From Candidatus Saccharimonadales bacterium (lineage in GTDB: Bacteria; Patescibacteriota; Saccharimonadia; UBA4664; SCTI01): a stretch of DNA of 64,000 nt. Positions 1 through 64,000 of this stretch are shown here, piece by piece. The notes below the pieces were generated by a model. The model was not told where the DNA came from and searched no databases. It was given only the letters and a program-made list of their open reading frames with translations. The translations under genes and the position numbers were made by a program. Where the stretch lies: contig DATIII010000008.1 of NCBI GenBank assembly GCA_035479795.1, forward strand, positions 30,487-94,486, given 5' to 3'. Each line of letters opens with the position of its first letter. The stretch's first letter is position 1.

Positions 1-936
1 GGTGATACTGGCGCCAGCACAGACATTTTTGTTGCCAATACTGACGGCAGCAACCCGATTAATATCACCAATTCAGTAACGCAAGAGGATTCAACTGCCT
101 TCTCGCCAGATGGTAAGAAAATCGTCTCTACTATATACAGTGCGAATTATTCCAGAGGTGACGTGTACAGCATGAACATTGATGGCACGGGACTAACGCA
201 ATTAGCCTCTGGCGGAAGTTTTAGTGAAAGCTACAGTTCCCAGCCCTTTCAACCCCTCCCATACACCCTCACCGCCAACGACGACGGTACCACAACCAGC
301 ACAATTAGCTCCGATAAAGATTACTCTAATACTGACTATACGGTGGCAAATAATGAAACTCTTATCCTAGACGGAAAGCTGGGTAATGTAACAGTACAAA
401 GTGGCGGTACGCTGGAAGGTACTGGGACCGTAACCGGAACTCTAACAGTTAACTCAGGCGGCAACCTCTCCCCGGGCCATTCACCAGGCTGCTTGAGCAG
501 TGGTAACTTAACCCTCAGCGGAACCTACACAGTCCAAATAGCTGGCACTACGGCTTGCACCGACTATGACCAAACCCAAGTAACAGGCACAGTAAATCTA
601 AACAATGCCACCCTTAGCCTTAGCTTGCTCAATGGATTCAGCCCTAAGGCTGGCGATAGCTTCACAATCATAGACAACGATGGTACCGACGCCGTTACCG
701 GCACTTTCAATAACCTCCCCGAGGGGTCCGCTCTAACATTGAGCGGCCACATCTTTAGGGTTTCTTATGTAGGTGGAACCGGCAATGATGTTGTCTTAAC
801 AGCCCTGAATGTACCTGGTGCACCGAATACGGGAGGTGGTGCAGCAGCAAGCAGCCTCCTATTGATCGTTGGATTAATATCAACTGCCCTGGGTACAGCA
901 GCCGCGTCTAGGAGATTTATGCGGCATGGCCTATGA
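1..936 (+). CDS. Cell-surface protein, C-terminal fragment (5' end outside window); PD40/TolB-like repeat, Gly/Thr-rich beta-helical repeats, C-terminal cell-wall sorting signal
   Basis: Frame 1 is open from base 1 into track ORF 163..936, so the gene is 5'-truncated by the window edge. The N-terminal part reads ...TDGSNPINITNSVTQEDSTAFSPDGKKIV (PD40-like). The middle has GGTLEGTGTVTGTLTVNSGGNLSPGHSPG repeats of the autotransporter/beta-helix type. The C-terminus is ...VPGAPNTGGG followed by a hydrophobic stretch and RRFMRHGL, i.e. an LPXTG-type sorting signal with a non-canonical motif. Its stop overlaps the sortase ATG (ATGA). Confidence 0.6.
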   Translation, partial: GDTGASTDIFVANTDGSNPINITNSVTQEDSTAFSPDGKKIVSTIYSANYSRGDVYSMNIDGTGLTQLASGGSFSESYSSQPFQPLPYTLTANDDGTTTSTISSDKDYSNTDYTVANNETLILDGKLGNVTVQSGGTLEGTGTVTGTLTVNSGGNLSPGHSPGCLSSGNLTLSGTYTVQIAGTTACTDYDQTQVTGTVNLNNATLSLSLLNGFSPKAGDSFTIIDNDGTDAVTGTFNNLPEGSALTLSGHIFRVSYVGGTGNDVVLTALNVPGAPNTGGGAAASSLLLIVGLISTALGTAAASRRFMRHGL

Positions 937-1682
937 ATTTAGATGGCATAACGAAAGTATCGGCCCAAAATAGCAATTCCGGTCGTCCGGCACCCCTAAC
1001 AGGTACCCAGGTTCCACAGCCCGAGATTGAAGAAAAGCCAAAGAAAAGCGGCCATAGACTTAGATTCGCTATTAACTTGATAGCATCGTTCACCTTACTG
1101 GCCGGACTCTATGGGGGTTTTACAAGCTGGCATAACGGCACAATTTCGACCCCAAAACCAAGTGATACCAGTCAAAGCGACTCTTCTCTGAGTGAAATTA
1201 AGCCCAGTTTTGATAACTATACAGTAGCTCCCGACCTGCCCCGCTTTATAGACATCAAAAAAATAGGGGTCAAAGCCAGGGTGAAAAGACTGGGCGTGGA
1301 TTCCAAGAACCAACTGCAAGCGCCGAGCAACGTCTATGATACCGGGTGGTACGATGGCAGTGCCAAACCGGGAGAACCAGGGGCCGTGGTGATAGACGGC
1401 CACCGACAGGGCTCGAGCGTGCCGGGGATATTCAATGGCCTGACCAGCCTGGCCACGGGTGACACTATCCAGATTGAGCGCGGTGACAATAAAGTATTTA
1501 CTTACCAAGTCGTAAGTATCAAGCAGTATGCCTACAACAACGTTGATATGGCGGCGGCCCTAACACCAGTCAAGCTGGGACAAAAAGGATTGAACCTTAT
1601 AACCTGCAGTGGCACATTCAAGTCCAAGATTGGTCAATACGACAAGAGGACGGTAGTATTTACCGTCCAGACTGGCACATAA
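933..1682 (+). CDS. Sortase (class A/E-like transpeptidase)
   Basis: Has an N-terminal TM segment. Core motifs are VIDGHR (sortase His), LNLITCSG (TLXTC catalytic Cys) and a downstream Arg (KRTVVFT). By eye it aligns with the S. aureus SrtA core. It is translationally coupled to the upstream substrate gene. Confidence 0.75.
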   Translation: MNLDGITKVSAQNSNSGRPAPLTGTQVPQPEIEEKPKKSGHRLRFAINLIASFTLLAGLYGGFTSWHNGTISTPKPSDTSQSDSSLSEIKPSFDNYTVAPDLPRFIDIKKIGVKARVKRLGVDSKNQLQAPSNVYDTGWYDGSAKPGEPGAVVIDGHRQGSSVPGIFNGLTSLATGDTIQIERGDNKVFTYQVVSIKQYAYNNVDMAAALTPVKLGQKGLNLITCSGTFKSKIGQYDKRTVVFTVQTGT

Positions 1683-1689
1683 TAGTCAC

Positions 1690-2388
1690 TTAGGCGGCGC
1701 CGGCTTTTCCAAGATCGCTAGAGGGCTTAGACAGTTGCACTTTAACTTCAGCGAGCGCCTTTTTGGCTCGGGTATCCTTGGCATCTAGTGCTATTAGCCG
1801 CTCAAAGGCTTTCATGGCATCCTCTGGGCGGCCTGCCGATGCGTAAGCTTCGCCGAGCATCCACAGTACTTTGGTATTATCCTCAAGCTGAACGGCTTGC
1901 TCTAAGGCACTGAGCATCTTAGCTGGGTCGCCGATCTTTTCAAAAGTCTTGGCCAGCCCGACATGGCGCTGCACTGAGGGCTCAAACATAATGGCCTTTT
2001 CGAATGCGGCCACTGCTTTGAGGTAATTTCGGTTTTCATAGTACCCAAGACCAAGGTTGTAGTAGGTGCTTCCTGACGGCGAAAGCTGGGCAGCAATCTG
2101 AAAGCATTCCACGGCGTCTCCCAGATTTTTCATCGCAACATAGAGTGTGCCTAGGCGACTGTAGGTTGCGGCGTGCTTGTGATCAATTTTGAGAATTTGC
2201 AGATATACCTTCTCGGCGCCGGTAAATTTGTTGCTAACCCGGAGTCGATGAGCATAATCTGAAAGTTCCTTTATCTTGGTAATATTCTGCTGGGCAGCAT
2301 TTTTGCGATTAATTCGCAATGTTGGAGCGCCCCCCAAAAGGCGGTAAAGGAAAAAACTGGCCAGAGCCACTACCAGTAGGGCAATCAT
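1690..2388 (-). CDS. TPR-repeat membrane-anchored protein
   Basis: N-terminal TM helix followed by several TPR-like helical repeats (…YYNLGLGYYENRNYLKAVAAFEKA…). Overlaps holB by 4 nt, suggesting an operon. Confidence 0.55.
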   Translation of the reverse strand: MIALLVVALASFFLYRLLGGAPTLRINRKNAAQQNITKIKELSDYAHRLRVSNKFTGAEKVYLQILKIDHKHAATYSRLGTLYVAMKNLGDAVECFQIAAQLSPSGSTYYNLGLGYYENRNYLKAVAAFEKAIMFEPSVQRHVGLAKTFEKIGDPAKMLSALEQAVQLEDNTKVLWMLGEAYASAGRPEDAMKAFERLIALDAKDTRAKKALAEVKVQLSKPSSDLGKAGAA

Positions 2389-3260
2389 GGCAATCTCACC
2401 GCTAAAGCCTCCAGTGCCATCTTGGGTGCAACATTAGCCTTTATGTTTAAGCGAGCGTCAATTATCGACTGTAGCCCCGGCGCCTCACCACTTCTGGTCA
2501 AAACCCGGCTTAACTGGGTGAGCGACTGGAGCAATAGCTCTGTCATTATCGGGTCCTTACCCAGTTTGGCTACAATTTGCAGACGTCCAAACAAAGTTTG
2601 CTGGCTAAACTCTTCGGCCAAGGCCCGGGCTTGTCGGTGCTGCTCCCAGGCGTCCTCATTCATAGCTAAACTCACGGCTAAGCCAGGGAGCCCACGGCTA
2701 AGCTGAACCAGTTCTTGGGCAGCGGCGGCACTCTGATGATACTGATTTACCAAAAACTCCACCAAGGACTTCTCCGTAGGTTTGGCCACGAATATCGGGC
2801 GGCAACGGGAGACGATGGTATCCAAAAGCGCCGATGGGCTAATGGCTGTAATGATGATTAAAGTGTCAGGTGGAGGTTCTTCAATAACCTTCAGCAAAGA
2901 ATTAGCGGCCGGGATGGTGAGGGTATCGGCATCGGCAATAATAATAACACGTCGCCCATCTTGGTACTGAGCATACTGTAAGTCGTGTTGCAGCTCCTGA
3001 GCCGCCTCAATCCCAATTTTACCTTTGGCATCAGGCTCTACCACACTGATATTAGGATGATTACGACCGGCCACTTGGCGACACGAAGCACAAGATTGAT
3101 CACTACAGCCCAAGCAATTTAGCCGACGGGCGACCTCTAAGGCCAGGGTTCGCTTACCGACGCCGAACTCCCCATGCAGTAACACGGCTCCGCTACCCTG
3201 CTCCAGCGTAGACAGGTACCGGGATGTTTGTAGATGCATGACTAGCTTGGGCGCTTCCAT
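2385..3260 (-). CDS. holB: DNA polymerase III delta' subunit
   Basis: Walker-like LLHGEFGVGKRTLA followed by a Cys cluster CLGCSDQSCASCRQ (delta-prime zinc module). The length fits HolB. Confidence 0.75.
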   Translation of the reverse strand: MEAPKLVMHLQTSRYLSTLEQGSGAVLLHGEFGVGKRTLALEVARRLNCLGCSDQSCASCRQVAGRNHPNISVVEPDAKGKIGIEAAQELQHDLQYAQYQDGRRVIIIADADTLTIPAANSLLKVIEEPPPDTLIIITAISPSALLDTIVSRCRPIFVAKPTEKSLVEFLVNQYHQSAAAAQELVQLSRGLPGLAVSLAMNEDAWEQHRQARALAEEFSQQTLFGRLQIVAKLGKDPIMTELLLQSLTQLSRVLTRSGEAPGLQSIIDARLNIKANVAPKMALEALAVRLP

Positions 3261-4142
3261 TTACCTATTATAGCCTTCTAAATCCGCCAAATAGGTTTTT
3301 AGCTCAGTCGGCAGCGGGCTAGAAAATGTCATCTGCCTACCGGAAGGTGAGGTTAGCGTCAGGCTAGCTGCATGAAGAAAAAAGCGACCCAACTTTGGCT
3401 CGGCGCTGCCATAAAGGTTGTCTCCAATTACCGGATGCCCAAGATGCGCAAAATGAACCCTTATCTGATGAGTTCGACCAGTCTCCAACTCAACATCTAG
3501 GAGACTGACGCCGGGCAGCTCTCGCTTAACCCTGTACTTGGTGATAGATGACCTGGCTCCGGGCGTAACGGCTCGCTTGGTTGGTTGCTTGCGGCTGCGC
3601 CCAATCGGCAGGTTGATCGTGGCCTCTCCTTCCCTCAAATGCCCAGAGACCAGCGCAATATAGTGCTTCTCCACTTTCCGATCATGGAACTGTTTTTGTA
3701 GCCATTTCTTAGCTTCAGGGTTTTTGGCAATCACCAGGACACCAGATGTATCGCGATCAAGCCGATGGACAATGCCCGGGCGCTCAAGATCATCATCTTT
3801 TACTTTGGTAGAGGCAAAATCTGCAACTGTGGGCTGAGGCCGGCCCGTCTCGGTCAGGTGCACGACCAAGCCGGCCGGCTTGTCTATAACAAGTAGATCC
3901 TTATCTTCGAAGATTATTGGTAGATTCGGAACTTCAGGTAAATCAGCCTGTTCAATTTTGGCCATTCTAACGCGCTCGCCACCAGTCGCTAGCTGGCTAC
4001 CAGTTACTAGCCGGTCGTCGACAAAGATTTTGTCTTCCTTGATCAGTTTGGTAATCTGGCTCCGGCTTTTCCCAGTCGCCGCGGCCAATGCAACATCAAG
4101 CCGCTCACCGGCGGCTGCGGCAGGAATAACGATGTCGGTCAT
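3261..4142 (-). CDS. rluD: RluA-family 23S rRNA pseudouridine synthase (RluD/RluC-like) with N-terminal S4 domain
   Basis: Catalytic motif HRLDRDTSGVLVIAKN, with an S4-like N-terminus. Confidence 0.8.
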   Translation of the reverse strand: MTDIVIPAAAAGERLDVALAAATGKSRSQITKLIKEDKIFVDDRLVTGSQLATGGERVRMAKIEQADLPEVPNLPIIFEDKDLLVIDKPAGLVVHLTETGRPQPTVADFASTKVKDDDLERPGIVHRLDRDTSGVLVIAKNPEAKKWLQKQFHDRKVEKHYIALVSGHLREGEATINLPIGRSRKQPTKRAVTPGARSSITKYRVKRELPGVSLLDVELETGRTHQIRVHFAHLGHPVIGDNLYGSAEPKLGRFFLHAASLTLTSPSGRQMTFSSPLPTELKTYLADLEGYNR

Positions 4143-5128
4143 TGGACTAGTTCAGAAGCTTTGGTTAAGTCTGGTTTGGCGCCGAGCACAATTAACCGGT
4201 CCCCCGGGTAAATCATTTCGTGGCCGGTCGGACGCACCCGGCTCGTACCGTCTGACCCGTTTATAGCAATCACGGTGGCCCCAATTTCCCCTTCGGCTAA
4301 AGTTTTCCCTAGACGGTGACCGGCCAGCCGAGAATGCTCTCCAACCACCATTTCCTCAACCTGAAGATCCTTATTTGAATCTGAATTTGAGACAATGTCC
4401 ATGTAATCCACTACGCTCGGCCGCAGGGCCATGGAGGCCATGTGATAGCCACCTATCTGATATGGCAACGCCACCCTGTCGGCACCGGCGCGCTTAAGCT
4501 TAATTTCGTTTTCGTGACGATTGGCCCGCGCCACTATATAGAGATCAGGCTTCAGGGCCCGGGCGGTCAAAACTACCAAGAGATTGGCCGGATCGTCCCC
4601 CAGACTCGCCACTAAGCCGGCGGCTTTATCGATACCAGCGTGTTTCAGGGCGTCTTCGTTAGCGCTATCATCAACATAGGCCAGGTAGCCAGCAGCCACG
4701 GCTTCATCAACTTTAGCCTTATCGCGGTCGATGGCCACAAAGGGTACACCTTCAATATCCATCTCGCGGGCCACCTGACTGCCTACGCGGCCTAGCCCGC
4801 ACACAATGTAGTGATTATTAAGCTTATTTATCTTGGTTTGCAAACGTCTTTTCCGTACATTATCACCTACGCCAATCATATATTCCGCAAACCACTTAAG
4901 CAAATACCCAATCATAGCCAAACTACTTAAGATCAGGAAGACGGACAGAGCTCGTGACCTTGGGTCCACAACATCAACGTGACTAAAATGAGTCAGAAGT
5001 AGCAGAGCTGATTGCCATAAGGCGTCGGTAAACGAGATCTGCTCAAACTGCGAAAACCCAACCGCGCCGAGAGTTATGAGGCCAATGGCCACACCTAGTA
5101 TTTTCCACGGGGTACGATTCGTGCTCAC
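4139..5128 (-). CDS. TrkA/RCK-domain ion channel protein (2-TM pore domain + RCK_N + TrkA_C)
   Basis: Two TM helices flank a pore-like loop reading TDALWQSALLLLTHFSHVD, which is not the canonical TVGYGD filter. Rossmann motif IVCGLGRVGSQVA follows, with a C-terminal TrkA_C-like domain. Confidence 0.7.
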   Translation of the reverse strand: MSTNRTPWKILGVAIGLITLGAVGFSQFEQISFTDALWQSALLLLTHFSHVDVVDPRSRALSVFLILSSLAMIGYLLKWFAEYMIGVGDNVRKRRLQTKINKLNNHYIVCGLGRVGSQVAREMDIEGVPFVAIDRDKAKVDEAVAAGYLAYVDDSANEDALKHAGIDKAAGLVASLGDDPANLLVVLTARALKPDLYIVARANRHENEIKLKRAGADRVALPYQIGGYHMASMALRPSVVDYMDIVSNSDSNKDLQVEEMVVGEHSRLAGHRLGKTLAEGEIGATVIAINGSDGTSRVRPTGHEMIYPGDRLIVLGAKPDLTKASELVQ

Positions 5129-5236
5129 CTGGTAATTATATACCGGTTATGCTAGCAGGCTCAACCAAGAAAGTTACTTAAAAGTCGCTGCTGCTCGGCA
5201 ACTGGTACTAACCGCTCCAAATGGCGGTAACAGCAA

Positions 5237-5262
5237 GGCGGGGCCCAAAAGCCCCGCCTTGT
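5237..5262 (-). terminator. Rho-independent terminator downstream of rpsI
   Basis: GGCGGGGC-ccaaaa-GCCCCGCC hairpin (8 bp GC stem); the minus strand reads the hairpin then TTGCTGTT. Confidence 0.55.
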
Positions 5263-5279
5263 TAACGTAAATATTAAAT

Positions 5280-5681
5280 CTAGCGCTTGGAGAATTGTGG
5301 AGCTTTGCGGGCTCGCTTTAAGCCGGGCTTCTTCCGCTCTTTTTCCCGAGGATCACGGGTCAGATAGCCGGCCTTCTTCAAGGTGGTATGTAAATCTTCA
5401 CTCATGACGTTGAGGGCGCGAGAAATGGCTAACCTGGCGGCCTCCGCCTGGCCTCGCTTGCCACCGCCACTGACTTTCAGAGTCACGCGCAGCTTTTTAT
5501 CTTGGCCAGCTAGGGTGATTGGCTGCTGCAAGACTCGAATCAGAGAATCATTATTAAAGTAGGCTTCAGCCATAACCTCCCCCACCATAATTTCGCCGCC
5601 GCCTCGATACAAACGGGCACTGGCAATGGCTTCCTTGCGTCGACCTAGGCCGTAATAATATTGATCTTTAGTTTCAGCCAT
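5280..5681 (-). CDS. rpsI: 30S ribosomal protein S9
   Basis: C-terminal ...RKAPQFSKR and overall S9 fold sequence. Confidence 0.95.
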   Translation of the reverse strand: MAETKDQYYYGLGRRKEAIASARLYRGGGEIMVGEVMAEAYFNNDSLIRVLQQPITLAGQDKKLRVTLKVSGGGKRGQAEAARLAISRALNVMSEDLHTTLKKAGYLTRDPREKERKKPGLKRARKAPQFSKR

Positions 5682-6112
5682 TATTTGGTCTCCATGGGCT
5701 TAGGTGATTGCGGGGCATGAGGATGTTCCAGAGCTGCGTAGACCTTCAGACGCGCCATACGCGGAGCCTGCAGCTTATTCTTGGGTAACATGCCTTTAAC
5801 AGCGTGCTCAATGATTCTGGTGGGGTGTTTGGCAAGTTGATCAGCCATACTAATTTCTTTGATGCCACCTGGATAGCCCGAATGGCGATAGTACATCTTG
5901 TCTTGCAGCTTATTTCCGGTTACCACAACTTTGGCCGCATTTATGACGATGACGTTATCACCGCTGTCGATGTGGGGGGTATACATGGCCTTATGCTTAC
6001 CAATTAAATACTTCGCAATCAGGGTGGCTAGTCGCCCGAGTGACATGACAGATGCGTCCACGATATACCAGTCACGCACTACCTCGGTTGGCTTGGCGGA
6101 ATAGGTTTTCAC
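5681..6112 (-). CDS. rplM: 50S ribosomal protein L13
   Basis: N-terminus [23 protein letters not shown] start overlapping the rplQ TGA stop. Confidence 0.95.
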
Positions 6113-6615
6113 TTCTTGGCCTCCTTTTTGGCGGCAGGCTTCTTAACAGGAGCCTTTTTTGTCGAGGTCTTAACGTTGGTCGGCTTAACCTCAGCCTCTG
6201 GGACTGCTTCGGCTTTAGCTTTCGACTTCTCGGCCGGCTTGGCTGGAGTAGATTTAATCTCTTCGGTCAAAGCCACAATCGCCATGGCGGCGTTGTCGCC
6301 GCGGCGGTTACCGGCCTTCACGATCCGAGTATAGCCGCCATCGCGGTCCTTAAAAGCTGGCGCGATCTCAGTAATCAGCTTCTCCGTAGCCTTATCTGTC
6401 AAAAGGAAGCTGCGGATCTGACGCCGGTTGTGCAGATCACCCTTTTTAGCCTTGGTTACCATTCGCTCAAATTGTGGGGCAATCTCCTTGGCCTTGGCCA
6501 GGGTGGTAGAAATCTGTTCGTTCACCACCAGGGAAGTCACCTGGCCGCGAATCAGCGCCCGGCGAGGACCAGCATCGAGTTGCAGTTTTCTCCCTGCCAC
6601 TCCGTGGCGATGCAT
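6109..6615 (-). CDS. rplQ: 50S ribosomal protein L17 with Lys-rich C-terminal extension
   Basis: L17 core ([11 protein letters not shown]…) plus a ~45-aa KKPAAKK-type tail. Ends with a TGA stop, so TGA is used as a stop codon in this genome. Confidence 0.9.
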
Positions 6616-7559
6616 TAGATAACCTCTTCCTCCTTAGCAAAGCCGAACTCGGCTACCTTGTCTTTAACTTCCTGGTAGGCCTTGGCACCGAAGCCTTTAA
6701 GCTCCTTGAGTTCTTGGTCGCTCAAACGCATCAGATCTTTCATGGTACGGATGTCATTATTCATCAGCGCATTGGTGGTGCGGGGAGAGAAATTTACTTC
6801 TTCGATCAGGATCTTGGCAGCACTAGACTCACCGGCTTCAGGAGTTGGTCCGTCGCTAGAGCCTTGCGCTGGGGCAGCCTGGCCGGCCACGACTGAAAAG
6901 TGGCTGACCAGAATCTCGGCCGCCTGGGTCACCGCGTCTAGCGGGCTGATAGAACCATCAGTTTCAACTTCTACCACCAAGCGGTCCAAATCGGTGCGCT
7001 GACCGACGCGAGTGTTTTCAACATTGTAGCGAACTCGACGGACAGGGCTGTAGAGAGCGTCAACGGCAATCATGCCGACCTCAAGCTTTTCATTCTCCCG
7101 AGCTTCCACGGGGACATAGCCACGCCCCTTTTCGACCTTAATCTCCATACCCACCTGGGCCTTATCGTTATCTAGGGTGGCGATGTGCTGATCAGTATTC
7201 ACTACCTCAACCTCAGAGTTGGTCTTAATATCAGCGGCGGTCACCGGGCCCTTGCCCTTCTTGGTTAGAATCAAGAACTGGGGTTCATCACTGTAAACCT
7301 TAAAGCGTAGCTTTTTAAGATTAAGAATAATCTCGACTACGTCTTCTTTGACGCCGTCAATGCTGGAAAATTCATGAGCCACATTATCAATCTTTACAGC
7401 TGTAACGGCAGCGCCGCCAAGACTGGAGAGGATAACACGGCGCAACGAGTTACCAAGCGTCATGCCGTACCCGGAGTGCAGAGGCTCAACGGCGAAAGTT
7501 GCCTTATTGCCATCCTCCTTTACGGTTTTGAGTGCTGGGAGCTGGATGTCGTATAACAC
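6615..7559 (-). CDS. rpoA: DNA-directed RNA polymerase subunit alpha
   Basis: N-terminal domain and C-terminal domain (…NFSPRTTNALMNNDIRTMKDL…) are typical of RpoA. Confidence 0.95.
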   Translation of the reverse strand: MLYDIQLPALKTVKEDGNKATFAVEPLHSGYGMTLGNSLRRVILSSLGGAAVTAVKIDNVAHEFSSIDGVKEDVVEIILNLKKLRFKVYSDEPQFLILTKKGKGPVTAADIKTNSEVEVVNTDQHIATLDNDKAQVGMEIKVEKGRGYVPVEARENEKLEVGMIAVDALYSPVRRVRYNVENTRVGQRTDLDRLVVEVETDGSISPLDAVTQAAEILVSHFSVVAGQAAPAQGSSDGPTPEAGESSAAKILIEEVNFSPRTTNALMNNDIRTMKDLMRLSDQELKELKGFGAKAYQEVKDKVAEFGFAKEEEVI

Positions 7560-7707
7560 CTTCTAATTCCTTCCTTTTATATAAGCATTAAGCTGTTCGG
7601 TATATTTCATCGTTAAAACTTGCGCCGCGCGCTCGACGTACTCAAGTACGCCTCCCTTACACTGCTCGGTTTTCCTTGAACTATATCCAAACATCTCAAT
7701 CCTTAGG

Positions 7708-8325
7708 CTATCTCGAGTAGAACTCGATAATTAATTGTTCGTGAATTTCTTCATTAATATCGTCTCGCGACGGGGTTCCTGTGACTTTTGCCACCATCTT
7801 CTTCGAATCAAGACTCAGCCAGCTGATGATTGGCTGGTTGCCTGAAAGATTATCTGAAAGTACTTGAAAATAGGAGTTTTTAGCGGATTTATCGCGTACG
7901 GTGATCTCGTCCCCGGGCTTAACTTGAATTGACGGGATATCCACCCGCTTACCGTTGAGCAAAATGTGGCCGTGGGTTACCAGCTGGCGAGCTGACTGGC
8001 GGCTGGGAGCCCAATTTAGACGATAAACGACGTTGTCTAGACGCTGTTCGAGCAACTGCAGCAAGATATCACCAGTCACGCCTTGTCGACGCTCCGCTTC
8101 GGTGACCATGCGACGGAACTGCTTTTCAAGCAGGCCATACAGACGCTTTACCTTCTGTTTTTCGCGTAGCTGGACGGCGTACTGGCTCAGCTTCTGCCGC
8201 ATGCTCGACTGGCCGTGCTCACCTGGACCATAATTTTTTACAGTCAACCCTTTAACCGCCTTTGGGTGCAGCGGAGTCTTTTCGCGCCGAGAACGCTTAA
8301 CAATGGGAGCTAAATCGCGGGCCAT
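7708..8325 (-). CDS. rpsD: 30S ribosomal protein S4
   Basis: MARDLAPIVKRSRREKTPL… and an S4 domain. A small hairpin (CTCCG…CGGAG) sits just upstream of its RBS. Confidence 0.95.
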   Translation of the reverse strand: MARDLAPIVKRSRREKTPLHPKAVKGLTVKNYGPGEHGQSSMRQKLSQYAVQLREKQKVKRLYGLLEKQFRRMVTEAERRQGVTGDILLQLLEQRLDNVVYRLNWAPSRQSARQLVTHGHILLNGKRVDIPSIQVKPGDEITVRDKSAKNSYFQVLSDNLSGNQPIISWLSLDSKKMVAKVTGTPSRDDINEEIHEQLIIEFYSR

Positions 8326-8465
8326 TTACTTCACTCCTCCGGAAAATTGCGGAGTTTTAGGGCAATCCAAGGAAGAATTGAGTACCGCAGGAAGCTGTAG
8401 AGATACTACAGTGCGCAAGGAACACAAATTCTGACGACGAATTGTGCAAAAGTACGCGGTTTTCA

Positions 8466-8864
8466 CTAGACTCTCCTTGGCTTTCTAGGGCGGCAGCCGT
8501 TATGCGGGATCCCGGTCACGTCCTTGATGCTGGCAACCTGGATATCAGCGGTTGAGAGAGCCCGAATAGCTGATTCGCGACCACTGCCAATTCCACGGAC
8601 AAAAACATTAACCTTTTGCATCCCAAATTCCTTGGCGCTGGCAGCAACCTTCTCGGCAGCCACACCGGCGGCATAGGGAGTGGACTTGCGGGAACCCTTG
8701 AAGCCGGCTCCACCTGAGCTACCCCAGGCCACTACATTGCCCTGCTCGTCAGTTACCGAAACAATGGTGTTGTTAAAGGTAGCGTGAACATGAACATTGC
8801 CAATTGCGATACTGCGCTTGACCTTGCGACGTCTCGATCCAGTTTTAGTTGTAGTCTTTGCCAT
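8466..8864 (-). CDS. rpsK: 30S ribosomal protein S11
   Basis: S11 signature sequence. Confidence 0.95.
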
Positions 8865-8874
8865 AAATTATTCC

Positions 8875-9261
8875 TTAAGTCTTGGCCGAAGCCTTCTTAC
8901 GACCCGAACCCATTGTGACCTTCTTGCCCCGCTTGGTGCGAGCGTTGGTCTTAGTGCGCTGACCATGGGCCGGCAAATTATTCTTGTGGCGCAGGCCGCG
9001 GTAAGCGTTGATTTCTTTCAAACGGCCAACAGCCAGCGACGTTAGACGTTGCAGGTCACCTTCGACGGTCAAATTCTTATCAATAAACTCCCGGATTTTA
9101 CCGACTTCAGCTTCAGTTAGATCCTTGACCCGAGTGTCCGGATTAATGCCGGCATCTCCCAGAATCTTCTGGCTAGTGGTTAGCCCGACTCCGTAAATAT
9201 AAGTTAGAGCAACCTCAACTCGCTTGCCATCTGGTACGTTGACTCCAGAAATACGCGCCAT
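8875..9261 (-). CDS. rpsM: 30S ribosomal protein S13
   Basis: [26 protein letters not shown]…. Confidence 0.95.
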
Positions 9262-9375
9262 CTACCCTTGCCTCTGCTTATGCTTGGGATTCTCACAGAT
9301 AACATAAACTGTCCCCTCGCGGCGGACAACCTTGCATTTGGCACACATTTTTTTAACGCTGGCTCGCACTTTCAT
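9262..9375 (-). CDS. rpmJ: 50S ribosomal protein L36
   Basis: Not in the ORF track because it is under 60 aa. Hand translation gives [37 protein letters not shown] (37 aa). Its TAG stop abuts the rpsM ATG. Confidence 0.9.
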
Positions 9376-9395
9376 GCTTACGCGTGTTCCCTTCG

Positions 9396-9623
9396 TTATC
9401 TATTTAAATGCCGGTAGGTGATGCGCCCCTTGGTCAGATCATAGGGCGTCATCTCGAGTGTAACTTTGTCACCAGGAAGAATCTTGATGTAATGCATGCG
9501 CATTTTCCCTGATATATGGGCCAAAACAACGTGACCGTTCTCGAGCTCTACCTTAAACATTGCGTTCGGCAGAGTCTCCAGGACGGTACCAGTGAGTTCA
9601 ATTACTTCCTTTGTATCTGACAT
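9396..9623 (-). CDS. infA: Translation initiation factor IF-1
   Basis: 75 aa with an S1-like fold, …[16 protein letters not shown]…. Confidence 0.95.
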
Positions 9624-9703
9624 AAGCTAGCTACAATTCGTCATTCTACAGAAAATTAACAGATGTGTAAAGGAGATTTTTGGAGGGTTATAGCTTTAGC
9701 TGC

Positions 9704-11017
9704 TTAGTAACTGTCATAGCTAATTTCAACCGCTCGCGATTGTAGCTGCTTCATAGTTTCAAGCGCAACAGAGACAACGATTAATAGCCCGGTGCCACCC
9801 AGGGTTAGGAGCTGAGTGTGAGTTAGTCCCTGCACAATAAACGGCAAAACGGCAATCAACCCAAGAGCGATCGAGCCAATTAAGGTCAGCCGGTTAACGA
9901 CATTTTCCAGATAGTTGGCCGTCTCATTACCAGGACGAATCCCAGGCACAAATCCCCCCTGCTTTTGCATGTTTTCGGCAATATCATGGGAATTGAAGAT
10001 TACGCCAGTGTAGAAGTAGGTAAAGGCCACCACTAGGGCAAAATAGCTGATCGCGTAGGTGACGCTGCCGGAGGCGAAGAAAGTAGTCATCCAATGCGCA
10101 AACTGCGACACCCAGTGGGTCTTGGCCCCATTAAGTAGCTGGCCCAAAAAGGTCGGGACCGACAGGAAGGCTAGGGCAAAGATAATGGGGATAACACCAG
10201 CTGTGATTAGGCGGATAGGCAGGTAGGTATCAACTCCTGAAAAAATTCGGTTCCCACGAACTCTGCGAGCATATGAGACCGGTATGGAGCGCTGTCCTTC
10301 ATTGAGCATCACCAAGATGAAGATAACGAGTAGACTACCAACGATAAACAGCGCGAGCTCAACCAGTTTGCCAGTATCATTGGCAACCAAGCTTAAGAAT
10401 TGACCGGCGCTAGAAGGCAGCCGAGCCATGATGCCGGCAAAGATCAGCAGCGAGATGCCATTGCCTATCCCCTTCTCCGTTATTAGCTCCCCGAGCCACA
10501 TCAAGAAGATTGTGCCCGCTGTCATCACCGAGATCATCAAAAACCATTGATATAACGACGGATTACCGATGATGTCAGTGCCAGAAATCTTGACTGAGCT
10601 CTGGCGGATTAGCACTACCATGCCGATGGATTCGACTATGGCCAAAGGGATAGTTAACAATCGGGTGTACTGATTAATTTTCCGCCTACCCTGCTCACCC
10701 TCCTTGCTCAAAGACTCGAGATGAGGGATGACCCGCGTCATCAGCTGGACGATAATTGAGGCATTAATATAGGGCCCGAGCCCCATCATAATAATCGAGA
10801 AGTTAGAAAGTGCACCGCCCGAAAAAAGGTCAGCGAAGCCCAGCAGCTGACTAGATCCAAATAGATTCTTTAAGAAAGCCGACAAAGCCTGATTATCCGG
10901 GACCGGAACTGGCACATATGACATAAAGCGAAAGATCACCAAAATGCCCAGCACCAGCAAGATACGCCGGCGCAACTCCGAAGACCGATAGGCTGTCTTT
11001 AGTGTTTCTAAATTCAT
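9704..11017 (-). CDS. secY: Preprotein translocase subunit SecY
   Basis: 437 aa with 10 TM segments and SecY motifs. It is followed directly by infA, with no adk or map. Confidence 0.95.
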
Positions 11018-11044
11018 ATGGCTACCACCAGCTTAGCAAACTTT

Positions 11045-11533
11045 TTAGGCTTTTGGCTGGCGATTTCGCTTTGACGGCTTCTTGGGAGTTTTGTCGATAG
11101 TCGCGGCCTTAAAGCTACCGCCGGCCTTCTCGATGGCCTCCTTAGCACCAGCCGTAGCTGCATGGACGTTAACCGATAGCTTCTTGGTTAGCCCACCGCT
11201 GCCCAGAATTTTAACCGGCTTGTCGGCCCGCTTGATTACACCCGCCGCAGCCAATGAGGCAGCAGTAACGGTAGAGCCTTTAAATTTTTCTAAGCGCGCC
11301 AAGGTAACTGTCTGATAGGTTGTTGGGTTTAGAGCTGCAAAACCGCGTTTCTTCGGAAGTCGCTTCGCCAGTGGGTTCTGGCCACCTTCAAACCCCGGGC
11401 GGACGCCGCCGCCAGAGCGCGAATTCTGACCTTTGGTACCCCGACCAGCGGTTTTCCCTTTGCCAGAGCCAATACCACGTCCCAGGCGTTTACCACTATT
11501 TAGCGCCTCAATTGTTAACTCATGAATTTTCAT
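11045..11533 (-). CDS. rplO: 50S ribosomal protein L15
   Basis: Gly/Lys-rich L15 sequence. It directly follows rpsE, so there is no L30 gene. Confidence 0.93.
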
Positions 11534-11535
11534 AG

Positions 11536-12036
11536 CTAGACCGCCACCTTGTCTTCAGCTTTTTTTGGCTTAGTAAAGGCTTTTTTCTCAACTGTCTTAA
11601 GCTGCCCCAACGCCATAATGGTGGCGTAGGCATTATTAACCTTATTGGTGGAGCCCAGCGACTTGGTGAGCAGGTCATGGATCCCGGCTACTTCCACCAC
11701 ATTGCGCACAGCCCCACCGGCAATTACGCCCGTACCAGCTGAGGCTGGCTTGAGCATTACCTGAGCTCCCGAAAATCGGACATTGGCCTCATGGGGGATA
11801 GTGCCCCCTGCCAGGGGAATGGTTATCATGTTGCGCTTGGCCCGCGATACCGCCTTGGCGATAGAGGTCATGACCTCCCCACCTTTGCCAATACCGAGAC
11901 CAACGCGACCATTACCATCACCAATCACCACCGTGGCGCGGAAGCGGAAGCGACGTCCACCCTTAACCACCCGAGCCACCCGATCGATGGCAATTACCTT
12001 TTCTTCAAACTCTTTGGGTTGCTGTTGAATTGCCAT
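11536..12036 (-). CDS. rpsE: 30S ribosomal protein S5
   Basis: S5 core (…[18 protein letters not shown]…). I prefer the start at ATG 12036 ([13 protein letters not shown]…), which has a GGAG RBS and lies 1 nt after the rplR stop. The track start at 12075 would overlap rplR by 38 nt. Confidence 0.9.
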
Positions 12037-12037
12037 C

Positions 12038-12373
12038 TTAAAACTCCAATCCGGCTTTACGTGCAGCATCGGCACAGGCGCTCAGGCGACCGTGGTATAT
12101 TCTCGACCCACGATCGAAAACCACGTGTTTGACCTTGGCCTGCTTGGCGGCCACGGCAATCTGGGCACCAAGCCAAGCAGCCTTTTCGGTCATCGTGCCT
12201 TTGGCGTCCGTCTTGACAGTGGTGGCAAAAGCCAGAGTTTTGCCCTTAGTATCATCGATGATCTGAGACGTCAGGTTTTTGTTAGTCACCTTAACACTCA
12301 AGCGAGGGCGCTCTGGAGTCCCAATCACCTTGGCTCGAGTTCTGACTTTACGCTGTAATTTAGTAATACTCAT
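12038..12373 (-). CDS. rplR: 50S ribosomal protein L18
   Basis: L18 sequence. Confidence 0.93.
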   Translation of the reverse strand: MSITKLQRKVRTRAKVIGTPERPRLSVKVTNKNLTSQIIDDTKGKTLAFATTVKTDAKGTMTEKAAWLGAQIAVAAKQAKVKHVVFDRGSRIYHGRLSACADAARKAGLEF

Positions 12374-12375
12374 AA

Positions 12376-12915
12376 TTAACCTTTCGCCGCCGTCTTACCA
12401 GCCTTACGACGGATGCGCTCTTCTACGTATTTAATACCTTTACCCTTGTACGGCTCGGGTTTACGCAGCGCCCGAATATTAGCAGCCACCTGGCCAACGG
12501 CCTGCTTATCAGCACCCGAGATTGTCACCAGATTGCGCTCAACCTTGGCTTCGATACCGTCTGGTAGTTTAAATTCAATCGCATGCGAGAAGCCAAGAGC
12601 TAAGGTAATAACGTTCCCGCTAACGCTAGCTCGGTAGCCAACTCCGTTGATTTCCAGTTGCCGGGTAAAGCCTTCTGAGACTCCGACTACAATATTGCTG
12701 ATTAAAGTCCGCAGAAGCCCCCAAGTTCGTAGGGTCTCTTCATTGTCAGTCATAACCGACACGGTTAGCTGGCCATCGGCTTGCTCGACCTTAAGCCCGG
12801 GCAACCTCCGCACTTCCAGTTCACCTTTTGGACCGGCGGCCTTTACTAGAACGTCGCTAATTTCGACATTAACGCCGGCGGGGATGGTAATGGGTTGTCG
12901 TCCAATTCTACTCAT
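12376..12915 (-). CDS. rplF: 50S ribosomal protein L6
   Basis: L6 two-domain sequence. Confidence 0.95.
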   Translation of the reverse strand: MSRIGRQPITIPAGVNVEISDVLVKAAGPKGELEVRRLPGLKVEQADGQLTVSVMTDNEETLRTWGLLRTLISNIVVGVSEGFTRQLEINGVGYRASVSGNVITLALGFSHAIEFKLPDGIEAKVERNLVTISGADKQAVGQVAANIRALRKPEPYKGKGIKYVEERIRRKAGKTAAKG

Positions 12916-12924
12916 CAGCCAACC

Positions 12925-13326
12925 TCACCAAACCTTACAGATTAATTCACCGCCAAGCCCAGCTTTGCGAGCCTCACGACCGCTCATCACGCCCTTCGAG
13001 GTCGAAATGATCACCATGCCTCGGCCGCCCAAGATCAACGGGATATCGGCCGAGCTGTAATACACCCGCCGACCCGGCTTCGAGATACGTTGCAGATTAC
13101 TCAAAGACGGCTGATGGCTGCCATCATCGAGGGCCACGGTCATGGTTTTAAAGCCATCGCTGGCAGTTTCGACCTTAAACCCGGTTACAAAGCCGTTGTC
13201 CTTCAAGATACCAGCAATCGCTTCCTTCATCTTAGAATGGGGCACTAACACGGAGGCCTTACGGACGGCCAGCCCGTTACGAATTCGGGTTAGCATATCT
13301 GCAATTGGATCTGTTGTCATAGTCAT
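12925..13326 (-). CDS. rpsH: 30S ribosomal protein S8
   Basis: S8 sequence. Confidence 0.95.
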   Translation of the reverse strand: MTMTTDPIADMLTRIRNGLAVRKASVLVPHSKMKEAIAGILKDNGFVTGFKVETASDGFKTMTVALDDGSHQPSLSNLQRISKPGRRVYYSSADIPLILGGRGMVIISTSKGVMSGREARKAGLGGELICKVW

Positions 13327-13335
13327 ATCAGCCTC

Positions 13336-13521
13336 CTACCAACTCGCCTTAGTTACGCCCGGTACCTGCCCGCGGCTGGCATGCTCACGAAAACAGATTC
13401 GGCAAAGGTTAAACTTGCGGATATAGCCACGGGGACGACCGCACATCTTGCAACGATTTACCTTGCGAGTCGAAAACTTAGGCTTCCGATTAGCTTTTAC
13501 AATTAACGCAACTCTAGCCAT
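13336..13521 (-). CDS. rpsZ: 30S ribosomal protein S14 type Z (zinc-binding)
   Basis: 61 aa with a [23 protein letters not shown] zinc ribbon. Confidence 0.93.
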
Positions 13522-14062
13522 TTTGCCTCCGGAAGGGGAATCCCATTAATTCAAGCAGCTTGCGACTATCCTCGGGCTTATCTGCAGTGGTAATAATGTT
13601 TACTTGCAAACTGTGAGGTGTCGATGTTTCCTCAAAGCTAAGCTCCGGGAAGATCGACTGCTCTCGCACCCCAATACTGTAATTACCTTGCCGGTCAAAC
13701 GCCTTTTCGCTCAAACCTCGGAAATCTCTAATCCGCGGCAGGGCCACCGATACTAGCCGATCCAAGAAGGCGTACATACGCTCGCCACGAAGGGTTACCA
13801 TCACGCCAATCTTGTTGCCGTCACGCAATTTAAAGCCAGCAATACTTTTTTTGGCCACTGTTTGGACAGGTGCCTGGCCACTTATTTTAGCCACGGTATG
13901 ACCGACAGTTTCCAGATGTTTAGAATCGGCAGTCGCTCGACCGACACCGGCATTAATAACCACCTTCTCGATCCGAGGAATCTGATGAACATTAGTGTAC
14001 CCCAGCTCCTTCATCAGAGCCGGTCGAACTTCTTCGTTATATTTTTTGTGCAATCTGTTCAT
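13514..14062 (-). CDS. rplE: 50S ribosomal protein L5
   Basis: L5 sequence. Confidence 0.95.
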
Positions 14063-14064
14063 CT

Positions 14065-14385
14065 CTATGCCTTCTTAACCTTTTCGTAACGTCCGGGTTT
14101 GAAAACCCGTTCTTTGCCGCCGTTTTTATCAAACTTGTAGCCAATCCGAGCCGGCTTACCGCTGGCAGGATCGAGTGCCATCAGCTTAGCGGCGTCAATT
14201 GGTTTAGTAATCTCAAGGATCCCACCCCGTGGACTCTTTTGTGATGGCTTGGTGTGCCGCTTGGCAATGTTAATACCACTAACCACCAGCTTATTCGCCT
14301 TGGGTAGGGCTTGGGTGACTTCACCTGTCTTACCCTTATCTCGGCCCGCAATCACAATCACCTTATCTCCTTTGCGCAGCTTCAT
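14065..14385 (-). CDS. rplX: 50S ribosomal protein L24
   Basis: KOW-containing L24. Confidence 0.93.
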   Translation of the reverse strand: MKLRKGDKVIVIAGRDKGKTGEVTQALPKANKLVVSGINIAKRHTKPSQKSPRGGILEITKPIDAAKLMALDPASGKPARIGYKFDKNGGKERVFKPGRYEKVKKA

Positions 14386-14753
14386 TAGAGCACCTCCGGA
14401 GCCAGTGAAATAATCTTCATATAGCCGCCATCGCGCAATTCCCGGGCAATCGGCCCAAAAACGCGAGTACCCCTAGGCTGACCGTTCTTATCAATGATCA
14501 CCACAGCATTGTCATCAAACCGGACCTGCGAACCATCAGGACGACGAGTTGGCTGGGTAGTCCGAACCACCACTGCCTGAACGACTTCCTTCTTCTTCAC
14601 ATTAGCCCCCGGCAAAGCTACCTTAACGCTGGCCGTAATGATGTCGCCCACACGAGCATACCGGCGGCGCGAACCACCAAGCACCTTAATGCATAGAATG
14701 TCTCGAGCGCCGCTGTTGTCGGCAACTTTCAATCTGGATTCAGCCTGGATCAC
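14385..14753 (-). CDS. rplN: 50S ribosomal protein L14
   Basis: L14 sequence. Confidence 0.95.
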
Positions 14754-15001
14754 GACGCCAGCTCCTTGGCCGTAACCTTATGATCCACCACCCAGCGCTT
14801 CTCTCGGCTCAGCGGTCGCGACTCGGTAATTTCCACAATGTCCCCTACCTTGTACTGGTTGTTTTCATCATGAGCTTTGAACTTGGTCGTTACTGCATAC
14901 TTTTTGCGATAGATCGGATGAGTCTTGACGCGCTCGACCGTCACCACCACTGTTTTGTCCATTTTGTCCGAGGAAACAGTGCCTCTTAGTCGTCTAGCCA
15001 T
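14750..15001 (-). CDS. rpsQ: 30S ribosomal protein S17
   Basis: S17 sequence. Confidence 0.93.
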
Positions 15002-15206
15002 TGGATTCCTCCGTCAGTTTTAGTTCTTTAGCACGGCGAGCTGTCTCGGCGCGGGCAATTGTCTTCTTCAATTTCTGGATTGCCTTCACGTTAGCCACTT
15101 GCTTAGTGCGAATATTCACCAGCTCGTCGGCCAACTGCTTACGCGTATCACTCAGCAAGGTATTTAACTCCTTATCTGATTTGGAGGCTAGTTCTTGGTA
15201 TTTCAT
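14994..15206 (-). CDS. rpmC: 50S ribosomal protein L29
   Basis: L29 helical sequence. Confidence 0.9.
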
Positions 15207-15631
15207 TCCGCTGCCTCCCCCGGTGTATGGCGCACCACAAACTTAGTCTTAACTGGTAATTTCATAGCCGCCAGCCGCATTGCTTCCCGGGCCACGTCTT
15301 CTTTAACGCCTTCCATCTCAAACAGCATCCGACCCGGGCGGACCTTGGCAGCATAGTGATCGACACCACCCTTACCGCTACCCATGCGGACTTCGGCCGG
15401 CTTCTTGGTAATGGGCGTATCCGGGAAAATGCGGATCCAAATTTTACCACCACGACGGATGTAGCGGGTCATGGCCCGGCGAGCCGCCTCGATCTGGCGC
15501 GAGGTGATCCGGTCGGTACCGTCAGACTTCAAGCCAAACTGACCAAAAGACACTTCTGTACCACGCGTCGCCACGCCACGAATCCGACCCTTCTGCTGCT
15601 TTCTAAACTTGGTCTTCTTTGGGAGTAACAT
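15203..15631 (-). CDS. rplP: 50S ribosomal protein L16
   Basis: L16 sequence. Confidence 0.95.
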
Positions 15632-15633
15632 GG

Positions 15634-16275
15634 CTACTTTCCTTTACCCTCAAACTTATTGCCTTTATAGACCCACACCTTAACACCAATAATGCCGTAG
15701 GTGGTGCGGGCTTCGGCCGTGCCGTAATCGATATCGGCGCGAAGGGTGTGCAACGGGATAGAGCCATTGGCCACAGTTTCGCGGCGGCTCATTTCGGCAC
15801 CGTTAAGCCGACCGGCCACCGTCACCTTGGCGCCTAGGGCACCGGCCTTCAGGGCATTTTCCGCCGCCATTTTCATGGCGCGACGGAAGGAGATGCGACG
15901 CTCGAGCTGGCTGGCGATATTTTCAGCAACCAGCTTGGCATTGGTTTCCGGCTTTTTGACTTCCTCAATGCTGACCTTCACCGGAGCGCTGGCCTTCTTT
16001 TGGAGCGCCTTCTTAAGCTCTTCAGCACTGGCGCCACCTCGACCAATCACCACTCCCGGCTTGGCCGTAAAGACATAAATGGTGATAAGGTTTGGTGACC
16101 GCTCAATATCAATGCGCGAAACACTGGCCCGACGGCTCAGACTCTTGTCGGCCACTCGACGCAACTGGAGGTCTTCGATCAAGTTGGCAGCATATTCTTT
16201 GCCAGCAAACCATTTTGACTGCCAATCCTTATCCAGCTGCAAACGCAGGCTACGTGGATTTACTTTCTGACCCAT
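15634..16275 (-). CDS. rpsC: 30S ribosomal protein S3
   Basis: KH domain plus S3 C-terminal domain. Confidence 0.95.
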
Positions 16276-16730
16276 TACTTCGCCTCCTCTTTCTTTGCTA
16301 CCTGCTTAGTGGCCGGTTTTTCGGTCTCAACCTGAGACTTAGGAGCATCCACTGACTGAGATTCCGCTTTGGCATTTGTAACTTTAGACTCAGGATTTCC
16401 GGCGTCCGACAGGACGACGGTGATGTGGCTAGTTCGCTTACGTACCGGGAAGGCTCGTCCCTGAGCTCTTGGGCGATAACGCTTTAAAGTAGGTCCTGGA
16501 CCGACCAAAACAGAGGCGACTGTCAAGTTACGTTCACTCAAACTGTAATTGTTTTCAGCATTGGCCACAGCGCTGCCAAGGACCTTGCCCACCGGCTCAG
16601 TGGCGCGCTTCGGGTGAGCTGAAAGGATGGCTTTGGCCTCCACGGCGCTGCGGCCACGAATCAGCGCGGCCACCAAGCCTACCTTACGGCTGGAGGTACC
16701 AACAAATTTAGCTGTAGCGCGGACGTTCAT
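16275..16730 (-). CDS. rplV: 50S ribosomal protein L22 (with C-terminal extension)
   Basis: L22 core plus a ~35-aa charged tail. Confidence 0.93.
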   Translation of the reverse strand: MNVRATAKFVGTSSRKVGLVAALIRGRSAVEAKAILSAHPKRATEPVGKVLGSAVANAENNYSLSERNLTVASVLVGPGPTLKRYRPRAQGRAFPVRKRTSHITVVLSDAGNPESKVTNAKAESQSVDAPKSQVETEKPATKQVAKKEEAK

Positions 16731-17005
16731 TATTTCTTACCCTTCGCTAGCTTGCCACCATGACCTCGGAACTTCCGGGTCGGGGAAAATTCACCCAGCT
16801 TGTGGCCCACCATATTCTCGGTAACGAAGACCGGGAGGTGTTGGCGGCCGTTATGAACTGCAAAGGTGTGACCCACCATTTCAGGAGTGATCGTTGAGGC
16901 GCGAGCCCAGGTCTTGATGACAGTTTTGTCACCAGCGGTCAGCTTTTCAACCTTTTTCATCAGCTTTTCGTCCACAAAAGGACCTTTTTTTAGCGAACGG
17001 CTCAT
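16730..17005 (-). CDS. rpsS: 30S ribosomal protein S19
   Basis: S19 sequence. Confidence 0.95.
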
Positions 17006-17842
17006 CTAGCGTCTCCCTTTCTTGCGACCGCGGATAATCATAGCGTCAGTCAACTTGCGGCGGCGAGTTTTGAGGCCCAAGGCCGGCTTACCCCACGGGG
17101 TCTTCTGGCCCACACGTAGAGCCGTCGATGTAGCACCTTCACCACCACCGTGGGGGTGATCTACTGGGTTCATGGCCTTACCACGCACGGCTGGGCGCCA
17201 ACCCATCCGACGGCGGCGGCCGGCGCTACCGTATTTAATATTCTGGTGCTGCTCATTCCCTACCGTACCGATAGTGGCCATGCAGTCTTGATGTACCAAG
17301 CGGACTTCGCCACTAGGCAGCCGGACCTGGCAAAATTCGCCTTCTTTGGCAACCAGCTGCGCCTTGGCCCCGGCACTTCGGGCAATTTGGCCGCCCTTAC
17401 CTAGGACCAGCTCAATGTTGTAGATCTGGGTACCGACTGGAATGCTTTTAAGTGGCAGGCGATTACCCCGGCGAATTTCCACCTCAGAACCGCTTTCAAC
17501 CTCCTGGCCGACCTGCATACCAGAACCAGCCAGTACATAAGCCTTCTTGCCATTTTCTAGGTCGATCAAGGCAATGTGCGCCGAGCGGTTTGGATCGTAC
17601 TCGATGGCACTAATCGTGCCCTTGGTTCCTGGAACCAGTCGAAAATCGACCAGACGATAAAAGCGCTTAACCGCACCGCCTCGATGGCGAATAGTAATCC
17701 TGCCTTGGTTATTGCGACCGCTGCCGGCCTTCATTGCTACCAGCAAGCTCTTTTCAGGCTTTTTCTTAGTAATAGCAGCCGTATCGGCCGTAGTCATCCC
17801 ACGACGGGCGGGTGTAGTTGGCTTGTAGAGTTTAATGGCCAT
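17006..17842 (-). CDS. rplB: 50S ribosomal protein L2
   Basis: L2 sequence. Confidence 0.96.
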   Translation of the reverse strand: MAIKLYKPTTPARRGMTTADTAAITKKKPEKSLLVAMKAGSGRNNQGRITIRHRGGAVKRFYRLVDFRLVPGTKGTISAIEYDPNRSAHIALIDLENGKKAYVLAGSGMQVGQEVESGSEVEIRRGNRLPLKSIPVGTQIYNIELVLGKGGQIARSAGAKAQLVAKEGEFCQVRLPSGEVRLVHQDCMATIGTVGNEQHQNIKYGSAGRRRRMGWRPAVRGKAMNPVDHPHGGGEGATSTALRVGQKTPWGKPALGLKTRRRKLTDAMIIRGRKKGRR

Positions 17843-18135
17843 TACGCTGCTCCCTCAAATAAGTCGATTTTGTCACCCTTTTTTAGGGTTACAATGGCCT
17901 TTTTGGTATCACTTTGACGCCCCAGCACCCGGCGGAACCGCTTCAGCTTGCCTTTGTGGATGATGATATTTACATCCGTCACAGCCACATTAAAACGGGC
18001 CGCCACCGCCTTGCCAACTTCAATCTTATTGCTGCTAGTTGGGACATCAAAGACATACTTGCCGGTCTGAGCCAAGGCAATTGATTTTTCAGATACGCGA
18101 GGCATGAGGGTCAACATTATTTGTCCTCCAGCCAA
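17842..18135 (-). CDS. rplW: 50S ribosomal protein L23
   Basis: L23 sequence. Confidence 0.93.
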   Translation of the reverse strand: MAGGQIMLTLMPRVSEKSIALAQTGKYVFDVPTSSNKIEVGKAVAARFNVAVTDVNIIIHKGKLKRFRRVLGRQSDTKKAIVTLKKGDKIDLFEGAA

Positions 18136-18752
18136 GTATTTAACACGTCGACTGCATCGTTAGTAATCACTATCCAATCGGCATTCATAATCGTGTAAAC
18201 GTTTAGATATTTAGCCGAAACGGCTTGCAGACCCGCAATATTTCGGGTTGCACGATCAACCGTCGGCGTTTTTTCAGCCACTACCAATAGAATGCTGCCT
18301 TCAATTTTCAGCTTATCGAGCAAAGCTATTGTCGGCTTAACCCGGCCTTCTCCACCGTCAAAAGCCTCCAGCATCAGCACTTTATTGTCGATAGCCTGTA
18401 GGCTTAGGGCCTGACGGATAGCCGCCCGCTTGGCTTTAACTGGCAGATTCAAGCTGTGGTTTTCCAGCCCGGTCGGACCAAACACCACGCCACCCCCACG
18501 CCATTGGACAATCCGGCTAGAACCAGCCCGCGCGCGGCCAGTGCCTTTTTGCTTGTGGGGCTTCTTGCCGCCGCCGCGAACTTCGCCGCGTGTTAGCGTC
18601 TTTGCACCAGCACTGCGACCGTTGGCCAGGTAGGAACGGTAAGCCAGCCCCACCAGATCATGGTTAGCCTCAACCCCAAAAACCTTGGCATTTAGCTTGG
18701 CAGGGGTTTCCTTTTTGGCGCCCGTCTTGGAATAAATAACCGCAGTAGCCAT
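18117..18752 (-). CDS. rplD: 50S ribosomal protein L4
   Basis: L4 sequence. Confidence 0.95.
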   Translation of the reverse strand: MATAVIYSKTGAKKETPAKLNAKVFGVEANHDLVGLAYRSYLANGRSAGAKTLTRGEVRGGGKKPHKQKGTGRARAGSSRIVQWRGGGVVFGPTGLENHSLNLPVKAKRAAIRQALSLQAIDNKVLMLEAFDGGEGRVKPTIALLDKLKIEGSILLVVAEKTPTVDRATRNIAGLQAVSAKYLNVYTIMNADWIVITNDAVDVLNTWLEDK

Positions 18753-19394
18753 TTATCGCTCCAGTCCCTGGATCATAACAATGCCCTTTTTCGGACCAGG
18801 TACAGCACCCTTAATAGCGAGCAGGTTGCCTTCGGTATCAATTCGCACAATCTTGAGACCCTTGGTGGTGACACGATCGCCGCCCATCTGGCCGGCCATT
18901 TTTTGGCCTTTAAAGACGTGCTGCGGATAGCCAGCGCCAATCGAGCCGGGAGCCCGGTAGTTGTGTGAACCGTGGGTCTTAGGGCCGGTTGAGAAGTTAT
19001 GGCGCTTAACCGTACCGGCAAAGCCCTTACCCTTAGAGGTGCCAATCACCTGAACCTTATCGCCAACTTCAAACAAACTGACATCCAGTTTGGTGCCAAC
19101 CTTAGCTGGTTGCTCGCCCTCGGCGGTTTCAACATCAGCCACGATCTGGTCCGTTCGCACTTCCGCGAGCTTGGCCGGGATGACGCCCGCGCTTTTGGCA
19201 TGACCTTCTTGGGGCTTGGCCGGGTTTTTGGCTACGCCAAAGCCAATTTGGAGTGCACCATAGCCATCGTTAGCGGCGGTTTTGACTTGCGTCACCACGC
19301 ACGGGCCAGCCTCAACAATGGTGACACGCGCCACATTACCGTCCTCGTCGAACAGCTGGGTCATTCCTAATTTTCGGCCCAAAAGCGCTTTCAC
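18753..19394 (-). CDS. rplC: 50S ribosomal protein L3
   Basis: L3 core. The likely start is GTG at 19394 (VKALLGRKLGMTQLF…), which has a GGAG RBS. The track ORF extends to an ATG at 19493, but that adds an atypical 33-aa leader. Confidence 0.9.
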   Translation of the reverse strand: MKALLGRKLGMTQLFDEDGNVARVTIVEAGPCVVTQVKTAANDGYGALQIGFGVAKNPAKPQEGHAKSAGVIPAKLAEVRTDQIVADVETAEGEQPAKVGTKLDVSLFEVGDKVQVIGTSKGKGFAGTVKRHNFSTGPKTHGSHNYRAPGSIGAGYPQHVFKGQKMAGQMGGDRVTTKGLKIVRIDTEGNLLAIKGAVPGPKKGIVMIQGLER

Positions 19395-19562
19395 CTTGGT
19401 TAAGGCTCCATTTAAGCAAAAATAATCTCGGAAATTCGGGGGTTTCTCTCCTGAGTACGAGACCTGCCGGTTTTCCGAATACGTGCCATGCACTAGTTAC
19501 CGAAGTACTATACCAGGCAACTCGCTATCCTGTCAACAGATAAAGCAGAAGGTCGGACCCTC

Positions 19563-19592
19563 TTGACAAAACGTTCATACTTATTGTATATT
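19563..19592 (+). promoter_or_regulatory. Sigma70-like promoter for small ORF 19616..19807
   Basis: TTGACA at 19563-19568, an 18-nt spacer, then TATATT at 19587-19592. Downstream is an AAGGAG RBS and the ATG at 19616. Confidence 0.5.
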
Positions 19593-19615
19593 AGTTGATT
19601 CGTTAAGGAGTTATT

Positions 19616-19807
19616 ATGCGAACCTATTTTAATCGCATCACTAACCGTCATCTGGCGCAATTGATTTCTGTCTATGTCATCTTGATTTGCGTCTATGTAC
19701 TGGTCCCTGAATCAGTTGAATCAGTCCGACGGGCTTTGTCGGTAGTTGAAATTGGTGTGCTTGGGGCTATTTCGGTCATTATTTTCGACCGCATGCTCCG
19801 CGTCTAA
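19616..19807 (+). CDS. Small hydrophobic protein (63 aa, 2 predicted TM helices)
   Basis: Has its own promoter-like elements and a strong RBS. Hydrophobic core ISVYVILICVYVLV…IGVLGAISVIIF. Confidence 0.5.
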   Translation: MRTYFNRITNRHLAQLISVYVILICVYVLVPESVESVRRALSVVEIGVLGAISVIIFDRMLRV

Positions 19808-20046
19808 AATACTAGCGTAATACCAATACCAACCAAGCCAATGACGCAGGCTACGAGCAGTAAGGCGTATTCGATCTTGCGATCTAAGCCAAACTTTTCA
19901 TGCTGAGCCGCCAATAGACCCAGGATCAATCCTAGTGGGGCGACCCGTTGTCCCCGGTAGCTAACCCAGATGGTGCCAACTACAAAATAAATGAGGATTT
20001 TTAGAAAATATAAGGAGTCGGTCTGGCCGGCTCTTTTGCTTTGCAT
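19804..20046 (-). CDS. Small membrane protein (80 aa, 2-3 TM)
   Basis: Hydrophobic segments; overlaps the neighbouring ORF by 4 nt. Confidence 0.45.
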   Translation of the reverse strand: MQSKRAGQTDSLYFLKILIYFVVGTIWVSYRGQRVAPLGLILGLLAAQHEKFGLDRKIEYALLLVACVIGLVGIGITLVF

Positions 20047-20078
20047 AACCTAATTAAAGCATAACCGCTTTACAGGAT

Positions 20079-21281
20079 CTACATCTTTGTGTCGGGATTA
20101 TAAAACTTACGACCTTTGGCCTCCGGAGGTAAGAACCCTTCGGGATGCTCAAATCCAGGCTCCCATTTGGTGCCTTTTCCGTACCCCAGATCTTTCATCA
20201 GCTTAGTTGGGGCGTTGCGGAGGTGCAGTGGCGGTTCGGCGGCCGGAAACTCTTTAACAGCCGCACTGGCAGCCGCGATGGCGTTATAAGCCGTCCGCGA
20301 TTTGGGCGCCTTGGACATGGCAATTGTGGCTTGGGAAAGGATTATTCGGCTTTCTGGAAGCCCAATCCGTTCAATAGCCTGGAAGGTGACAGTCGCCAGT
20401 TGCAGCATGGAATGATCGGCCTCCCCAATGTCCTCGGAGGCAAAGATAACGATTCGCCGCGCAATAAACTTAGGATCCTCCCCGGCGTCAAGCATCCGGG
20501 CCAGATAAAACAAGGCGGCATCCGCATCACTCCCGCGCATGGATTTGATGAAGGCTGATATTAGGTTGTAATGGAACTCGCCTCCCTTGTCATACCGCAA
20601 GCTGGTTTTTTGCATGGCCTGCTTCACCGTCTCTGGAATAATTTTATCGGCAATGCCAGCTGCGGCTTCTAGGCCATTTAGAGCCACCCGACCATCTCCC
20701 GCCGCCAACTCCGCCAGCAAAGCCCTGGCGTCTTTGGACAATTTCTTATCCGGCAACTGCGCCATTGCCCTATCAATAAGCGTCTCAATCTGCTCTGTTG
20801 TCAGTGCGTTTAGCACCACCACCCGACTGCGCGACAGTAAAGGTGAAATCACCTCAAAAGATGGGTTTTCAGTGGTGGCGCCAATCAGAATAATTGTGCC
20901 GTTTTCGACGTGGGGTAGAAAGGCATCCTGTTGGGCCTTGTTAAACCGATGGATTTCATCCACGAATAAAACGGTTGAGCGCCCCAGATTCTGACGCTCC
21001 TTGGCCCGCTCAATCACCTTTTTAACATCTGGCAGCCCCGAAACTACAGCCGAAATCTCCTCAAACGCGTGACCGCCAGTAGAGGCAATAATCCTAGCCA
21101 ACGTCGTCTTACCACTGCCGGGAGGTCCCCAGAGGATGACCGACACTGGCTTACCAGACTCAACCAGTGCACGGATAAACTTACCCGGACCAACAAGATG
21201 TTCCTGGCCAATCAATTCTTCAAGTGCTCTTGGCCGAACTCTGTCAGCTAGCGGCTGGATCTGATTCTCGAACAAACTCAT
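20079..21281 (-). CDS. rarA: Replication-associated recombination protein A (AAA+ ATPase RarA/MgsA)
   Basis: Walker A WGPPGSGKTTLARIIA, an AAA+ core and the MgsA C-terminal helical domain. Confidence 0.9.
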   Translation of the reverse strand: MSLFENQIQPLADRVRPRALEELIGQEHLVGPGKFIRALVESGKPVSVILWGPPGSGKTTLARIIASTGGHAFEEISAVVSGLPDVKKVIERAKERQNLGRSTVLFVDEIHRFNKAQQDAFLPHVENGTIILIGATTENPSFEVISPLLSRSRVVVLNALTTEQIETLIDRAMAQLPDKKLSKDARALLAELAAGDGRVALNGLEAAAGIADKIIPETVKQAMQKTSLRYDKGGEFHYNLISAFIKSMRGSDADAALFYLARMLDAGEDPKFIARRIVIFASEDIGEADHSMLQLATVTFQAIERIGLPESRIILSQATIAMSKAPKSRTAYNAIAAASAAVKEFPAAEPPLHLRNAPTKLMKDLGYGKGTKWEPGFEHPEGFLPPEAKGRKFYNPDTKM

Positions 21282-21328
21282 AGCTAAATTATACCAGAGA
21301 AGCCGAACGCCAGCCGAACATTAATATG

Positions 21329-21787
21329 CTATTCGTATGCGTGCCGTACTTGGCGATATAAGTAGATAGTGGCAAGCAGAATTAGAGTGCCACTAATGGC
21401 ATGCCCCAAAAACAAGCTATGGACCAGATGGACAACGGCCCCTAATATCAGATAGCGCCAGCCCTTCAACTGTCGCTCAAAGACGGGCCGAACAGCCATG
21501 GCGATGAGTACAAATTCGATTATTAAGCTGATGGCGGCCCCACCGATATCGGTGTCGGTTGCCGGAACCCCGATAAATTCCAGGGGCAGAGCATGAATAC
21601 CCAGGGTAACCGCCAATGCGGCTACCGGGGCGAGAATTAGAGCAAAGACCAAAACCACCCAGCCGCCGTTTTGAACCAGCCATTCCTGGGCCCAATCTGG
21701 TAGATCCCACGAATCACGCGCTTGATAGTGCTTGATGGCGGCCTGGCGACCGCTGGTTATACGCTTAACTTTGCGCTGAGTAGCCAT
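21329..21787 (-). CDS. Integral membrane protein (4 TM), unknown function
   Basis: Four hydrophobic helices; no recognisable motif. Confidence 0.5.
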   Translation of the reverse strand: MATQRKVKRITSGRQAAIKHYQARDSWDLPDWAQEWLVQNGGWVVLVFALILAPVAALAVTLGIHALPLEFIGVPATDTDIGGAAISLIIEFVLIAMAVRPVFERQLKGWRYLILGAVVHLVHSLFLGHAISGTLILLATIYLYRQVRHAYE

Positions 21788-21846
21788 TTGTCTTGATGAT
21801 ACTACTTAGGCCATATAAGCAACAAGGAACAACCCTGTTGCGGGGG

Positions 21847-22308
21847 CTATTGGCGTGAGGCCGGGATACCAGCAGCACCTTGAATGGCGTAGGTGTCGCC
21901 AAAGCCATCGGCAGCACTTGATTTGGTTGGAACGGCAATTTGTTGGCCGGCTTCGGGAGCTCCAGCCGGAATAACGATGGCTTTTGCCTGATCAGCTCTG
22001 GCCGCATCAAAGGTCGTGTTTAGAGGCAAGATGGCTCCGCCAGGCAAGCTGCTTTCGGGCGAAATTGGCCGGGTATTAAGCAAATTTACAATAATTAAGG
22101 CAATCAGAGCCAGAAACGCTGCGGCGAAGGCGATCCAAATCGCAACATAGGTGGCTGGAACCGCATCGGTATCCGCGGATCTAGGCAACGGCATTGTCCC
22201 ACCGAGTGTTTCGCGGAACTCGATGTCTCGCATTCGATTTGCCTTCTTGATTGGCCGTGGCCGCCTGTCTTTCATCTCTCGCCTCCCATTACGAGACGAG
22301 CATAACAA
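21847..22308 (-). CDS. Single-pass membrane protein with Ala/Gly/Pro-rich extracytoplasmic tail, unknown function
   Basis: Basic N-terminus, one TM (YVAIWIAFAAAFLALIALIIVNLL), then a low-complexity tail. Confidence 0.45.
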   Translation of the reverse strand: MLCSSRNGRREMKDRRPRPIKKANRMRDIEFRETLGGTMPLPRSADTDAVPATYVAIWIAFAAAFLALIALIIVNLLNTRPISPESSLPGGAILPLNTTFDAARADQAKAIVIPAGAPEAGQQIAVPTKSSAADGFGDTYAIQGAAGIPASRQ

Positions 22309-22416
22309 GCTAGACTAATCTAAGAATTGGCTGAAATTCTAAATATTAAGACGCCTACCCACCTAACTGGTATTTGTCTTTAAGCCTAAAACTAAACGAT
22401 GTTTCGTAATTCAATC

Positions 22417-22436
22417 AGAAAACCCCCTTGCGGGGG
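22417..22436 (-). terminator. Terminator/attenuator-like GC hairpin 8 nt downstream of rpsJ stop
   Basis: CCCCC-ttgc-GGGGG stem preceded by an A-run on the plus strand, giving a T-run after the hairpin on the minus strand. It shares the 11-mer TTGCGGGGGCT with 21836-21846. Confidence 0.45.
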
Positions 22437-22444
22437 CTCTTCTG

Positions 22445-22771
22445 CTACATCTTGATTTCGATATCAACGCCGGCAGGCAGATTGAGGTTCATCAGCGAGT
22501 CGACGGTCTTAGGTGTCGGTTCGGTGACGTCAATCAGCCGCTTATGCACCCTCATCTCAAACTGCTCGCGCGAGGTTTTATGGATATGTGGCCCCCGGAT
22601 AACCGTAGTCACATTACGCTCGGTTGGTAGTGGGATGGGCCCCGCCACCTGTGCGCCGGTACGAGTGGCGGCATCTAGGATTTGCTTAGCCGACTGATCA
22701 ATGACCTTATTGTCATAGGCCTTTAGCCGGATGCGGATTCGCTGTTTGGGTGCTACTTCTTTTTCAGCCAT
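22445..22771 (-). CDS. rpsJ: 30S ribosomal protein S10
   Basis: [20 protein letters not shown]… S10 sequence. Confidence 0.95.
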
Positions 22772-22917
22772 TTGTTTTAGTTTACCAGATCTGCATTAGG
22801 ATTATAGGTTTGAGCGCGTTTCAAGGCAGAACCGAGCAACACCAGCGAGGCGTACAGATAGTACGTAGTGTGCGGCGCGCCGGTTATAACGATGAAAGGT
22901 GCCAAAGCTGAATCCTT

Positions 22918-24099
22918 TTACTTGATGATCTTGGTTACTACCCCGGCGCCAACAGTGCGGCCGCCTTCGCGGATGGCGAAGCGCAGACCCTCTTCCATGG
23001 CGATAGGGGCGATTAGTTTAACTTTCATGGCGATGTTGTCGCCCGGCATAACCATCTCAGTGCCTTCTGGCAGTTCAATCTCTCCAGTCACGTCAGTAGT
23101 CCGGATGTAGAACTGCGGCTTGTAACCCTTGAAGAATGGGGTATGGCGGCCGCCTTCGTCCTTCTTTAAGACATAGACTTCGCTATCAAACTCGGTATGC
23201 GGGGTAATTGAGCCTGGCTTGGCAATAACCTGACCGCGCTCAATGTCGTCGCGCTCGATACCACGGAGCAGAACTCCCACGTTATCGCCGGCCTGGGCAT
23301 CATTAAGCAGCTTCTTGAACATCTCAACGCCGGTAACGGTAGTCTTTTTGTTGGGGCGAATGCCGATAATCTCGATTTCATCACCCACCGACACCTTACC
23401 CTGTTCAATCCTACCGGTGGCCACAGTGCCACGACCCTTGATAGAGAAGACATCTTCGATCGGCATCAGGAAAGGCTTATCAACTTCACGCTTTGGCTCC
23501 GGCACGGACTCATCCATGGCCTTAACCAGGTCAAGAATGGCCTTTTCAGCATCGGCGTCGCCTTCCAGAGCCTTGAGGGCAGAGCCCTTAATAACTGGGG
23601 CATCTTTGTCGAAGCCTTGCTTTTCAAGCAATTCACGGACTTCGATCTCCACCAGCTCAGCTAGCTCAGGATCGGCCATGTCCATCTTGTTCATAAAGAC
23701 CAAGACGTACGGCACACCAACTTGGCGAGCTAGCAAAATGTGCTCGCGAGTCTGAGGCATTGGGCCGTCAGCGGCCGAAACCACTAGAATGGCACCGTCT
23801 ACCTGGGCAGCACCAGTGATCATGTTCTTCACATAGTCAGCGTGACCAGGCATGTCGACGTGAGCGTAATGCCGCTTCTCGGACTCGTACTCCTGGTGCG
23901 AGGTGGCAATAGTAATACCACGCTGCTTCTCTTCGGGAGCGTTATCGATCTCGTCGTACTTAACTGGTTGGTTAATTTCACTCGGCATGTGCTTGGCTAG
24001 CACGGCGGTGATAGCGGCTGTCAGGGTGGTCTTACCGTGGTCGACGTGACCCATGGTACCGACGTTGACATGCGGCTTGGTGCGCTTGAATTCTGCCAT
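22918..24099 (-). CDS. tuf: Elongation factor Tu
   Basis: [17 protein letters not shown] and NKMD motifs; 393 aa. Upstream is a ~200-nt leader with a TTACAA-16-TATACT promoter-like element and an AAGGAG RBS. Confidence 0.97.
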
Positions 24100-24271
24100 T
24101 CTTTCTCCTTATTGGACTTCATTTCAGATTGATAATCGCTTCTCGCTTGGGCGATCAGCTATCTGCCATGAAGTGGGTTGTTAATATTTTTGGACAATAA
24201 AATAAATGCCCGGGTTTGGACTTTTCATAGTATAAGGAGGAATTACACCTTTGTAAAGAGGTAAACAGGTC

Positions 24272-24297
24272 AAAAGGCGGCCCGTTATCGGACCGCC
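24272..24297 (-). terminator. Hairpin terminator after ORF 24311..24751
   Basis: GGCGGCCC-gttatc-GGACCGCC (7/8 bp), followed by a T-run on the minus strand. Confidence 0.45.
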
Positions 24298-24310
24298 CTC
24301 AACATCTGAA

Positions 24311-24751
24311 CTATAGTGGGGCCATGAAGGCCTCCGCCATCTGGAGTAAGACTACCTGTTGCTCTTTCGGCACTTCCCAGATGTCATCGAGACACCGACG
24401 AGCCTGCTCTGGTGGAACGACGATCCCGACACTTCTGAAAAAGGGCGGATCCTGTACCGTGAAACCATGGCCCATTAAGAGTCCTGCTTCGATGTCGCGA
24501 TAACTACCCGTTACCTGGGTCGGATACAGCAAAGGGAACTCTGCTGCGCCGGGTGTTCCTTGATCACGGAGAACTCTTAGGCGAGCCATCGCCTGGCCGA
24601 ACCGCTCATGATGCTCACGGCCGCTTGTATCAACCACCTTACAGCCCGCTACTGCGAGAGTGGCAATAAAGGCCTCGATGAAGTGTCGATAAATACCATC
24701 TGCATCACTGTGCTGAAGTGACATGGCACTCCCGATCTGTTGTGGTCTCAC
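24311..24751 (-). CDS. Hypothetical protein (146 aa), island gene A
   Basis: Long ORF with a terminator downstream and no recognisable motif. The start may be the internal Met MSLQHSDADGIYRHF…. Confidence 0.45.
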   Translation of the reverse strand: MRPQQIGSAMSLQHSDADGIYRHFIEAFIATLAVAGCKVVDTSGREHHERFGQAMARLRVLRDQGTPGAAEFPLLYPTQVTGSYRDIEAGLLMGHGFTVQDPPFFRSVGIVVPPEQARRCLDDIWEVPKEQQVVLLQMAEAFMAPL

Positions 24752-24897
24752 CTGGGAGGATTATAGCAAAGTACCTGATAATAAAACTCTTGTGCTGGGC
24801 TGTGGCTTTGCTAGGATTGCTCTTGCACCTTCGACAAATCACCTTCTCATAATTCCCCTCACGAATAGATCCCACGGGAAAACGAGAGGAGGTGAAC

Positions 24898-25428
24898 ATG
24901 GAACAGGAGGACGACCAGGTGGTCGACGAGCCCGAGGCCGCAACGGCCGAGGCCAGCGACGGCGTGGATAGCAGTGGCAGTGACGGCAGCGGCGAGCCCG
25001 CGGCCGAGGAGAACGACGCCGGCAACGGCGGCGAGTCCGGCGAAGACGCCGACGACGTGACCGAGGAGACCGTGGCGGAGACGCCCGAATCCGAAGTCGC
25101 CGAGGACGGCGCCGAGACCGGCGGCAACGACGGCAGTGACGACGAAGCCGAAGCTGAAGACGGCGAAGACGACGAGGTTCTGGCAGAGGAGCCCGGCGAG
25201 GACGACGAGCAGGCGGAGGACGAGACGCCGAGCCTCGAAGACGCCGTAGCGGCAAGTGAGGTAGTGACAAGCTACCTCAAGGCACAGGGTGCCGAAGCCG
25301 CAGCGGATGACGAGGTAGCTGAAGTCGAGGACGACGCGGAAGCCGAGGCCGAGGAGGAGACTCCCGAAGCCGAAGCTGAGCCCGGCGGCGGCGAGGAGCC
25401 GGCCGACGCGGACGCCAGCGCCGAGTAG
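24898..25428 (+). CDS. Hyper-acidic low-complexity protein (~176 aa, roughly 40% Asp+Glu), island gene B
   Basis: A GAGGAGG RBS lies 5 nt before ATG 24898. A perfect 11-bp terminator hairpin follows the stop. The opposite-strand ORFs in this region are Arg-rich shadows. Confidence 0.6.
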   Translation: MEQEDDQVVDEPEAATAEASDGVDSSGSDGSGEPAAEENDAGNGGESGEDADDVTEETVAETPESEVAEDGAETGGNDGSDDEAEAEDGEDDEVLAEEPGEDDEQAEDETPSLEDAVAASEVVTSYLKAQGAEAAADDEVAEVEDDAEAEAEEETPEAEAEPGGGEEPADADASAE

Positions 25429-25449
25429 ACCCTTCACGGGGGTCCCATT

Positions 25450-25480
25450 GGGGTCCGGGAGCAAATCCCGGACCCCTTTT
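25450..25480 (+). terminator. Rho-independent terminator after acidic-protein gene
   Basis: GGGGTCCGGGA-gcaaa-TCCCGGACCCC (11-bp perfect stem) followed by TTTT. Confidence 0.8.
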
Positions 25481-25490
25481 ACGTATTTAC

Positions 25491-25521
25491 TTAGGATTCA
25501 GAATTTAGGATTAAGGATCTA
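25491..25521. repeat. Left inverted repeat (TTAGGATTCAGAATTTAGGATTAAGGATCTAG), partner at 26901-26933
   Basis: The reverse complement of 26901-26933 matches at about 24 of 26 core positions. Internally it is reiterated AGGATT units. Confidence 0.6.
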
Positions 25522-25570
25522 GTTCGGAATGTATAAATGCGTTGCGGGAGGCTGAGTTGCCCCAGCCCCC

Positions 25571-25969
25571 TCAGGTGACGAACAAACGGATTTGGTCAGG
25601 ACCCGGTCGGCGCATCAAGCGCTGGAAAAACATTTCGACCACCAGGTACTCATGCAAGCCCTCTATGGCCATGACAAACTCGGGGATACCGCCGCTACAA
25701 CCGCAGCCGTAACAAGTGAATCCACCGTTGTCGTAGAGCGCCAAAGACGGAGTCCGTTCAGCGTGGAAGCAGCAATGCATAACCATGCGGTTTGACCCAG
25801 GAGTCGGCCGCTTGGCGTCTCCGGACCCGAGCTCTTCCAACCGTCGTCCAAAGTGCTCGAGGATGACCGGCCAGCCGAGACCACGCCACTCTTGGATTTG
25901 CCATTGCGGAATGAGATTGATCAGCTCGCGCTGTCGGCTGTCAGTGAGGAAATGGCGCTGGGCGGCCAT
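25571..25969 (-). CDS. CHC2 zinc-finger (DnaG-primase-type) domain protein, 132 aa, island gene C
   Basis: CCFHAERTPSLALYDNGGFTCYGCGCSGGIPEFVM matches the primase zf-CHC2 consensus CPFHxEKTPSF…CFGCGxxG…F. There is no Toprim domain, so it is a stand-alone finger or a primase fragment. Confidence 0.6.
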   Translation of the reverse strand: MAAQRHFLTDSRQRELINLIPQWQIQEWRGLGWPVILEHFGRRLEELGSGDAKRPTPGSNRMVMHCCFHAERTPSLALYDNGGFTCYGCGCSGGIPEFVMAIEGLHEYLVVEMFFQRLMRRPGPDQIRLFVT

Positions 25970-26217
25970 TAACGGCCCCAGCCAGGTTCAAAGGCCTCAA
26001 CTATGCCGAGACAGATGGTTCCGTCTTCTTTCCAGATCACACCAAATCTCCATGTCGATGTTCAAGTAGTACCCCCGTCAAGGCGATAGCCTGCAGGAAA
26101 CCACCAGGACGGGGGTGCCCAGATTATAGCTTACTGAACTCAAAATTTGACAGCACAAGCGGTTAAGCCCATACTGGCCGCAACGTAGTACCTACCATCC
26201 CAACCACAGGAGGAGAC

Positions 26218-26799
26218 GTGAGTACCACCCTCGCCACCCCACCGCAGGCCGCCATGCCGGCGGTCCTCAGGCCGCTCTCCGACATGCAGAAGCTGCTGGT
26301 GCAGCTGGCCGACCGCGAGATCGAGACCTACACCTCCAAGCAGGTGCAGACTCACAAGGATGCCTGGCGCGCACATGTCTTGCGTGTCGGCTTCATCAGG
26401 GCCATAACGCTCAGCATCATCGCTGGCTGCTGGCTGATCAGCATGATCGCTCTGTACGGCCTGGATCTGTTCGGCGTCATGAACTTCCCGATCTCCGACG
26501 GCCTCGCCGCCCTCGGCATTCTCGGCAGTATCAGTGCCGCGCTGGCTGCAGGCTTCTTCATGGGAGGCCGGTGGGTCATTTACACCTACGCCGACTACGC
26601 CACCCGCTACACCGTCCCCGACGTGGCCCGGAGGATCGCCGTCGGCGCAATGACAATCCCCGGGGTCAAGATCCACGTCGATCGCTTGAAGAGTGACCCG
26701 GTCATGTGGGCGCACCTCGGTACCGCCCAGGTCTGCATCGCCATCTGGAAGAAGCCCGGGTACCACCAGCCGCTGATCATGCCCGAGGACATCCAGTAA
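26218..26799 (+). CDS. 2-TM membrane protein with C-terminal soluble domain (193 aa), island gene D
   Basis: AGGAGG RBS 5 nt before GTG 26218. Two hydrophobic helices, and a terminator hairpin 20 nt after the stop. The long opposite-strand ORF 26140..26832 is rejected as a shadow. Confidence 0.55.
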   Translation: MSTTLATPPQAAMPAVLRPLSDMQKLLVQLADREIETYTSKQVQTHKDAWRAHVLRVGFIRAITLSIIAGCWLISMIALYGLDLFGVMNFPISDGLAALGILGSISAALAAGFFMGGRWVIYTYADYATRYTVPDVARRIAVGAMTIPGVKIHVDRLKSDPVMWAHLGTAQVCIAIWKKPGYHQPLIMPEDIQ

Positions 26800-26817
26800 C
26801 CGCCCTCGGCATGCGAA

Positions 26818-26848
26818 GGGCCCGCCAATCACGGCGGGCCCTTCTTCC
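26818..26848 (+). terminator. Rho-independent terminator after island gene D
   Basis: GGGCCCGCC-aatcac-GGCGGGCCC (9-bp perfect stem) followed by TTCTTCC. Confidence 0.7.
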
Positions 26849-26861
26849 GTTCGGGATGCGG

Positions 26862-26933
26862 GATTCAGGATACGGAATTAAGCAATAAAGTTAAAAGTGT
26901 CCTGAATCCTTAATCCTGAATTCTGGATCCTGC
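26862..26933. repeat. Compound palindrome after the fusA stop: GGATTCAGGA (26862-71) … TCCTGAATCC (26901-10), with the right inverted repeat 26901-26933
   Basis: A perfect 10-nt inverted pair separated by 29 nt. The right arm extends as TCCTGAATCCTTAATCCTGAATTCTGGATCC, the inverted partner of 25491-25521. Confidence 0.55.
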
Positions 26934-26934
26934 T

Positions 26935-29025
<2,091 letters not shown>

Positions 29026-29036
29026 TAACTTCCCTC

Positions 29037-29513
29037 TTAGTACCGCGCAAAGTGCGCGAATGCCTTATTGGCATCGGCCATGCGGTGGGTTTCTTCTTTT
29101 TTCTTGACTGCGTCACCGGTGTTGTTGAACGCATCCATCAGCTCCTGGGCCAACAGTTTGTCAAACGATTTACCAGACTTGGTGCGGGACGCGGTTAAAA
29201 TCCAGGTCATGGCTAGGTGAATCTTGCGATCTCCCCGAACTTCCATCGGCACCTGATAGGTGGCGCCACCCACCCGCTTGGCGCGTACCTGAACCTGAGG
29301 TGAAACGTTTTTAATAGCGCCCTCAAAGATCTCAACTGCTGGAGTTTTAAGTTTGGCCTCGGCATCGGCCAGGGCGTCGTACATTAACTGCTCCGCCAGC
29401 CGCTTCTTACCATGCTGCATGACCTTATTGATCATTTTGGCCACCAGCACACTCTGATATTTGATATCAGGAGTGATTTCGCGCTTAAAACTTTTAGTCT
29501 TTTTTCTGGGCAT
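29037..29513 (-). CDS. rpsG: 30S ribosomal protein S7
   Basis: S7 sequence. Confidence 0.95.
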
Positions 29514-29561
29514 TGCTTCTCCTTATCCGGGCACTCTGGCCCGAGGATACTTAATTAATTT

Positions 29562-29975
29562 TTAAGCCTTTTGCTTCTTGGCGCCGTATTTAGAGCGTCC
29601 TTGCTTCCGATTAGCCACGCCAGCGGTATCGAGCGCACCACGCACAATGTGATAACGCACACCAGGAAGGTCCTTCACCCGGCCACCGCGGATTAGCACC
29701 ACGCTGTGCTCTTGCAGGTTGTGTCCAATCCCGGGGATGTAGGCGGTGACTTCCATGCCGTTGGTAAGGCGAACACGAGCAATCTTACGCAGAGCCGAGT
29801 TCGGCTTCTTCGGGGTGGTGGTCGACACCTTTACGCAAACACCACGCTTTAATGGTGCCGAAGCCGCATAAGTCTTGCCCTTGAGCGCGTTTAAAGTGCG
29901 CCCTAGGGCCGGGGTGTTAGACTTCTTCTGCTTGCTTACCCGCGGTTTGCGGATTAGTTGGTTAATCGTCGGCAT
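29562..29975 (-). CDS. rpsL: 30S ribosomal protein S12
   Basis: [12 protein letters not shown]… and …[10 protein letters not shown]… S12 motifs. Confidence 0.96.
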
Positions 29976-29987
29976 AACTTGGCTACT

Positions 29988-32900
29988 TTACTCTGATTCT
30001 ACCGGTGTGTCAATCTGTTGGGCGGGGTCGGCGTCGCCGGCTCCGCCCGATGCGTCGGCTTCGGCCCCAACGGCTACTGGAGTAGCTTCCTCAGCTGCCT
30101 GACGGGCCCGAAAACCGGTACCCACAGGTGTCAAACGGCCGATGATCACGTTTTCCTTGAGGCCACGAAGCTTGTCAACCTTCCCGCGGATGGCGGCACC
30201 AATCAGCACGCGACTGGTGTCCTGAAAGCTAGCAGCTGACAAGAAAGAGTCAGACGAAACCGAAATCTTGGTAATTGGCAGTAGTAGCTGCTCAAAGGTG
30301 GCAGGCTTCTTGCCGGCCTCCTCCAGCTCTTCGTTTTCTTCAATCACGCTCATGCGGGAAACAATGTCGCCGGTTACAAACAAGCTGTCACCTGGTTCCT
30401 CAATCTGAACCCGTGAGAACATCTGGCGAATGATGATCTCGATGTGCTTGTCGGCAATGGTTTGACCCTGACTGGCGTAGATCGACTGGACCTCAGCCAC
30501 GATGTAGTTTTGGACAGCCCCTTCACCGAGCAGCAGCAGCATGTCTTGCAGGTTAATTGAACCTTCGGTTAAGCGCTGACCCTTGGTAACCAAATCACCA
30601 TTTTTAACTTCAATTTCCTGATAAGCCGGAATGGTGTGGTCGCGGGTAGCGCCACCGGCGTGGGTAACCGTAATCTTGTCCTTATGAACTTCAACCGATC
30701 CTTCGACCTTGCTCTTTAACGCCTTCTTGCCCTTGGCATCGGCGGCCATGACATCACCAACCTGGACGGTATCTCCGGTCTTTACCTCGGGAATGCGATC
30801 GCCCAGCTCATAGTCGGTCATTTTCAGGTTAGTTGGGGTTATGCGAATAATCGTCTTGCCACTGGCTTCTTTAATTTTAACCACGCCGTCGATTTCGGCC
30901 AGAACGGCCTGACCCTTCGGACTACGGGCTTCAAAGATTTCTTCAACCCGCGGTAGACCCTGGGTAATATCAGCGCCGGTCAGACCCGAACCCTTGTGGA
31001 AGGTACGCATCGTCAGCTGGGTGCCCGGCTCACCAATACTCTGGGCGGCAATAACGCCGACCGGCTCACCCATCTCAACCATGTGACCACGGGCCAGATC
31101 GACACCATAGCACTGGCGGCAGATACCCCAGAAGGTCTTGCATTCGAGTACACTGCGCACACTGACGTCTTCGACACCGGCCTTGACGATTGCTTCAGCC
31201 AAATCATCAGTAATCAGCTGTCCAGCCTTAACTAGCGTTTTGCCATCGGCCTTAACAGCTTGGGCAGCCACCCGGCCGGCCAAACGGGTGTTAAAGCTTT
31301 CGCCAATCGATTCGGATTCAGCACGGGTAACCAAGCTGCCCTTCTTATCACCGCAGTCTTCTTCGGTGACGATCACGTCTTGAGCGACGTCAACCAAACG
31401 GCGGGTAAGATAACCCGATTCAGCCGTCTTTAGAGCCGTGTCGGTTAGACCCTTACGAGCGCCGTGGGTGGAGCTGAAGTATTCTAGGCCAGAAAAGCCT
31501 TCTTTGTAGCTGGAGCGAATCGGCAGCTCAATGATGCGACCGGTTGGGTTGTTGACCAAGCCGAGCATGCCAGAAATCTGGTTTACCTGGCTGAAGTCGC
31601 CACGAGCACCCGATTCAACATAGAGGCCAATGGTAGCTTCGTTACCCACCAAGGCACTTTCAAGATCGGCCTTAATCTGTTCATTGGTCTTCTGCCAAGC
31701 CTCAATGGTTCGGCGATAACGCTCTTCGTCGGTAATCAGCCCCATTTCATACTGCTTGGAAATTTCAACCACCTTGGCTTCACCCTGGGCAATTAACTCT
31801 TCTTTATTGGCAGGAACCACGAAGTCATCCACACCAATCGACATACCGGAGAAGGTGGCGTAGCGGAATCCCAGGTCTTTAATGTCGTCCACTACTTCGG
31901 CAGTAGCTTCTGGACCAGCCGAAACAAAGATTTCGGCCACTAGAGTCTGCAGCTTCTTCTTGGTCATGGTTTCGTTACGGAAAGGCATATCCTCAGGTAG
32001 AACGTTGTTAAATAGGATACGGCCAACGGTAGTTTCTACACGCTCACCGCCAATCGGTACGCTAATCTTGGTCTGCAGCTTGATAGCGTCAACATCCAGG
32101 GCATAAATAGCCTCGTTCTTATCCTTAAAGTGTTTGACTTTGTCGTCTTTGAATTTTTCGTAGGTCAGGTAGTAACAACCGAGCACCATATCCTGGGATG
32201 GGTTAACTACCGCAGCGCCATCAGCTGGCTTCAGCAGGTTACGAGTAGCCAGCATGATCTGCTTGGCTTCGGCTTGAGCAGCTTCCGAAAGCGGCACGTG
32301 AACCGCCATTTGGTCGCCATCGAAGTCGGCATTAAAGGCGGCACATACTAGCGGGTGCAACTGAATAGCCTTGCCTTCGATCAGTCGCGGCTGGAAGGCC
32401 TGGATACCCAAACGGTGGAGGGTTGGAGCACGGTTGAGTAACACATACTTTCCAGCAATGATCTCTTCCAGAGCATCCCACACCTCAGTGCGAGCACGCT
32501 CAATCATCCGACCAGCACTTTTTACATTATGGGCCAGGTCTTGTTCAATCAGTCGGGCCATCACGAACGGCTTAAACAATTCAAGCGCCATCATCTTGGG
32601 CAGACCACACTCGTAGAGCTTCAGGTTTGGACCGGAAACAATCACCGATCGTCCGGAGTAGTCTACACGCTTACCGAGTAGATTCTGACGGAAGCGACCC
32701 TGCTTCCCTTTTAGCATGTCACTCAAACTCTTGAGCTTGCGACGAGTGTTGGTCGAGCTAACAGCGCGCTCACGGCGGGCGTTGTTATCGACCAAGGCGT
32801 CTACGGCCTCCTGGAGCATCCGCTTTTCGTTTCGGCGGATGACTTCTGGGGCATCAAGCTCAATCAGGCGCTTCAAGCGATTGTTGCGGTTAATTACGCG

Positions 32901-33881
32901 GCGATAGAGATCGTTAAGGTCAGAAGCCGCAAACCGACCACCAGCCAACTGCACCATCGGACGCAGATCCGGCGGAATAACCGGCAGTTCAGTAACCACC
33001 ATCCACTCGGGACGGATACCGGCGCCCTTCATACCTTCCAGCATCTTCAGACGCTTTAGGGTCTTCTTTTTCTTCTGCCCGGTGGATTCTTCGGCCTCTT
33101 TGGTTAGTTCGTCGACCAGCCCATCAACATCAATTTCAGTCAACAGATTACGGACGGCCTCGGCGCCAATTTCGGCGCGGAAGACGTCACCATACTTCAG
33201 GTTCAAATCACGATATTTGGCTTCAGTTAGCAGCGCCAAACGAGCCAGACCTTCCAGCTCTTCCTTGGCATTGTTATAGCTGGCTTCCAGGTCGCTTAAT
33301 TCGCGAGACTGGCTGGCCGCCACTGCTTTGACATCAGCATCCTTGGCGCCAGCTTGCTTGGTGTGATCCTTTTCAATGTCGGCCTTGCGGGTTTTGTAGT
33401 CGGCCTCAAGGTCAACCAGAGCTTGCTTGCGGCGATCATCATCGACATCAGTCACAATGTAATTGGCAAAGTAAACAACGCGCTCCAGGTCACGAATACT
33501 CATATTTAGGACCAAGCCGATTGAGCTGGGAGTTCCACGCAGGAACCAAATGTGGGTCACCGGTACTGCCAAGCTAATGTGGCCCATGCGCTCGCGGCGA
33601 ACAATGCTACGGGTCACGCGGACACCACACTTATCGCAAACTACGTCCTTATAACGAATTCGCTTGTACTTACCGCAGTAGCATTCCCAGTCCTTGGTAG
33701 GGCCAAAAATGCGTTCGCAGAACAAGCCGTCTTTTTCCGGCTTTTGGGTACGATAGTTAATGGTCTCGGGCTTGGTAACCTCACCGTGCGACCAGTCGAG
33801 AATTTGGGTTGGGCTGGCTAGAGAAAGCCGTACCGCAGTAAATTCACTAGCTGTTTGGTCAATTGTTTCAATCGGGTTCAT
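29988..33881 (-). CDS. rpoC: DNA-directed RNA polymerase subunit beta'
   Basis: NADFDGD catalytic motif, zinc-binding Cys cluster and the full beta' architecture. The preferred start is ATG 33881 (MNPIETID…), with a GAGGAGG RBS and lying 1 nt after the rpoB TAA. The track start at 33935 would overlap rpoB. Confidence 0.95.
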
Positions 33882-33882
33882 C

Positions 33883-36800
33883 TTAAGCCTCCTCTCCTTC
33901 CGCGTCACCGGCCGTGGCAACGGCTTCCAATTCATCTTCCTGGCCAGCTGCTAAATCTACCAGCGGCATGTCAGCCACGGCGTCGCCAACTAGAAGCTCA
34001 TCTGTACCTAGCTCGTTCGCTTCAGCACGAGTTTCCTCGGCCAAAACTTCTTCAGCATCGACTTCCCCACTCTCGGCGCGGACTAATTCCACACTCAGGG
34101 TCAAGCTCTGCAGTTCCTTCACCAGCACATTAAAGGATTCCGGAATACGCGGGCCGCGGATTTCTTCGCCCTTAATAATCGCCTCGTAGGCTTTAGAGCG
34201 GCCGACCACATCGTCGGATTTAATCGTCAGGATTTCCTGTAAGGTGTTCGATGCGCCATAAGCTTCCAGGGCCCAAACTTCCATTTCGCCGAAGCGCTGA
34301 CCACCGCGCTGCGCCTTACCGCCCAGCGGCTGCTGGGTGACCATGGCGTATGGTCCGGTGGAACGAGCGTGGATTTTGTCATCCACCATGTGGACGAGCT
34401 TCAACATGTACTTGTAGCCAACCGTAGTCCGCTCTTGGAAGGGCTCACCGGTGCGGCCGTCGAATAGCTGAGCCTTGCCGTCTTCGGGTAGGCCGGCCTT
34501 CTTTAACTCTTCTTTAATCTGATCAATCTTCACTCCCTGGAACACCGGCGAAGCCGCGGTGTAGCCCAGAGCGGCGGCGGCCCAGCCCAGGTGAGTTTCA
34601 AAAACCTGACCCAGATTCATACGAGCGCCGACGCCCAGCGGATTTAAGATCATGTCTACTGGACGGCCATCGTCCATGTAAGGCATATCTTCAATCGGCA
34701 GAATTCGGGCAATTACGCCCTTATTACCGTGACGGCCGGCCATTTTATCACCCACCGAGATCTTGCGTAGCTGGGCGACCGAAACATGGTATTCCTCGAT
34801 AACACCGGCCTGCAGTTCATCGCCACCGGCGCGGCTGAATACCTTAACACCAACCACCTTACCGCGCTCACCATTTGGCAGGCGCAGGCTGGAATCTTTA
34901 ACATCACGAGCTTTTTCACCAAAAATGGCACGAAGCAGTTTTTCTTCACTGGACAGCTCCTGCTCACCCTTGGGCGTAATCTTACCAACCAGAATGTCTC
35001 CGGCAGCGACTTCGGCACCGATGCGGACAATACCACTTTCGTCGAGATCCTTCAGACTATCTTCGGAAACATTGGGAATATCGCGGGTTACAACTTCCGG
35101 ACCCAACTTGGTGTCGCGAACGTCCACCTGGTAGGTCTCAATATGAATTGAACTATAGCGGTCGTCTTCAACCAAACGTTGGCTGATAATGATCGCGTCT
35201 TCGAAGTTATAACCGCCCCAGGGCATGAAGGCGACCAAGATGTTCTGGCCCAGAGCCAGCTCACCCTTATCGGTCGACATGCCGTCGGCCAGGATGTCAC
35301 CCTTCTTCACCTTCTGGCCGTTTTCAACGACGGTTTTCTGGTGAATACCGGTACCAACGTTTGAGCGGACGAAGTTCAAGAGTGTGTAGGTCTGCTCGCC
35401 ACCCTTTTCATAATTGACGGTAATTTCACTGGCAGTGGCTTTGGTAACCACACCGTTACCTTCGGCCACAATCACCTGGGCACTATCGCGAGCCACTACC
35501 TCTTCCATCCCGGTGCCGACAATCGGCGCCTGCGGACGGATCAAGGCCACGGCTTGCTTCTGCATGTTCGAAGCCATCAGCGCGCGCTTAGCGTCGTCGT
35601 GCTCAATAAACGGAATTAGCGCGGCCGAAACCGACACAATCTGCTTGGTTGAAACATCCATGAAGTCAACTTCATTGGCATCCAGCTCTTCGGCGTTACC
35701 TAAGCGTCGGGCACCGACACGGGCGTCAACAAAGTAGCCATCATCATCCAGTCGGGTTGAGGCCTCAGTGATAACGTACTTTTCTTCATCGGCGGCGTCC
35801 ATATAAACAACTTCATTGGTTGCGCGAGCCTTAACCGGGACCATTTCGACAGTTTTGGCTAACTTTTTGGCAGTAGCGTCACTAATCTTGTCACCGGGCT
35901 TAACAATCACATTGCCTTTGTCATCTTTGATCGTGGTACGGGCGATGTGGCCGGCAGCCTCGGCGGCTGGCACGTTGTTTAGAATCTTGCGATAGGGAGT
36001 TTCAATAAACCCATATTCGTTAATCTGAGAATAGGTAGACAGGTTGGAAACTAGGCCAATGTTCGGGCCTTCTGGGGTCTCGATGGGGCAGATGCGGCCG
36101 TAGTGACTACGGTGCACGTCGCGGACTTCGAACCCAGCTCGCTCGCGGCTGAGACCACCGGCACCCATGGCAGTAATGCGTCGCTTGTGGGCAATCTCCG
36201 ACAGTGGGTTGGTTTGGTCCATAAACTGAGATAGCTGGGAGCTGGCAAAGAATTCCTTAACGCTGGCCACAATCGGGCGCACATTAATCAGCTGCCCGGG
36301 AGTCACGGTGGCGCGATCGTAAACCGACATACGGTCTTTAACGTTGCGCTCCATGCGCATTAGACCCACGCGGAAGCGTGCCTGGATTAGCTCACCAACC
36401 ATCCGCAGGCGACGATTAGCCAGGTTATCGATATCCTCGGCTGGATCACCGGTGTTGTTTAAGCGAATGATCTCTTTGACAATCTCCACCAGATCTTCAC
36501 GACGGAAAATGCGGTTTTCGAAGGTATTTTTAACATTCAAGTTTAGGCGCTTGTTGATTTTGTAGCGGCCAACCTTGGAGAAGTCATAGCGTTTTGGGTC
36601 AAAGAACATGCCCTCAATCAGCGTGCGTGAGTTTTCCACTGTTGCCAGGTCACCTGGGCGAATACGGCGGTAGACTTCCATCAGCGCCTCGCTCTGGTTG
36701 GCAGCCGCGTCTTTATCGAGAGTTTCTTTAGTGAAGTTGGTCTCGCCAGTTTCAACTTCTTTAAACAATCCCTTAATTTCGTCATCACCATACCCAAAGG

Positions 36801-37371
36801 CCTTCAGCAGCGTGGTAACGGGCAGTTTGCGCTTGCGGTCGATCTTGACCGAAATTACGCCGTTGGCGGCGGTGTCAAATTCCAACCAAGCGCCACGATC
36901 AGGAATAACCTTGGCACCGTAGAGGAGAGTACCGGCCGCGTTTTCCGATGTGAAGAACACACCTGGCGAGCGCACCAGCTGACTGACAACGACGCGTTCA
37001 ACACCATTGATGATGAAGGTGCCGCGAGCGGTCATCCATGGGTAATCACCCAGGAAGATTTCTTGTTCTTTGACTTCGCCGGTCTCTTTATTAACCAGCT
37101 GCACCACGGCCTTTAGCGGCACTTCGTAGGTAGCATTTTTGGCTTTGGCCGTAGCTTCGTCGAACTTCGGCTCTTCAAAGTGAAAGTCTTTAAAGCTCAG
37201 GGCCAGGGCCTTGCCGGTAAAGTCTTCGACCGGGCTGACGGCAGCAAAAAGCTCTGTCAGACCCTCAGTTTTAAACCATTCAAATGATTCAACTTGGGTT
37301 TTGATTAGATTTGGAAGCGCCAGCACTTCCGAATTTTTGTTAAAGGTACGTCGCTTTGTCGACTCTGCCAC
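33883..37371 (-). CDS. rpoB: DNA-directed RNA polymerase subunit beta
   Basis: Full beta-subunit architecture. The preferred start is GTG 37371 ([23 protein letters not shown]…), with GGAG 5 nt upstream. The track ATG at 37425 adds an atypical leader. Confidence 0.93.
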
Positions 37372-37525
37372 ATGGTCTCCTTGGTTACTCTTATATGCGC
37401 ATAGTTCCCCCCAGCAATTTGCCAAATCGCTCGGAGTAGAGTTAGGAGGTGATATCTAAATCGATAATAGTGCTTCCAAGACTTTCGCAGTCGGGCGAGA
37501 ATTTGACTGCGGGAGTCCTACACGC

Positions 37526-37553
37526 AAAAAAAGTAGGCAGGCCTTCCTACTTT
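37526..37553 (-). terminator. Rho-independent terminator after clpP (before rpoB)
   Basis: AAAGTAGG-caggcctt-CCTACTTT stem. The minus strand reads the hairpin followed by TTTTTTT. Confidence 0.7.
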
Positions 37554-37625
37554 GTGATTTAAGCTTCCTCTGTTACTCATTCTGCCTGCACGTGACAGGT
37601 TTGTCAACAGCTTTTGACTGACAAT

Positions 37626-38228
37626 TTAGTGGCGGCGGATGATTTCGTCGACAATACCGTAGTCTTTAGCCTCTTTGGCCGTCATGTAATAGTCCCGATC
37701 GGTGTCTTTTTTCACCTTGTCGTAGGGCTGGCCGGTGGCTTCAGCCAGATGCTTATCAAGGACTTCACGCAATGACAGTACTTCTTTTGCGGTGATTTCG
37801 ATATCAGTTGGAGCGCCTTGGAATCCGGCTGAGCCCTGGTGAATCATCACCTTAGAATTAGGCAGTGAGAAGCGCTTGCCCTTGGTACCAGCCGCCAGAA
37901 TATGGGCTCCCATGCTCATCGCCATCCCAACCACCACCGTGGAAACATCTGGCTTGATGTAGTTCATGGTATCGATCATGGCCAGGCCGGCATAAACACT
38001 GCCCCCCGGGGAATTAATATAAACCGTAATATCTTTTTTAGGGTCCTCATTCTCGAGGAATAAAAGCTGAGCAATCACCAGGTTAGCCACTTGATCATCA
38101 ATGCCGGTACCGACAAAGATAATGCGGTCTTTAAGCAGCCGCGAATAAATGTCGTAGGCGCGCTCGCCATAGGTGGTTTTCTCTAAAACCGTGGGAATCA
38201 ATATCTGGTTTTTCGGCTCTTGTGTCAT
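37626..38228 (-). CDS. clpP: ATP-dependent Clp protease proteolytic subunit
   Basis: ClpP Ser-His-Asp fold sequence (…[14 protein letters not shown]…). Confidence 0.95.
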
Positions 38229-38269
38229 GCCAGTATTTTACTCCATTTGGCACTCAACGTGCAAGAGTG

Positions 38270-38632
38270 CTAAAGTCGGCCGGCTCGCGTTGCTATTAAA
38301 TAGATTACGAATCCAAACTCGATGATTTTGTCGATAATGGGCGGGAGGGATAGCACATCAACGAGGAAAAATGAGATAGCTCCCAGTGCGGCGCTCAAGA
38401 GAAACCACTGTGTCCAACTCAAGTTGGTCAGCCATAAAAAGCGACTGCGAAAATAATTGTTGTTTGGGGCGTAGCTGTTGCCGGCCGCCACGGCGTTAAT
38501 GGCTGCTTCCTGCTGGTCTTCCTTACGCTGCTCATCAATCAAGTCGGCTCCTACCTTTTCCGCCTCTTCCGGATGACGATCATAATAATCCTCGATTATT
38601 TGATCGGTTTTGGCTTTACCCTCGTCTGCCAT
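38270..38632 (-). CDS. Hypothetical membrane protein (120 aa)
   Basis: Acidic N-terminal half followed by two hydrophobic helices. It sits between tig and clpP. Confidence 0.45.
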   Translation of the reverse strand: MADEGKAKTDQIIEDYYDRHPEEAEKVGADLIDEQRKEDQQEAAINAVAAGNSYAPNNNYFRSRFLWLTNLSWTQWFLLSAALGAISFFLVDVLSLPPIIDKIIEFGFVIYLIATRAGRL

Positions 38633-39913
38633 TTAGCCCTTCTTCGCGTACTCGGCCAATTTATCAATCGTGCGGGTGGCCATTAAATGATTGAAGACAT
38701 CTTCGCGAATGCGATCGCCGGCCAGTTCCTTCTGCATCGCCGGATCGGTATAGCGCAGCCTGAGCTGGTCGAGCTCGTTATCAACCTCTTCGGCGCTAAC
38801 CGCTAGGTCTTCCTCCTTGGCCACTTGACTGAGAATCATCGCCAACTTGGTGCGGCGCTCGGCTTCCGGCTTAATTTCGGCCTCAAAATCCTCCTGCGTT
38901 TGATTTTGGGCTTTCAGATATTGCTCCATGGTTAGTCCACTGCTGGCCAACCGCTGCGTCATCTCATTCTTCAGTCTCTCACTCTGCTGGAAGAGTAACT
39001 TCTCCGGCACAGCCACTTTGGTTTTGGTAATGATTTCATTGAGCAATTCATTTTCAAAATCGCGCTTAGCCTGCTCCTCACCTTCTACGGTTAGCTGATC
39101 TTTAATGTCAGCTTTCAGATCGGCCACAGTTTTGAATGGCCCTACTTGAGCAGCAAACTTATCATCAATCTCGGGCAACTGCAGTTCGGTAACCTCCTGA
39201 AGCTTGATTGTAAATTCAACCGGCTGACCAGCCAGAGTTGATTCGTGATAATCCTTTGGGAAGGTGATGGTGAAGGTCTTACCCTCGCCAGCCTTCATCC
39301 CAATCAGTTCGTCTTCAAAACCAGGAATAAACTGCCCACTGCCCAGTTTGAGCACATGGTTCTTGGCTGAAGCCCCGGCCACATCCTGGCCGTCTTTAGT
39401 CCCATGGAAATCAAATTTAACCTCGTCCCCTGTTTCGGCGGCCCGCACGGCTGGAGCGCGATTAGCCAGACGCCGCCGCAGATCTTCGATCACTTCATCA
39501 ATCTGCTTGTTCTCGATCTTGACCGGTTTAACCTGCTTTTTGATCTTCTTATAATCTGGAAGTTTAACCTCCGGAACAATCTCCACCGTTGCCTCAAACT
39601 CTAAGTCCGTATAGGGCACCCACTTTTTAACATCAACCTGCGGCTGGGCAATGACCGTCAGCCTGTGCTCAAAGACAGCGTCGGAATAGGCGTGGCTTAC
39701 GGCATGCTCTACTGTTTCGGCCTGAATGCGCTCTGCGCCAAGCTCACGCTCCACGATATTGTCCGGGGCCTTACCTGGGCGGAAGCCAGAAACTCGGACC
39801 TCACCCCTCAAGTGGTCATAAACATGCTGGCGTGCATGCTCAATGTCCTTGGGCTCGGCCGTGATCTTAAAAGTCACAGTGGTATCAGTGCGTTTGGTAA
39901 TTTCAGCTTTCAT
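38633..39913 (-). CDS. tig: Trigger factor
   Basis: A ribosome-binding N-domain, an FKBP-like PPIase middle domain (GFRPGKAP motif) and a C-terminal domain. The start is probably ATG 39913 (MKAEITKRTD…); the track extends to 39952. Confidence 0.9.
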   Translation of the reverse strand: MKAEITKRTDTTVTFKITAEPKDIEHARQHVYDHLRGEVRVSGFRPGKAPDNIVERELGAERIQAETVEHAVSHAYSDAVFEHRLTVIAQPQVDVKKWVPYTDLEFEATVEIVPEVKLPDYKKIKKQVKPVKIENKQIDEVIEDLRRRLANRAPAVRAAETGDEVKFDFHGTKDGQDVAGASAKNHVLKLGSGQFIPGFEDELIGMKAGEGKTFTITFPKDYHESTLAGQPVEFTIKLQEVTELQLPEIDDKFAAQVGPFKTVADLKADIKDQLTVEGEEQAKRDFENELLNEIITKTKVAVPEKLLFQQSERLKNEMTQRLASSGLTMEQYLKAQNQTQEDFEAEIKPEAERRTKLAMILSQVAKEEDLAVSAEEVDNELDQLRLRYTDPAMQKELAGDRIREDVFNHLMATRTIDKLAEYAKKG

Positions 39914-39970
39914 ATCTGCCGAATTGTACCAGATAAAGCGAGAGGCGCCCACCCCGGCATGGGTAGGCGC

Positions 39971-40189
39971 CTAATCAGACTCTTCTTCTTGCTTCCAGCG
40001 ATGCGTGTTTTCGAAGAAGCTACAGCGACAGCCCGGGATCTCACAACATTGATGTATGTCATCAGTCGCGTGATTGTAGCCGGTGTGACCACATTTAGCG
40101 CAGAGCTCGTAGTCTCCTGGATCCATGTGCGGATCGCCAACCCATGGGCCATTCGGGTCGAAGAGCGTGCCGTCTAAGGGCGAGGTCAC
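39971..40189 (-). CDS. Cys/His-rich small protein (72 aa), distal half of a TGA-interrupted reading frame
   Basis: CAKCGHTGYNHATDDIHQCCEIPGCRCSF. Its GTG start is in frame with, and 6 nt after, the stop of ORF 40193..40366. Confidence 0.4.
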   Translation of the reverse strand: MTSPLDGTLFDPNGPWVGDPHMDPGDYELCAKCGHTGYNHATDDIHQCCEIPGCRCSFFENTHRWKQEEESD

Positions 40190-40192
40190 GCG

Positions 40193-40366
40193 TCAGTAGC
40201 GGCCGATGTCATGGCCGCGGGAGTACGGCGAACTGTTGAGCGGCCGGACCGCAGATCCATGTACGCAGCAGCTCGGGTTTATCCAGCCGCGATCGCACGA
40301 GCATTTTGGCCTGGCCTCTTCATGCTCGTTGCATCTCTCGGTATAGGGGACTGGCTTGTCAGACAT
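40193..40366 (-). CDS. Cys-rich small protein (57 aa), proximal half of a TGA-interrupted reading frame
   Basis: Hand translation gives MSDKPVPYTERCNEHEEARPKCSCDRGWINPSCCVHGSAVRPLNSSPYSRGHDIGRY followed by TGA. A GGAGGG RBS lies 4 nt upstream of ATG 40366. It is not in the track because it is under 60 aa. Confidence 0.45.
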   Translation of the reverse strand: MSDKPVPYTERCNEHEEARPKCSCDRGWINPSCCVHGSAVRPLNSSPYSRGHDIGRY

Positions 40367-40528
40367 AACCCTCCATGTGCTAGATTATCCTTGACTCAAC
40401 AGTAGGCCCTCAGGTGTTAAATAGCAATAATTGCGTTCTCCGCCGGCCGGCGGATCACTCACTGAAGTTCTACGTCCTTTACCACTCAACACCAAAAGTG
40501 AGCACCCAACTATGTTAGATACTCACTT

Positions 40529-40612
40529 TGGTGGGGATGAAAGGACTTGAACCTTCACGCCTTGCGGCACTAGTTCCTAAAACTAGCGTGTCTACCATTC
40601 CACCACATCCCC
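40529..40612 (-). tRNA. tRNA-Leu (anticodon UAG), type II with long variable arm, CCA encoded
   Basis: Hand fold: acceptor stem GGGGATG/CATCCCC, D-arm, anticodon stem CTAGT/ACTAG with loop TT-TAG-GA, variable arm TGCCGCAAGGCGT, T-arm GAAGG-TTCAAGT-CCTTT, discriminator A and CCA. Confidence 0.8.
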
Positions 40613-40751
40613 GCGTCCAAACTGGGCACCCAGCTTACATAATTCTGCCGAATTACCTCAGCTTACGCCAGCAGTTTCTCCTTTCGAAATTCCAAACAGC
40701 TGCGCTTGGTTTGAAATTTCGGCTTAGGCCTCACCAGATAATACCTTAAAA

Positions 40752-41063
40752 CTACTTATCTGCGTACTTGCCGAAGCCGAGTACTCGTTTCCACCAGGGA
40801 TTCTTTGGCCGGGTTTCATCATAGCGAGCCCTGGAATGTGCCAATGTTTCGTCCTCACCGATGGGCATGCCATTTAGCTCGGCTTCGTGTTTTCCAACGC
40901 CGCTGGCTTCGATCCTTTGCCGGATTTGATCAACCGTTGGTCCTGGAGTTGAGGTTTCTCGGGCGACTGATCCCGCCCTTTGGCGCGCCCCAGCCTCTTC
41001 AGCTGCAGATATCGCAGATTCCGAAGATTTAGCCTGCTCTCCTCCCAATGTTTCTGGTGTCAT
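40752..41063 (-). CDS. Hypothetical protein (103 aa)
   Basis: Ala/Glu-rich with no recognisable motif. Confidence 0.4.
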   Translation of the reverse strand: MTPETLGGEQAKSSESAISAAEEAGARQRAGSVARETSTPGPTVDQIRQRIEASGVGKHEAELNGMPIGEDETLAHSRARYDETRPKNPWWKRVLGFGKYADK

Positions 41064-41083
41064 GAGATGCCCGTTTACCTTCT

Positions 41084-41623
41084 TTATGATACCTGAAGAT
41101 TTTTGTAAAACGCTAACTGAGGGTCACCATATTTTTTGACCTTTACTAGGCGTATATCTTCTAGCTCAAAATCATCTTCCTGCCGGGGGTACTCTACCAC
41201 CAATACCCCTTCTGGGTTTAAGAGATGTCCTAGCCGGCTCAAGGTATGTCGATCGAGCACCGAGTATGGCGGCATCGCAAATATGAGATCAAACTTCTGG
41301 CCAGAGTGGGCATCAAGCCACGACTCGACCCTGGTTGCAGCCAGTTTCAACTTATGCCCTAAATTGAGGTTTTGATTATTTTTTCTAATGGCATCAATTG
41401 CTTCGGAGCCAAGTTCAATGGCTATTACACTATCAGCACCACGGCTAATGGCTTCAATCCCTAAGGCGCCACTACCCGCATAGGCATCAAGGACTGACAG
41501 CCCATCGATCGGCCCCAATATATCGAAAAGGGCGCCACGAGTCTTTGCTGTCATCGGACGAGTCAATCGCGTAGACGGACTGACAAGAGGCCGCCCCTTT
41601 AGAGACCCAGACACTACCCGCAT
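41084..41623 (-). CDS. rsmD: 16S rRNA (guanine966-N2)-methyltransferase RsmD
   Basis: DAYAGSGALGIEAISRGA SAM-binding motif and an RsmD-length protein. Confidence 0.8.
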   Translation of the reverse strand: MRVVSGSLKGRPLVSPSTRLTRPMTAKTRGALFDILGPIDGLSVLDAYAGSGALGIEAISRGADSVIAIELGSEAIDAIRKNNQNLNLGHKLKLAATRVESWLDAHSGQKFDLIFAMPPYSVLDRHTLSRLGHLLNPEGVLVVEYPRQEDDFELEDIRLVKVKKYGDPQLAFYKNLQVS

Positions 41624-42474
41624 TACTTTTTGGCTTTGGCTTTACCAGGCGTTACCGCGTCGATTTTGGCTGCATCTAAGCCGGCTTCCAGATAGGCTAG
41701 CAACCAAATGATGGCAATGGTTTGAGCGGTTTGAGGGGCCAGTCGATTCTTCACCAATCGCGCCAGCTCACCATTCCACCCATGGTTATAGAATTTGTCG
41801 TACATTTCCAGCTTAGCGATATCACGCGACTCTTCTTTAAAGAACGTAATCGCCCCTACTTGCCGGGCATGGGCCAATTTAACTGGATCGAGCTGGACTT
41901 TAATCTTCTGGGCCAGCAGAGCAGTGGCGACTCCCATTTCAAAGTTAAAATGAGTGGTTAATAAACCCTTGCCACCCCAGATCGCCCAGCCGCGGCGAAC
42001 AGCATCGGCCGGCGTATCGCCCTTACCAACCACCTTGTGTTTAAAAAAGCTGGAACCCGGATTGGGCTCTTTCGATGAATGCTCGGCGATCTTGTCTTCT
42101 AGGGGAAAATGATGGGCCGGCGTTAGGCCGTCACAAATGTAATGAGCCATCCAAGAAGCTTCGAATGCAGCGCGTACATTGTCGCCATTCTTTAAAGCCG
42201 CCACCAGTTGAGTGTAATGACCTTTTATATGATCTGGGATTGGACCAACATCGGTCACCGGATTATAGAGATGGCTGGGTTCGTGCTTCCCTGGGGATTT
42301 AACTTTTAATCCATCCGGACCATTAATACCTTCAAAGTGCAGTATCTGACGCAACGTCGGGAAGGTGCCGTCGGCAAAATAAGGCGAGGCAACCCTGTAG
42401 GCCGCCATATCAAAACGCTGGTGAACGCCGATGGCAGCCACGGTTTTGCGAGATGAAATAAAGCCTGAGTACAT
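41623..42474 (-). CDS. Zinc-dependent phospholipase C / S1-P1 nuclease superfamily protein
   Basis: AHYICDGLTPAHH resembles the HY(L/V)GDxxQPxH zinc-ligand motif of the PLC/P1 nuclease fold. Confidence 0.5.
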   Translation of the reverse strand: MYSGFISSRKTVAAIGVHQRFDMAAYRVASPYFADGTFPTLRQILHFEGINGPDGLKVKSPGKHEPSHLYNPVTDVGPIPDHIKGHYTQLVAALKNGDNVRAAFEASWMAHYICDGLTPAHHFPLEDKIAEHSSKEPNPGSSFFKHKVVGKGDTPADAVRRGWAIWGGKGLLTTHFNFEMGVATALLAQKIKVQLDPVKLAHARQVGAITFFKEESRDIAKLEMYDKFYNHGWNGELARLVKNRLAPQTAQTIAIIWLLAYLEAGLDAAKIDAVTPGKAKAKK

Positions 42475-42489
42475 TATGCTCCCAAAATT

Positions 42490-44529
42490 TTAGTCGAGAG
42501 ACGTTACGCTTTTAAGGCGATTTATCCGCTCGACAACTTGAGGATATTGTAGCATGTCAGATTTGGACGTCACAAAGTCTTCGGCTGCGGCGCGTACAGC
42601 GGCCACCAGCCGACTGTCACCTAGATCCGCCATATCAAGCTCCAACATACCGTGCTGCCGACGACCATAAATCTGACCCGGACCACGTAATTCGAGATCG
42701 ATCTGAGCCAGCCGAAAACCGTCGTGCGTCCGCTCCAGCGCCTGTAGCCGCTCAACCACTCCCGGCGCAGTTGAATCACTAGCCACCATACAGTAAGAAC
42801 GATGCTCACCGCGTCCGACCCGCCCCCGCAACTGGTGCAAGGCCGCTAAGCCAAAGCGTTCGGCCCCCTCTATGAGCATGATGGTGGCATTGGGCACATC
42901 AATGCCCACCTCTATGACACTGGTGGCGACCAAGATATTGATTTCGCCTGCCGCAAACTTCTGCATGATCTCGTCGCGCTCGGGCGCCTTCATCCGCCCA
43001 TGCATGACCGCAATGGAGCGTCTCGCAAATGGCCCGGCCTTGAGTCGCTCGGCCTCGGCCGTTACGCTTTTGGCACCCGTCAGATCCGAGTCTTCAATCA
43101 GCGGACAAACCACAAACACCTGGCGGCCGCTCGAGATTTGTTTGTTAATAAAGTCGTACATTAGCTCACGATCTTTAGGCTGAATAACTTTAGTACCAAT
43201 CGGCTGCCGGCCAGGCGGCAGTTCGTCGATAACCGACAGATCAAGGTCGCCGTAGACCGTCAGAGTCAAGCTACGTGGAATGGGCGTGGCCGTCATACTC
43301 AAAAGATGCGGCAGATGGCCGGCTTTTTGTTTCAAGGCCTGGCGTTGCTCCACGCCAAAGCGGTGTTGTTCGTCAATAACAACCAAACCGAGATTTTTGA
43401 ACTTAACTTGTTCGCTAACCAGTGCATGCGTCCCGATCATCAGTTGGGCGCTGCCATTGGCTGCGGCGTCTAGAGCTTGCTGCTTAGCGGCGGCCGGTAA
43501 GCGGCCAAGCAGCAGCTCCGATTTGATGCCAAGTTTTTTCAGTAAGGGAGCTAGCTTCTGGAAATGCTGACGCGCCAGAATATCCGTTGGCACCATCAGG
43601 GCTGCCTGATAGCCGCTGGCAATGGCCATGGCGGCGGCTAAGATTGCCACCATGGTTTTACCAGACCCCACATCGCCTTCGAGCAGTCGGTTCATTGGCT
43701 GCTCGCCGGCCATATCATTAAGAATCTGCCAAGCCGCTTGACGCTGACCATTGGTCAGCTCAAAGTCGAGAGCACCAGTGAATCGCCTAGCCTCAGCCAC
43801 GTCCAGCTTAACCTTGGGTGCCGGCTCAGTTTTAATTTCGTGCTTGATCGCCAAGCTGGCCGCGATAATAAAAAACAGCTCCTCAAAGCCCAACCGGTAC
43901 CTGGCCTTGCGCATCGAATCTTCGCTAGAAGGAGCATGCACCTCTTTGACAGCCTCGGCTCGAGACATTAGCTTGGCTTTTTTAACCACTTGCTCTGGCA
44001 AAACCTCTGGCAGATCATCAGTTAGGTTCAGTAGCGGCATTATTAAATTTCGTAGTTGTTTGGAAGTCAGCCCTTCGGTCTCTGGGTAAACCGCGACAAT
44101 CCGGCCGGTGTGTTTAGACTCCCCGCCCTCATCCTTTTCGATAGCTGGAGTCTGCAGAGCCAGATCACTATTTCGAAACTCCAGCTTACCCGAAACCATA
44201 ACGGGCGTCCCGGGCGGGAACTGGCGCACTAAAAACGGCTGATTAAACCAAACAGCCTTGGCCGTACCGGTGGCATCACTAATAATGGCTTCGGTAATAC
44301 TTAGCCGGCGGTTGCGCCCACGGCGGCTGGCAATCTGAGCAACCTGCCCGCGGAAGGTGACCGGACCGGGCTTCATCGACCTGATCGGGATAATTTGGGA
44401 GAAGTCTTCGTAGCGCCGCGGAAAATGATTAAGCAGGTCGCCAACCGCCTTTATACCTAAGCGCTCTAGTTTGGCAGCCATAGTCGGGCCAACGCCACCC
44501 AGCGTTTCCACCCGCACGTTTAAGTTCAT
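42490..44529 (-). CDS. recG: ATP-dependent DNA helicase RecG
   Basis: Wedge/OB N-domain, DVGSGKTMVA Walker A, DEQHRFG, and helicase motifs. Confidence 0.92.
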   Translation of the reverse strand: MNLNVRVETLGGVGPTMAAKLERLGIKAVGDLLNHFPRRYEDFSQIIPIRSMKPGPVTFRGQVAQIASRRGRNRRLSITEAIISDATGTAKAVWFNQPFLVRQFPPGTPVMVSGKLEFRNSDLALQTPAIEKDEGGESKHTGRIVAVYPETEGLTSKQLRNLIMPLLNLTDDLPEVLPEQVVKKAKLMSRAEAVKEVHAPSSEDSMRKARYRLGFEELFFIIAASLAIKHEIKTEPAPKVKLDVAEARRFTGALDFELTNGQRQAAWQILNDMAGEQPMNRLLEGDVGSGKTMVAILAAAMAIASGYQAALMVPTDILARQHFQKLAPLLKKLGIKSELLLGRLPAAAKQQALDAAANGSAQLMIGTHALVSEQVKFKNLGLVVIDEQHRFGVEQRQALKQKAGHLPHLLSMTATPIPRSLTLTVYGDLDLSVIDELPPGRQPIGTKVIQPKDRELMYDFINKQISSGRQVFVVCPLIEDSDLTGAKSVTAEAERLKAGPFARRSIAVMHGRMKAPERDEIMQKFAAGEINILVATSVIEVGIDVPNATIMLIEGAERFGLAALHQLRGRVGRGEHRSYCMVASDSTAPGVVERLQALERTHDGFRLAQIDLELRGPGQIYGRRQHGMLELDMADLGDSRLVAAVRAAAEDFVTSKSDMLQYPQVVERINRLKSVTSLD

Positions 44530-45704
44530 TACTTAACCTTGAGTTTGACGAAGCGGCGTTTGCCCACCTGGATTACGTCGCCGCTTTTAACCTTAAGTCC
44601 AGCCTCGGCAACGGTTTTGTCGTTATGACGTACGCCGTTTTGAGCTATCAGTCGCCTGGCCTCCGACTTGCTTTCGGCGAGCTTGAGACCGACTAGCAAT
44701 TCAACCGGATCCCAATCTTTTTTATCAACTACCTGCTCGTCCATATCTTCGGGCTTATGACCCTCGCGAAACTGTCGGTTAAAGGCAGCTTCAGCAGCTT
44801 CAGCAGCGGCATCGCCATGGTATATGCGCACAACCTCGCGGGCCAGCGAAGCCTTGGTGTCTCTAGGGTTGACTCCCGCTGCCAGATCCCTCACCACCTC
44901 CTTAATCACGGCCTCATCCACATCCGTACAAACACGGTAGTATTGCTCAATTAGCTGATCTTTGATGGCCATTATTTTCCCAAACATGTCAGCCGGCGCG
45001 TCAGTAATGTAGATAGTGTTACCCCAAGAGGTCGACATCTTTCGTCCATCAGCGCCCTCAAGCAGATCAAAGGTCAGCACGTTCTGGGGATCTTGGCCGT
45101 AGTATTTCTGCACCGTTCGTCCAGCCATCAGGTTGAAGAGTTGGTCGGTGCCGCCAATCTCCACATCCGCCTTGACTGCCACCGAGTCATAGCCCTGCAA
45201 GATGGGATAGAGGAATTCGTGCAAGCCGATTGGTTTCTTTTCTTTAAACCTCAGGGCGTAGTTCTCTCGCTCGATCATCTGGGCCACCGTAAACTGCTGA
45301 GCCAGCGCGATAATCTCATCAAACGGCAGCTTAGACAGCCATTCCGAGTTATGGCGAAGCTCCACCTTATCCATATCCAGAATCTGGCCGAGTTGGGTAT
45401 TATAGTCGGCCATATTAGCCTTAATCTGCTCGGCACTCAGTGGCTGCCGTTCGCTGGTCTTGTCAGAGGCGTCCCCGATGCGAGCTGTAAAATCACCAAT
45501 AATCAAAACGATTTGGTGCCCCATATCTTGCAGATTTTTCAGCCGGCGGATGGTCGATGCGCGACCCAAATGCAGCACCGGCCCGGTGGGATCAATGCCA
45601 AATTTAACCCGTAGCTTTTGGCCATCGAGCTTGGCTTCGAGGTCCTTTTTAACAACGGCGTCATGAGCGCGCCCGAGCAGCATGGCTTTCATGATTTTCA
45701 TCAT
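44529..45704 (-). CDS. tyrS: Tyrosine--tRNA ligase
   Basis: HLGR (HIGH-like) motif, KMSTS, and a C-terminal S4 domain. Confidence 0.88.
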   Translation of the reverse strand: MMKIMKAMLLGRAHDAVVKKDLEAKLDGQKLRVKFGIDPTGPVLHLGRASTIRRLKNLQDMGHQIVLIIGDFTARIGDASDKTSERQPLSAEQIKANMADYNTQLGQILDMDKVELRHNSEWLSKLPFDEIIALAQQFTVAQMIERENYALRFKEKKPIGLHEFLYPILQGYDSVAVKADVEIGGTDQLFNLMAGRTVQKYYGQDPQNVLTFDLLEGADGRKMSTSWGNTIYITDAPADMFGKIMAIKDQLIEQYYRVCTDVDEAVIKEVVRDLAAGVNPRDTKASLAREVVRIYHGDAAAEAAEAAFNRQFREGHKPEDMDEQVVDKKDWDPVELLVGLKLAESKSEARRLIAQNGVRHNDKTVAEAGLKVKSGDVIQVGKRRFVKLKVK

Positions 45705-45746
45705 ACCATAGGGGATACAACGCCCTCCGAGCGTAAGAACTTAGGC

Positions 45747-45775
45747 TTGGCGCCGTGGATGCCGCTCTATATAAT
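45747..45775 (+). promoter_or_regulatory. Candidate sigma70 promoter for the PBP1A gene, possibly producing a leaderless mRNA
   Basis: TTGGCG at 45747-52, a 17-nt spacer, then TATAAT at 45770-75. The in-frame ATGs at 45776 and 45782 lie 1-7 nt downstream, and there is no RBS. Confidence 0.35.
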
Positions 45776-48508
45776 ATGGTCATGGCAAAACGTCGCGTTA
45801 TTCGCGGGGGAACAAAGGGTCTAAAAGCCAGCATTAAGCGGTTTTTAACCTCATTTACACCAAACGGCTTCAAGCGCTATTGGTTGAATGCTGATGGCGC
45901 GCGGCGCTTCGGCAAGATTGCTGGTATGGGAGCCCTACTGGTCTTCTTAGTATTCCTGTACTTCGCCAAGGACCTGCCCAGCCCTGGAAAGATTAATGCT
46001 CGCATTGGATCGCAAAATACCGAATTCTACGACCGCACCGGCAAGGTGAAGATCTACGAAGTCCACGGCGATAAAAACCGTCGGGTCATACCGTTTAATG
46101 ACATCCCGAAAAATGTTAAAGATGCCACCATTGCCATCGAGGATCGGAACTTCTACAAGCACGGCGCCTTTAGCCCACTCGGAATCTTGCGAGCGGCCTT
46201 TGTCGACGTGACTAGTCGCGGTGTGCACCAAGGTGGTTCAACAATTACGCAGCAGTATGTCAAAAATGCCTTGCTCGACCCGACCGATCGATCATTCACC
46301 CGCAAAATCAAAGAGCTGATCCTTTCGATGGAAATGGAGGCGCTCTATAAAAAAGATGACATTCTCAAGCTCTACCTAAATGAGATTCCCTATGGCAACC
46401 AAGCTTACGGTATTGAGTCGGCTTGTCGCACCTATTTTCCAGAGAACACCAAGGATGATAAATGTGCGGCCAACCTAACCCTGCGCCAAGCCACCATGTT
46501 GGCAGCCATTCCCAACCTACCCACCTATTACTCTCCTTACGGTCTCCACCAAGATGCCCTAGTGGGCCGCCAAAACCATATCCTTGATCTAATGGTTGAG
46601 CAAAAGATGCTTTCTAAAGGCGAGGCCCAGGGTGCCAAGGTGAGTGTGGCCACCTTGGCCAGCGATACCAGCTTGGCTGCTCGGCCACATACCCAGACCG
46701 CCACCAGCCCGTATCCCCACTTCGCCCAGTACGCCGAAGATTTTCTGATCAATAAATATAATTCCAACATCGTTGAAAACGGCGGTCTTAAGGTGATAAC
46801 CACCCTCGACCTGGATAAGCAAAAGCTGGCGCAGGACGCCGTTAATCGCGGCATGCGCAATGTGCGGGCACTGGGTGGATCGAATGTGGCCCTGGTTTCA
46901 GCCGATCCCAAAACCGGTCAAGTCCTAGCCATGCTTGGCTCCTATGATGCCAACGACCCAGATTTCGGCGCGTTTAATGTAGCCCTGGCTAATCGTCAGC
47001 CAGGATCGAGCTTTAAGCCCTTCGTTTATTCCACGGCTTGGGCCCAGAATAAAAATGGCTGCGCCACTGTAACCGCCTATTGCCCAACCTGGGGACCAGG
47101 TTCAACCATTTATGATGTGCCGACCGACTTTGGTGGCGGCTACAAGCCTAAAAACTTTGCCGGCCATAACTTTGGTGTCCAATCGATGCGCACAGCTCTG
47201 GACGGTTCGCTTAATATCCCAGCCGTCAAAACGCTCTACATTGCCGGTGTGGCTAACTCGATTAAAACCGCCCATTCGCTGGGAATCACCACCTTAAACG
47301 ACAATCCCGGTGACTACGGCCTCAGTTTGGTGCTGGGTTCTGGCGAGGTGAAACTCAACGACATGGTGAATGCCTACGAAAGCTTTGCCAACACCGGCGT
47401 GCACTACGAGGCGACACCGATATTGAAAGTTACTGATCCGCACAATCGCACGTTGGAAGACAATTCCAAACCAAAGTCGAAGCGAGTGCTTGATCAGCAG
47501 ATCGCCTATTTGATGGCCAATGTTCTGAGTGACAACAAGTCTCGAGCCTTTGTGTTTGGATCGAACAACCCCTTAAACATCCCTGGACGTCATGTAGGTG
47601 CTAAAACTGGAACAACCGAACTCTTTAACGACGCCTGGACCATGGGCTTTTCGCCCGACCTAGTAACGGGCGTCTGGTCCGGCAATAACAATAATAAGCC
47701 GATGTCCAGCCAGGCCGCCAACATTGCAGCCCCAATCTGGAATGACTACATGCGTAACGCTCTGAAAGACTACCCGGTAGATAGCGACTTTGCGAAACCA
47801 TCCGGCATAAAGACGGTTACTCTAGATTCTAATACCGGTAAGCTCCCCGGCCCCAACACCAAGTCGACTCGAACCGACATTTTTCCAAGCTGGTACAAAC
47901 CAGAAAATACGGCTGGCAGTCGCACCGCCAATGTCGATAAAGTCTCCGGCAAGTTGGCCACCAGCTGTACTCCCCCGGGCGCGGTTGAAAGCCGTACTTC
48001 TTCAGAAATGCATGCCGAACTGGCGCCCACCGACCCATCCTACTCGCGCTGGGAGGCGCCTATAGCCGCCCTGGCCAAGACCCTTGGTTATGATGCAGGT
48101 GGTGCGCTACCAACGGATAATGACGATGTCCACCATTGCGACGATATTAAGCCGACGGTCAAGGTAAAGTCCACAGATTCTAGCCCGTCGGGGACCTTCA
48201 GTATCAAGGCCGATGTCACCTCTGGCACCTTCCCGGCCAACAATTTAACGATCTACAGCGATGATCAGGTAATCTCCACGCAAGCCATTAGCGGCAGTAC
48301 CAGCTACTCATTTGAATACGCCGCGCCGGCTGGTAGCCATACGATCAAGGCTGTAGTAACCGATACGGGACTGTATAGCGGCGATGACGAGACAACTTTG
48401 ACTTCAACGGGTGCCAGTTCTGGGGGTGCTGGCGGAACCACTGGGTTTCGTTGGCCTGACGCCCGCAAATGGATCCCAGTTCTCTCCCACCTCAGCTATT
48501 ACATTTAG
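45755..48508 (+). CDS. Penicillin-binding protein 1A (bifunctional glycosyltransferase/transpeptidase)
   Basis: GT51 motif IAIEDRNFYKHGAFSPLGILRA, transpeptidase motifs SSFKP, SLN and KTGT, and C-terminal Ig-like domains. The start is uncertain: GTG 45755, ATG 45776 or ATG 45782. The 3' end appears frameshifted (see 48411..48683). Confidence 0.9.
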   Translation: MDAALYNMVMAKRRVIRGGTKGLKASIKRFLTSFTPNGFKRYWLNADGARRFGKIAGMGALLVFLVFLYFAKDLPSPGKINARIGSQNTEFYDRTGKVKIYEVHGDKNRRVIPFNDIPKNVKDATIAIEDRNFYKHGAFSPLGILRAAFVDVTSRGVHQGGSTITQQYVKNALLDPTDRSFTRKIKELILSMEMEALYKKDDILKLYLNEIPYGNQAYGIESACRTYFPENTKDDKCAANLTLRQATMLAAIPNLPTYYSPYGLHQDALVGRQNHILDLMVEQKMLSKGEAQGAKVSVATLASDTSLAARPHTQTATSPYPHFAQYAEDFLINKYNSNIVENGGLKVITTLDLDKQKLAQDAVNRGMRNVRALGGSNVALVSADPKTGQVLAMLGSYDANDPDFGAFNVALANRQPGSSFKPFVYSTAWAQNKNGCATVTAYCPTWGPGSTIYDVPTDFGGGYKPKNFAGHNFGVQSMRTALDGSLNIPAVKTLYIAGVANSIKTAHSLGITTLNDNPGDYGLSLVLGSGEVKLNDMVNAYESFANTGVHYEATPILKVTDPHNRTLEDNSKPKSKRVLDQQIAYLMANVLSDNKSRAFVFGSNNPLNIPGRHVGAKTGTTELFNDAWTMGFSPDLVTGVWSGNNNNKPMSSQAANIAAPIWNDYMRNALKDYPVDSDFAKPSGIKTVTLDSNTGKLPGPNTKSTRTDIFPSWYKPENTAGSRTANVDKVSGKLATSCTPPGAVESRTSSEMHAELAPTDPSYSRWEAPIAALAKTLGYDAGGALPTDNDDVHHCDDIKPTVKVKSTDSSPSGTFSIKADVTSGTFPANNLTIYSDDQVISTQAISGSTSYSFEYAAPAGSHTIKAVVTDTGLYSGDDETTLTSTGASSGGAGGTTGFRWPDARKWIPVLSHLSYYI

Positions 48509-48683
48509 CTGGAGTGCTTTCGGGGGGTCATACACCCTTATTATTACCGGTCCAGATGATAAGAATGTATCAACCGGTTCCAATTCTTACACCTGGACGG
48601 GCGTCCACTCTAAAGGAAGTTACAGTTGGCGGGTCACATCGAGGGGTAAATCAACACCGACCTACCACTTTTCAATTCATTAA
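48411..48683 (+). other. Probable continuation of PBP1A in the +1 frame (Ig-like beta-sandwich domain); apparent frameshift near the G5 run at ~48425-48429
   Basis: The frame-0 tail after ~48430 (AGGTTGFRWPDARKWIPVLSHLSYYI*) looks random. The +1 frame reads the domain-like AEPLGFVGLTPANGSQFSPTSAITFSWSAFGGSYTLIITGPDDKNVSTGSNSYTWTGVHSKGSYSWRVTS. Confidence 0.5.
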
Positions 48684-49513
48684 GCGTCTAGTTGGTGACC
48701 GTTGGTTAGCTCGACCAGGCTGGATTCGAGCTGCTTGGTAGTTGAGGGCCGGCGTGAATGGCTGCGCTTCGGCTTTCCTGGTCTGTCTGTCTTTGCGCTT
48801 TGATTATTCGGGCTTCGAGTCGGCCTGACTTTTGAATCTCGCTGGGCGTCCTTTGTAACTTTAGGCTTTAGATGTTCAGACTTGGGCTTAGGCACGTCTT
48901 TGGATTGCCTTGAACTCGGCTGATTAATAGGAACGGCGAACAGCATCTTACCGGCCACGGTCTGAAAAACCCGAGTGATTTCGGTGTCGACATCTTGGCC
49001 GATGAGCTTATCACCCTTGTCCACCACAATCATGGTGCCGTCGGTCAGATAGCCCACTCCTTGGTTTTTCTCCTTACCCGGCTGGACCACCCTTACCATC
49101 ATGCGCTCGCCAGGTAGAACAACCGGGCGGACGGCATTGGCCAGCTCATTGATGTTTAAAACCCGAACACCTTCGATCGAAGCCACCCGGTTGAGGTTGT
49201 AGTCAGTGGTCAGGATGTGAGCACCCAGAATCCGGCCCAAGCGGACCAGCTTATGATCGACTTCGGCAATCTCGGGCACATCGTCTTCAATTATTTCCAT
49301 TTCCACACCTTTGGTCTCACGGATGGAGGTCAGGGTCTCTAGGCCGCGGCGGCCGCGACTGCGCCGCATAGCATCGGCTGAGTCGGCAATGTTTTGGAGC
49401 TCGGCCAGGACAAACCGGGGCACGAGCAATTTGCCGGGAACAAACCCAGCCTTGGCGATATCGCCGATCCGACCATCAATAATAACTGATGTATCGACTA
49501 ATATTGGTTGCAA
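48680..49513 (-). CDS. yacL: PIN/TRAM-domain protein (YacL-like)
   Basis: N-terminal PIN ([16 protein letters not shown]…) and TRAM-like domains. It is downstream of radA, as in the Bacillus clpC-radA-disA-yacL cluster. Confidence 0.75.
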
Positions 49514-49525
49514 GTATTATTTCTC

Positions 49526-50869
49526 CTATGGCGTCTTGATGGCGGCTTCGACGGCGCTGGCCACGGTTTTAACCGAGCTCAGGCCTTCCGTTTGCTTAGC
49601 ACTGGGGCCAACGGCGTAGCGGAAGCCTAAATTTTTGGCTTCCTTAAGCCGCCCAGACACATTATTAACGGACCTGATTTCTCCGCTTAAGCCAACTTCG
49701 CCGAATGCAATTAGATTATGGGCAACCGGTACATTTTTGTACGCAGAGGCGATTGCCAAAATGATAGCAAGGTCGGCAGCTGGTTCGCTGATCTTCAGAC
49801 CGCCTACGATATTAACATAAATATCTTGATCTGACAAGTTGAGGCTGGCGCGCTTTTGGAGTACCGCCACCAGTAGATTCAACCGGTTGAGGTCGAAGCC
49901 GGCCGCCGTTCGCTTGGGATAGCCAAAGGCTGTTTTGGACACCAAGGCTTGGACTTCCACTAAGATTGGACGGGTCCCTTCAACCGTAGCCAAGACCACC
50001 GAGCCTGGTGCCTCCTGGCGCTCGGCCAGCAGGGCGGCTGACGGATTTGGAACCGGCTGCAGACCCTTGTCGGTCATCTCAAAAATGCCGACTTCACTGG
50101 TGGAGCCAAACCGGTTTTTGATACCGCGCAGCGCCTTAAAGGCCCCATAGCGATCACCTTCTAAATAGAGAACCACATCAACCAAATGCTCCAAAATCTT
50201 CGGTCCAGCGATGCTACCCTCCTTGGTCACATGCCCAATAATCAGGAGTGACACATGGCGCTGCTTGGCCACCCGCTGCAGTATTTGAGCACTGGCTGTG
50301 ATCTGTCCCACCGTCCCTGGGCTGCCCGTCAGTGAGTCTACCGCCATGGTCTGAATTGAGTCAATGATAACCAGTTGGTAGTCGTTTTGTTCGATCGTCG
50401 CCGCAATAGTGTCGACATTTGTCTCCGCTAGTAGCTCCAGGCCAGGAGAATCGACCCCTAATCTGTCACCACGCAGTTTAATTTGGCTGGCAGACTCCTC
50501 GCCACTGACGTACAGCACACGCCCAGACTGCCCAATCATAGCTGCAAGTTGCAAAGTAATCGTCGACTTGCCAATCCCCGGGTCGCCAGAAAGCAACATA
50601 ACTGAACCTGGTACTATTCCGCCACCCAAAACTTGATCCACCTCATTTATGCCGCAAGGTACCCTCGACTGTTGGCGGGCTGCCACATCGGTTAACTTTT
50701 CAGGTTTGGCCGCCTGTGCCGCTGAACGTTTTGAATGCCCAGCCGAAGATGCAGCCGTCTGCGTTTCTACCAAAGAATTCCAGGCGCCGCAGTCATCGCA
50801 TTTCCCGCTCCACTTCGGACGGGTGGCACCACAGCTCTGGCAGACAAATTGAGTACTAACTTTGGGCAT
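49526..50869 (-). CDS. radA: DNA repair protein RadA
   Basis: Zinc finger CQSCGATRPKWSGKCDDCGAWNS, Walker A GDPGIGKST, KNRFG motif, and a Lon-like C-terminal domain. Confidence 0.93.
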   Translation of the reverse strand: MPKVSTQFVCQSCGATRPKWSGKCDDCGAWNSLVETQTAASSAGHSKRSAAQAAKPEKLTDVAARQQSRVPCGINEVDQVLGGGIVPGSVMLLSGDPGIGKSTITLQLAAMIGQSGRVLYVSGEESASQIKLRGDRLGVDSPGLELLAETNVDTIAATIEQNDYQLVIIDSIQTMAVDSLTGSPGTVGQITASAQILQRVAKQRHVSLLIIGHVTKEGSIAGPKILEHLVDVVLYLEGDRYGAFKALRGIKNRFGSTSEVGIFEMTDKGLQPVPNPSAALLAERQEAPGSVVLATVEGTRPILVEVQALVSKTAFGYPKRTAAGFDLNRLNLLVAVLQKRASLNLSDQDIYVNIVGGLKISEPAADLAIILAIASAYKNVPVAHNLIAFGEVGLSGEIRSVNNVSGRLKEAKNLGFRYAVGPSAKQTEGLSSVKTVASAVEAAIKTP

Positions 50870-50904
50870 AGATTAAATCTACCACAAAGCGAACAAAAAG
50901 CGAA

Positions 50905-53388
50905 CTAGTCTTTGACCGGAGCCAACGCCTTGAGACTCAGCTGGCCGTCCTTGGCCGTCACCGAAATGGTATCGCCCTCCTTGAAATCACCCTTTAGCAG
51001 GCCAACTGCCAGCGGATCTTCAATCATATCCTGAATCGCCCGGCGCATCGGCCGAGCGCCTTGATCCACATTGTAGCCTTTCTCGATCAAGGCGTCCTTG
51101 GCTGAAGCGGCTACCCGCAAGGTCAGGTTTTGTTCCTTAATCCGATCGGCCAGCGCCCGCAACTGCAATTCCAGAATCTGACGGATGTGAGTCTTGCTCA
51201 GCGGCTTAAACACAACCACATCATCTACGCGATTGAGAAATTCTGGCCGAAAGCTCTTTTTGAGTGCATCCATCACCTGCTCCTTGACTCGCTCATGATG
51301 CTGCTCAAGCTCGCGCTCCTCGGCCTTGGTTTCCGCCTGAAAGCCTAGCTGCGCCTCCTTATACATCGTCTCTGCCCCAACGTTAGAGGTCATAATAATG
51401 ATGGCGTTACGGAAGTCCACTCGCCGACCCTTGGCGTCGGTGACATGCCCGTCCTCCAAGATCTGCAGTAGCATGTTGAAAACATCCGGATGGGCCTTTT
51501 CTATCTCATCAAACAGGATCAGGCTGTAAGGTTTGCGCCGCACCATTTCGGTTAACTGGCCACCCTCTTCGTAGCCAATGTAGCCGGCCGGAGCACCGAC
51601 CAAGCGCGCCACGTTATGCTTCTCCATAAACTCACTCATGTCGATCTTAATCAAGGCGTCGCGACTATCAAACATCTCCTCACTCAAAACTCGAGCCAGC
51701 TCGGTCTTACCCACACCGGTCGGCCCGAGAAAGATAAACGAGCCGATTGGCCGCCGGGTATCAGACACACCGGTGCGACTCCGGCGGATGGCCCGGGCAA
51801 TCGAACTAACCGCCTCGTTCTGAGCAATAATCCGTGCATCCAAACGCTGATCCAATTCGCTAAGCGACTTCATTTCGGTATCAATCAGGCGAGTGGCTGG
51901 GATACCAGTCATGACACTGATTACCTGGGCAATGTCTTCAGCCGTGATCCGTAAGGCGTCCTCACTGAGACCCTCTTTGACCCTGGCAGCCGTAATCCTT
52001 TGCTCGAGCACGCTAGCTTTGGTCTTCAGCCGCGCAGCCGCTTCAAAGTCTTGCTCGTTAACAGCGTCTTCGATCTGAGTATTAATGTCTGTCAGCTGTT
52101 TTTGCATGGTTCGTAGGGGCTTTGAGGTGGCACCCCGCTTAATACGCACCAATGAAGCCGCCTCGTCTACAAGATCGATGGCCTTATCCGGCAGAAAGCG
52201 ATCAGCCACATAGCGATGGGCCAGTTTGGCCGCGTGGGCAATCGCCTCTTCGGTGATCTCTACCCGATGGTGCTCTTCGTAGCGAGCCCGGAGACCGTGT
52301 AACACCTCCACCGTCTCTTCCACGGTGGCTTCGGGAACCTGTACCGGCTGGAAGCGGCGTTCTAGAGCCGAATCTTTTTCAATATATTTGCGATATTCTT
52401 CCAGAGTGGTGGCGCCAATCACTTGGATCTCACCCCGGCTTAAGGCCGGCTTTAAGATATTGGCAGCGTCTATAGCCCCCTCGGCCGCACCAGCCCCCAC
52501 CACCGTATGCAGCTCGTCGATAAATAAAATGACATCCTTATTAGCCTTGGCCTCTTCCAGCAGTTTCTTTAATCGCTCCTCGAACTCACCACGGTATTTG
52601 GTGCCCGCAATCACACTGGCCAAATCCAGCATTAGAATACGTTTTTGCTGGAGCATCTCTGGCACCTCGTCGGCCACTACCCGCTGGGCCAGGCCTTCGA
52701 CAATGGCCGTCTTGCCCACTCCTGGCTCTCCGATAAGAACTGGATTATTCTTCGAACGGCGATTGAGAATGGTAATGACTCGACCAATCTGGTCTTCGCG
52801 CCCGACCACCGGATCGAGCTCACCATCGGCCGCCTTGGTCGTCAGATCAATAGCAAAGCTATCCAAGGCTGGCGTTTTTGATTTTGACTTCTTACCAGAA
52901 CCCGTGGCGGTGCGAACTTCATCGGCCGGAAAGAATTGCTGATTAGACAAAAAGCCCTCTAGCTCCGAGCGCACAGCCGCCGGATCCACCTGCATTTCTT
53001 TAAGCAAGGCATTGGCCCTGGCGTTCTTTTGACTCAAAATTGCAAAAAGAATGTGCTCCGTACCCGAATATGGCTGCCCAAATTCGCGGGCAATCCGCCA
53101 AGAAAGCGTCAGGGTGGTCTTGGCCGTCTCGCTTAAGCCCTTGTGCTGAGAATGGGCCAAAACTTTTTGGGAGAAGCTGAGCACCATGTGAGCCTTATCC
53201 AGAGTCACACCGGCATTCTTTAAAATCTTGGCTCCAATGGAGCCTTCCTGCTGCAGCACACCGAGCAGGATGTGTTCCGTCCCAATATAACTGGAGGACA
53301 TCGCCTGAGCTACTTGGTCGGCATTCTCTAGGCTACGCTTGGCGTTTTCAGTAAACCGGTCAAATTCTGGTCCAAATTCGAGACTCAT
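50905..53388 (-). CDS. clpC: ATP-dependent Clp protease ATP-binding subunit ClpC
   Basis: Double Clp_N repeat, two AAA+ modules (GEPGVGKTA and GPTGVGKTE), and a ClpP-docking loop. Confidence 0.93.
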
Positions 53389-53442
53389 ATGCTCCTTTCC
53401 CCTCTGCTTGCAGGTGCATTTTTGGTTTGCATTAATCCCATA

Positions 53443-53469
53443 TTAGCACTCTAGACATGAGAGTGCTAG
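53443..53469. promoter_or_regulatory. CIRCE element (HrcA operator) ~55 nt upstream of clpC
   Basis: TTAGCACTC-tagacatga-GAGTGCTAg against the consensus TTAGCACTC-N9-GAGTGCTAA: a 9-bp perfect inverted repeat with exactly 9 nt spacing. Confidence 0.75.
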
Positions 53470-53550
53470 TGGGATTTTGATTGATAATTACGCAAAGGGC
53501 ACGTGCTGTGACGTACCCTTATTGTACCATTTTGAATGTGGATTTATAGA

Positions 53551-54822
53551 TTAAGAAGCCGGAGTTTCGTCGGTCTTGGCTTCATCACTTTCGATCGACT
53601 CGACTACTTCAGGAGCGTCAGAAACTTTAGGCTCAGCGGCAGCTTCCGCTGTTTCCTCGGCCTGTTCGTTAACAGCATCAATTAACGAGCCCTCTAGGTC
53701 TACCCGGCCCTTCTTTGGTGCGGGCTCCTCAGCGGCCTCGGCCGTAGCTTCCACCTTAGCCTCATCAGCACTAACAATATCGATATTCCAACCAGTCAGC
53801 TTGGCCGCCAAGCGCACATTCTGCCCTTGTTTACCAATCGCTAGGCTCAGCTGATCTTCTGGAACCTTTACCACGGCCTTGTGCTCGGCCTCATCCAGCT
53901 CAACGCTAATCACCTTGGTCGGACTTAGGGCATTGATGATGTAGGTCTCGGCATCCTCGCTGTAGAGGATGATATCGATCTTTTCCTCACCTAGCTCGCC
54001 CATAACGGCCTGTACGCGAGCGCCACGGCCACCGACAAAGGTGCCGACTGGGTCAACACTATCTGAATTCGACTTTACAGCCACTTTAGACCGAGTACCG
54101 GCCTCGCGTGAAACACCTTTAATCTCAACCACGCCGGTCTCGATCTCTGGTACTTCCAGCTCAAACAGCCGCTCGACCATCTTGGGGTGAGCCCGGCTAA
54201 TCACAACCTGAGGCCCGCGAGCGGTTTGTTCAACCCGAACCAAGTAAACCTTCAGTCGCTGTCCGGGATAGTAGCGCTCACCGGGGATCTGCTCCGATGC
54301 AAACAGCACACCGTTGGTCTTGCCAATGTCCACGTAGGTAATATTGCCATCCACGCGTTGGACATTGCCATTAAGCAGGGTGTCCGCCTTGTCGGTGTAC
54401 TCATTAAAGATAATCTCGCGCTCAGCTTCACGCAGTCGCTGAATAATCACCTGTTTCGCGGTTTGGGCAGCGACTCGTCCAAAGCCTTCGCCTGGGTCAA
54501 CTTCCATCTCCACCTTATACGGCTCATCTTCGCTCTCCGGATCGACCTCGATAACCTTGGCGTCCTTATCCAGCTTCCTGGCATCAGCCAGCAGAATCTG
54601 AGTATTTTCGTTTTCGACCTCGTTAACCACTTCCTTGGACACAAAGACCTTCATATCGCCCGTGTCTTCATTGAGCTTTACGCGAACATCTTGATCCTTA
54701 TCGCCATAGTCCTTTTTATAGGCGGCAGCCAGAGCAGCCTCAACCGTATCGAGGATGGTTTCTCGGGGCAGGCCCTTTTCGTCAGCGATCTGATTAATGG
54801 CGGTTAAAAATTGTGCATTCAT
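53551..54822 (-). CDS. nusA: Transcription termination/antitermination factor NusA
   Basis: N-terminal domain, S1 and two KH domains, and an acidic C-terminal tail. The preferred start is ATG 54822 (MNAQFLTAINQIADEKG…), with an AGGAAG RBS. Confidence 0.93.
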   Translation of the reverse strand: MNAQFLTAINQIADEKGLPRETILDTVEAALAAAYKKDYGDKDQDVRVKLNEDTGDMKVFVSKEVVNEVENENTQILLADARKLDKDAKVIEVDPESEDEPYKVEMEVDPGEGFGRVAAQTAKQVIIQRLREAEREIIFNEYTDKADTLLNGNVQRVDGNITYVDIGKTNGVLFASEQIPGERYYPGQRLKVYLVRVEQTARGPQVVISRAHPKMVERLFELEVPEIETGVVEIKGVSREAGTRSKVAVKSNSDSVDPVGTFVGGRGARVQAVMGELGEEKIDIILYSEDAETYIINALSPTKVISVELDEAEHKAVVKVPEDQLSLAIGKQGQNVRLAAKLTGWNIDIVSADEAKVEATAEAAEEPAPKKGRVDLEGSLIDAVNEQAEETAEAAAEPKVSDAPEVVESIESDEAKTDETPAS

Positions 54823-54855
54823 ATGTTTCTTCCTATTCAATTGTTATTTAACTGT

Positions 54856-54882
54856 AAAGAAAAGCCGGCATTCAACCGGCTT
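54856..54882 (-). terminator. Hairpin terminator after ORF 54973..55383 (upstream of nusA)
   Basis: AAGCCGG-cattcaa-CCGGCTT. The minus strand reads the hairpin followed by TTTTCTTT. Confidence 0.5.
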
Positions 54883-54972
54883 CCGTATGGAGTAATATTA
54901 GCAAAAATAACCTGGAAAAGCAAACGCCCCGCCGGTAGCAGAGCGAGGCGCTTGCTGGTGGGCGGGGCGGAT

Positions 54973-55383
54973 TTACCGCATCGGTCGACGGTAGTTGTAG
55001 ACCGGTGGGTTCTGTGGGTCCTGAGGTTCCGGGAAGAATTTGCGCTGACGGGAGGACCGCAGCTGATCTTCGCCTTCGGTCAAGACCGGCCAGTCGAAGT
55101 TGATCTTCGGCTCGGCTCGGGACGGAGCCCGACGAGTCTTGATCTGTCGCCGACGGTAGTTGCTGCACTGACGCACATAGTCGCAAACCAGGTAGATGGC
55201 CAGTAGCCCGAGCAGCAACGCTCCTCCGAAGAAGAGGCCAAAATCGCTGTCGGCGGACTTGAGCCCAGCCTGGTCGGCGTAGGGATTGTCCGGGTACTTC
55301 ACAGCTGCGGCCAGGGCGATGGAAACACCAGCGACCAGCGTGCAAATTGCAGCCAGGTACAACGCCAGCTTACTCGGCATCAT
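54973..55383 (-). CDS. Hypothetical membrane protein (136 aa, 2 TM, Arg/Pro-rich C-terminus)
   Basis: Has its own strong promoter (55442-55470) and a GAGGAG RBS. Confidence 0.55.
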   Translation of the reverse strand: MMPSKLALYLAAICTLVAGVSIALAAAVKYPDNPYADQAGLKSADSDFGLFFGGALLLGLLAIYLVCDYVRQCSNYRRRQIKTRRAPSRAEPKINFDWPVLTEGEDQLRSSRQRKFFPEPQDPQNPPVYNYRRPMR

Positions 55384-55441
55384 TCTCCTCAGGGGGTGAG
55401 TTGTGGGGGACGGCTCAATTCACTAATCGAGCTTGGCGACA

Positions 55442-55470
55442 ATAATAGCACTTATGGTTAGGTTTGTCAA
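55442..55470 (-). promoter_or_regulatory. Sigma70-like promoter for ORF 54973..55383
   Basis: Minus strand TTGACA (55470-55465), a 17-nt spacer, then TATTAT (55447-55442). Confidence 0.55.
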
Positions 55471-55488
55471 TGCTTCGTAACCGGTAAA

Positions 55489-57297
55489 TCAGGTTATTTT
55501 ACCTAGTTTTTTGGCTAGTTTTTCCGTGTCATTAAGCAGTCTTTCTATCTCTTTTAAACCCTGCACCCAGAACTGCTTATCTGATATGTCGATTCCCAGA
55601 TCGGCAAAAGCTGCCTTAGGTGATTTTGAGGTGCCGACAGATAGGAACTCTTTAACTTTGGCTACAAATCGCTTATCCTGGCGCACCTTGGCCTGCATTG
55701 ATTTAGAGATTAGCAAGCCGCTGGCATAGGAGTAGACATAGAAAAAGCTGCGGAAGTGCGGAACAAATAGCCACCAGTTCCCCGAGCCCTCAGATTGTTC
55801 CACTGCCGGACCCATGTAGGCCTCCATTTCGGCTTTGAACAGGTGGCCGATATCATCTTTGGACAGATAGCCCTTATCTCGGAAGTCGGCATGTAGTCGC
55901 TGCTCAAACCGGTAGAACGAGATCTGGCGATAAATAGTGGAAACCATGTCGTTAAGCTGGCTCATTTGCAAAGCCAACCTTTCTTCATCACTGGCTTCCC
56001 CCAACAGGCGCTCCAGCACAAAATCCTCCATAAACGTGCTGGCCACTTCGGCCGTCACCATGGGAATACCGCAGTTGATGGCATTCTGCTTGGCCTTCAT
56101 TAGTTCATTGTTAATGCCGTGGCCGAGCTCATGCGCCAGCGTCGCAACATCTCGGAGTTTATTGGTGTGATTCAGCAAAATATAGGTGGGAATGGCCAAG
56201 CTCCATTGCCCAGCACAGAAGGCCCCACCCCGCTTACCCTTGTAAGGGAATGCATCAATCTGGCCGTTCTTCAGGAATCGAGCAAAGATACCCCCGAACT
56301 CCGGATCTAAATCTGTAAACACCCCATGGACGAGCTGACTGGCAGACTCGAAGTCGTACTCCTTTTCCACCGAGCCGTATTCCACATTGCGCTCGTGGTA
56401 CTCGAGCTTTTCCTGACCCATCAGCTTGGCCTTTAGCTCATAGTAGCGGCGGGGAATCTCATTACCATCCGTGATGGCCGCGACTAGAGCGTCGATCACT
56501 TCGCTGTCGACATCGTCACCCACATGGCGCGCCTTATCGGGCCTCTCATACCCTCGAAGCTGATCTTTAATCTTCTTGGTCTCCAAAATTGCATTGAATT
56601 CGTTTTCGGCCACTTCGGCAAATTTGTAGAGAACATCGTTCAAGGCTACAGCTGCTTCATCTCGAACTGGCTTTTGGGTACTGGAAATCAGAGAATGCAG
56701 CTGCTCGAAGTTCTGCACCTCCTTCTTACCGGCCTCGGTTATTACCTCCCGCTCTTCCTTGGCTAAAAAATTGCTGGTCATGGCCACCCATTTGCTAAAC
56801 GACGTGCTATCGAGCAGGGTCAGTATCTTTTCTTCGGGTTCCGTTAGCCGATACTTGGCCGAGGCGAAAGTTCGTTCTAGAGCATGGTGGTAAGGCTCAA
56901 GATCCGGTGAATTAAGAAAATCGGCTTGTTTGTCAGCTGGTATTTTGGCTATGTTAAGCCAGAAAAACTGCAGTTTGGTATTAATCTCTCGCGAAAACTC
57001 GTCTGATTGATTTTCTTTGGCCTTCAGATCAGAACTGATGGCGTCCTGCGAGGTGCGTAGACTGAAGTAATAGAGTTCGGCCACTGGTTCAGGCCGCCGC
57101 TCCAGGGCCTCCAGCTCATCAAGGGCCGCCTTGAGCACCCCCGGTTGCTCTAAATAATCCTTACGCTCGCGCCACTTCCCGGCGAAGTCTTCCGCCAGCT
57201 TGGTAGTAACCTCACGATACTTCTGAATATTAGGATCATCATCGCTTTTTAGCAGCGGCGAAAGTTCCCATTTAGTTTTTGCTGTGTCGAGGCTCAT
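55489..57297 (-). CDS. pepF: Oligoendopeptidase F (M3B family)
   Basis: HELGHGINN zinc-binding HExxH motif; about 600 aa, typical of M3B. Confidence 0.85.
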   Translation of the reverse strand: MSLDTAKTKWELSPLLKSDDDPNIQKYREVTTKLAEDFAGKWRERKDYLEQPGVLKAALDELEALERRPEPVAELYYFSLRTSQDAISSDLKAKENQSDEFSREINTKLQFFWLNIAKIPADKQADFLNSPDLEPYHHALERTFASAKYRLTEPEEKILTLLDSTSFSKWVAMTSNFLAKEEREVITEAGKKEVQNFEQLHSLISSTQKPVRDEAAVALNDVLYKFAEVAENEFNAILETKKIKDQLRGYERPDKARHVGDDVDSEVIDALVAAITDGNEIPRRYYELKAKLMGQEKLEYHERNVEYGSVEKEYDFESASQLVHGVFTDLDPEFGGIFARFLKNGQIDAFPYKGKRGGAFCAGQWSLAIPTYILLNHTNKLRDVATLAHELGHGINNELMKAKQNAINCGIPMVTAEVASTFMEDFVLERLLGEASDEERLALQMSQLNDMVSTIYRQISFYRFEQRLHADFRDKGYLSKDDIGHLFKAEMEAYMGPAVEQSEGSGNWWLFVPHFRSFFYVYSYASGLLISKSMQAKVRQDKRFVAKVKEFLSVGTSKSPKAAFADLGIDISDKQFWVQGLKEIERLLNDTEKLAKKLGKIT

Positions 57298-57314
57298 GAA
57301 GGTGATTATAGCAT

Positions 57315-57659
57315 CTAGCCAGACACGGCGTTGGGCAAATATTCTAAATTTTCTGGCTTGGCAGAGCCTGAAACGGCAATAACATCGATCTGATAATCCT
57401 CCGCCTTATCGCTCATCCACATCATCGCCGCTCGCCGCAGTCGCTGCTGCTTATCCGCGGTGATGTAGTCAAAACCGCTCCCATGGGTAGCGGTTTTGCG
57501 GTATTTAACTTCGATAAAGTGGGTTACGCCCGATCTGATAGCCACAATATCAATCTCGGCCCAGCGATTACGCCAGTTTCGCTGGATAATCTTAAACCCA
57601 GCCTCTTCCAGATACTGTGCCGCCACCTCCTCCGCTCGCTGGCCTATTTCAGTCGACAA
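57315..57659 (-). CDS. yraN: YraN-family (UPF0102) PD-(D/E)xK-like endonuclease
   Basis: …AEIDIVAIRSGVTHFIEVKYR… is the YraN core. Overlaps rnhB by 11 nt. Confidence 0.8.
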   Translation of the reverse strand: MSTEIGQRAEEVAAQYLEEAGFKIIQRNWRNRWAEIDIVAIRSGVTHFIEVKYRKTATHGSGFDYITADKQQRLRRAAMMWMSDKAEDYQIDVIAVSGSAKPENLEYLPNAVSG

Positions 57660-58290
57660 TCTGGATCCTCAATCCCGCATCCTGAAACCCAGCCAAAGGC
57701 CTCCACCTGCGGCGGTGCTGTGGACTGAGCCCCAACAGATTTAAAGCGGCCCAGTGTGCCGGCGCACCATAGCCTTTGTGGCTGTCAAAGCCAAACTCTG
57801 GGTACATCAGAGCTAACCGCTGCATGTAATTATCCCTGGCCACCTTGGCAATAACAGAGGCGGCTGCCACACATAAGCTGCTTTGATCAGCCTTAATAAT
57901 CGACCTCGATCTGGCAAACTCCTTCAGATAGTTGTGATTGCCATCGAGCAGCACAGCGTCATAGGGCGATCTTAAGTCAGCCAACGCCCGCTGCCCGGCC
58001 CGCAGGACTGCTTCGGTCAAACCGTACTGGTCTACTTCAATTGGACTGGCCCAGCCGAGGCCAATAGCTACCGCCTGCTGTTTGATTAGCATGGAGGCCG
58101 ACTCTCGGGATAAACCGTCTAGCATCTTGGAATCTCGTACAGCACCTAGCCGACATCTTTCGGGCAATATCACCGCCGCGGCCGTCACCGGCCCAGCATA
58201 CGCGCCTCGACCAACCTCATCAATCCCGGCCACCAGGCGATGTCCCTGCTCCCACCATACTCTCTCCGCCTTGCGACTCGGCCTCTTCAT
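57649..58290 (-). CDS. rnhB: Ribonuclease HII
   Basis: GIDEVGRGAYAGPVTAAAVIL catalytic motif. Confidence 0.9.
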   Translation of the reverse strand: MKRPSRKAERVWWEQGHRLVAGIDEVGRGAYAGPVTAAAVILPERCRLGAVRDSKMLDGLSRESASMLIKQQAVAIGLGWASPIEVDQYGLTEAVLRAGQRALADLRSPYDAVLLDGNHNYLKEFARSRSIIKADQSSLCVAAASVIAKVARDNYMQRLALMYPEFGFDSHKGYGAPAHWAALNLLGLSPQHRRRWRPLAGFQDAGLRIQIVD

Positions 58291-58305
58291 AGGGTTTAGA
58301 ATATC

Positions 58306-58334
58306 AAAAAAGCTCCGGCTGGGGAGCTTTTTTT
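58306..58334. terminator. Bidirectional-looking hairpin between rplS and rnhB
   Basis: AAAAA-AGCTCC-ggctgg-GGAGCT-TTTTTT. It is followed by TTAGGGTTTAGGATTGG, related to the AGGATT motif family. Confidence 0.6.
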
Positions 58335-58347
58335 AAAAACTTAGGGT

Positions 58348-59043
58348 TTAGGATTGGTCGGCTTTTTCGACGCCGGCTTCGGCCTCTTGGTCGGCTAGCT
58401 GTTGCTCATCTGATTCGGCAGCAGGGTCATTCTGGGGCTCATCGGCGGCCGCTTCTTTACTCTCTTCTTTGGCTACTTCCTCGGTTGAAGTTTCGACTGC
58501 TACTTCCTCGGTAGCGCCATCTGTGGCAATCTCAGTCAGATCGGCATCAGAAACTTCATCGGTAGCCAGAGGGTCTTCATTAACCTCAGCCTTAACTTCA
58601 CTCACATTAGCGGCTGCGCGATCAAAGGTAACTTCTTTAAGCCGGGCTGATTTACCACGTCGCTCACGCAGGTAGCTTAAGAAGTTGCGGCGCACCCTGG
58701 CCCGGCGGACAACCTCCACCTTAGCCACGTTTGGTGAGTGGATCAAATAAGTCTTCTCCACTCCAACACCACTGGCAATCCGACGAACCGTAATGGTAGC
58801 CGAAAGCGTACCGAGGCGGCGGGTACGAATCACCACGCCTTCAAAAACCTGAACGCGCTGCTTATTACCTTCGCGAATCAGCTGATGAACCCGTACAGTA
58901 TCGCCAGACTGGATCTGGGCCACGGCCGGTTTGCGATTTTGCTGCTCTAATTTAGTAATTGCCGGATGCATAACTCGATTGAGTATAGCCAATAATTGCA
59001 TATCTGTAAAGTTGGTTGCTAGATGGGGAGAGAACGTCCCCAT
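58348..59043 (-). CDS. rplS: 50S ribosomal protein L19 with ~100-aa acidic C-terminal extension
   Basis: L19 core (…[30 protein letters not shown]…) plus an Asp/Glu/Ala-rich tail. The start may be an internal Met (59001 or 58971). The upstream RT stop TAG abuts ATG 59043. Confidence 0.88.
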
Positions 59044-60135
59044 CTAGCAAGGAATATCGGCACGAGACGCTTTCGCCGCCTTGAGGGACTCTCGATAACG
59101 AGCATAGGCAGCCAAAACTCGCCTTTCAGTGGCATTCAACCGTCGTCCATCACGTTCGGTCGCGCTGTAGAACCAGCCCATCATGCCATGGACCAAATCG
59201 GGCGAAACATCGCCCTTGGTGCTTGCGCGATGGATTAGTCCTTCAATCTTTGACAATGACCGACGAGGCAAATACATCCGAACGCCGCGAGAAGCCTGAC
59301 GTAAACCTATGCCGTTAATGACAATAGGCGCCCGGGCCAGGTCATACAGGTGGGTCTTGCCAGTGTGGGCTTCGAAGCCGGCCTCGCGAATTATACGGTT
59401 GATGTTTGCTCGCTTGCGCTTGCCTATCGGCTGACGGCTAACGAACACCAAGTCGTCCACAAACCGGCCATAGGTCAGACCATTACGATCGGCCCAGGTC
59501 GGTTTGCCCACATCTTCCGGGCGCTTCCAACCGAAGCGATTGGAGTGGTAGAAGCGAAGGTCTAGCAAATGATGAGCATAAAGCCCAAACAAATACGGAG
59601 ACGCTGGCCCGCCTTGCACGAGACCTCCGTCTGGAGTAAAGAAGTAGCGTCGCAGCATGTCTTTTAGCTGAACAGGGTTACCCCAGACGCCAGATACGCC
59701 GTCATTCCGAATGAGGAGCTTTGCCATGCAGCCCAACTCGACTGAACCGAAGGCATTGCGCAGGTCGATGTAATAAACGTAGCGGCCCTTGCCAAGGACG
59801 TAGCGGCTCAGCGGCCGCCGATACCCTGGGCCTCCAGTGCCGCGCAGATCCATGACCTTGGTCATGCGCCGGTGGACTTCGCGCATGGCGTCATTCGGCC
59901 GCCACAACGGGCGGCTAGAAACTGCTTGGTTAAACAAAGTTAGTTGTACTCCGGCGCCTGGCCAGTCCGACTGCCCTGCTAGGGGCTCAAAGGCTGGAAC
60001 TTGCTCCAAGCCACGATCGATAACTTCCGCCAGAGGCAGGAAGTCTCCCCGCGAGCCGTCATCGCGGATTCTTCTTAGGAAGTCATATGGATCACGATCA
60101 ATCCAGTCGAGATCAAAGGAGTTGTCGAGGTGCAT
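59044..60135 (-). CDS. Reverse transcriptase (stand-alone RT domain, 363 aa; retron/defence-RT-like)
   Basis: RT motif 1 RGTGGPGYRRPL, motif 2 YVYYIDLRNAFGSVE, motif 4 VQGGPASPYLFGLYAHHLLD (QGxxxSP), motif 5 YGRFVDDLVFVS (xxDD), and motifs 6/7 GKTHLYD…PIVINGIGL. There is no maturase, endonuclease or other fused domain. Confidence 0.8.
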   Translation of the reverse strand: MHLDNSFDLDWIDRDPYDFLRRIRDDGSRGDFLPLAEVIDRGLEQVPAFEPLAGQSDWPGAGVQLTLFNQAVSSRPLWRPNDAMREVHRRMTKVMDLRGTGGPGYRRPLSRYVLGKGRYVYYIDLRNAFGSVELGCMAKLLIRNDGVSGVWGNPVQLKDMLRRYFFTPDGGLVQGGPASPYLFGLYAHHLLDLRFYHSNRFGWKRPEDVGKPTWADRNGLTYGRFVDDLVFVSRQPIGKRKRANINRIIREAGFEAHTGKTHLYDLARAPIVINGIGLRQASRGVRMYLPRRSLSKIEGLIHRASTKGDVSPDLVHGMMGWFYSATERDGRRLNATERRVLAAYARYRESLKAAKASRADIPC

Positions 60136-60160
60136 GATCTTCTTTCGGTTTGCGGCGATA

Positions 60161-60357
60161 GCCGGAGACCGGCATCCGATCCTACTTTTGAGCCTGAGGT
60201 TAGTTGTGCTACCGCCACTGCTCGCGCGCTTGGCGCTCTGGTGTGCGATCCCTACGTAGAGAACGCTGCTCCGCCGTTTGAACGACGAAGGCCATCATGA
60301 TGATGGCAATTCAAATCGGATGTTAACCCGGCCTCCGGCCGCACTTCCCTAGCTCAC
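60161..60357 (-). ncRNA. Candidate RT-associated structured ncRNA (retron msr/msd-like) closed by long-range inverted repeats
   Basis: On the minus strand GCCGGAGGCCGG (60339-60328) + AUCCGAU (60321-60315) pairs with AUCGGAU (60180-60174) + CCGGUCUCCGGC (60172-60161), 19 of 20 nt complementary. The enclosed ~130 nt contain local hairpins (GCCAUCAU-c-AUGAUGGC; GCGUUCUCU-ACGU-AGGGAUCGC). Confidence 0.5.
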
Positions 60358-60361
60358 CCCG

Positions 60362-60370
60362 ATTTTAGCA
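60362..60370 (-). promoter_or_regulatory. Extended -10 promoter element (TGcTAAAAT) for the RT/ncRNA unit, overlapping the 3' end of dnaE
   Basis: The minus strand reads TGCTAAAAT, with a weak -35 (AGTTAT/TTATTC region). Confidence 0.4.
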
Positions 60371-60377
60371 TAAGAAC

Positions 60378-63300
60378 CTATTGAATAACTTTAGCAACCC
60401 TACCGTCGGCAACAGCCGAGCGGAGTTTGGCCAGCAAGTCCTCATTGGCAGCTACTTTGATTGGTAGCTTCAACTTTTTAGGCGGGTTGCCAGGCATTAC
60501 CAGATAGGCTGTATCTTGGCCCGGGGCGTCGGCCAGAATGTCCTTAATCTTTGACAACACAGCCGGATCAGATGTATTTGAGAGTTGGATTTCGATGCCA
60601 ATTGCGACAGGGAGGTCACCGTCGGGAGCAACTGAGGGGATGGGATCCTTGGTTTCAGGTTCAGGCTTATAAACTGGCTTGCCAGAGGGTTTGTAGCCTT
60701 TGGCGGTGTCATAATCAATAATCTTGGCCTTATCTACCATAATCTTGATCTCACCGACGCGGCCATCGCGATCCTTAGTTGAAATCTTCCCATCTACTTC
60801 CACAACCTGATCCGTTTCCCAGAGTCCGGGATTCTTTTCATAGGCCTTTGGGAAGACGATCAGTTCCAGCGATCCCGATTTGTCCTCAAGCCCTACAAAG
60901 GCCATAACGGCATTATTTTTGGTGGTAATTTTGCGAACGGTGGTTATCATCCCGCCAACGGTGGCTTGGCGACCTTCCATATCTGTGGTTAAGACCTTAA
61001 TTGGCACCATCTTGTCATTAAGGTAGGCGTCGTAATCATCCAGCGGATGGTGCGACAGGTAGAGACCCAGCAGTTCACGTTCCCAGCCCAGCTGCTCGCG
61101 AGGATTTGCCGCCACGGCTGGTAATTCCAGGTGTAAGCCGGGGAGATTGTCTTCAACTCCCAGCGATCCAAAGATATCGATCTGGCCGCTCAGGGCGTTC
61201 TTTTGGGCCTTGGAGGCATAGGAAACCACCATGTCCAGGTTATGCAGTAGCTGGCTGCGCTCGCCAAAGCTGTCCATGGCCCCGGACTTGACCAAGGCTT
61301 CCCAAACTTTTCGGTTGCACTCAGCGGCGCTAACCCGCTTGGCGAAATCTTCCACGCCGGTAAATTCTCCGCCAGCTTCGCGAGCCGCCACAATAGCTTC
61401 GATGGCGCCGAGGCCAACATTTTTAATAGCTGATAAACCGAACCGAATATCACCTGTCTCGGGCGAGACTGAGAACTGGGAAAAGCTTTGATTGACATCT
61501 GGCGGCAGAACTTTTAAGCCCATGCGACGGCATTCGGCCACCTCTATTGCAATGCGGTCAATGTTGCCATAATCGCTGGTCATCAAGGCGGCCATGAAGG
61601 CGCTGGGGTAATGAGCCTTAAGATAGGCAGTTTGGACCGCAATTAGCGCGTAGCAGGCTGAGTGAGACTTGTTAAAACAGTAGTCAGCAAAGGGCATTAG
61701 CTGGTCATGCCAGAAGCTTTCGGCAAAACCGCGTTCCACACCGGAAACCTTGATCATGCCCTCAATAAAGTCCTTCTCCATCTTCTTCATAGTTTCGCGT
61801 TGCTTCTTACCAATGGCCTTACGCAAGGTATCGGCCTGGCCGCCAGTAAAGCCACACATATCTTTACTGATCTGCATGAACTGCTCTTGGTAAACCAAAA
61901 CGCCGTAGGTATTGCCCAACGCCGCTTCCATACCCGGATGGTCATAAACCACCTTTTTGCGACCATGCTTGCGGTCGATGAAGTCTGGGATGAACTGCAG
62001 CGGGCCCGGACGATACAACGCACACATGGCGATAATGTCGTCAAAAGTAGTGGGCTTAAGTTCGCGCAGGTAGCGCTTCATGCCGGCTGATTCCAGCTGA
62101 AAGACCCCGGTGGTATCGCCGCGGGCCATCAGCTGATAGCTTTTTTCATCATCCAGCGGAATATCGGCCACGTCGATCGACACGCCGTAGACCTTTTTAA
62201 TAATCCGCAGGGTATTTTTAATGATGGTTAAGTTGGACAGTCCCAAGAAGTCCATCTTTAGCAGACCAAGCTGCTCGATCGGTCCCATGGAGTATTGGGT
62301 GCAAATGCCACCTTTTTGAGCACGCTGCAACGGCGTAAAGGTCACAATGTCTTCGGGAGCGATAACCACGCCCGCGGCGTGGACGCCATTGGAGCGAATC
62401 GTGCCCTCCAGCTGACCAGCCAGATCGATTAGTCGCTTGGTGCGGGGATTTCCTTCGTATTCAGCCTTTAGTTCAGGGTCGTCTTTGACCGATTTGTGCA
62501 GAGGGATGTGCCGACCTTGGATTGGTGCCGGAACAATCTTGGCCACACTGTCTACCTCGGCGTAAGGCATCCCCAGCGCCCGCCCGGTGTCGCGCACGGC
62601 AGCCCGAGCGGCCATGGTGCCAAAGGTAATGATTTGGGCCACTCGATCTTGGCCATACTTTTCGGTAACATAGGCGATCACTTCGTCGCGGCGGTCGTCT
62701 TGAAAATCGATGTCGATATCCGGCATAGAAATACGATCGGGGTTCAAGAAACGCTCAAACAGCAGATCATATTCCAGAGGATCCAGATCAGTCACGTTAA
62801 GTGCAAAGGCTACAATGGATCCAGCAGCCGAACCACGGCCCGGGCCAATAATAATTCCTTGATTCTTCCCCCAGTTGATAAAGTCGGCCACGATCAAGAA
62901 GTAACCCTCGTAGCCCATCTTGGAGATGACCTCCAGCTCATAATCCATGCGGTTAACAAATTTGGGATCCAATTCCTGACGGGCTCGCTCTTCGGTAACG
63001 GTGTGCATGTCTTCTTTAGGAATATCCCCATAACGCCACATCAAGCCTTGCCAACACAACTGGTGCAGGTATTGCTTTTCGGTTTGGCCAGTGGGGACCT
63101 CAAATTTGGGAATCAGAATGCGATCGAGAGGCAGCTCAATGTCGCAGGCCTCGGCAATCTTCACTGTGTTGCTGATAGCCTCCGGCACATGCTGCCAGCG
63201 ACTAGCAATATCGGCCCCACTTTTAATGTAGAGCGCCATTTCCATTTCCATCCGGTCGGTATCGCCAATGGTCTTGCCAGTTTGGACGCAAAGCAGGACC

Positions 63301-63998
63301 TCGTGAGCTTCGCGGTCACCATGACCGGTGTAATGCGAATCGGCCGTAACTACCAGCGGTACACCGGTGGTTTTCGAAAGCTCAATTAAGCCCGCGTTAA
63401 TTTGTTTTTGCGGCTCCCACTCCTCATGGTCCTGGAGCTCTAAGTAGTAATTGCCCTCACCAAAAGTATCGCGATACCACTCGATGGCTTCTTGAGCTTC
63501 CTTCATGGCACCGTTCAAGATATGTCGAGCCACCTCGCCCGAGGCGCAACCAGATAAGGCAATAATTCCGTCTTTAAGTTCAGTCAGGAGTTCGCGGTCC
63601 ACCCGCGGCTTGTAATAAAAGCCATCCAGATGGGCTCGAGTCGATAGCCGCATCAGGTTTTGATACCCTTCAAAGTTTTTGGCCAGCAGGATCAAGTGAA
63701 AGGGGTTGGCATCAATCTTACCGGCCTTGTCCTGCATACTGCGTGGCGCCACATAGGCTTCGAGTCCGATAACCGGCTTGATCCCGCGCTTCTTGGACTC
63801 ATTGTAAAACTCAATCGCCCCGGACAATGTGCCGTGATCAGTCAACGCCACCGAGTCCATACCGAGCTCCTTTACACGATCAAGCATACCCGGCACCTTT
63901 TGCAGCCCATCAAGCAGGCTGTAGTGGCTGTGGTTATGCAAATGGACGAACGGCACGGTGGCTTCCCTGTCGCCACCCACCCGGGTTTCTGTACTCAC
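60378..63998 (-). CDS. dnaE: DNA polymerase III alpha subunit (DnaE)
   Basis: PHP domain (VHLHNHSHYSLLDG…), polymerase core, and an OB-fold C-terminus; 1206 aa. Confidence 0.95.
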   Translation of the reverse strand: MSTETRVGGDREATVPFVHLHNHSHYSLLDGLQKVPGMLDRVKELGMDSVALTDHGTLSGAIEFYNESKKRGIKPVIGLEAYVAPRSMQDKAGKIDANPFHLILLAKNFEGYQNLMRLSTRAHLDGFYYKPRVDRELLTELKDGIIALSGCASGEVARHILNGAMKEAQEAIEWYRDTFGEGNYYLELQDHEEWEPQKQINAGLIELSKTTGVPLVVTADSHYTGHGDREAHEVLLCVQTGKTIGDTDRMEMEMALYIKSGADIASRWQHVPEAISNTVKIAEACDIELPLDRILIPKFEVPTGQTEKQYLHQLCWQGLMWRYGDIPKEDMHTVTEERARQELDPKFVNRMDYELEVISKMGYEGYFLIVADFINWGKNQGIIIGPGRGSAAGSIVAFALNVTDLDPLEYDLLFERFLNPDRISMPDIDIDFQDDRRDEVIAYVTEKYGQDRVAQIITFGTMAARAAVRDTGRALGMPYAEVDSVAKIVPAPIQGRHIPLHKSVKDDPELKAEYEGNPRTKRLIDLAGQLEGTIRSNGVHAAGVVIAPEDIVTFTPLQRAQKGGICTQYSMGPIEQLGLLKMDFLGLSNLTIIKNTLRIIKKVYGVSIDVADIPLDDEKSYQLMARGDTTGVFQLESAGMKRYLRELKPTTFDDIIAMCALYRPGPLQFIPDFIDRKHGRKKVVYDHPGMEAALGNTYGVLVYQEQFMQISKDMCGFTGGQADTLRKAIGKKQRETMKKMEKDFIEGMIKVSGVERGFAESFWHDQLMPFADYCFNKSHSACYALIAVQTAYLKAHYPSAFMAALMTSDYGNIDRIAIEVAECRRMGLKVLPPDVNQSFSQFSVSPETGDIRFGLSAIKNVGLGAIEAIVAAREAGGEFTGVEDFAKRVSAAECNRKVWEALVKSGAMDSFGERSQLLHNLDMVVSYASKAQKNALSGQIDIFGSLGVEDNLPGLHLELPAVAANPREQLGWERELLGLYLSHHPLDDYDAYLNDKMVPIKVLTTDMEGRQATVGGMITTVRKITTKNNAVMAFVGLEDKSGSLELIVFPKAYEKNPGLWETDQVVEVDGKISTKDRDGRVGEIKIMVDKAKIIDYDTAKGYKPSGKPVYKPEPETKDPIPSVAPDGDLPVAIGIEIQLSNTSDPAVLSKIKDILADAPGQDTAYLVMPGNPPKKLKLPIKVAANEDLLAKLRSAVADGRVAKVIQ

Positions 63999-64000
63999 AC

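Follow-up and report, generated by a model that had tools for sequence, protein, structure and literature searches.

What is the 2,835-nt stretch that separates fusA from tuf in this Candidatus Saccharimonadales genome, and how did it come to be there? A preliminary description of the window – the whole 64,000-nt stretch of DNA analysed here – had noted a separation of about 2.8 kb holding four small ORFs of alternating orientation, and had seen in it a recently acquired mobile cassette that splits an ultra-conserved junction. The anatomy stands, both in the measured spacing and in the ORF list and gene calls, which place orfA, orfB, orfC and orfD between the two genes (Table 1); the history proposed for it stands only in part.

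An abrupt step in composition within a contig of a MAG is what would be seen if foreign reads had been mis-joined between fusA and tuf. Three separate Logan per-run assemblies (SRR9179559/61/62) nevertheless carry the same sequence at 99.96–100% identity, and a single per-run contig (L002) reaches from the interior of tuf (24037) to the interior of fusA (27081). Because independent per-run assemblies span both junctions the islet is not a mis-join; the sequence is moreover present in two NCBI assemblies, and the same orfD architecture recurs in relatives. An assembly chimera is so improbable that we set it aside.

Table 1. Features of the fusA–tuf junction, in window coordinates.
Feature	Position	Strand	Remarks
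tuf (EF-Tu, 393 aa)	22918-24099	-	downstream border of the islet; ATG at 24099
tuf 5' leader, ~125 nt	24100-24228	-	conserved box and long hairpin (~24116-24174) ahead of the SD
tuf promoter, TTTACA-17-TATACT	24229-24257	-	conserved in relatives with and without inserts
orfA terminator-like hairpin and T-run	24272-24297	-	directly upstream of the tuf -35 box; read from sequence
orfA, ORFan	24311-24724	-	137 aa from ATG 24724; 146 aa from GTG 24751
orfB, hyper-acidic low-complexity protein	24898-25428	+	176 aa; 178 aa from GTG 24892
orfB intrinsic terminator	25450-25476	+	11-bp stem, then TTTT run
Left arm of 26-nt inverted repeat (heptamer array)	25493-25518	+	
orfC, stand-alone CHC2 zinc-finger protein, 132 aa	25571-25969	-	without TOPRIM or helicase domain
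orfD promoter-like site, TTGACA-17-CATACT	26147-26175	+	upstream of orfD
orfD SD, AGGAGG	26209-26214	+	
orfD, 193 aa	26218-26799	+	N-terminal helix, two transmembrane helices, small C-terminal alpha/beta domain
orfD terminator, perfect 12-bp GC hairpin (GAAGGGCCCGCC/GGCGGGCCCTTC)	26815-26844	.	inverted repeat, RNA fold
Degenerate heptamer array	26854-26882	+	just past the orfD terminator
~4.7 tandem 7-nt units (AGGATTC type)	26899-26931	-	3 nt past the fusA stop; TRF period 7
fusA stop codon	26935-26937	-	
fusA (EF-G, 696 aa)	26935-29025	-	upstream border of the islet; ORF list, Pfam domains on called gene

Each of the four ORFs had been credited with a strong Shine-Dalgarno (SD) sequence and a hairpin of its own. 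This holds for orfA, orfB and orfD, which look like monocistronic genes each with its own SD and terminator, but not for orfC, which has only a weak GGGG SD and in whose sequence no canonical terminator was seen. Searches returned CHC2 relatives for orfC and a remote family for orfD but none for orfA and orfB, which are ORFans; SD and terminator signals mark these two as putative functional genes. For orfA the gene callers and a GGGAG SD prefer the ATG start over the GTG, and the single-sequence structure model is poor (pLDDT 45). The hyper-acidic protein of the preliminary description is real: orfB, which has a strong AGGAGG SD, encodes a product that is 41% Asp+Glu (pI ~4) and probably disordered. 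So too is the CHC2 finger, orfC matching Pfam PF01807 (CHC2 zinc finger, E = 4.7e-9) with an intact C-x2-H-x15-C-x2-C motif, and PDB 1d0q (zinc-binding domain of DnaG) at 1e-5. The two transmembrane segments ascribed to orfD correspond to hydrophobic helices at residues ~54–88 and ~92–117; its AlphaFold model has a pLDDT of 79, no match to it was found in Pfam, PADLOC, PDB or BFVD, and its terminator hairpin is predicted to be the barrier between convergent fusA and orfD.

The composition of the stretch is not uniform. GC in 300-nt windows reaches 0.71 within the islet versus 0.48–0.55 in the flanks, the neighbouring ends of fusA and tuf are host-like, and the tetranucleotide distance peaks at 24.5–26.5 kb, which is the extreme of the window (z ~5). 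GC3 averages 0.576 ± 0.026 in 26 long host genes, with a maximum of 0.629; computed values are 0.80 for orfB, 0.684 for orfC and 0.876 for orfD. The impression of a GC3-rich island, originally formed by eye, is therefore right for three of the genes but wrong for orfA (0.54), so that the island is neither compositionally uniform nor one compositional unit. The GC3 of orfA falls in the host range, yet its codon-usage score lies below those of all host genes tested. Our data thus support the view that the stretch is accessory DNA, with a strong foreign-composition signal in orfB, orfC and orfD.

Is the junction itself so conserved that any interruption of it must be exceptional? In the 44 fetched loci where fusA precedes tuf, the two genes are a median of ~64 nt apart, and the four gaps of more than 500 nt belong to three Patescibacteria and one unclassified MAG. 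The rpsJ–rplC junction of this genome is broken as well, by RarA and small ORFs common to relatives. Judging by these loci, the fusA–tuf junction appears to be often interrupted in Patescibacteria and not special there, and the ultra-conserved junction cannot be upheld. Nor did tuf acquire its promoter upon insertion, as had been supposed: all five genomes compared have TTTACA-N17-TAYAMT, without variation, ahead of tuf, including L007, where the fusA–tuf gap is only ~100 nt, and we take the promoter to be ancestral. The promoter-like element thus exists, but the leader behind it measures ~125 nt rather than ~200 nt; it has no match in Rfam and, like the promoter, is taken to be ancestral.

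A critical issue is how long the junction has been occupied. Our sample of the clade comprises three or four members, together with two near outgroups (L006 and L007). EF-Tu of the relatives of the L093, L094 and L101 type is 91.6–92.6% identical to that of the window (79–80% in outgroups), and EF-G of the orfD-syntenic relatives 75–85%. In L094 the order is fusA, an orfD-like gene on the opposite strand (P0012) and tuf; in L093 it is fusA, tRNA-Arg, an orfD-like gene (P0011), h78, DHOdh and tuf. Both genes are remote homologues of orfD (28–34% identity) in the same slot, convergent to fusA, and the homologue in L101 (P0007), which adjoins the same DHOdh as in L093, probably occupies that slot in the same orientation. 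With orfD homologues so placed and so oriented in both L093 and L094, at least the occupancy of the junction must be old, and its opening probably dates back to the base of the clade. By contrast with orfD, the genes orfA, orfB and orfC are absent at fusA–tuf from L093 and L094, the nearest relatives fetched, and from both outgroups, L006 having in their place a gene for a PALP enzyme, encoded on the opposite strand. The comparison of junctions accordingly bears out the supposed novelty of three genes but not of the fourth, and in this sample only the segment from orfD to tuf appears to vary among clade relatives.

The family that orfD founds is an uncharacterised one of two-transmembrane proteins. 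A full HMMER search yields 10 remote homologues (E 2e-10 to 8e-4) sharing six invariant residues (W119, P134, D160-P161, C173 and W177). All fetched contigs that carry a relative have 52–57% GC, and those long enough for ribosomal-protein synteny (L093 and L094) are Saccharimonadales-type. Members also occur elsewhere, beside a Mur ligase in L099/L100 and among the small uncharacterised ORFs of a block in L095–L098, and pairwise identity is ~28–36% whether copies are syntenic or not. Because divergence is saturated and members lie at other sites too, orfD-like genes may have been captured at this site repeatedly and independently. The orfD-like gene has host-like GC3 in L093 (0.71 versus ~0.72) and lies at the upper end of the host range in L094 (0.67 versus 0.43–0.68). 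Against this background the GC3 of orfD, the most aberrant of the four, is odd for a vertically inherited resident, and a model of vertical residence therefore needs an extra step, allele replacement; neither a donor nor a recombination tract for such a replacement was found. If we were to hazard a guess at function, orfD may encode an accessory protein that is anchored in the envelope and subject to diversifying pressure.

On balance we think it probable that the 2.8 kb are a small islet of accessory genes that occupies an inter-operon 'safe harbour', rather than a fresh hit on an indivisible operon. In this lineage tuf would be transcribed from its own ancestral sigma-70-type promoter, sited a few nucleotides past the stop codon of fusA; given that promoter, DNA placed between it and the fusA stop would not uncouple tuf expression. 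The gap was probably opened at the base of the clade by the very fast-evolving orfD, convergent to fusA and with a terminator zone in common. Gene turnover would then have set in between orfD and the tuf promoter: this space is empty in one relative, occupied by a dihydroorotate-dehydrogenase gene and a 78-aa ORF in another, and in the window by orfC, orfB and orfA. The tract from orfB to orfD (~24.86–26.85 kb) may retain the GC3 signature of a GC-richer source, and the present alleles of orfB, orfC and orfD most likely came, or were replaced, by horizontal transfer from a Saccharimonadales/phage gene pool. So understood, this is an ordinary accessory islet, of modest interest.

The preliminary description had preferred a single recent arrival of all four genes in a phage or plasmid cassette, from a high-GC donor such as the actinobacterial host of an epibiotic Saccharibacterium, and with a possible role in anti-restriction, superinfection exclusion or defence. 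We consider this unlikely. The strongly foreign GC3 of three genes fits it, as do the extreme acidity of orfB, the lack of counterparts of all four ORFs in L006 and L007, and the relatives of the CHC2 finger: orfC is matched by PHROG families 11992, 360 and 2304, and of its homologues (P0003, P0004 and P0005) the closest, P0003, adjoins a DnaB-like AAA_25 ATPase where the GC content is locally higher, and P0005 is located on a terminase/portal contig, so that stand-alone CHC2 fingers were rightly assigned to the phage and mobile-element gene pool. Recency, however, is hard to reconcile with orfD homologues already in the slot in relatives, and common origin with the host-range GC3 of orfA. No integrase, transposase, tRNA or att site or repeat was found in the 2.8 kb; the islet holds nothing able to move it now, and its reading as a mobile element is not supported. 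Neither 50,697 phage records, nor 72,556 plasmid records, nor IMG/VR yielded a homologue of orfA, orfB or orfD, and the defence-system HMMs of PADLOC gave no match besides a generic zinc ribbon. Nor is an actinobacterial donor supported: a word-indexed search of 5.8 billion proteins gave no close homologue for orfA or orfD, neither that search nor full HMMER over 1.84 billion proteins turned up relatives from actinobacteria, and the orfD relatives that could be placed are the Saccharimonadales-type ones noted above. Quite improbable, too, is the opposite extreme, that the islet is native throughout, its four genes having been inherited vertically, and that the GC3 excess of orfB, orfC and orfD is a local mutational or selective peculiarity. 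Synteny of the orfD family speaks for it, host proteins such as L19 and RpoC also have acidic low-complexity tails, and the type of heptamer repeat seen in the islet recurs in a native gene. Yet the GC3 of orfB and orfD (0.80–0.88) exceeds that of all ~60 ORFs of the window and by our own calculation from the GC3 figures lies 6–8 binomial SD from the host value; the Asp codons of orfB are GAC 25 : GAT 2, versus GAC 369 : GAT 428 in the host, and the acidic tail of the host's own L19, unlike orfB, uses GAT and GAA freely (GAT 7 : GAC 4). The absence of orfA, orfB and orfC from L093 and L094 is a further difficulty.

A last alternative stems from the heptamer arrays. The arms of a 26-nt inverted repeat (25493–25518 and 26906–26931, 92% identity), unique in the window where none is expected by chance, bracket exactly orfC and orfD. 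The segment 25493–26931 might then be a non-autonomous, inverted-repeat-bounded cassette, mobilised in trans to the 3' flank of fusA, with the arrays serving as recombinase- or transposase-binding sites. The model is Tn7-like insertion, in which attTn7 lies at glmS, downstream of a conserved gene: here likewise a repeat-bounded segment starts 3 nt past the stop codon of a strongly conserved gene, its ends are made of 7-nt units, 4–5 in tandem, supplemented by a further array on the inner side, like multi-site transposon ends, and orfD-like genes occupy the same site in several genomes and other sites in others. We nonetheless judge this very unlikely, for the islet has no Tns-like or other transposase or recombinase, no target-site duplication and no autonomous partner; such arrays are missing from the syntenic orfD-like genes of L093 and L094, and at the remaining fetched orfD-like loci there is no strict three-unit GGAT-N3 array. 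A related array inside rnhB, a native gene, at the 3' end of its ORF (57658–57689), suggests a genome-resident short repeat rather than the ends of an element. The two arrays nearest fusA can pair as a hairpin in its 3' UTR (RNA fold z = -4.4). The safe-harbour model does not explain why the repeat brackets orfC and orfD.

For the accessory islet that we favour there are other parallels. Capsule and O-antigen loci are variable islets between conserved core genes, exchanged through homology in the flanks. Our islet resembles them in its conserved borders, in content that varies between relatives, and in very divergent alleles of odd composition, but is tiny (1–3 kb), and recombination tracts were not detected in its flanks. 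Within the ribosomal supercluster, an insertion can be neutral only if it falls after the final stop codon of an operon and before the promoter that follows, and insertions of a few genes are indeed known, as with bfd-bfr-hopD of Salmonella, which separates str from S10 (Brandis et al. 2019, PMC6735719). As in those cases, a few non-mobile-looking genes lie here between a stop codon and the next promoter, the flanking translation genes are collinear and the downstream unit retains its own promoter. The break, however, falls within what in E. coli is a single str operon (fusA|tuf), a position that the dedicated tuf promoter of this lineage makes possible; the genes differ as well, being ORFans or of mobile-element type and partly foreign in composition. 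Lastly, orfC is like the CHC2 proteins of phages and integrative elements (PHROG 360/2304/11992, PF01807) in its intact finger, its small phage-protein size and the DnaB-like ATPase beside its nearest homologue, but the islet provides it with neither a TOPRIM nor a helicase partner; speculatively, it may be a DNA-binding remnant of, or a regulator from, a mobile-element replication module. It differs from them also by an N-terminal region of ~60 aa, common only to P0003 and P0004.

The 2,835 nt that separate fusA from tuf in this Patescibacteria genome are an ordinary small accessory islet, lodged in a safe harbour between operons. The genes of the window, nearly all of them on the '-' strand, run rpoB, rpoC, rpsL, rpsG, fusA, this gap, tuf, rpsJ, a second gap, and then rplC with the remainder of the S10 operon. 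Four ORFs in alternating orientation (orfA to orfD; proteins of the region are deposited as HSX41572-HSX41575) fill the first gap, in which no other reading frame of 50 aa or more showed a plausible signal. A preliminary description had credited each of the four with its own SD and hairpin: this holds for orfA, orfB and orfD, which have a good SD and a hairpin-plus-T terminator, but not for orfC, which has a weak SD and lacks a canonical terminator. That description had also called for a check of the assembly. The islet is reproduced at 99.96-100% identity in three single-run assemblies (Logan SRR9179559/61/62), and one Logan contig crosses both junctions, from within tuf to within fusA; a mis-join is thus very unlikely, and the islet is almost certainly real. 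The window sequence also occurs in contig CAZQMU010000003.1 of GCA_964594805.1, from an uncultured 'Candidatus Saccharimonadales bacterium'.

Coordinates of features in the window and in the compared loci (L numbers)
Feature	Locus	Coordinates	Strand	Remarks
rpsJ-rplC break	window	19600-22440		~3.3 kb
tuf	window	22918-24099	-	ORF list/annotation
tuf promoter + leader	window	24100-24257	-	
Promoter-like site	window	24257-24229	-	TTTACA-N17-TATACT
orfA	window	24311-24724	-	137 aa (146 from upstream GTG), ORFan
orfB	window	24898-25428	+	176 aa, 41% Asp+Glu
Inverted repeat, left arm	window	25493-25518		26 nt
orfC	window	25571-25969	-	132 aa, CHC2 zinc finger
Imperfect palindrome	window	26071-26116		23 nt; ACCCCCGTCAAGGCGATAGCCTG / CAGGAAACCACCAGGACGGGGGT
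orfD	window	26218-26799	+	193 aa, two hydrophobic helices
Heptamer array	window	26854-26871		
Inverted repeat, right arm	window	26906-26931		26 nt
fusA	window	26935-29025	-	ORF list/annotation
RpoC	window	29988-33935		acidic C-terminal tail
tRNA	window	40529-40612		only tRNA in window
Heptamer array in rnhB	window	57658-57689	-	GGTTTCAGGATGCGGGATTGAGGATCCAGATT
L19	window	58348-59043		acidic C-terminal tail
tuf promoter + leader	L093	6562-6745		
tRNA-Arg(GCG)	L093	8547-8618		
Partial tRNA-Arg duplicate	L093	~8735-8752		18 nt
tuf promoter + leader	L094	7779-7905		
81-aa ORF	L067	9582-9827		directly upstream of tuf
93-aa ORF	L085	5729-6010		directly upstream of tuf
GC-richer patch with P0003	L086	9570-13100		GC 0.56-0.61
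orfD-family block	L095-L098	1250-11300		Logan SRR26786765-71

Central to this reading is the sequence directly upstream of tuf. The best promoter-like site in that region belongs to an element, TTTACA-N17-TAYAMT, that is invariant across five genomes: the window, two close relatives (L093 and L094) and two outgroup loci (L006 and L007). In L007, which carries no insert, it begins about 10 nt past the fusA stop. Since the element is invariant in insert-bearing and insert-free genomes alike, the predicted tuf promoter is ancestral, and the earlier suggestion that tuf acquired it with the island falls away. The 5′ leader that follows, of about 125 nt, is conserved within the clade: a box, AGTCCAA..GGGC.TTTATTTTATTG, is succeeded, immediately ahead of the SD, by a long hairpin whose stem bases differ between the window and L093. 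Rfam models gave no match over 22.3-27.2 kb at E values up to 1; the leader may be a lineage-specific cis-regulatory element.

Translation operons accept new DNA nowhere but in the stretch that runs from a unit's final stop codon to the promoter of the following unit, and break-up of the supercluster begins with small multigene insertions (Brandis et al. 2019, PMC6735719). The islet resembles such insertions in lying between a stop codon and the next conserved promoter, here between the fusA stop (26935) and the tuf -35 box (24257). Given a dedicated tuf promoter, the fusA-tuf spacer would be a neutral inter-operon slot. Overall the findings hold no major surprise. With tuf under its own promoter, the gap acts as an ordinary inter-operon gap that gathers lineage-specific genes.

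Nor is interruption of this junction peculiar to the present genome. In a small sample, the 80 loci fetched among the EF-Tu matches listed, fusA lies upstream of tuf on the same strand in 44, with a median gap of about 64 nt. Four gaps among these matches exceed 500 nt: they contain an oppositely oriented gene for a PALP enzyme (L006, Saccharibacteria), a 169-aa Cys-rich ORF (L022, Gracilibacteria), an 81-aa ORF (L067, Patescibacteria), and a 93-aa ORF together with two genes of pilin-like type (L085, an unclassified MAG). A tight junction was found in only one of the four Patescibacteria loci among the matches listed (L007). The junction, which had been called ultra-conserved, is thus often interrupted among the Patescibacteria listed, and this argues that it is not inviolable in that phylum. 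In the second gap, between rpsJ and rplC, RarA/MgsA (400 aa) sits between one pair of ORFs, of 153 and 152 aa, and another, of 80 and 63 aa; every one of these genes is host-like in composition. The closest relatives fetched share the rpsJ...RarA...rplC interruption, and the break is in part a clade feature: L093 has the 152-aa ORF, RarA and the 80-aa ORF in common with the window, and L094 the ORFs of 152 and 80 aa. An 'ultra-conserved' gene order is an unsafe prior in Patescibacteria, where the soundness of an assembly should not be judged by whether fusA adjoins tuf or rpsJ adjoins rplC. The small ORFs directly upstream of tuf in L067 and L085 look alike by eye ('...GERIVILSD/GDRIIVFDN...P..EYE/QYENL.G').

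Comparison with relatives divides the islet. The closest that we fetched, L093, L094 and L101, share 91.6-92.6% identity with the window in EF-Tu and 75-85% in EF-G; the next nearest, L006 and L007, share 79-80% and 66-68%. Looking up exact matches to S12, S10 and EF-Tu, as a route to strain-level relatives, returned the same population only. In L094 (a 39-kb contig) a single orfD-like gene, of opposite orientation, stands between fusA and tuf. The order in L093 (a 916-kb contig) is fusA, tRNA-Arg, an orfD-like gene of opposite orientation, a 78-aa ORF, dihydroorotate dehydrogenase and tuf, and in L101 an orfD-like gene 47% identical to that of L093 adjoins the same dehydrogenase. The junction comparison proposed earlier yields a split answer over the clade members and outgroups sampled: none of L093, L094, L006 and L007 has orfA, orfB or orfC, whereas the orfD family occupies the same slot in L093 and L094. 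The GC3 of the relatives' orfD-like genes is host-like or nearly so (0.71 versus about 0.72; 0.67 versus 0.43-0.68). Identities within the orfD family are saturated at about 30%, so that vertical descent and repeated capture are indistinguishable; on balance we judge it fairly probable that occupancy of the slot by orfD is ancestral. In L093 an 18-nt partial duplicate of the tRNA-Arg anticodon arm lies about 120 nt upstream, and may be a scar of integration at the same junction.

The islet had been described as a compositionally foreign island, a judgement which computation upholds for three of its four genes. Against 26 long host genes (GC3 0.576 ± 0.026, maximum 0.629), GC3 is 0.80 in orfB, 0.68 in orfC and 0.88 in orfD; tetranucleotide distance, in 1.5-kb windows, peaks at 24.5-26.5 kb with a z of about 5, the largest in the window. 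Asp codons GAC and GAT stand at 25 : 2 in orfB versus 369 : 428 in host genes. With a GC3 of 0.54 orfA is not deviant; its codon-preference score is nevertheless the lowest in the window. Because GC3 is high in orfB to orfD but not in orfA, the foreign-looking tract spans about 24.86-26.85 kb and not the entire gap. A horizontal origin of orfB to orfD is, we think, quite likely, and their non-ameliorated GC3 suggests that the present alleles come from a GC-richer source. The actinobacterial donor that had been proposed was not found; none is needed, since relatives and elements with GC3 of 0.70-0.83 (L093, L095) exist in the same gene pool. By itself a GC3 anomaly is insufficient to date an insertion, given that one of the most anomalous genes occupies a slot apparently filled since the origin of the clade.

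These data lead us to lean towards a composite history. An orfD-type gene, convergent to fusA, would have been the first to take the slot, probably when the clade arose; turnover of the DNA that separates this gene from the tuf promoter would have followed; and the present orfB, orfC and orfD alleles would have arrived, or been replaced, from a GC-richer source. The space between orfD and the tuf promoter is empty in L094, contains the dehydrogenase and the 78-aa ORF in L093 and L101, and contains orfC, orfB and orfA in the window. What the preliminary description saw in the sequence thus largely stands, but its interpretation – a recent, foreign four-gene cassette – does so only in part. Two features sit awkwardly with the safe-harbour model: the gene that is syntenic, orfD, is also the one whose GC3 deviates most, and an inverted repeat around orfC and orfD is unaccounted for.

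This repeat (26-nt arms, 92% identical) brackets exactly orfC and orfD, its right arm ending 3 nt from the fusA stop. It is built of 7-nt units, has a chance expectation of 0, and is unique as a pair in 64 kb. An additional heptamer array follows the orfD terminator, so that both '+' strand genes (orfB and orfD) show a terminator and then an array. One might read the 3′ flank of fusA as a dedicated landing site in this clade for a new kind of small cassette, each consisting of a gene, a terminator and an AGGATTC heptamer array and mobilised by a recombinase encoded elsewhere, with the orfC-orfD unit as one such cassette. Yet terminal inverted repeats are all that an IS or MITE would share with it: there is no transposase, there are no multiple copies within 64 kb, and the sequences that flank it on the outside (ATTTACTT and GCTTTAGG) show no duplication. 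Heptamer arrays are absent in the relatives. In the window itself a related array occurs in the native rnhB (RNase HII), where it forms the last codons and overlaps the start of the next gene; 17 of 18 nt are the same as in the array behind orfD. The arrays may be cassette ends, sites bound by a protein, or host repeats of the REP type. A different reading takes the orfD family as a clade-specific membrane protein, kept convergent to fusA over a long time by a functional tie to expression of the translation-factor genes. If either were true the islet would be more than passive; even taken together we consider the two very improbable.

As for mobility in the conventional sense, Pfam, PHROGs and NCBIfam searches with the four ORFs revealed no integrase, recombinase or transposase – only the CHC2 finger – and there are neither flanking direct repeats that could be att sites nor a tRNA nearby, the one tRNA of the window lying elsewhere. 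The safe-harbour islet would thus be cargo and not an active element. Protein and DNA searches of phage and plasmid collections found nothing beyond a 133-nt match of orfB to a mycobacteriophage, discounted as low-complexity. PADLOC gave a weak match of the orfC zinc ribbon to primase-like domains of DRT models and none for orfA, orfB, orfD or three orfD homologues; any defence or anti-restriction role is unlikely.

Two of the genes, orfA and orfB, are ORFans: neither matches Pfam, PHROGs or NCBIfam models (nor does orfD), and tblastn found no homologue in L086, L093-L101 or the other fetched loci. In a word-indexed search among 5.8 billion proteins orfA matched nothing but itself, IMG/VR gave it no match, and its single-sequence structure model (pLDDT 45) is unusably poor. 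The product of orfB is of low complexity, and its acidity alone is not diagnostic for a DNA mimic; Pfam, PHROG, NCBIfam and PADLOC gave no match to a known family of anti-restriction mimics (ArdA, Ocr and similar). Two native proteins, L19 and RpoC, also end in acidic low-complexity tails, so acidic disorder per se is not foreign to the genome; the L19 tail follows host codon preferences (GAC : GAT 4 : 7), unlike orfB.

Judged from sequence, orfC is a zinc-finger gene of mobile-element type. It matches PF01807 (CHC2 / DnaG zinc ribbon; E = 4.7e-9), PDB entry 1d0q (1e-5, all four ligand residues conserved in the alignment) and the small phage families PHROG 11992, 360 and 2304. A DnaG-type primase it is not: at only 132 aa it lacks the TOPRIM core and the helicase-interaction domain, and TIGR01391 aligns over model positions 35-78 of 414 only, scoring 31.9 where its cutoff is 283.6. 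A truncated primase pseudogene was rejected, because downstream coding space is absent. The word-indexed search found only three relatives among the 5.8 billion proteins. The first, P0003 (53% identical), adjoins a DnaB-like AAA_25 ATPase and has a PIN gene close by; the contig of P0004 is 923 nt long, and P0005 is found on a terminase/portal contig. The patch around P0003, with its ATPase, unknown ORFs and PIN-domain neighbour, is richer in GC than the genes to its left (0.42-0.50) and probably represents an integrated element's replication module. As a single query orfC had no match in IMG/VR; the family alignment retrieved 38 loci, mostly full-length primases (344-1,092 aa) with the finger alone in common, eight being small ORFs of 158-251 aa. 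Matches from tblastn of orfC over the fetched loci were confined to the known homologue loci, L086-L088. The divergent orfC-orfD intergenic region contains an imperfect palindrome that may be an operator.

Like orfA, orfD matched only itself among the 5.8 billion word-indexed proteins, while full HMMER over 1.84 billion cluster representatives recovered ten remote homologues (24-37% identity, E 2e-10 to 8e-4). All of these align over their full length and carry two transmembrane helices; they share six invariant residues and a C-terminal motif, DPxL...G....C[IV]A[IV]W[DE]xPG. No Pfam family covers orfD, and on the strength of this alignment we define a small, previously unnamed two-transmembrane family with a conserved C-terminal domain, DP...C.A.W[DE]xPG. 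A confident AlphaFold model built with the family alignment (pLDDT 79) predicts an N-terminal helix, a transmembrane hairpin and a small alpha/beta domain, without a significant match in PDB or BFVD. IMG/VR gave no match to orfD or to the alignment, and two alignment scans of JGI metagenomes produced pattern matches of which none passed tblastn, a step probably too strict at 25-30% identity. The family appears restricted to Saccharimonadales-like genomes and very fast evolving, which makes it a candidate for envelope/phage-interaction studies in epibionts. Elsewhere its genes stand beside a Mur ligase (L099/L100) or in uninformative context (L102). In L095-L098 (10 contigs) the gene belongs to a run of about 15 small co-directional ORFs without family match, with a divergent HTH_3 regulator and, adjacent, a 3,053-aa protein with an acetyltransferase domain; the block looks like a phage or mobile element, but a search for hallmark phage genes found none and matched only the HTH regulator.
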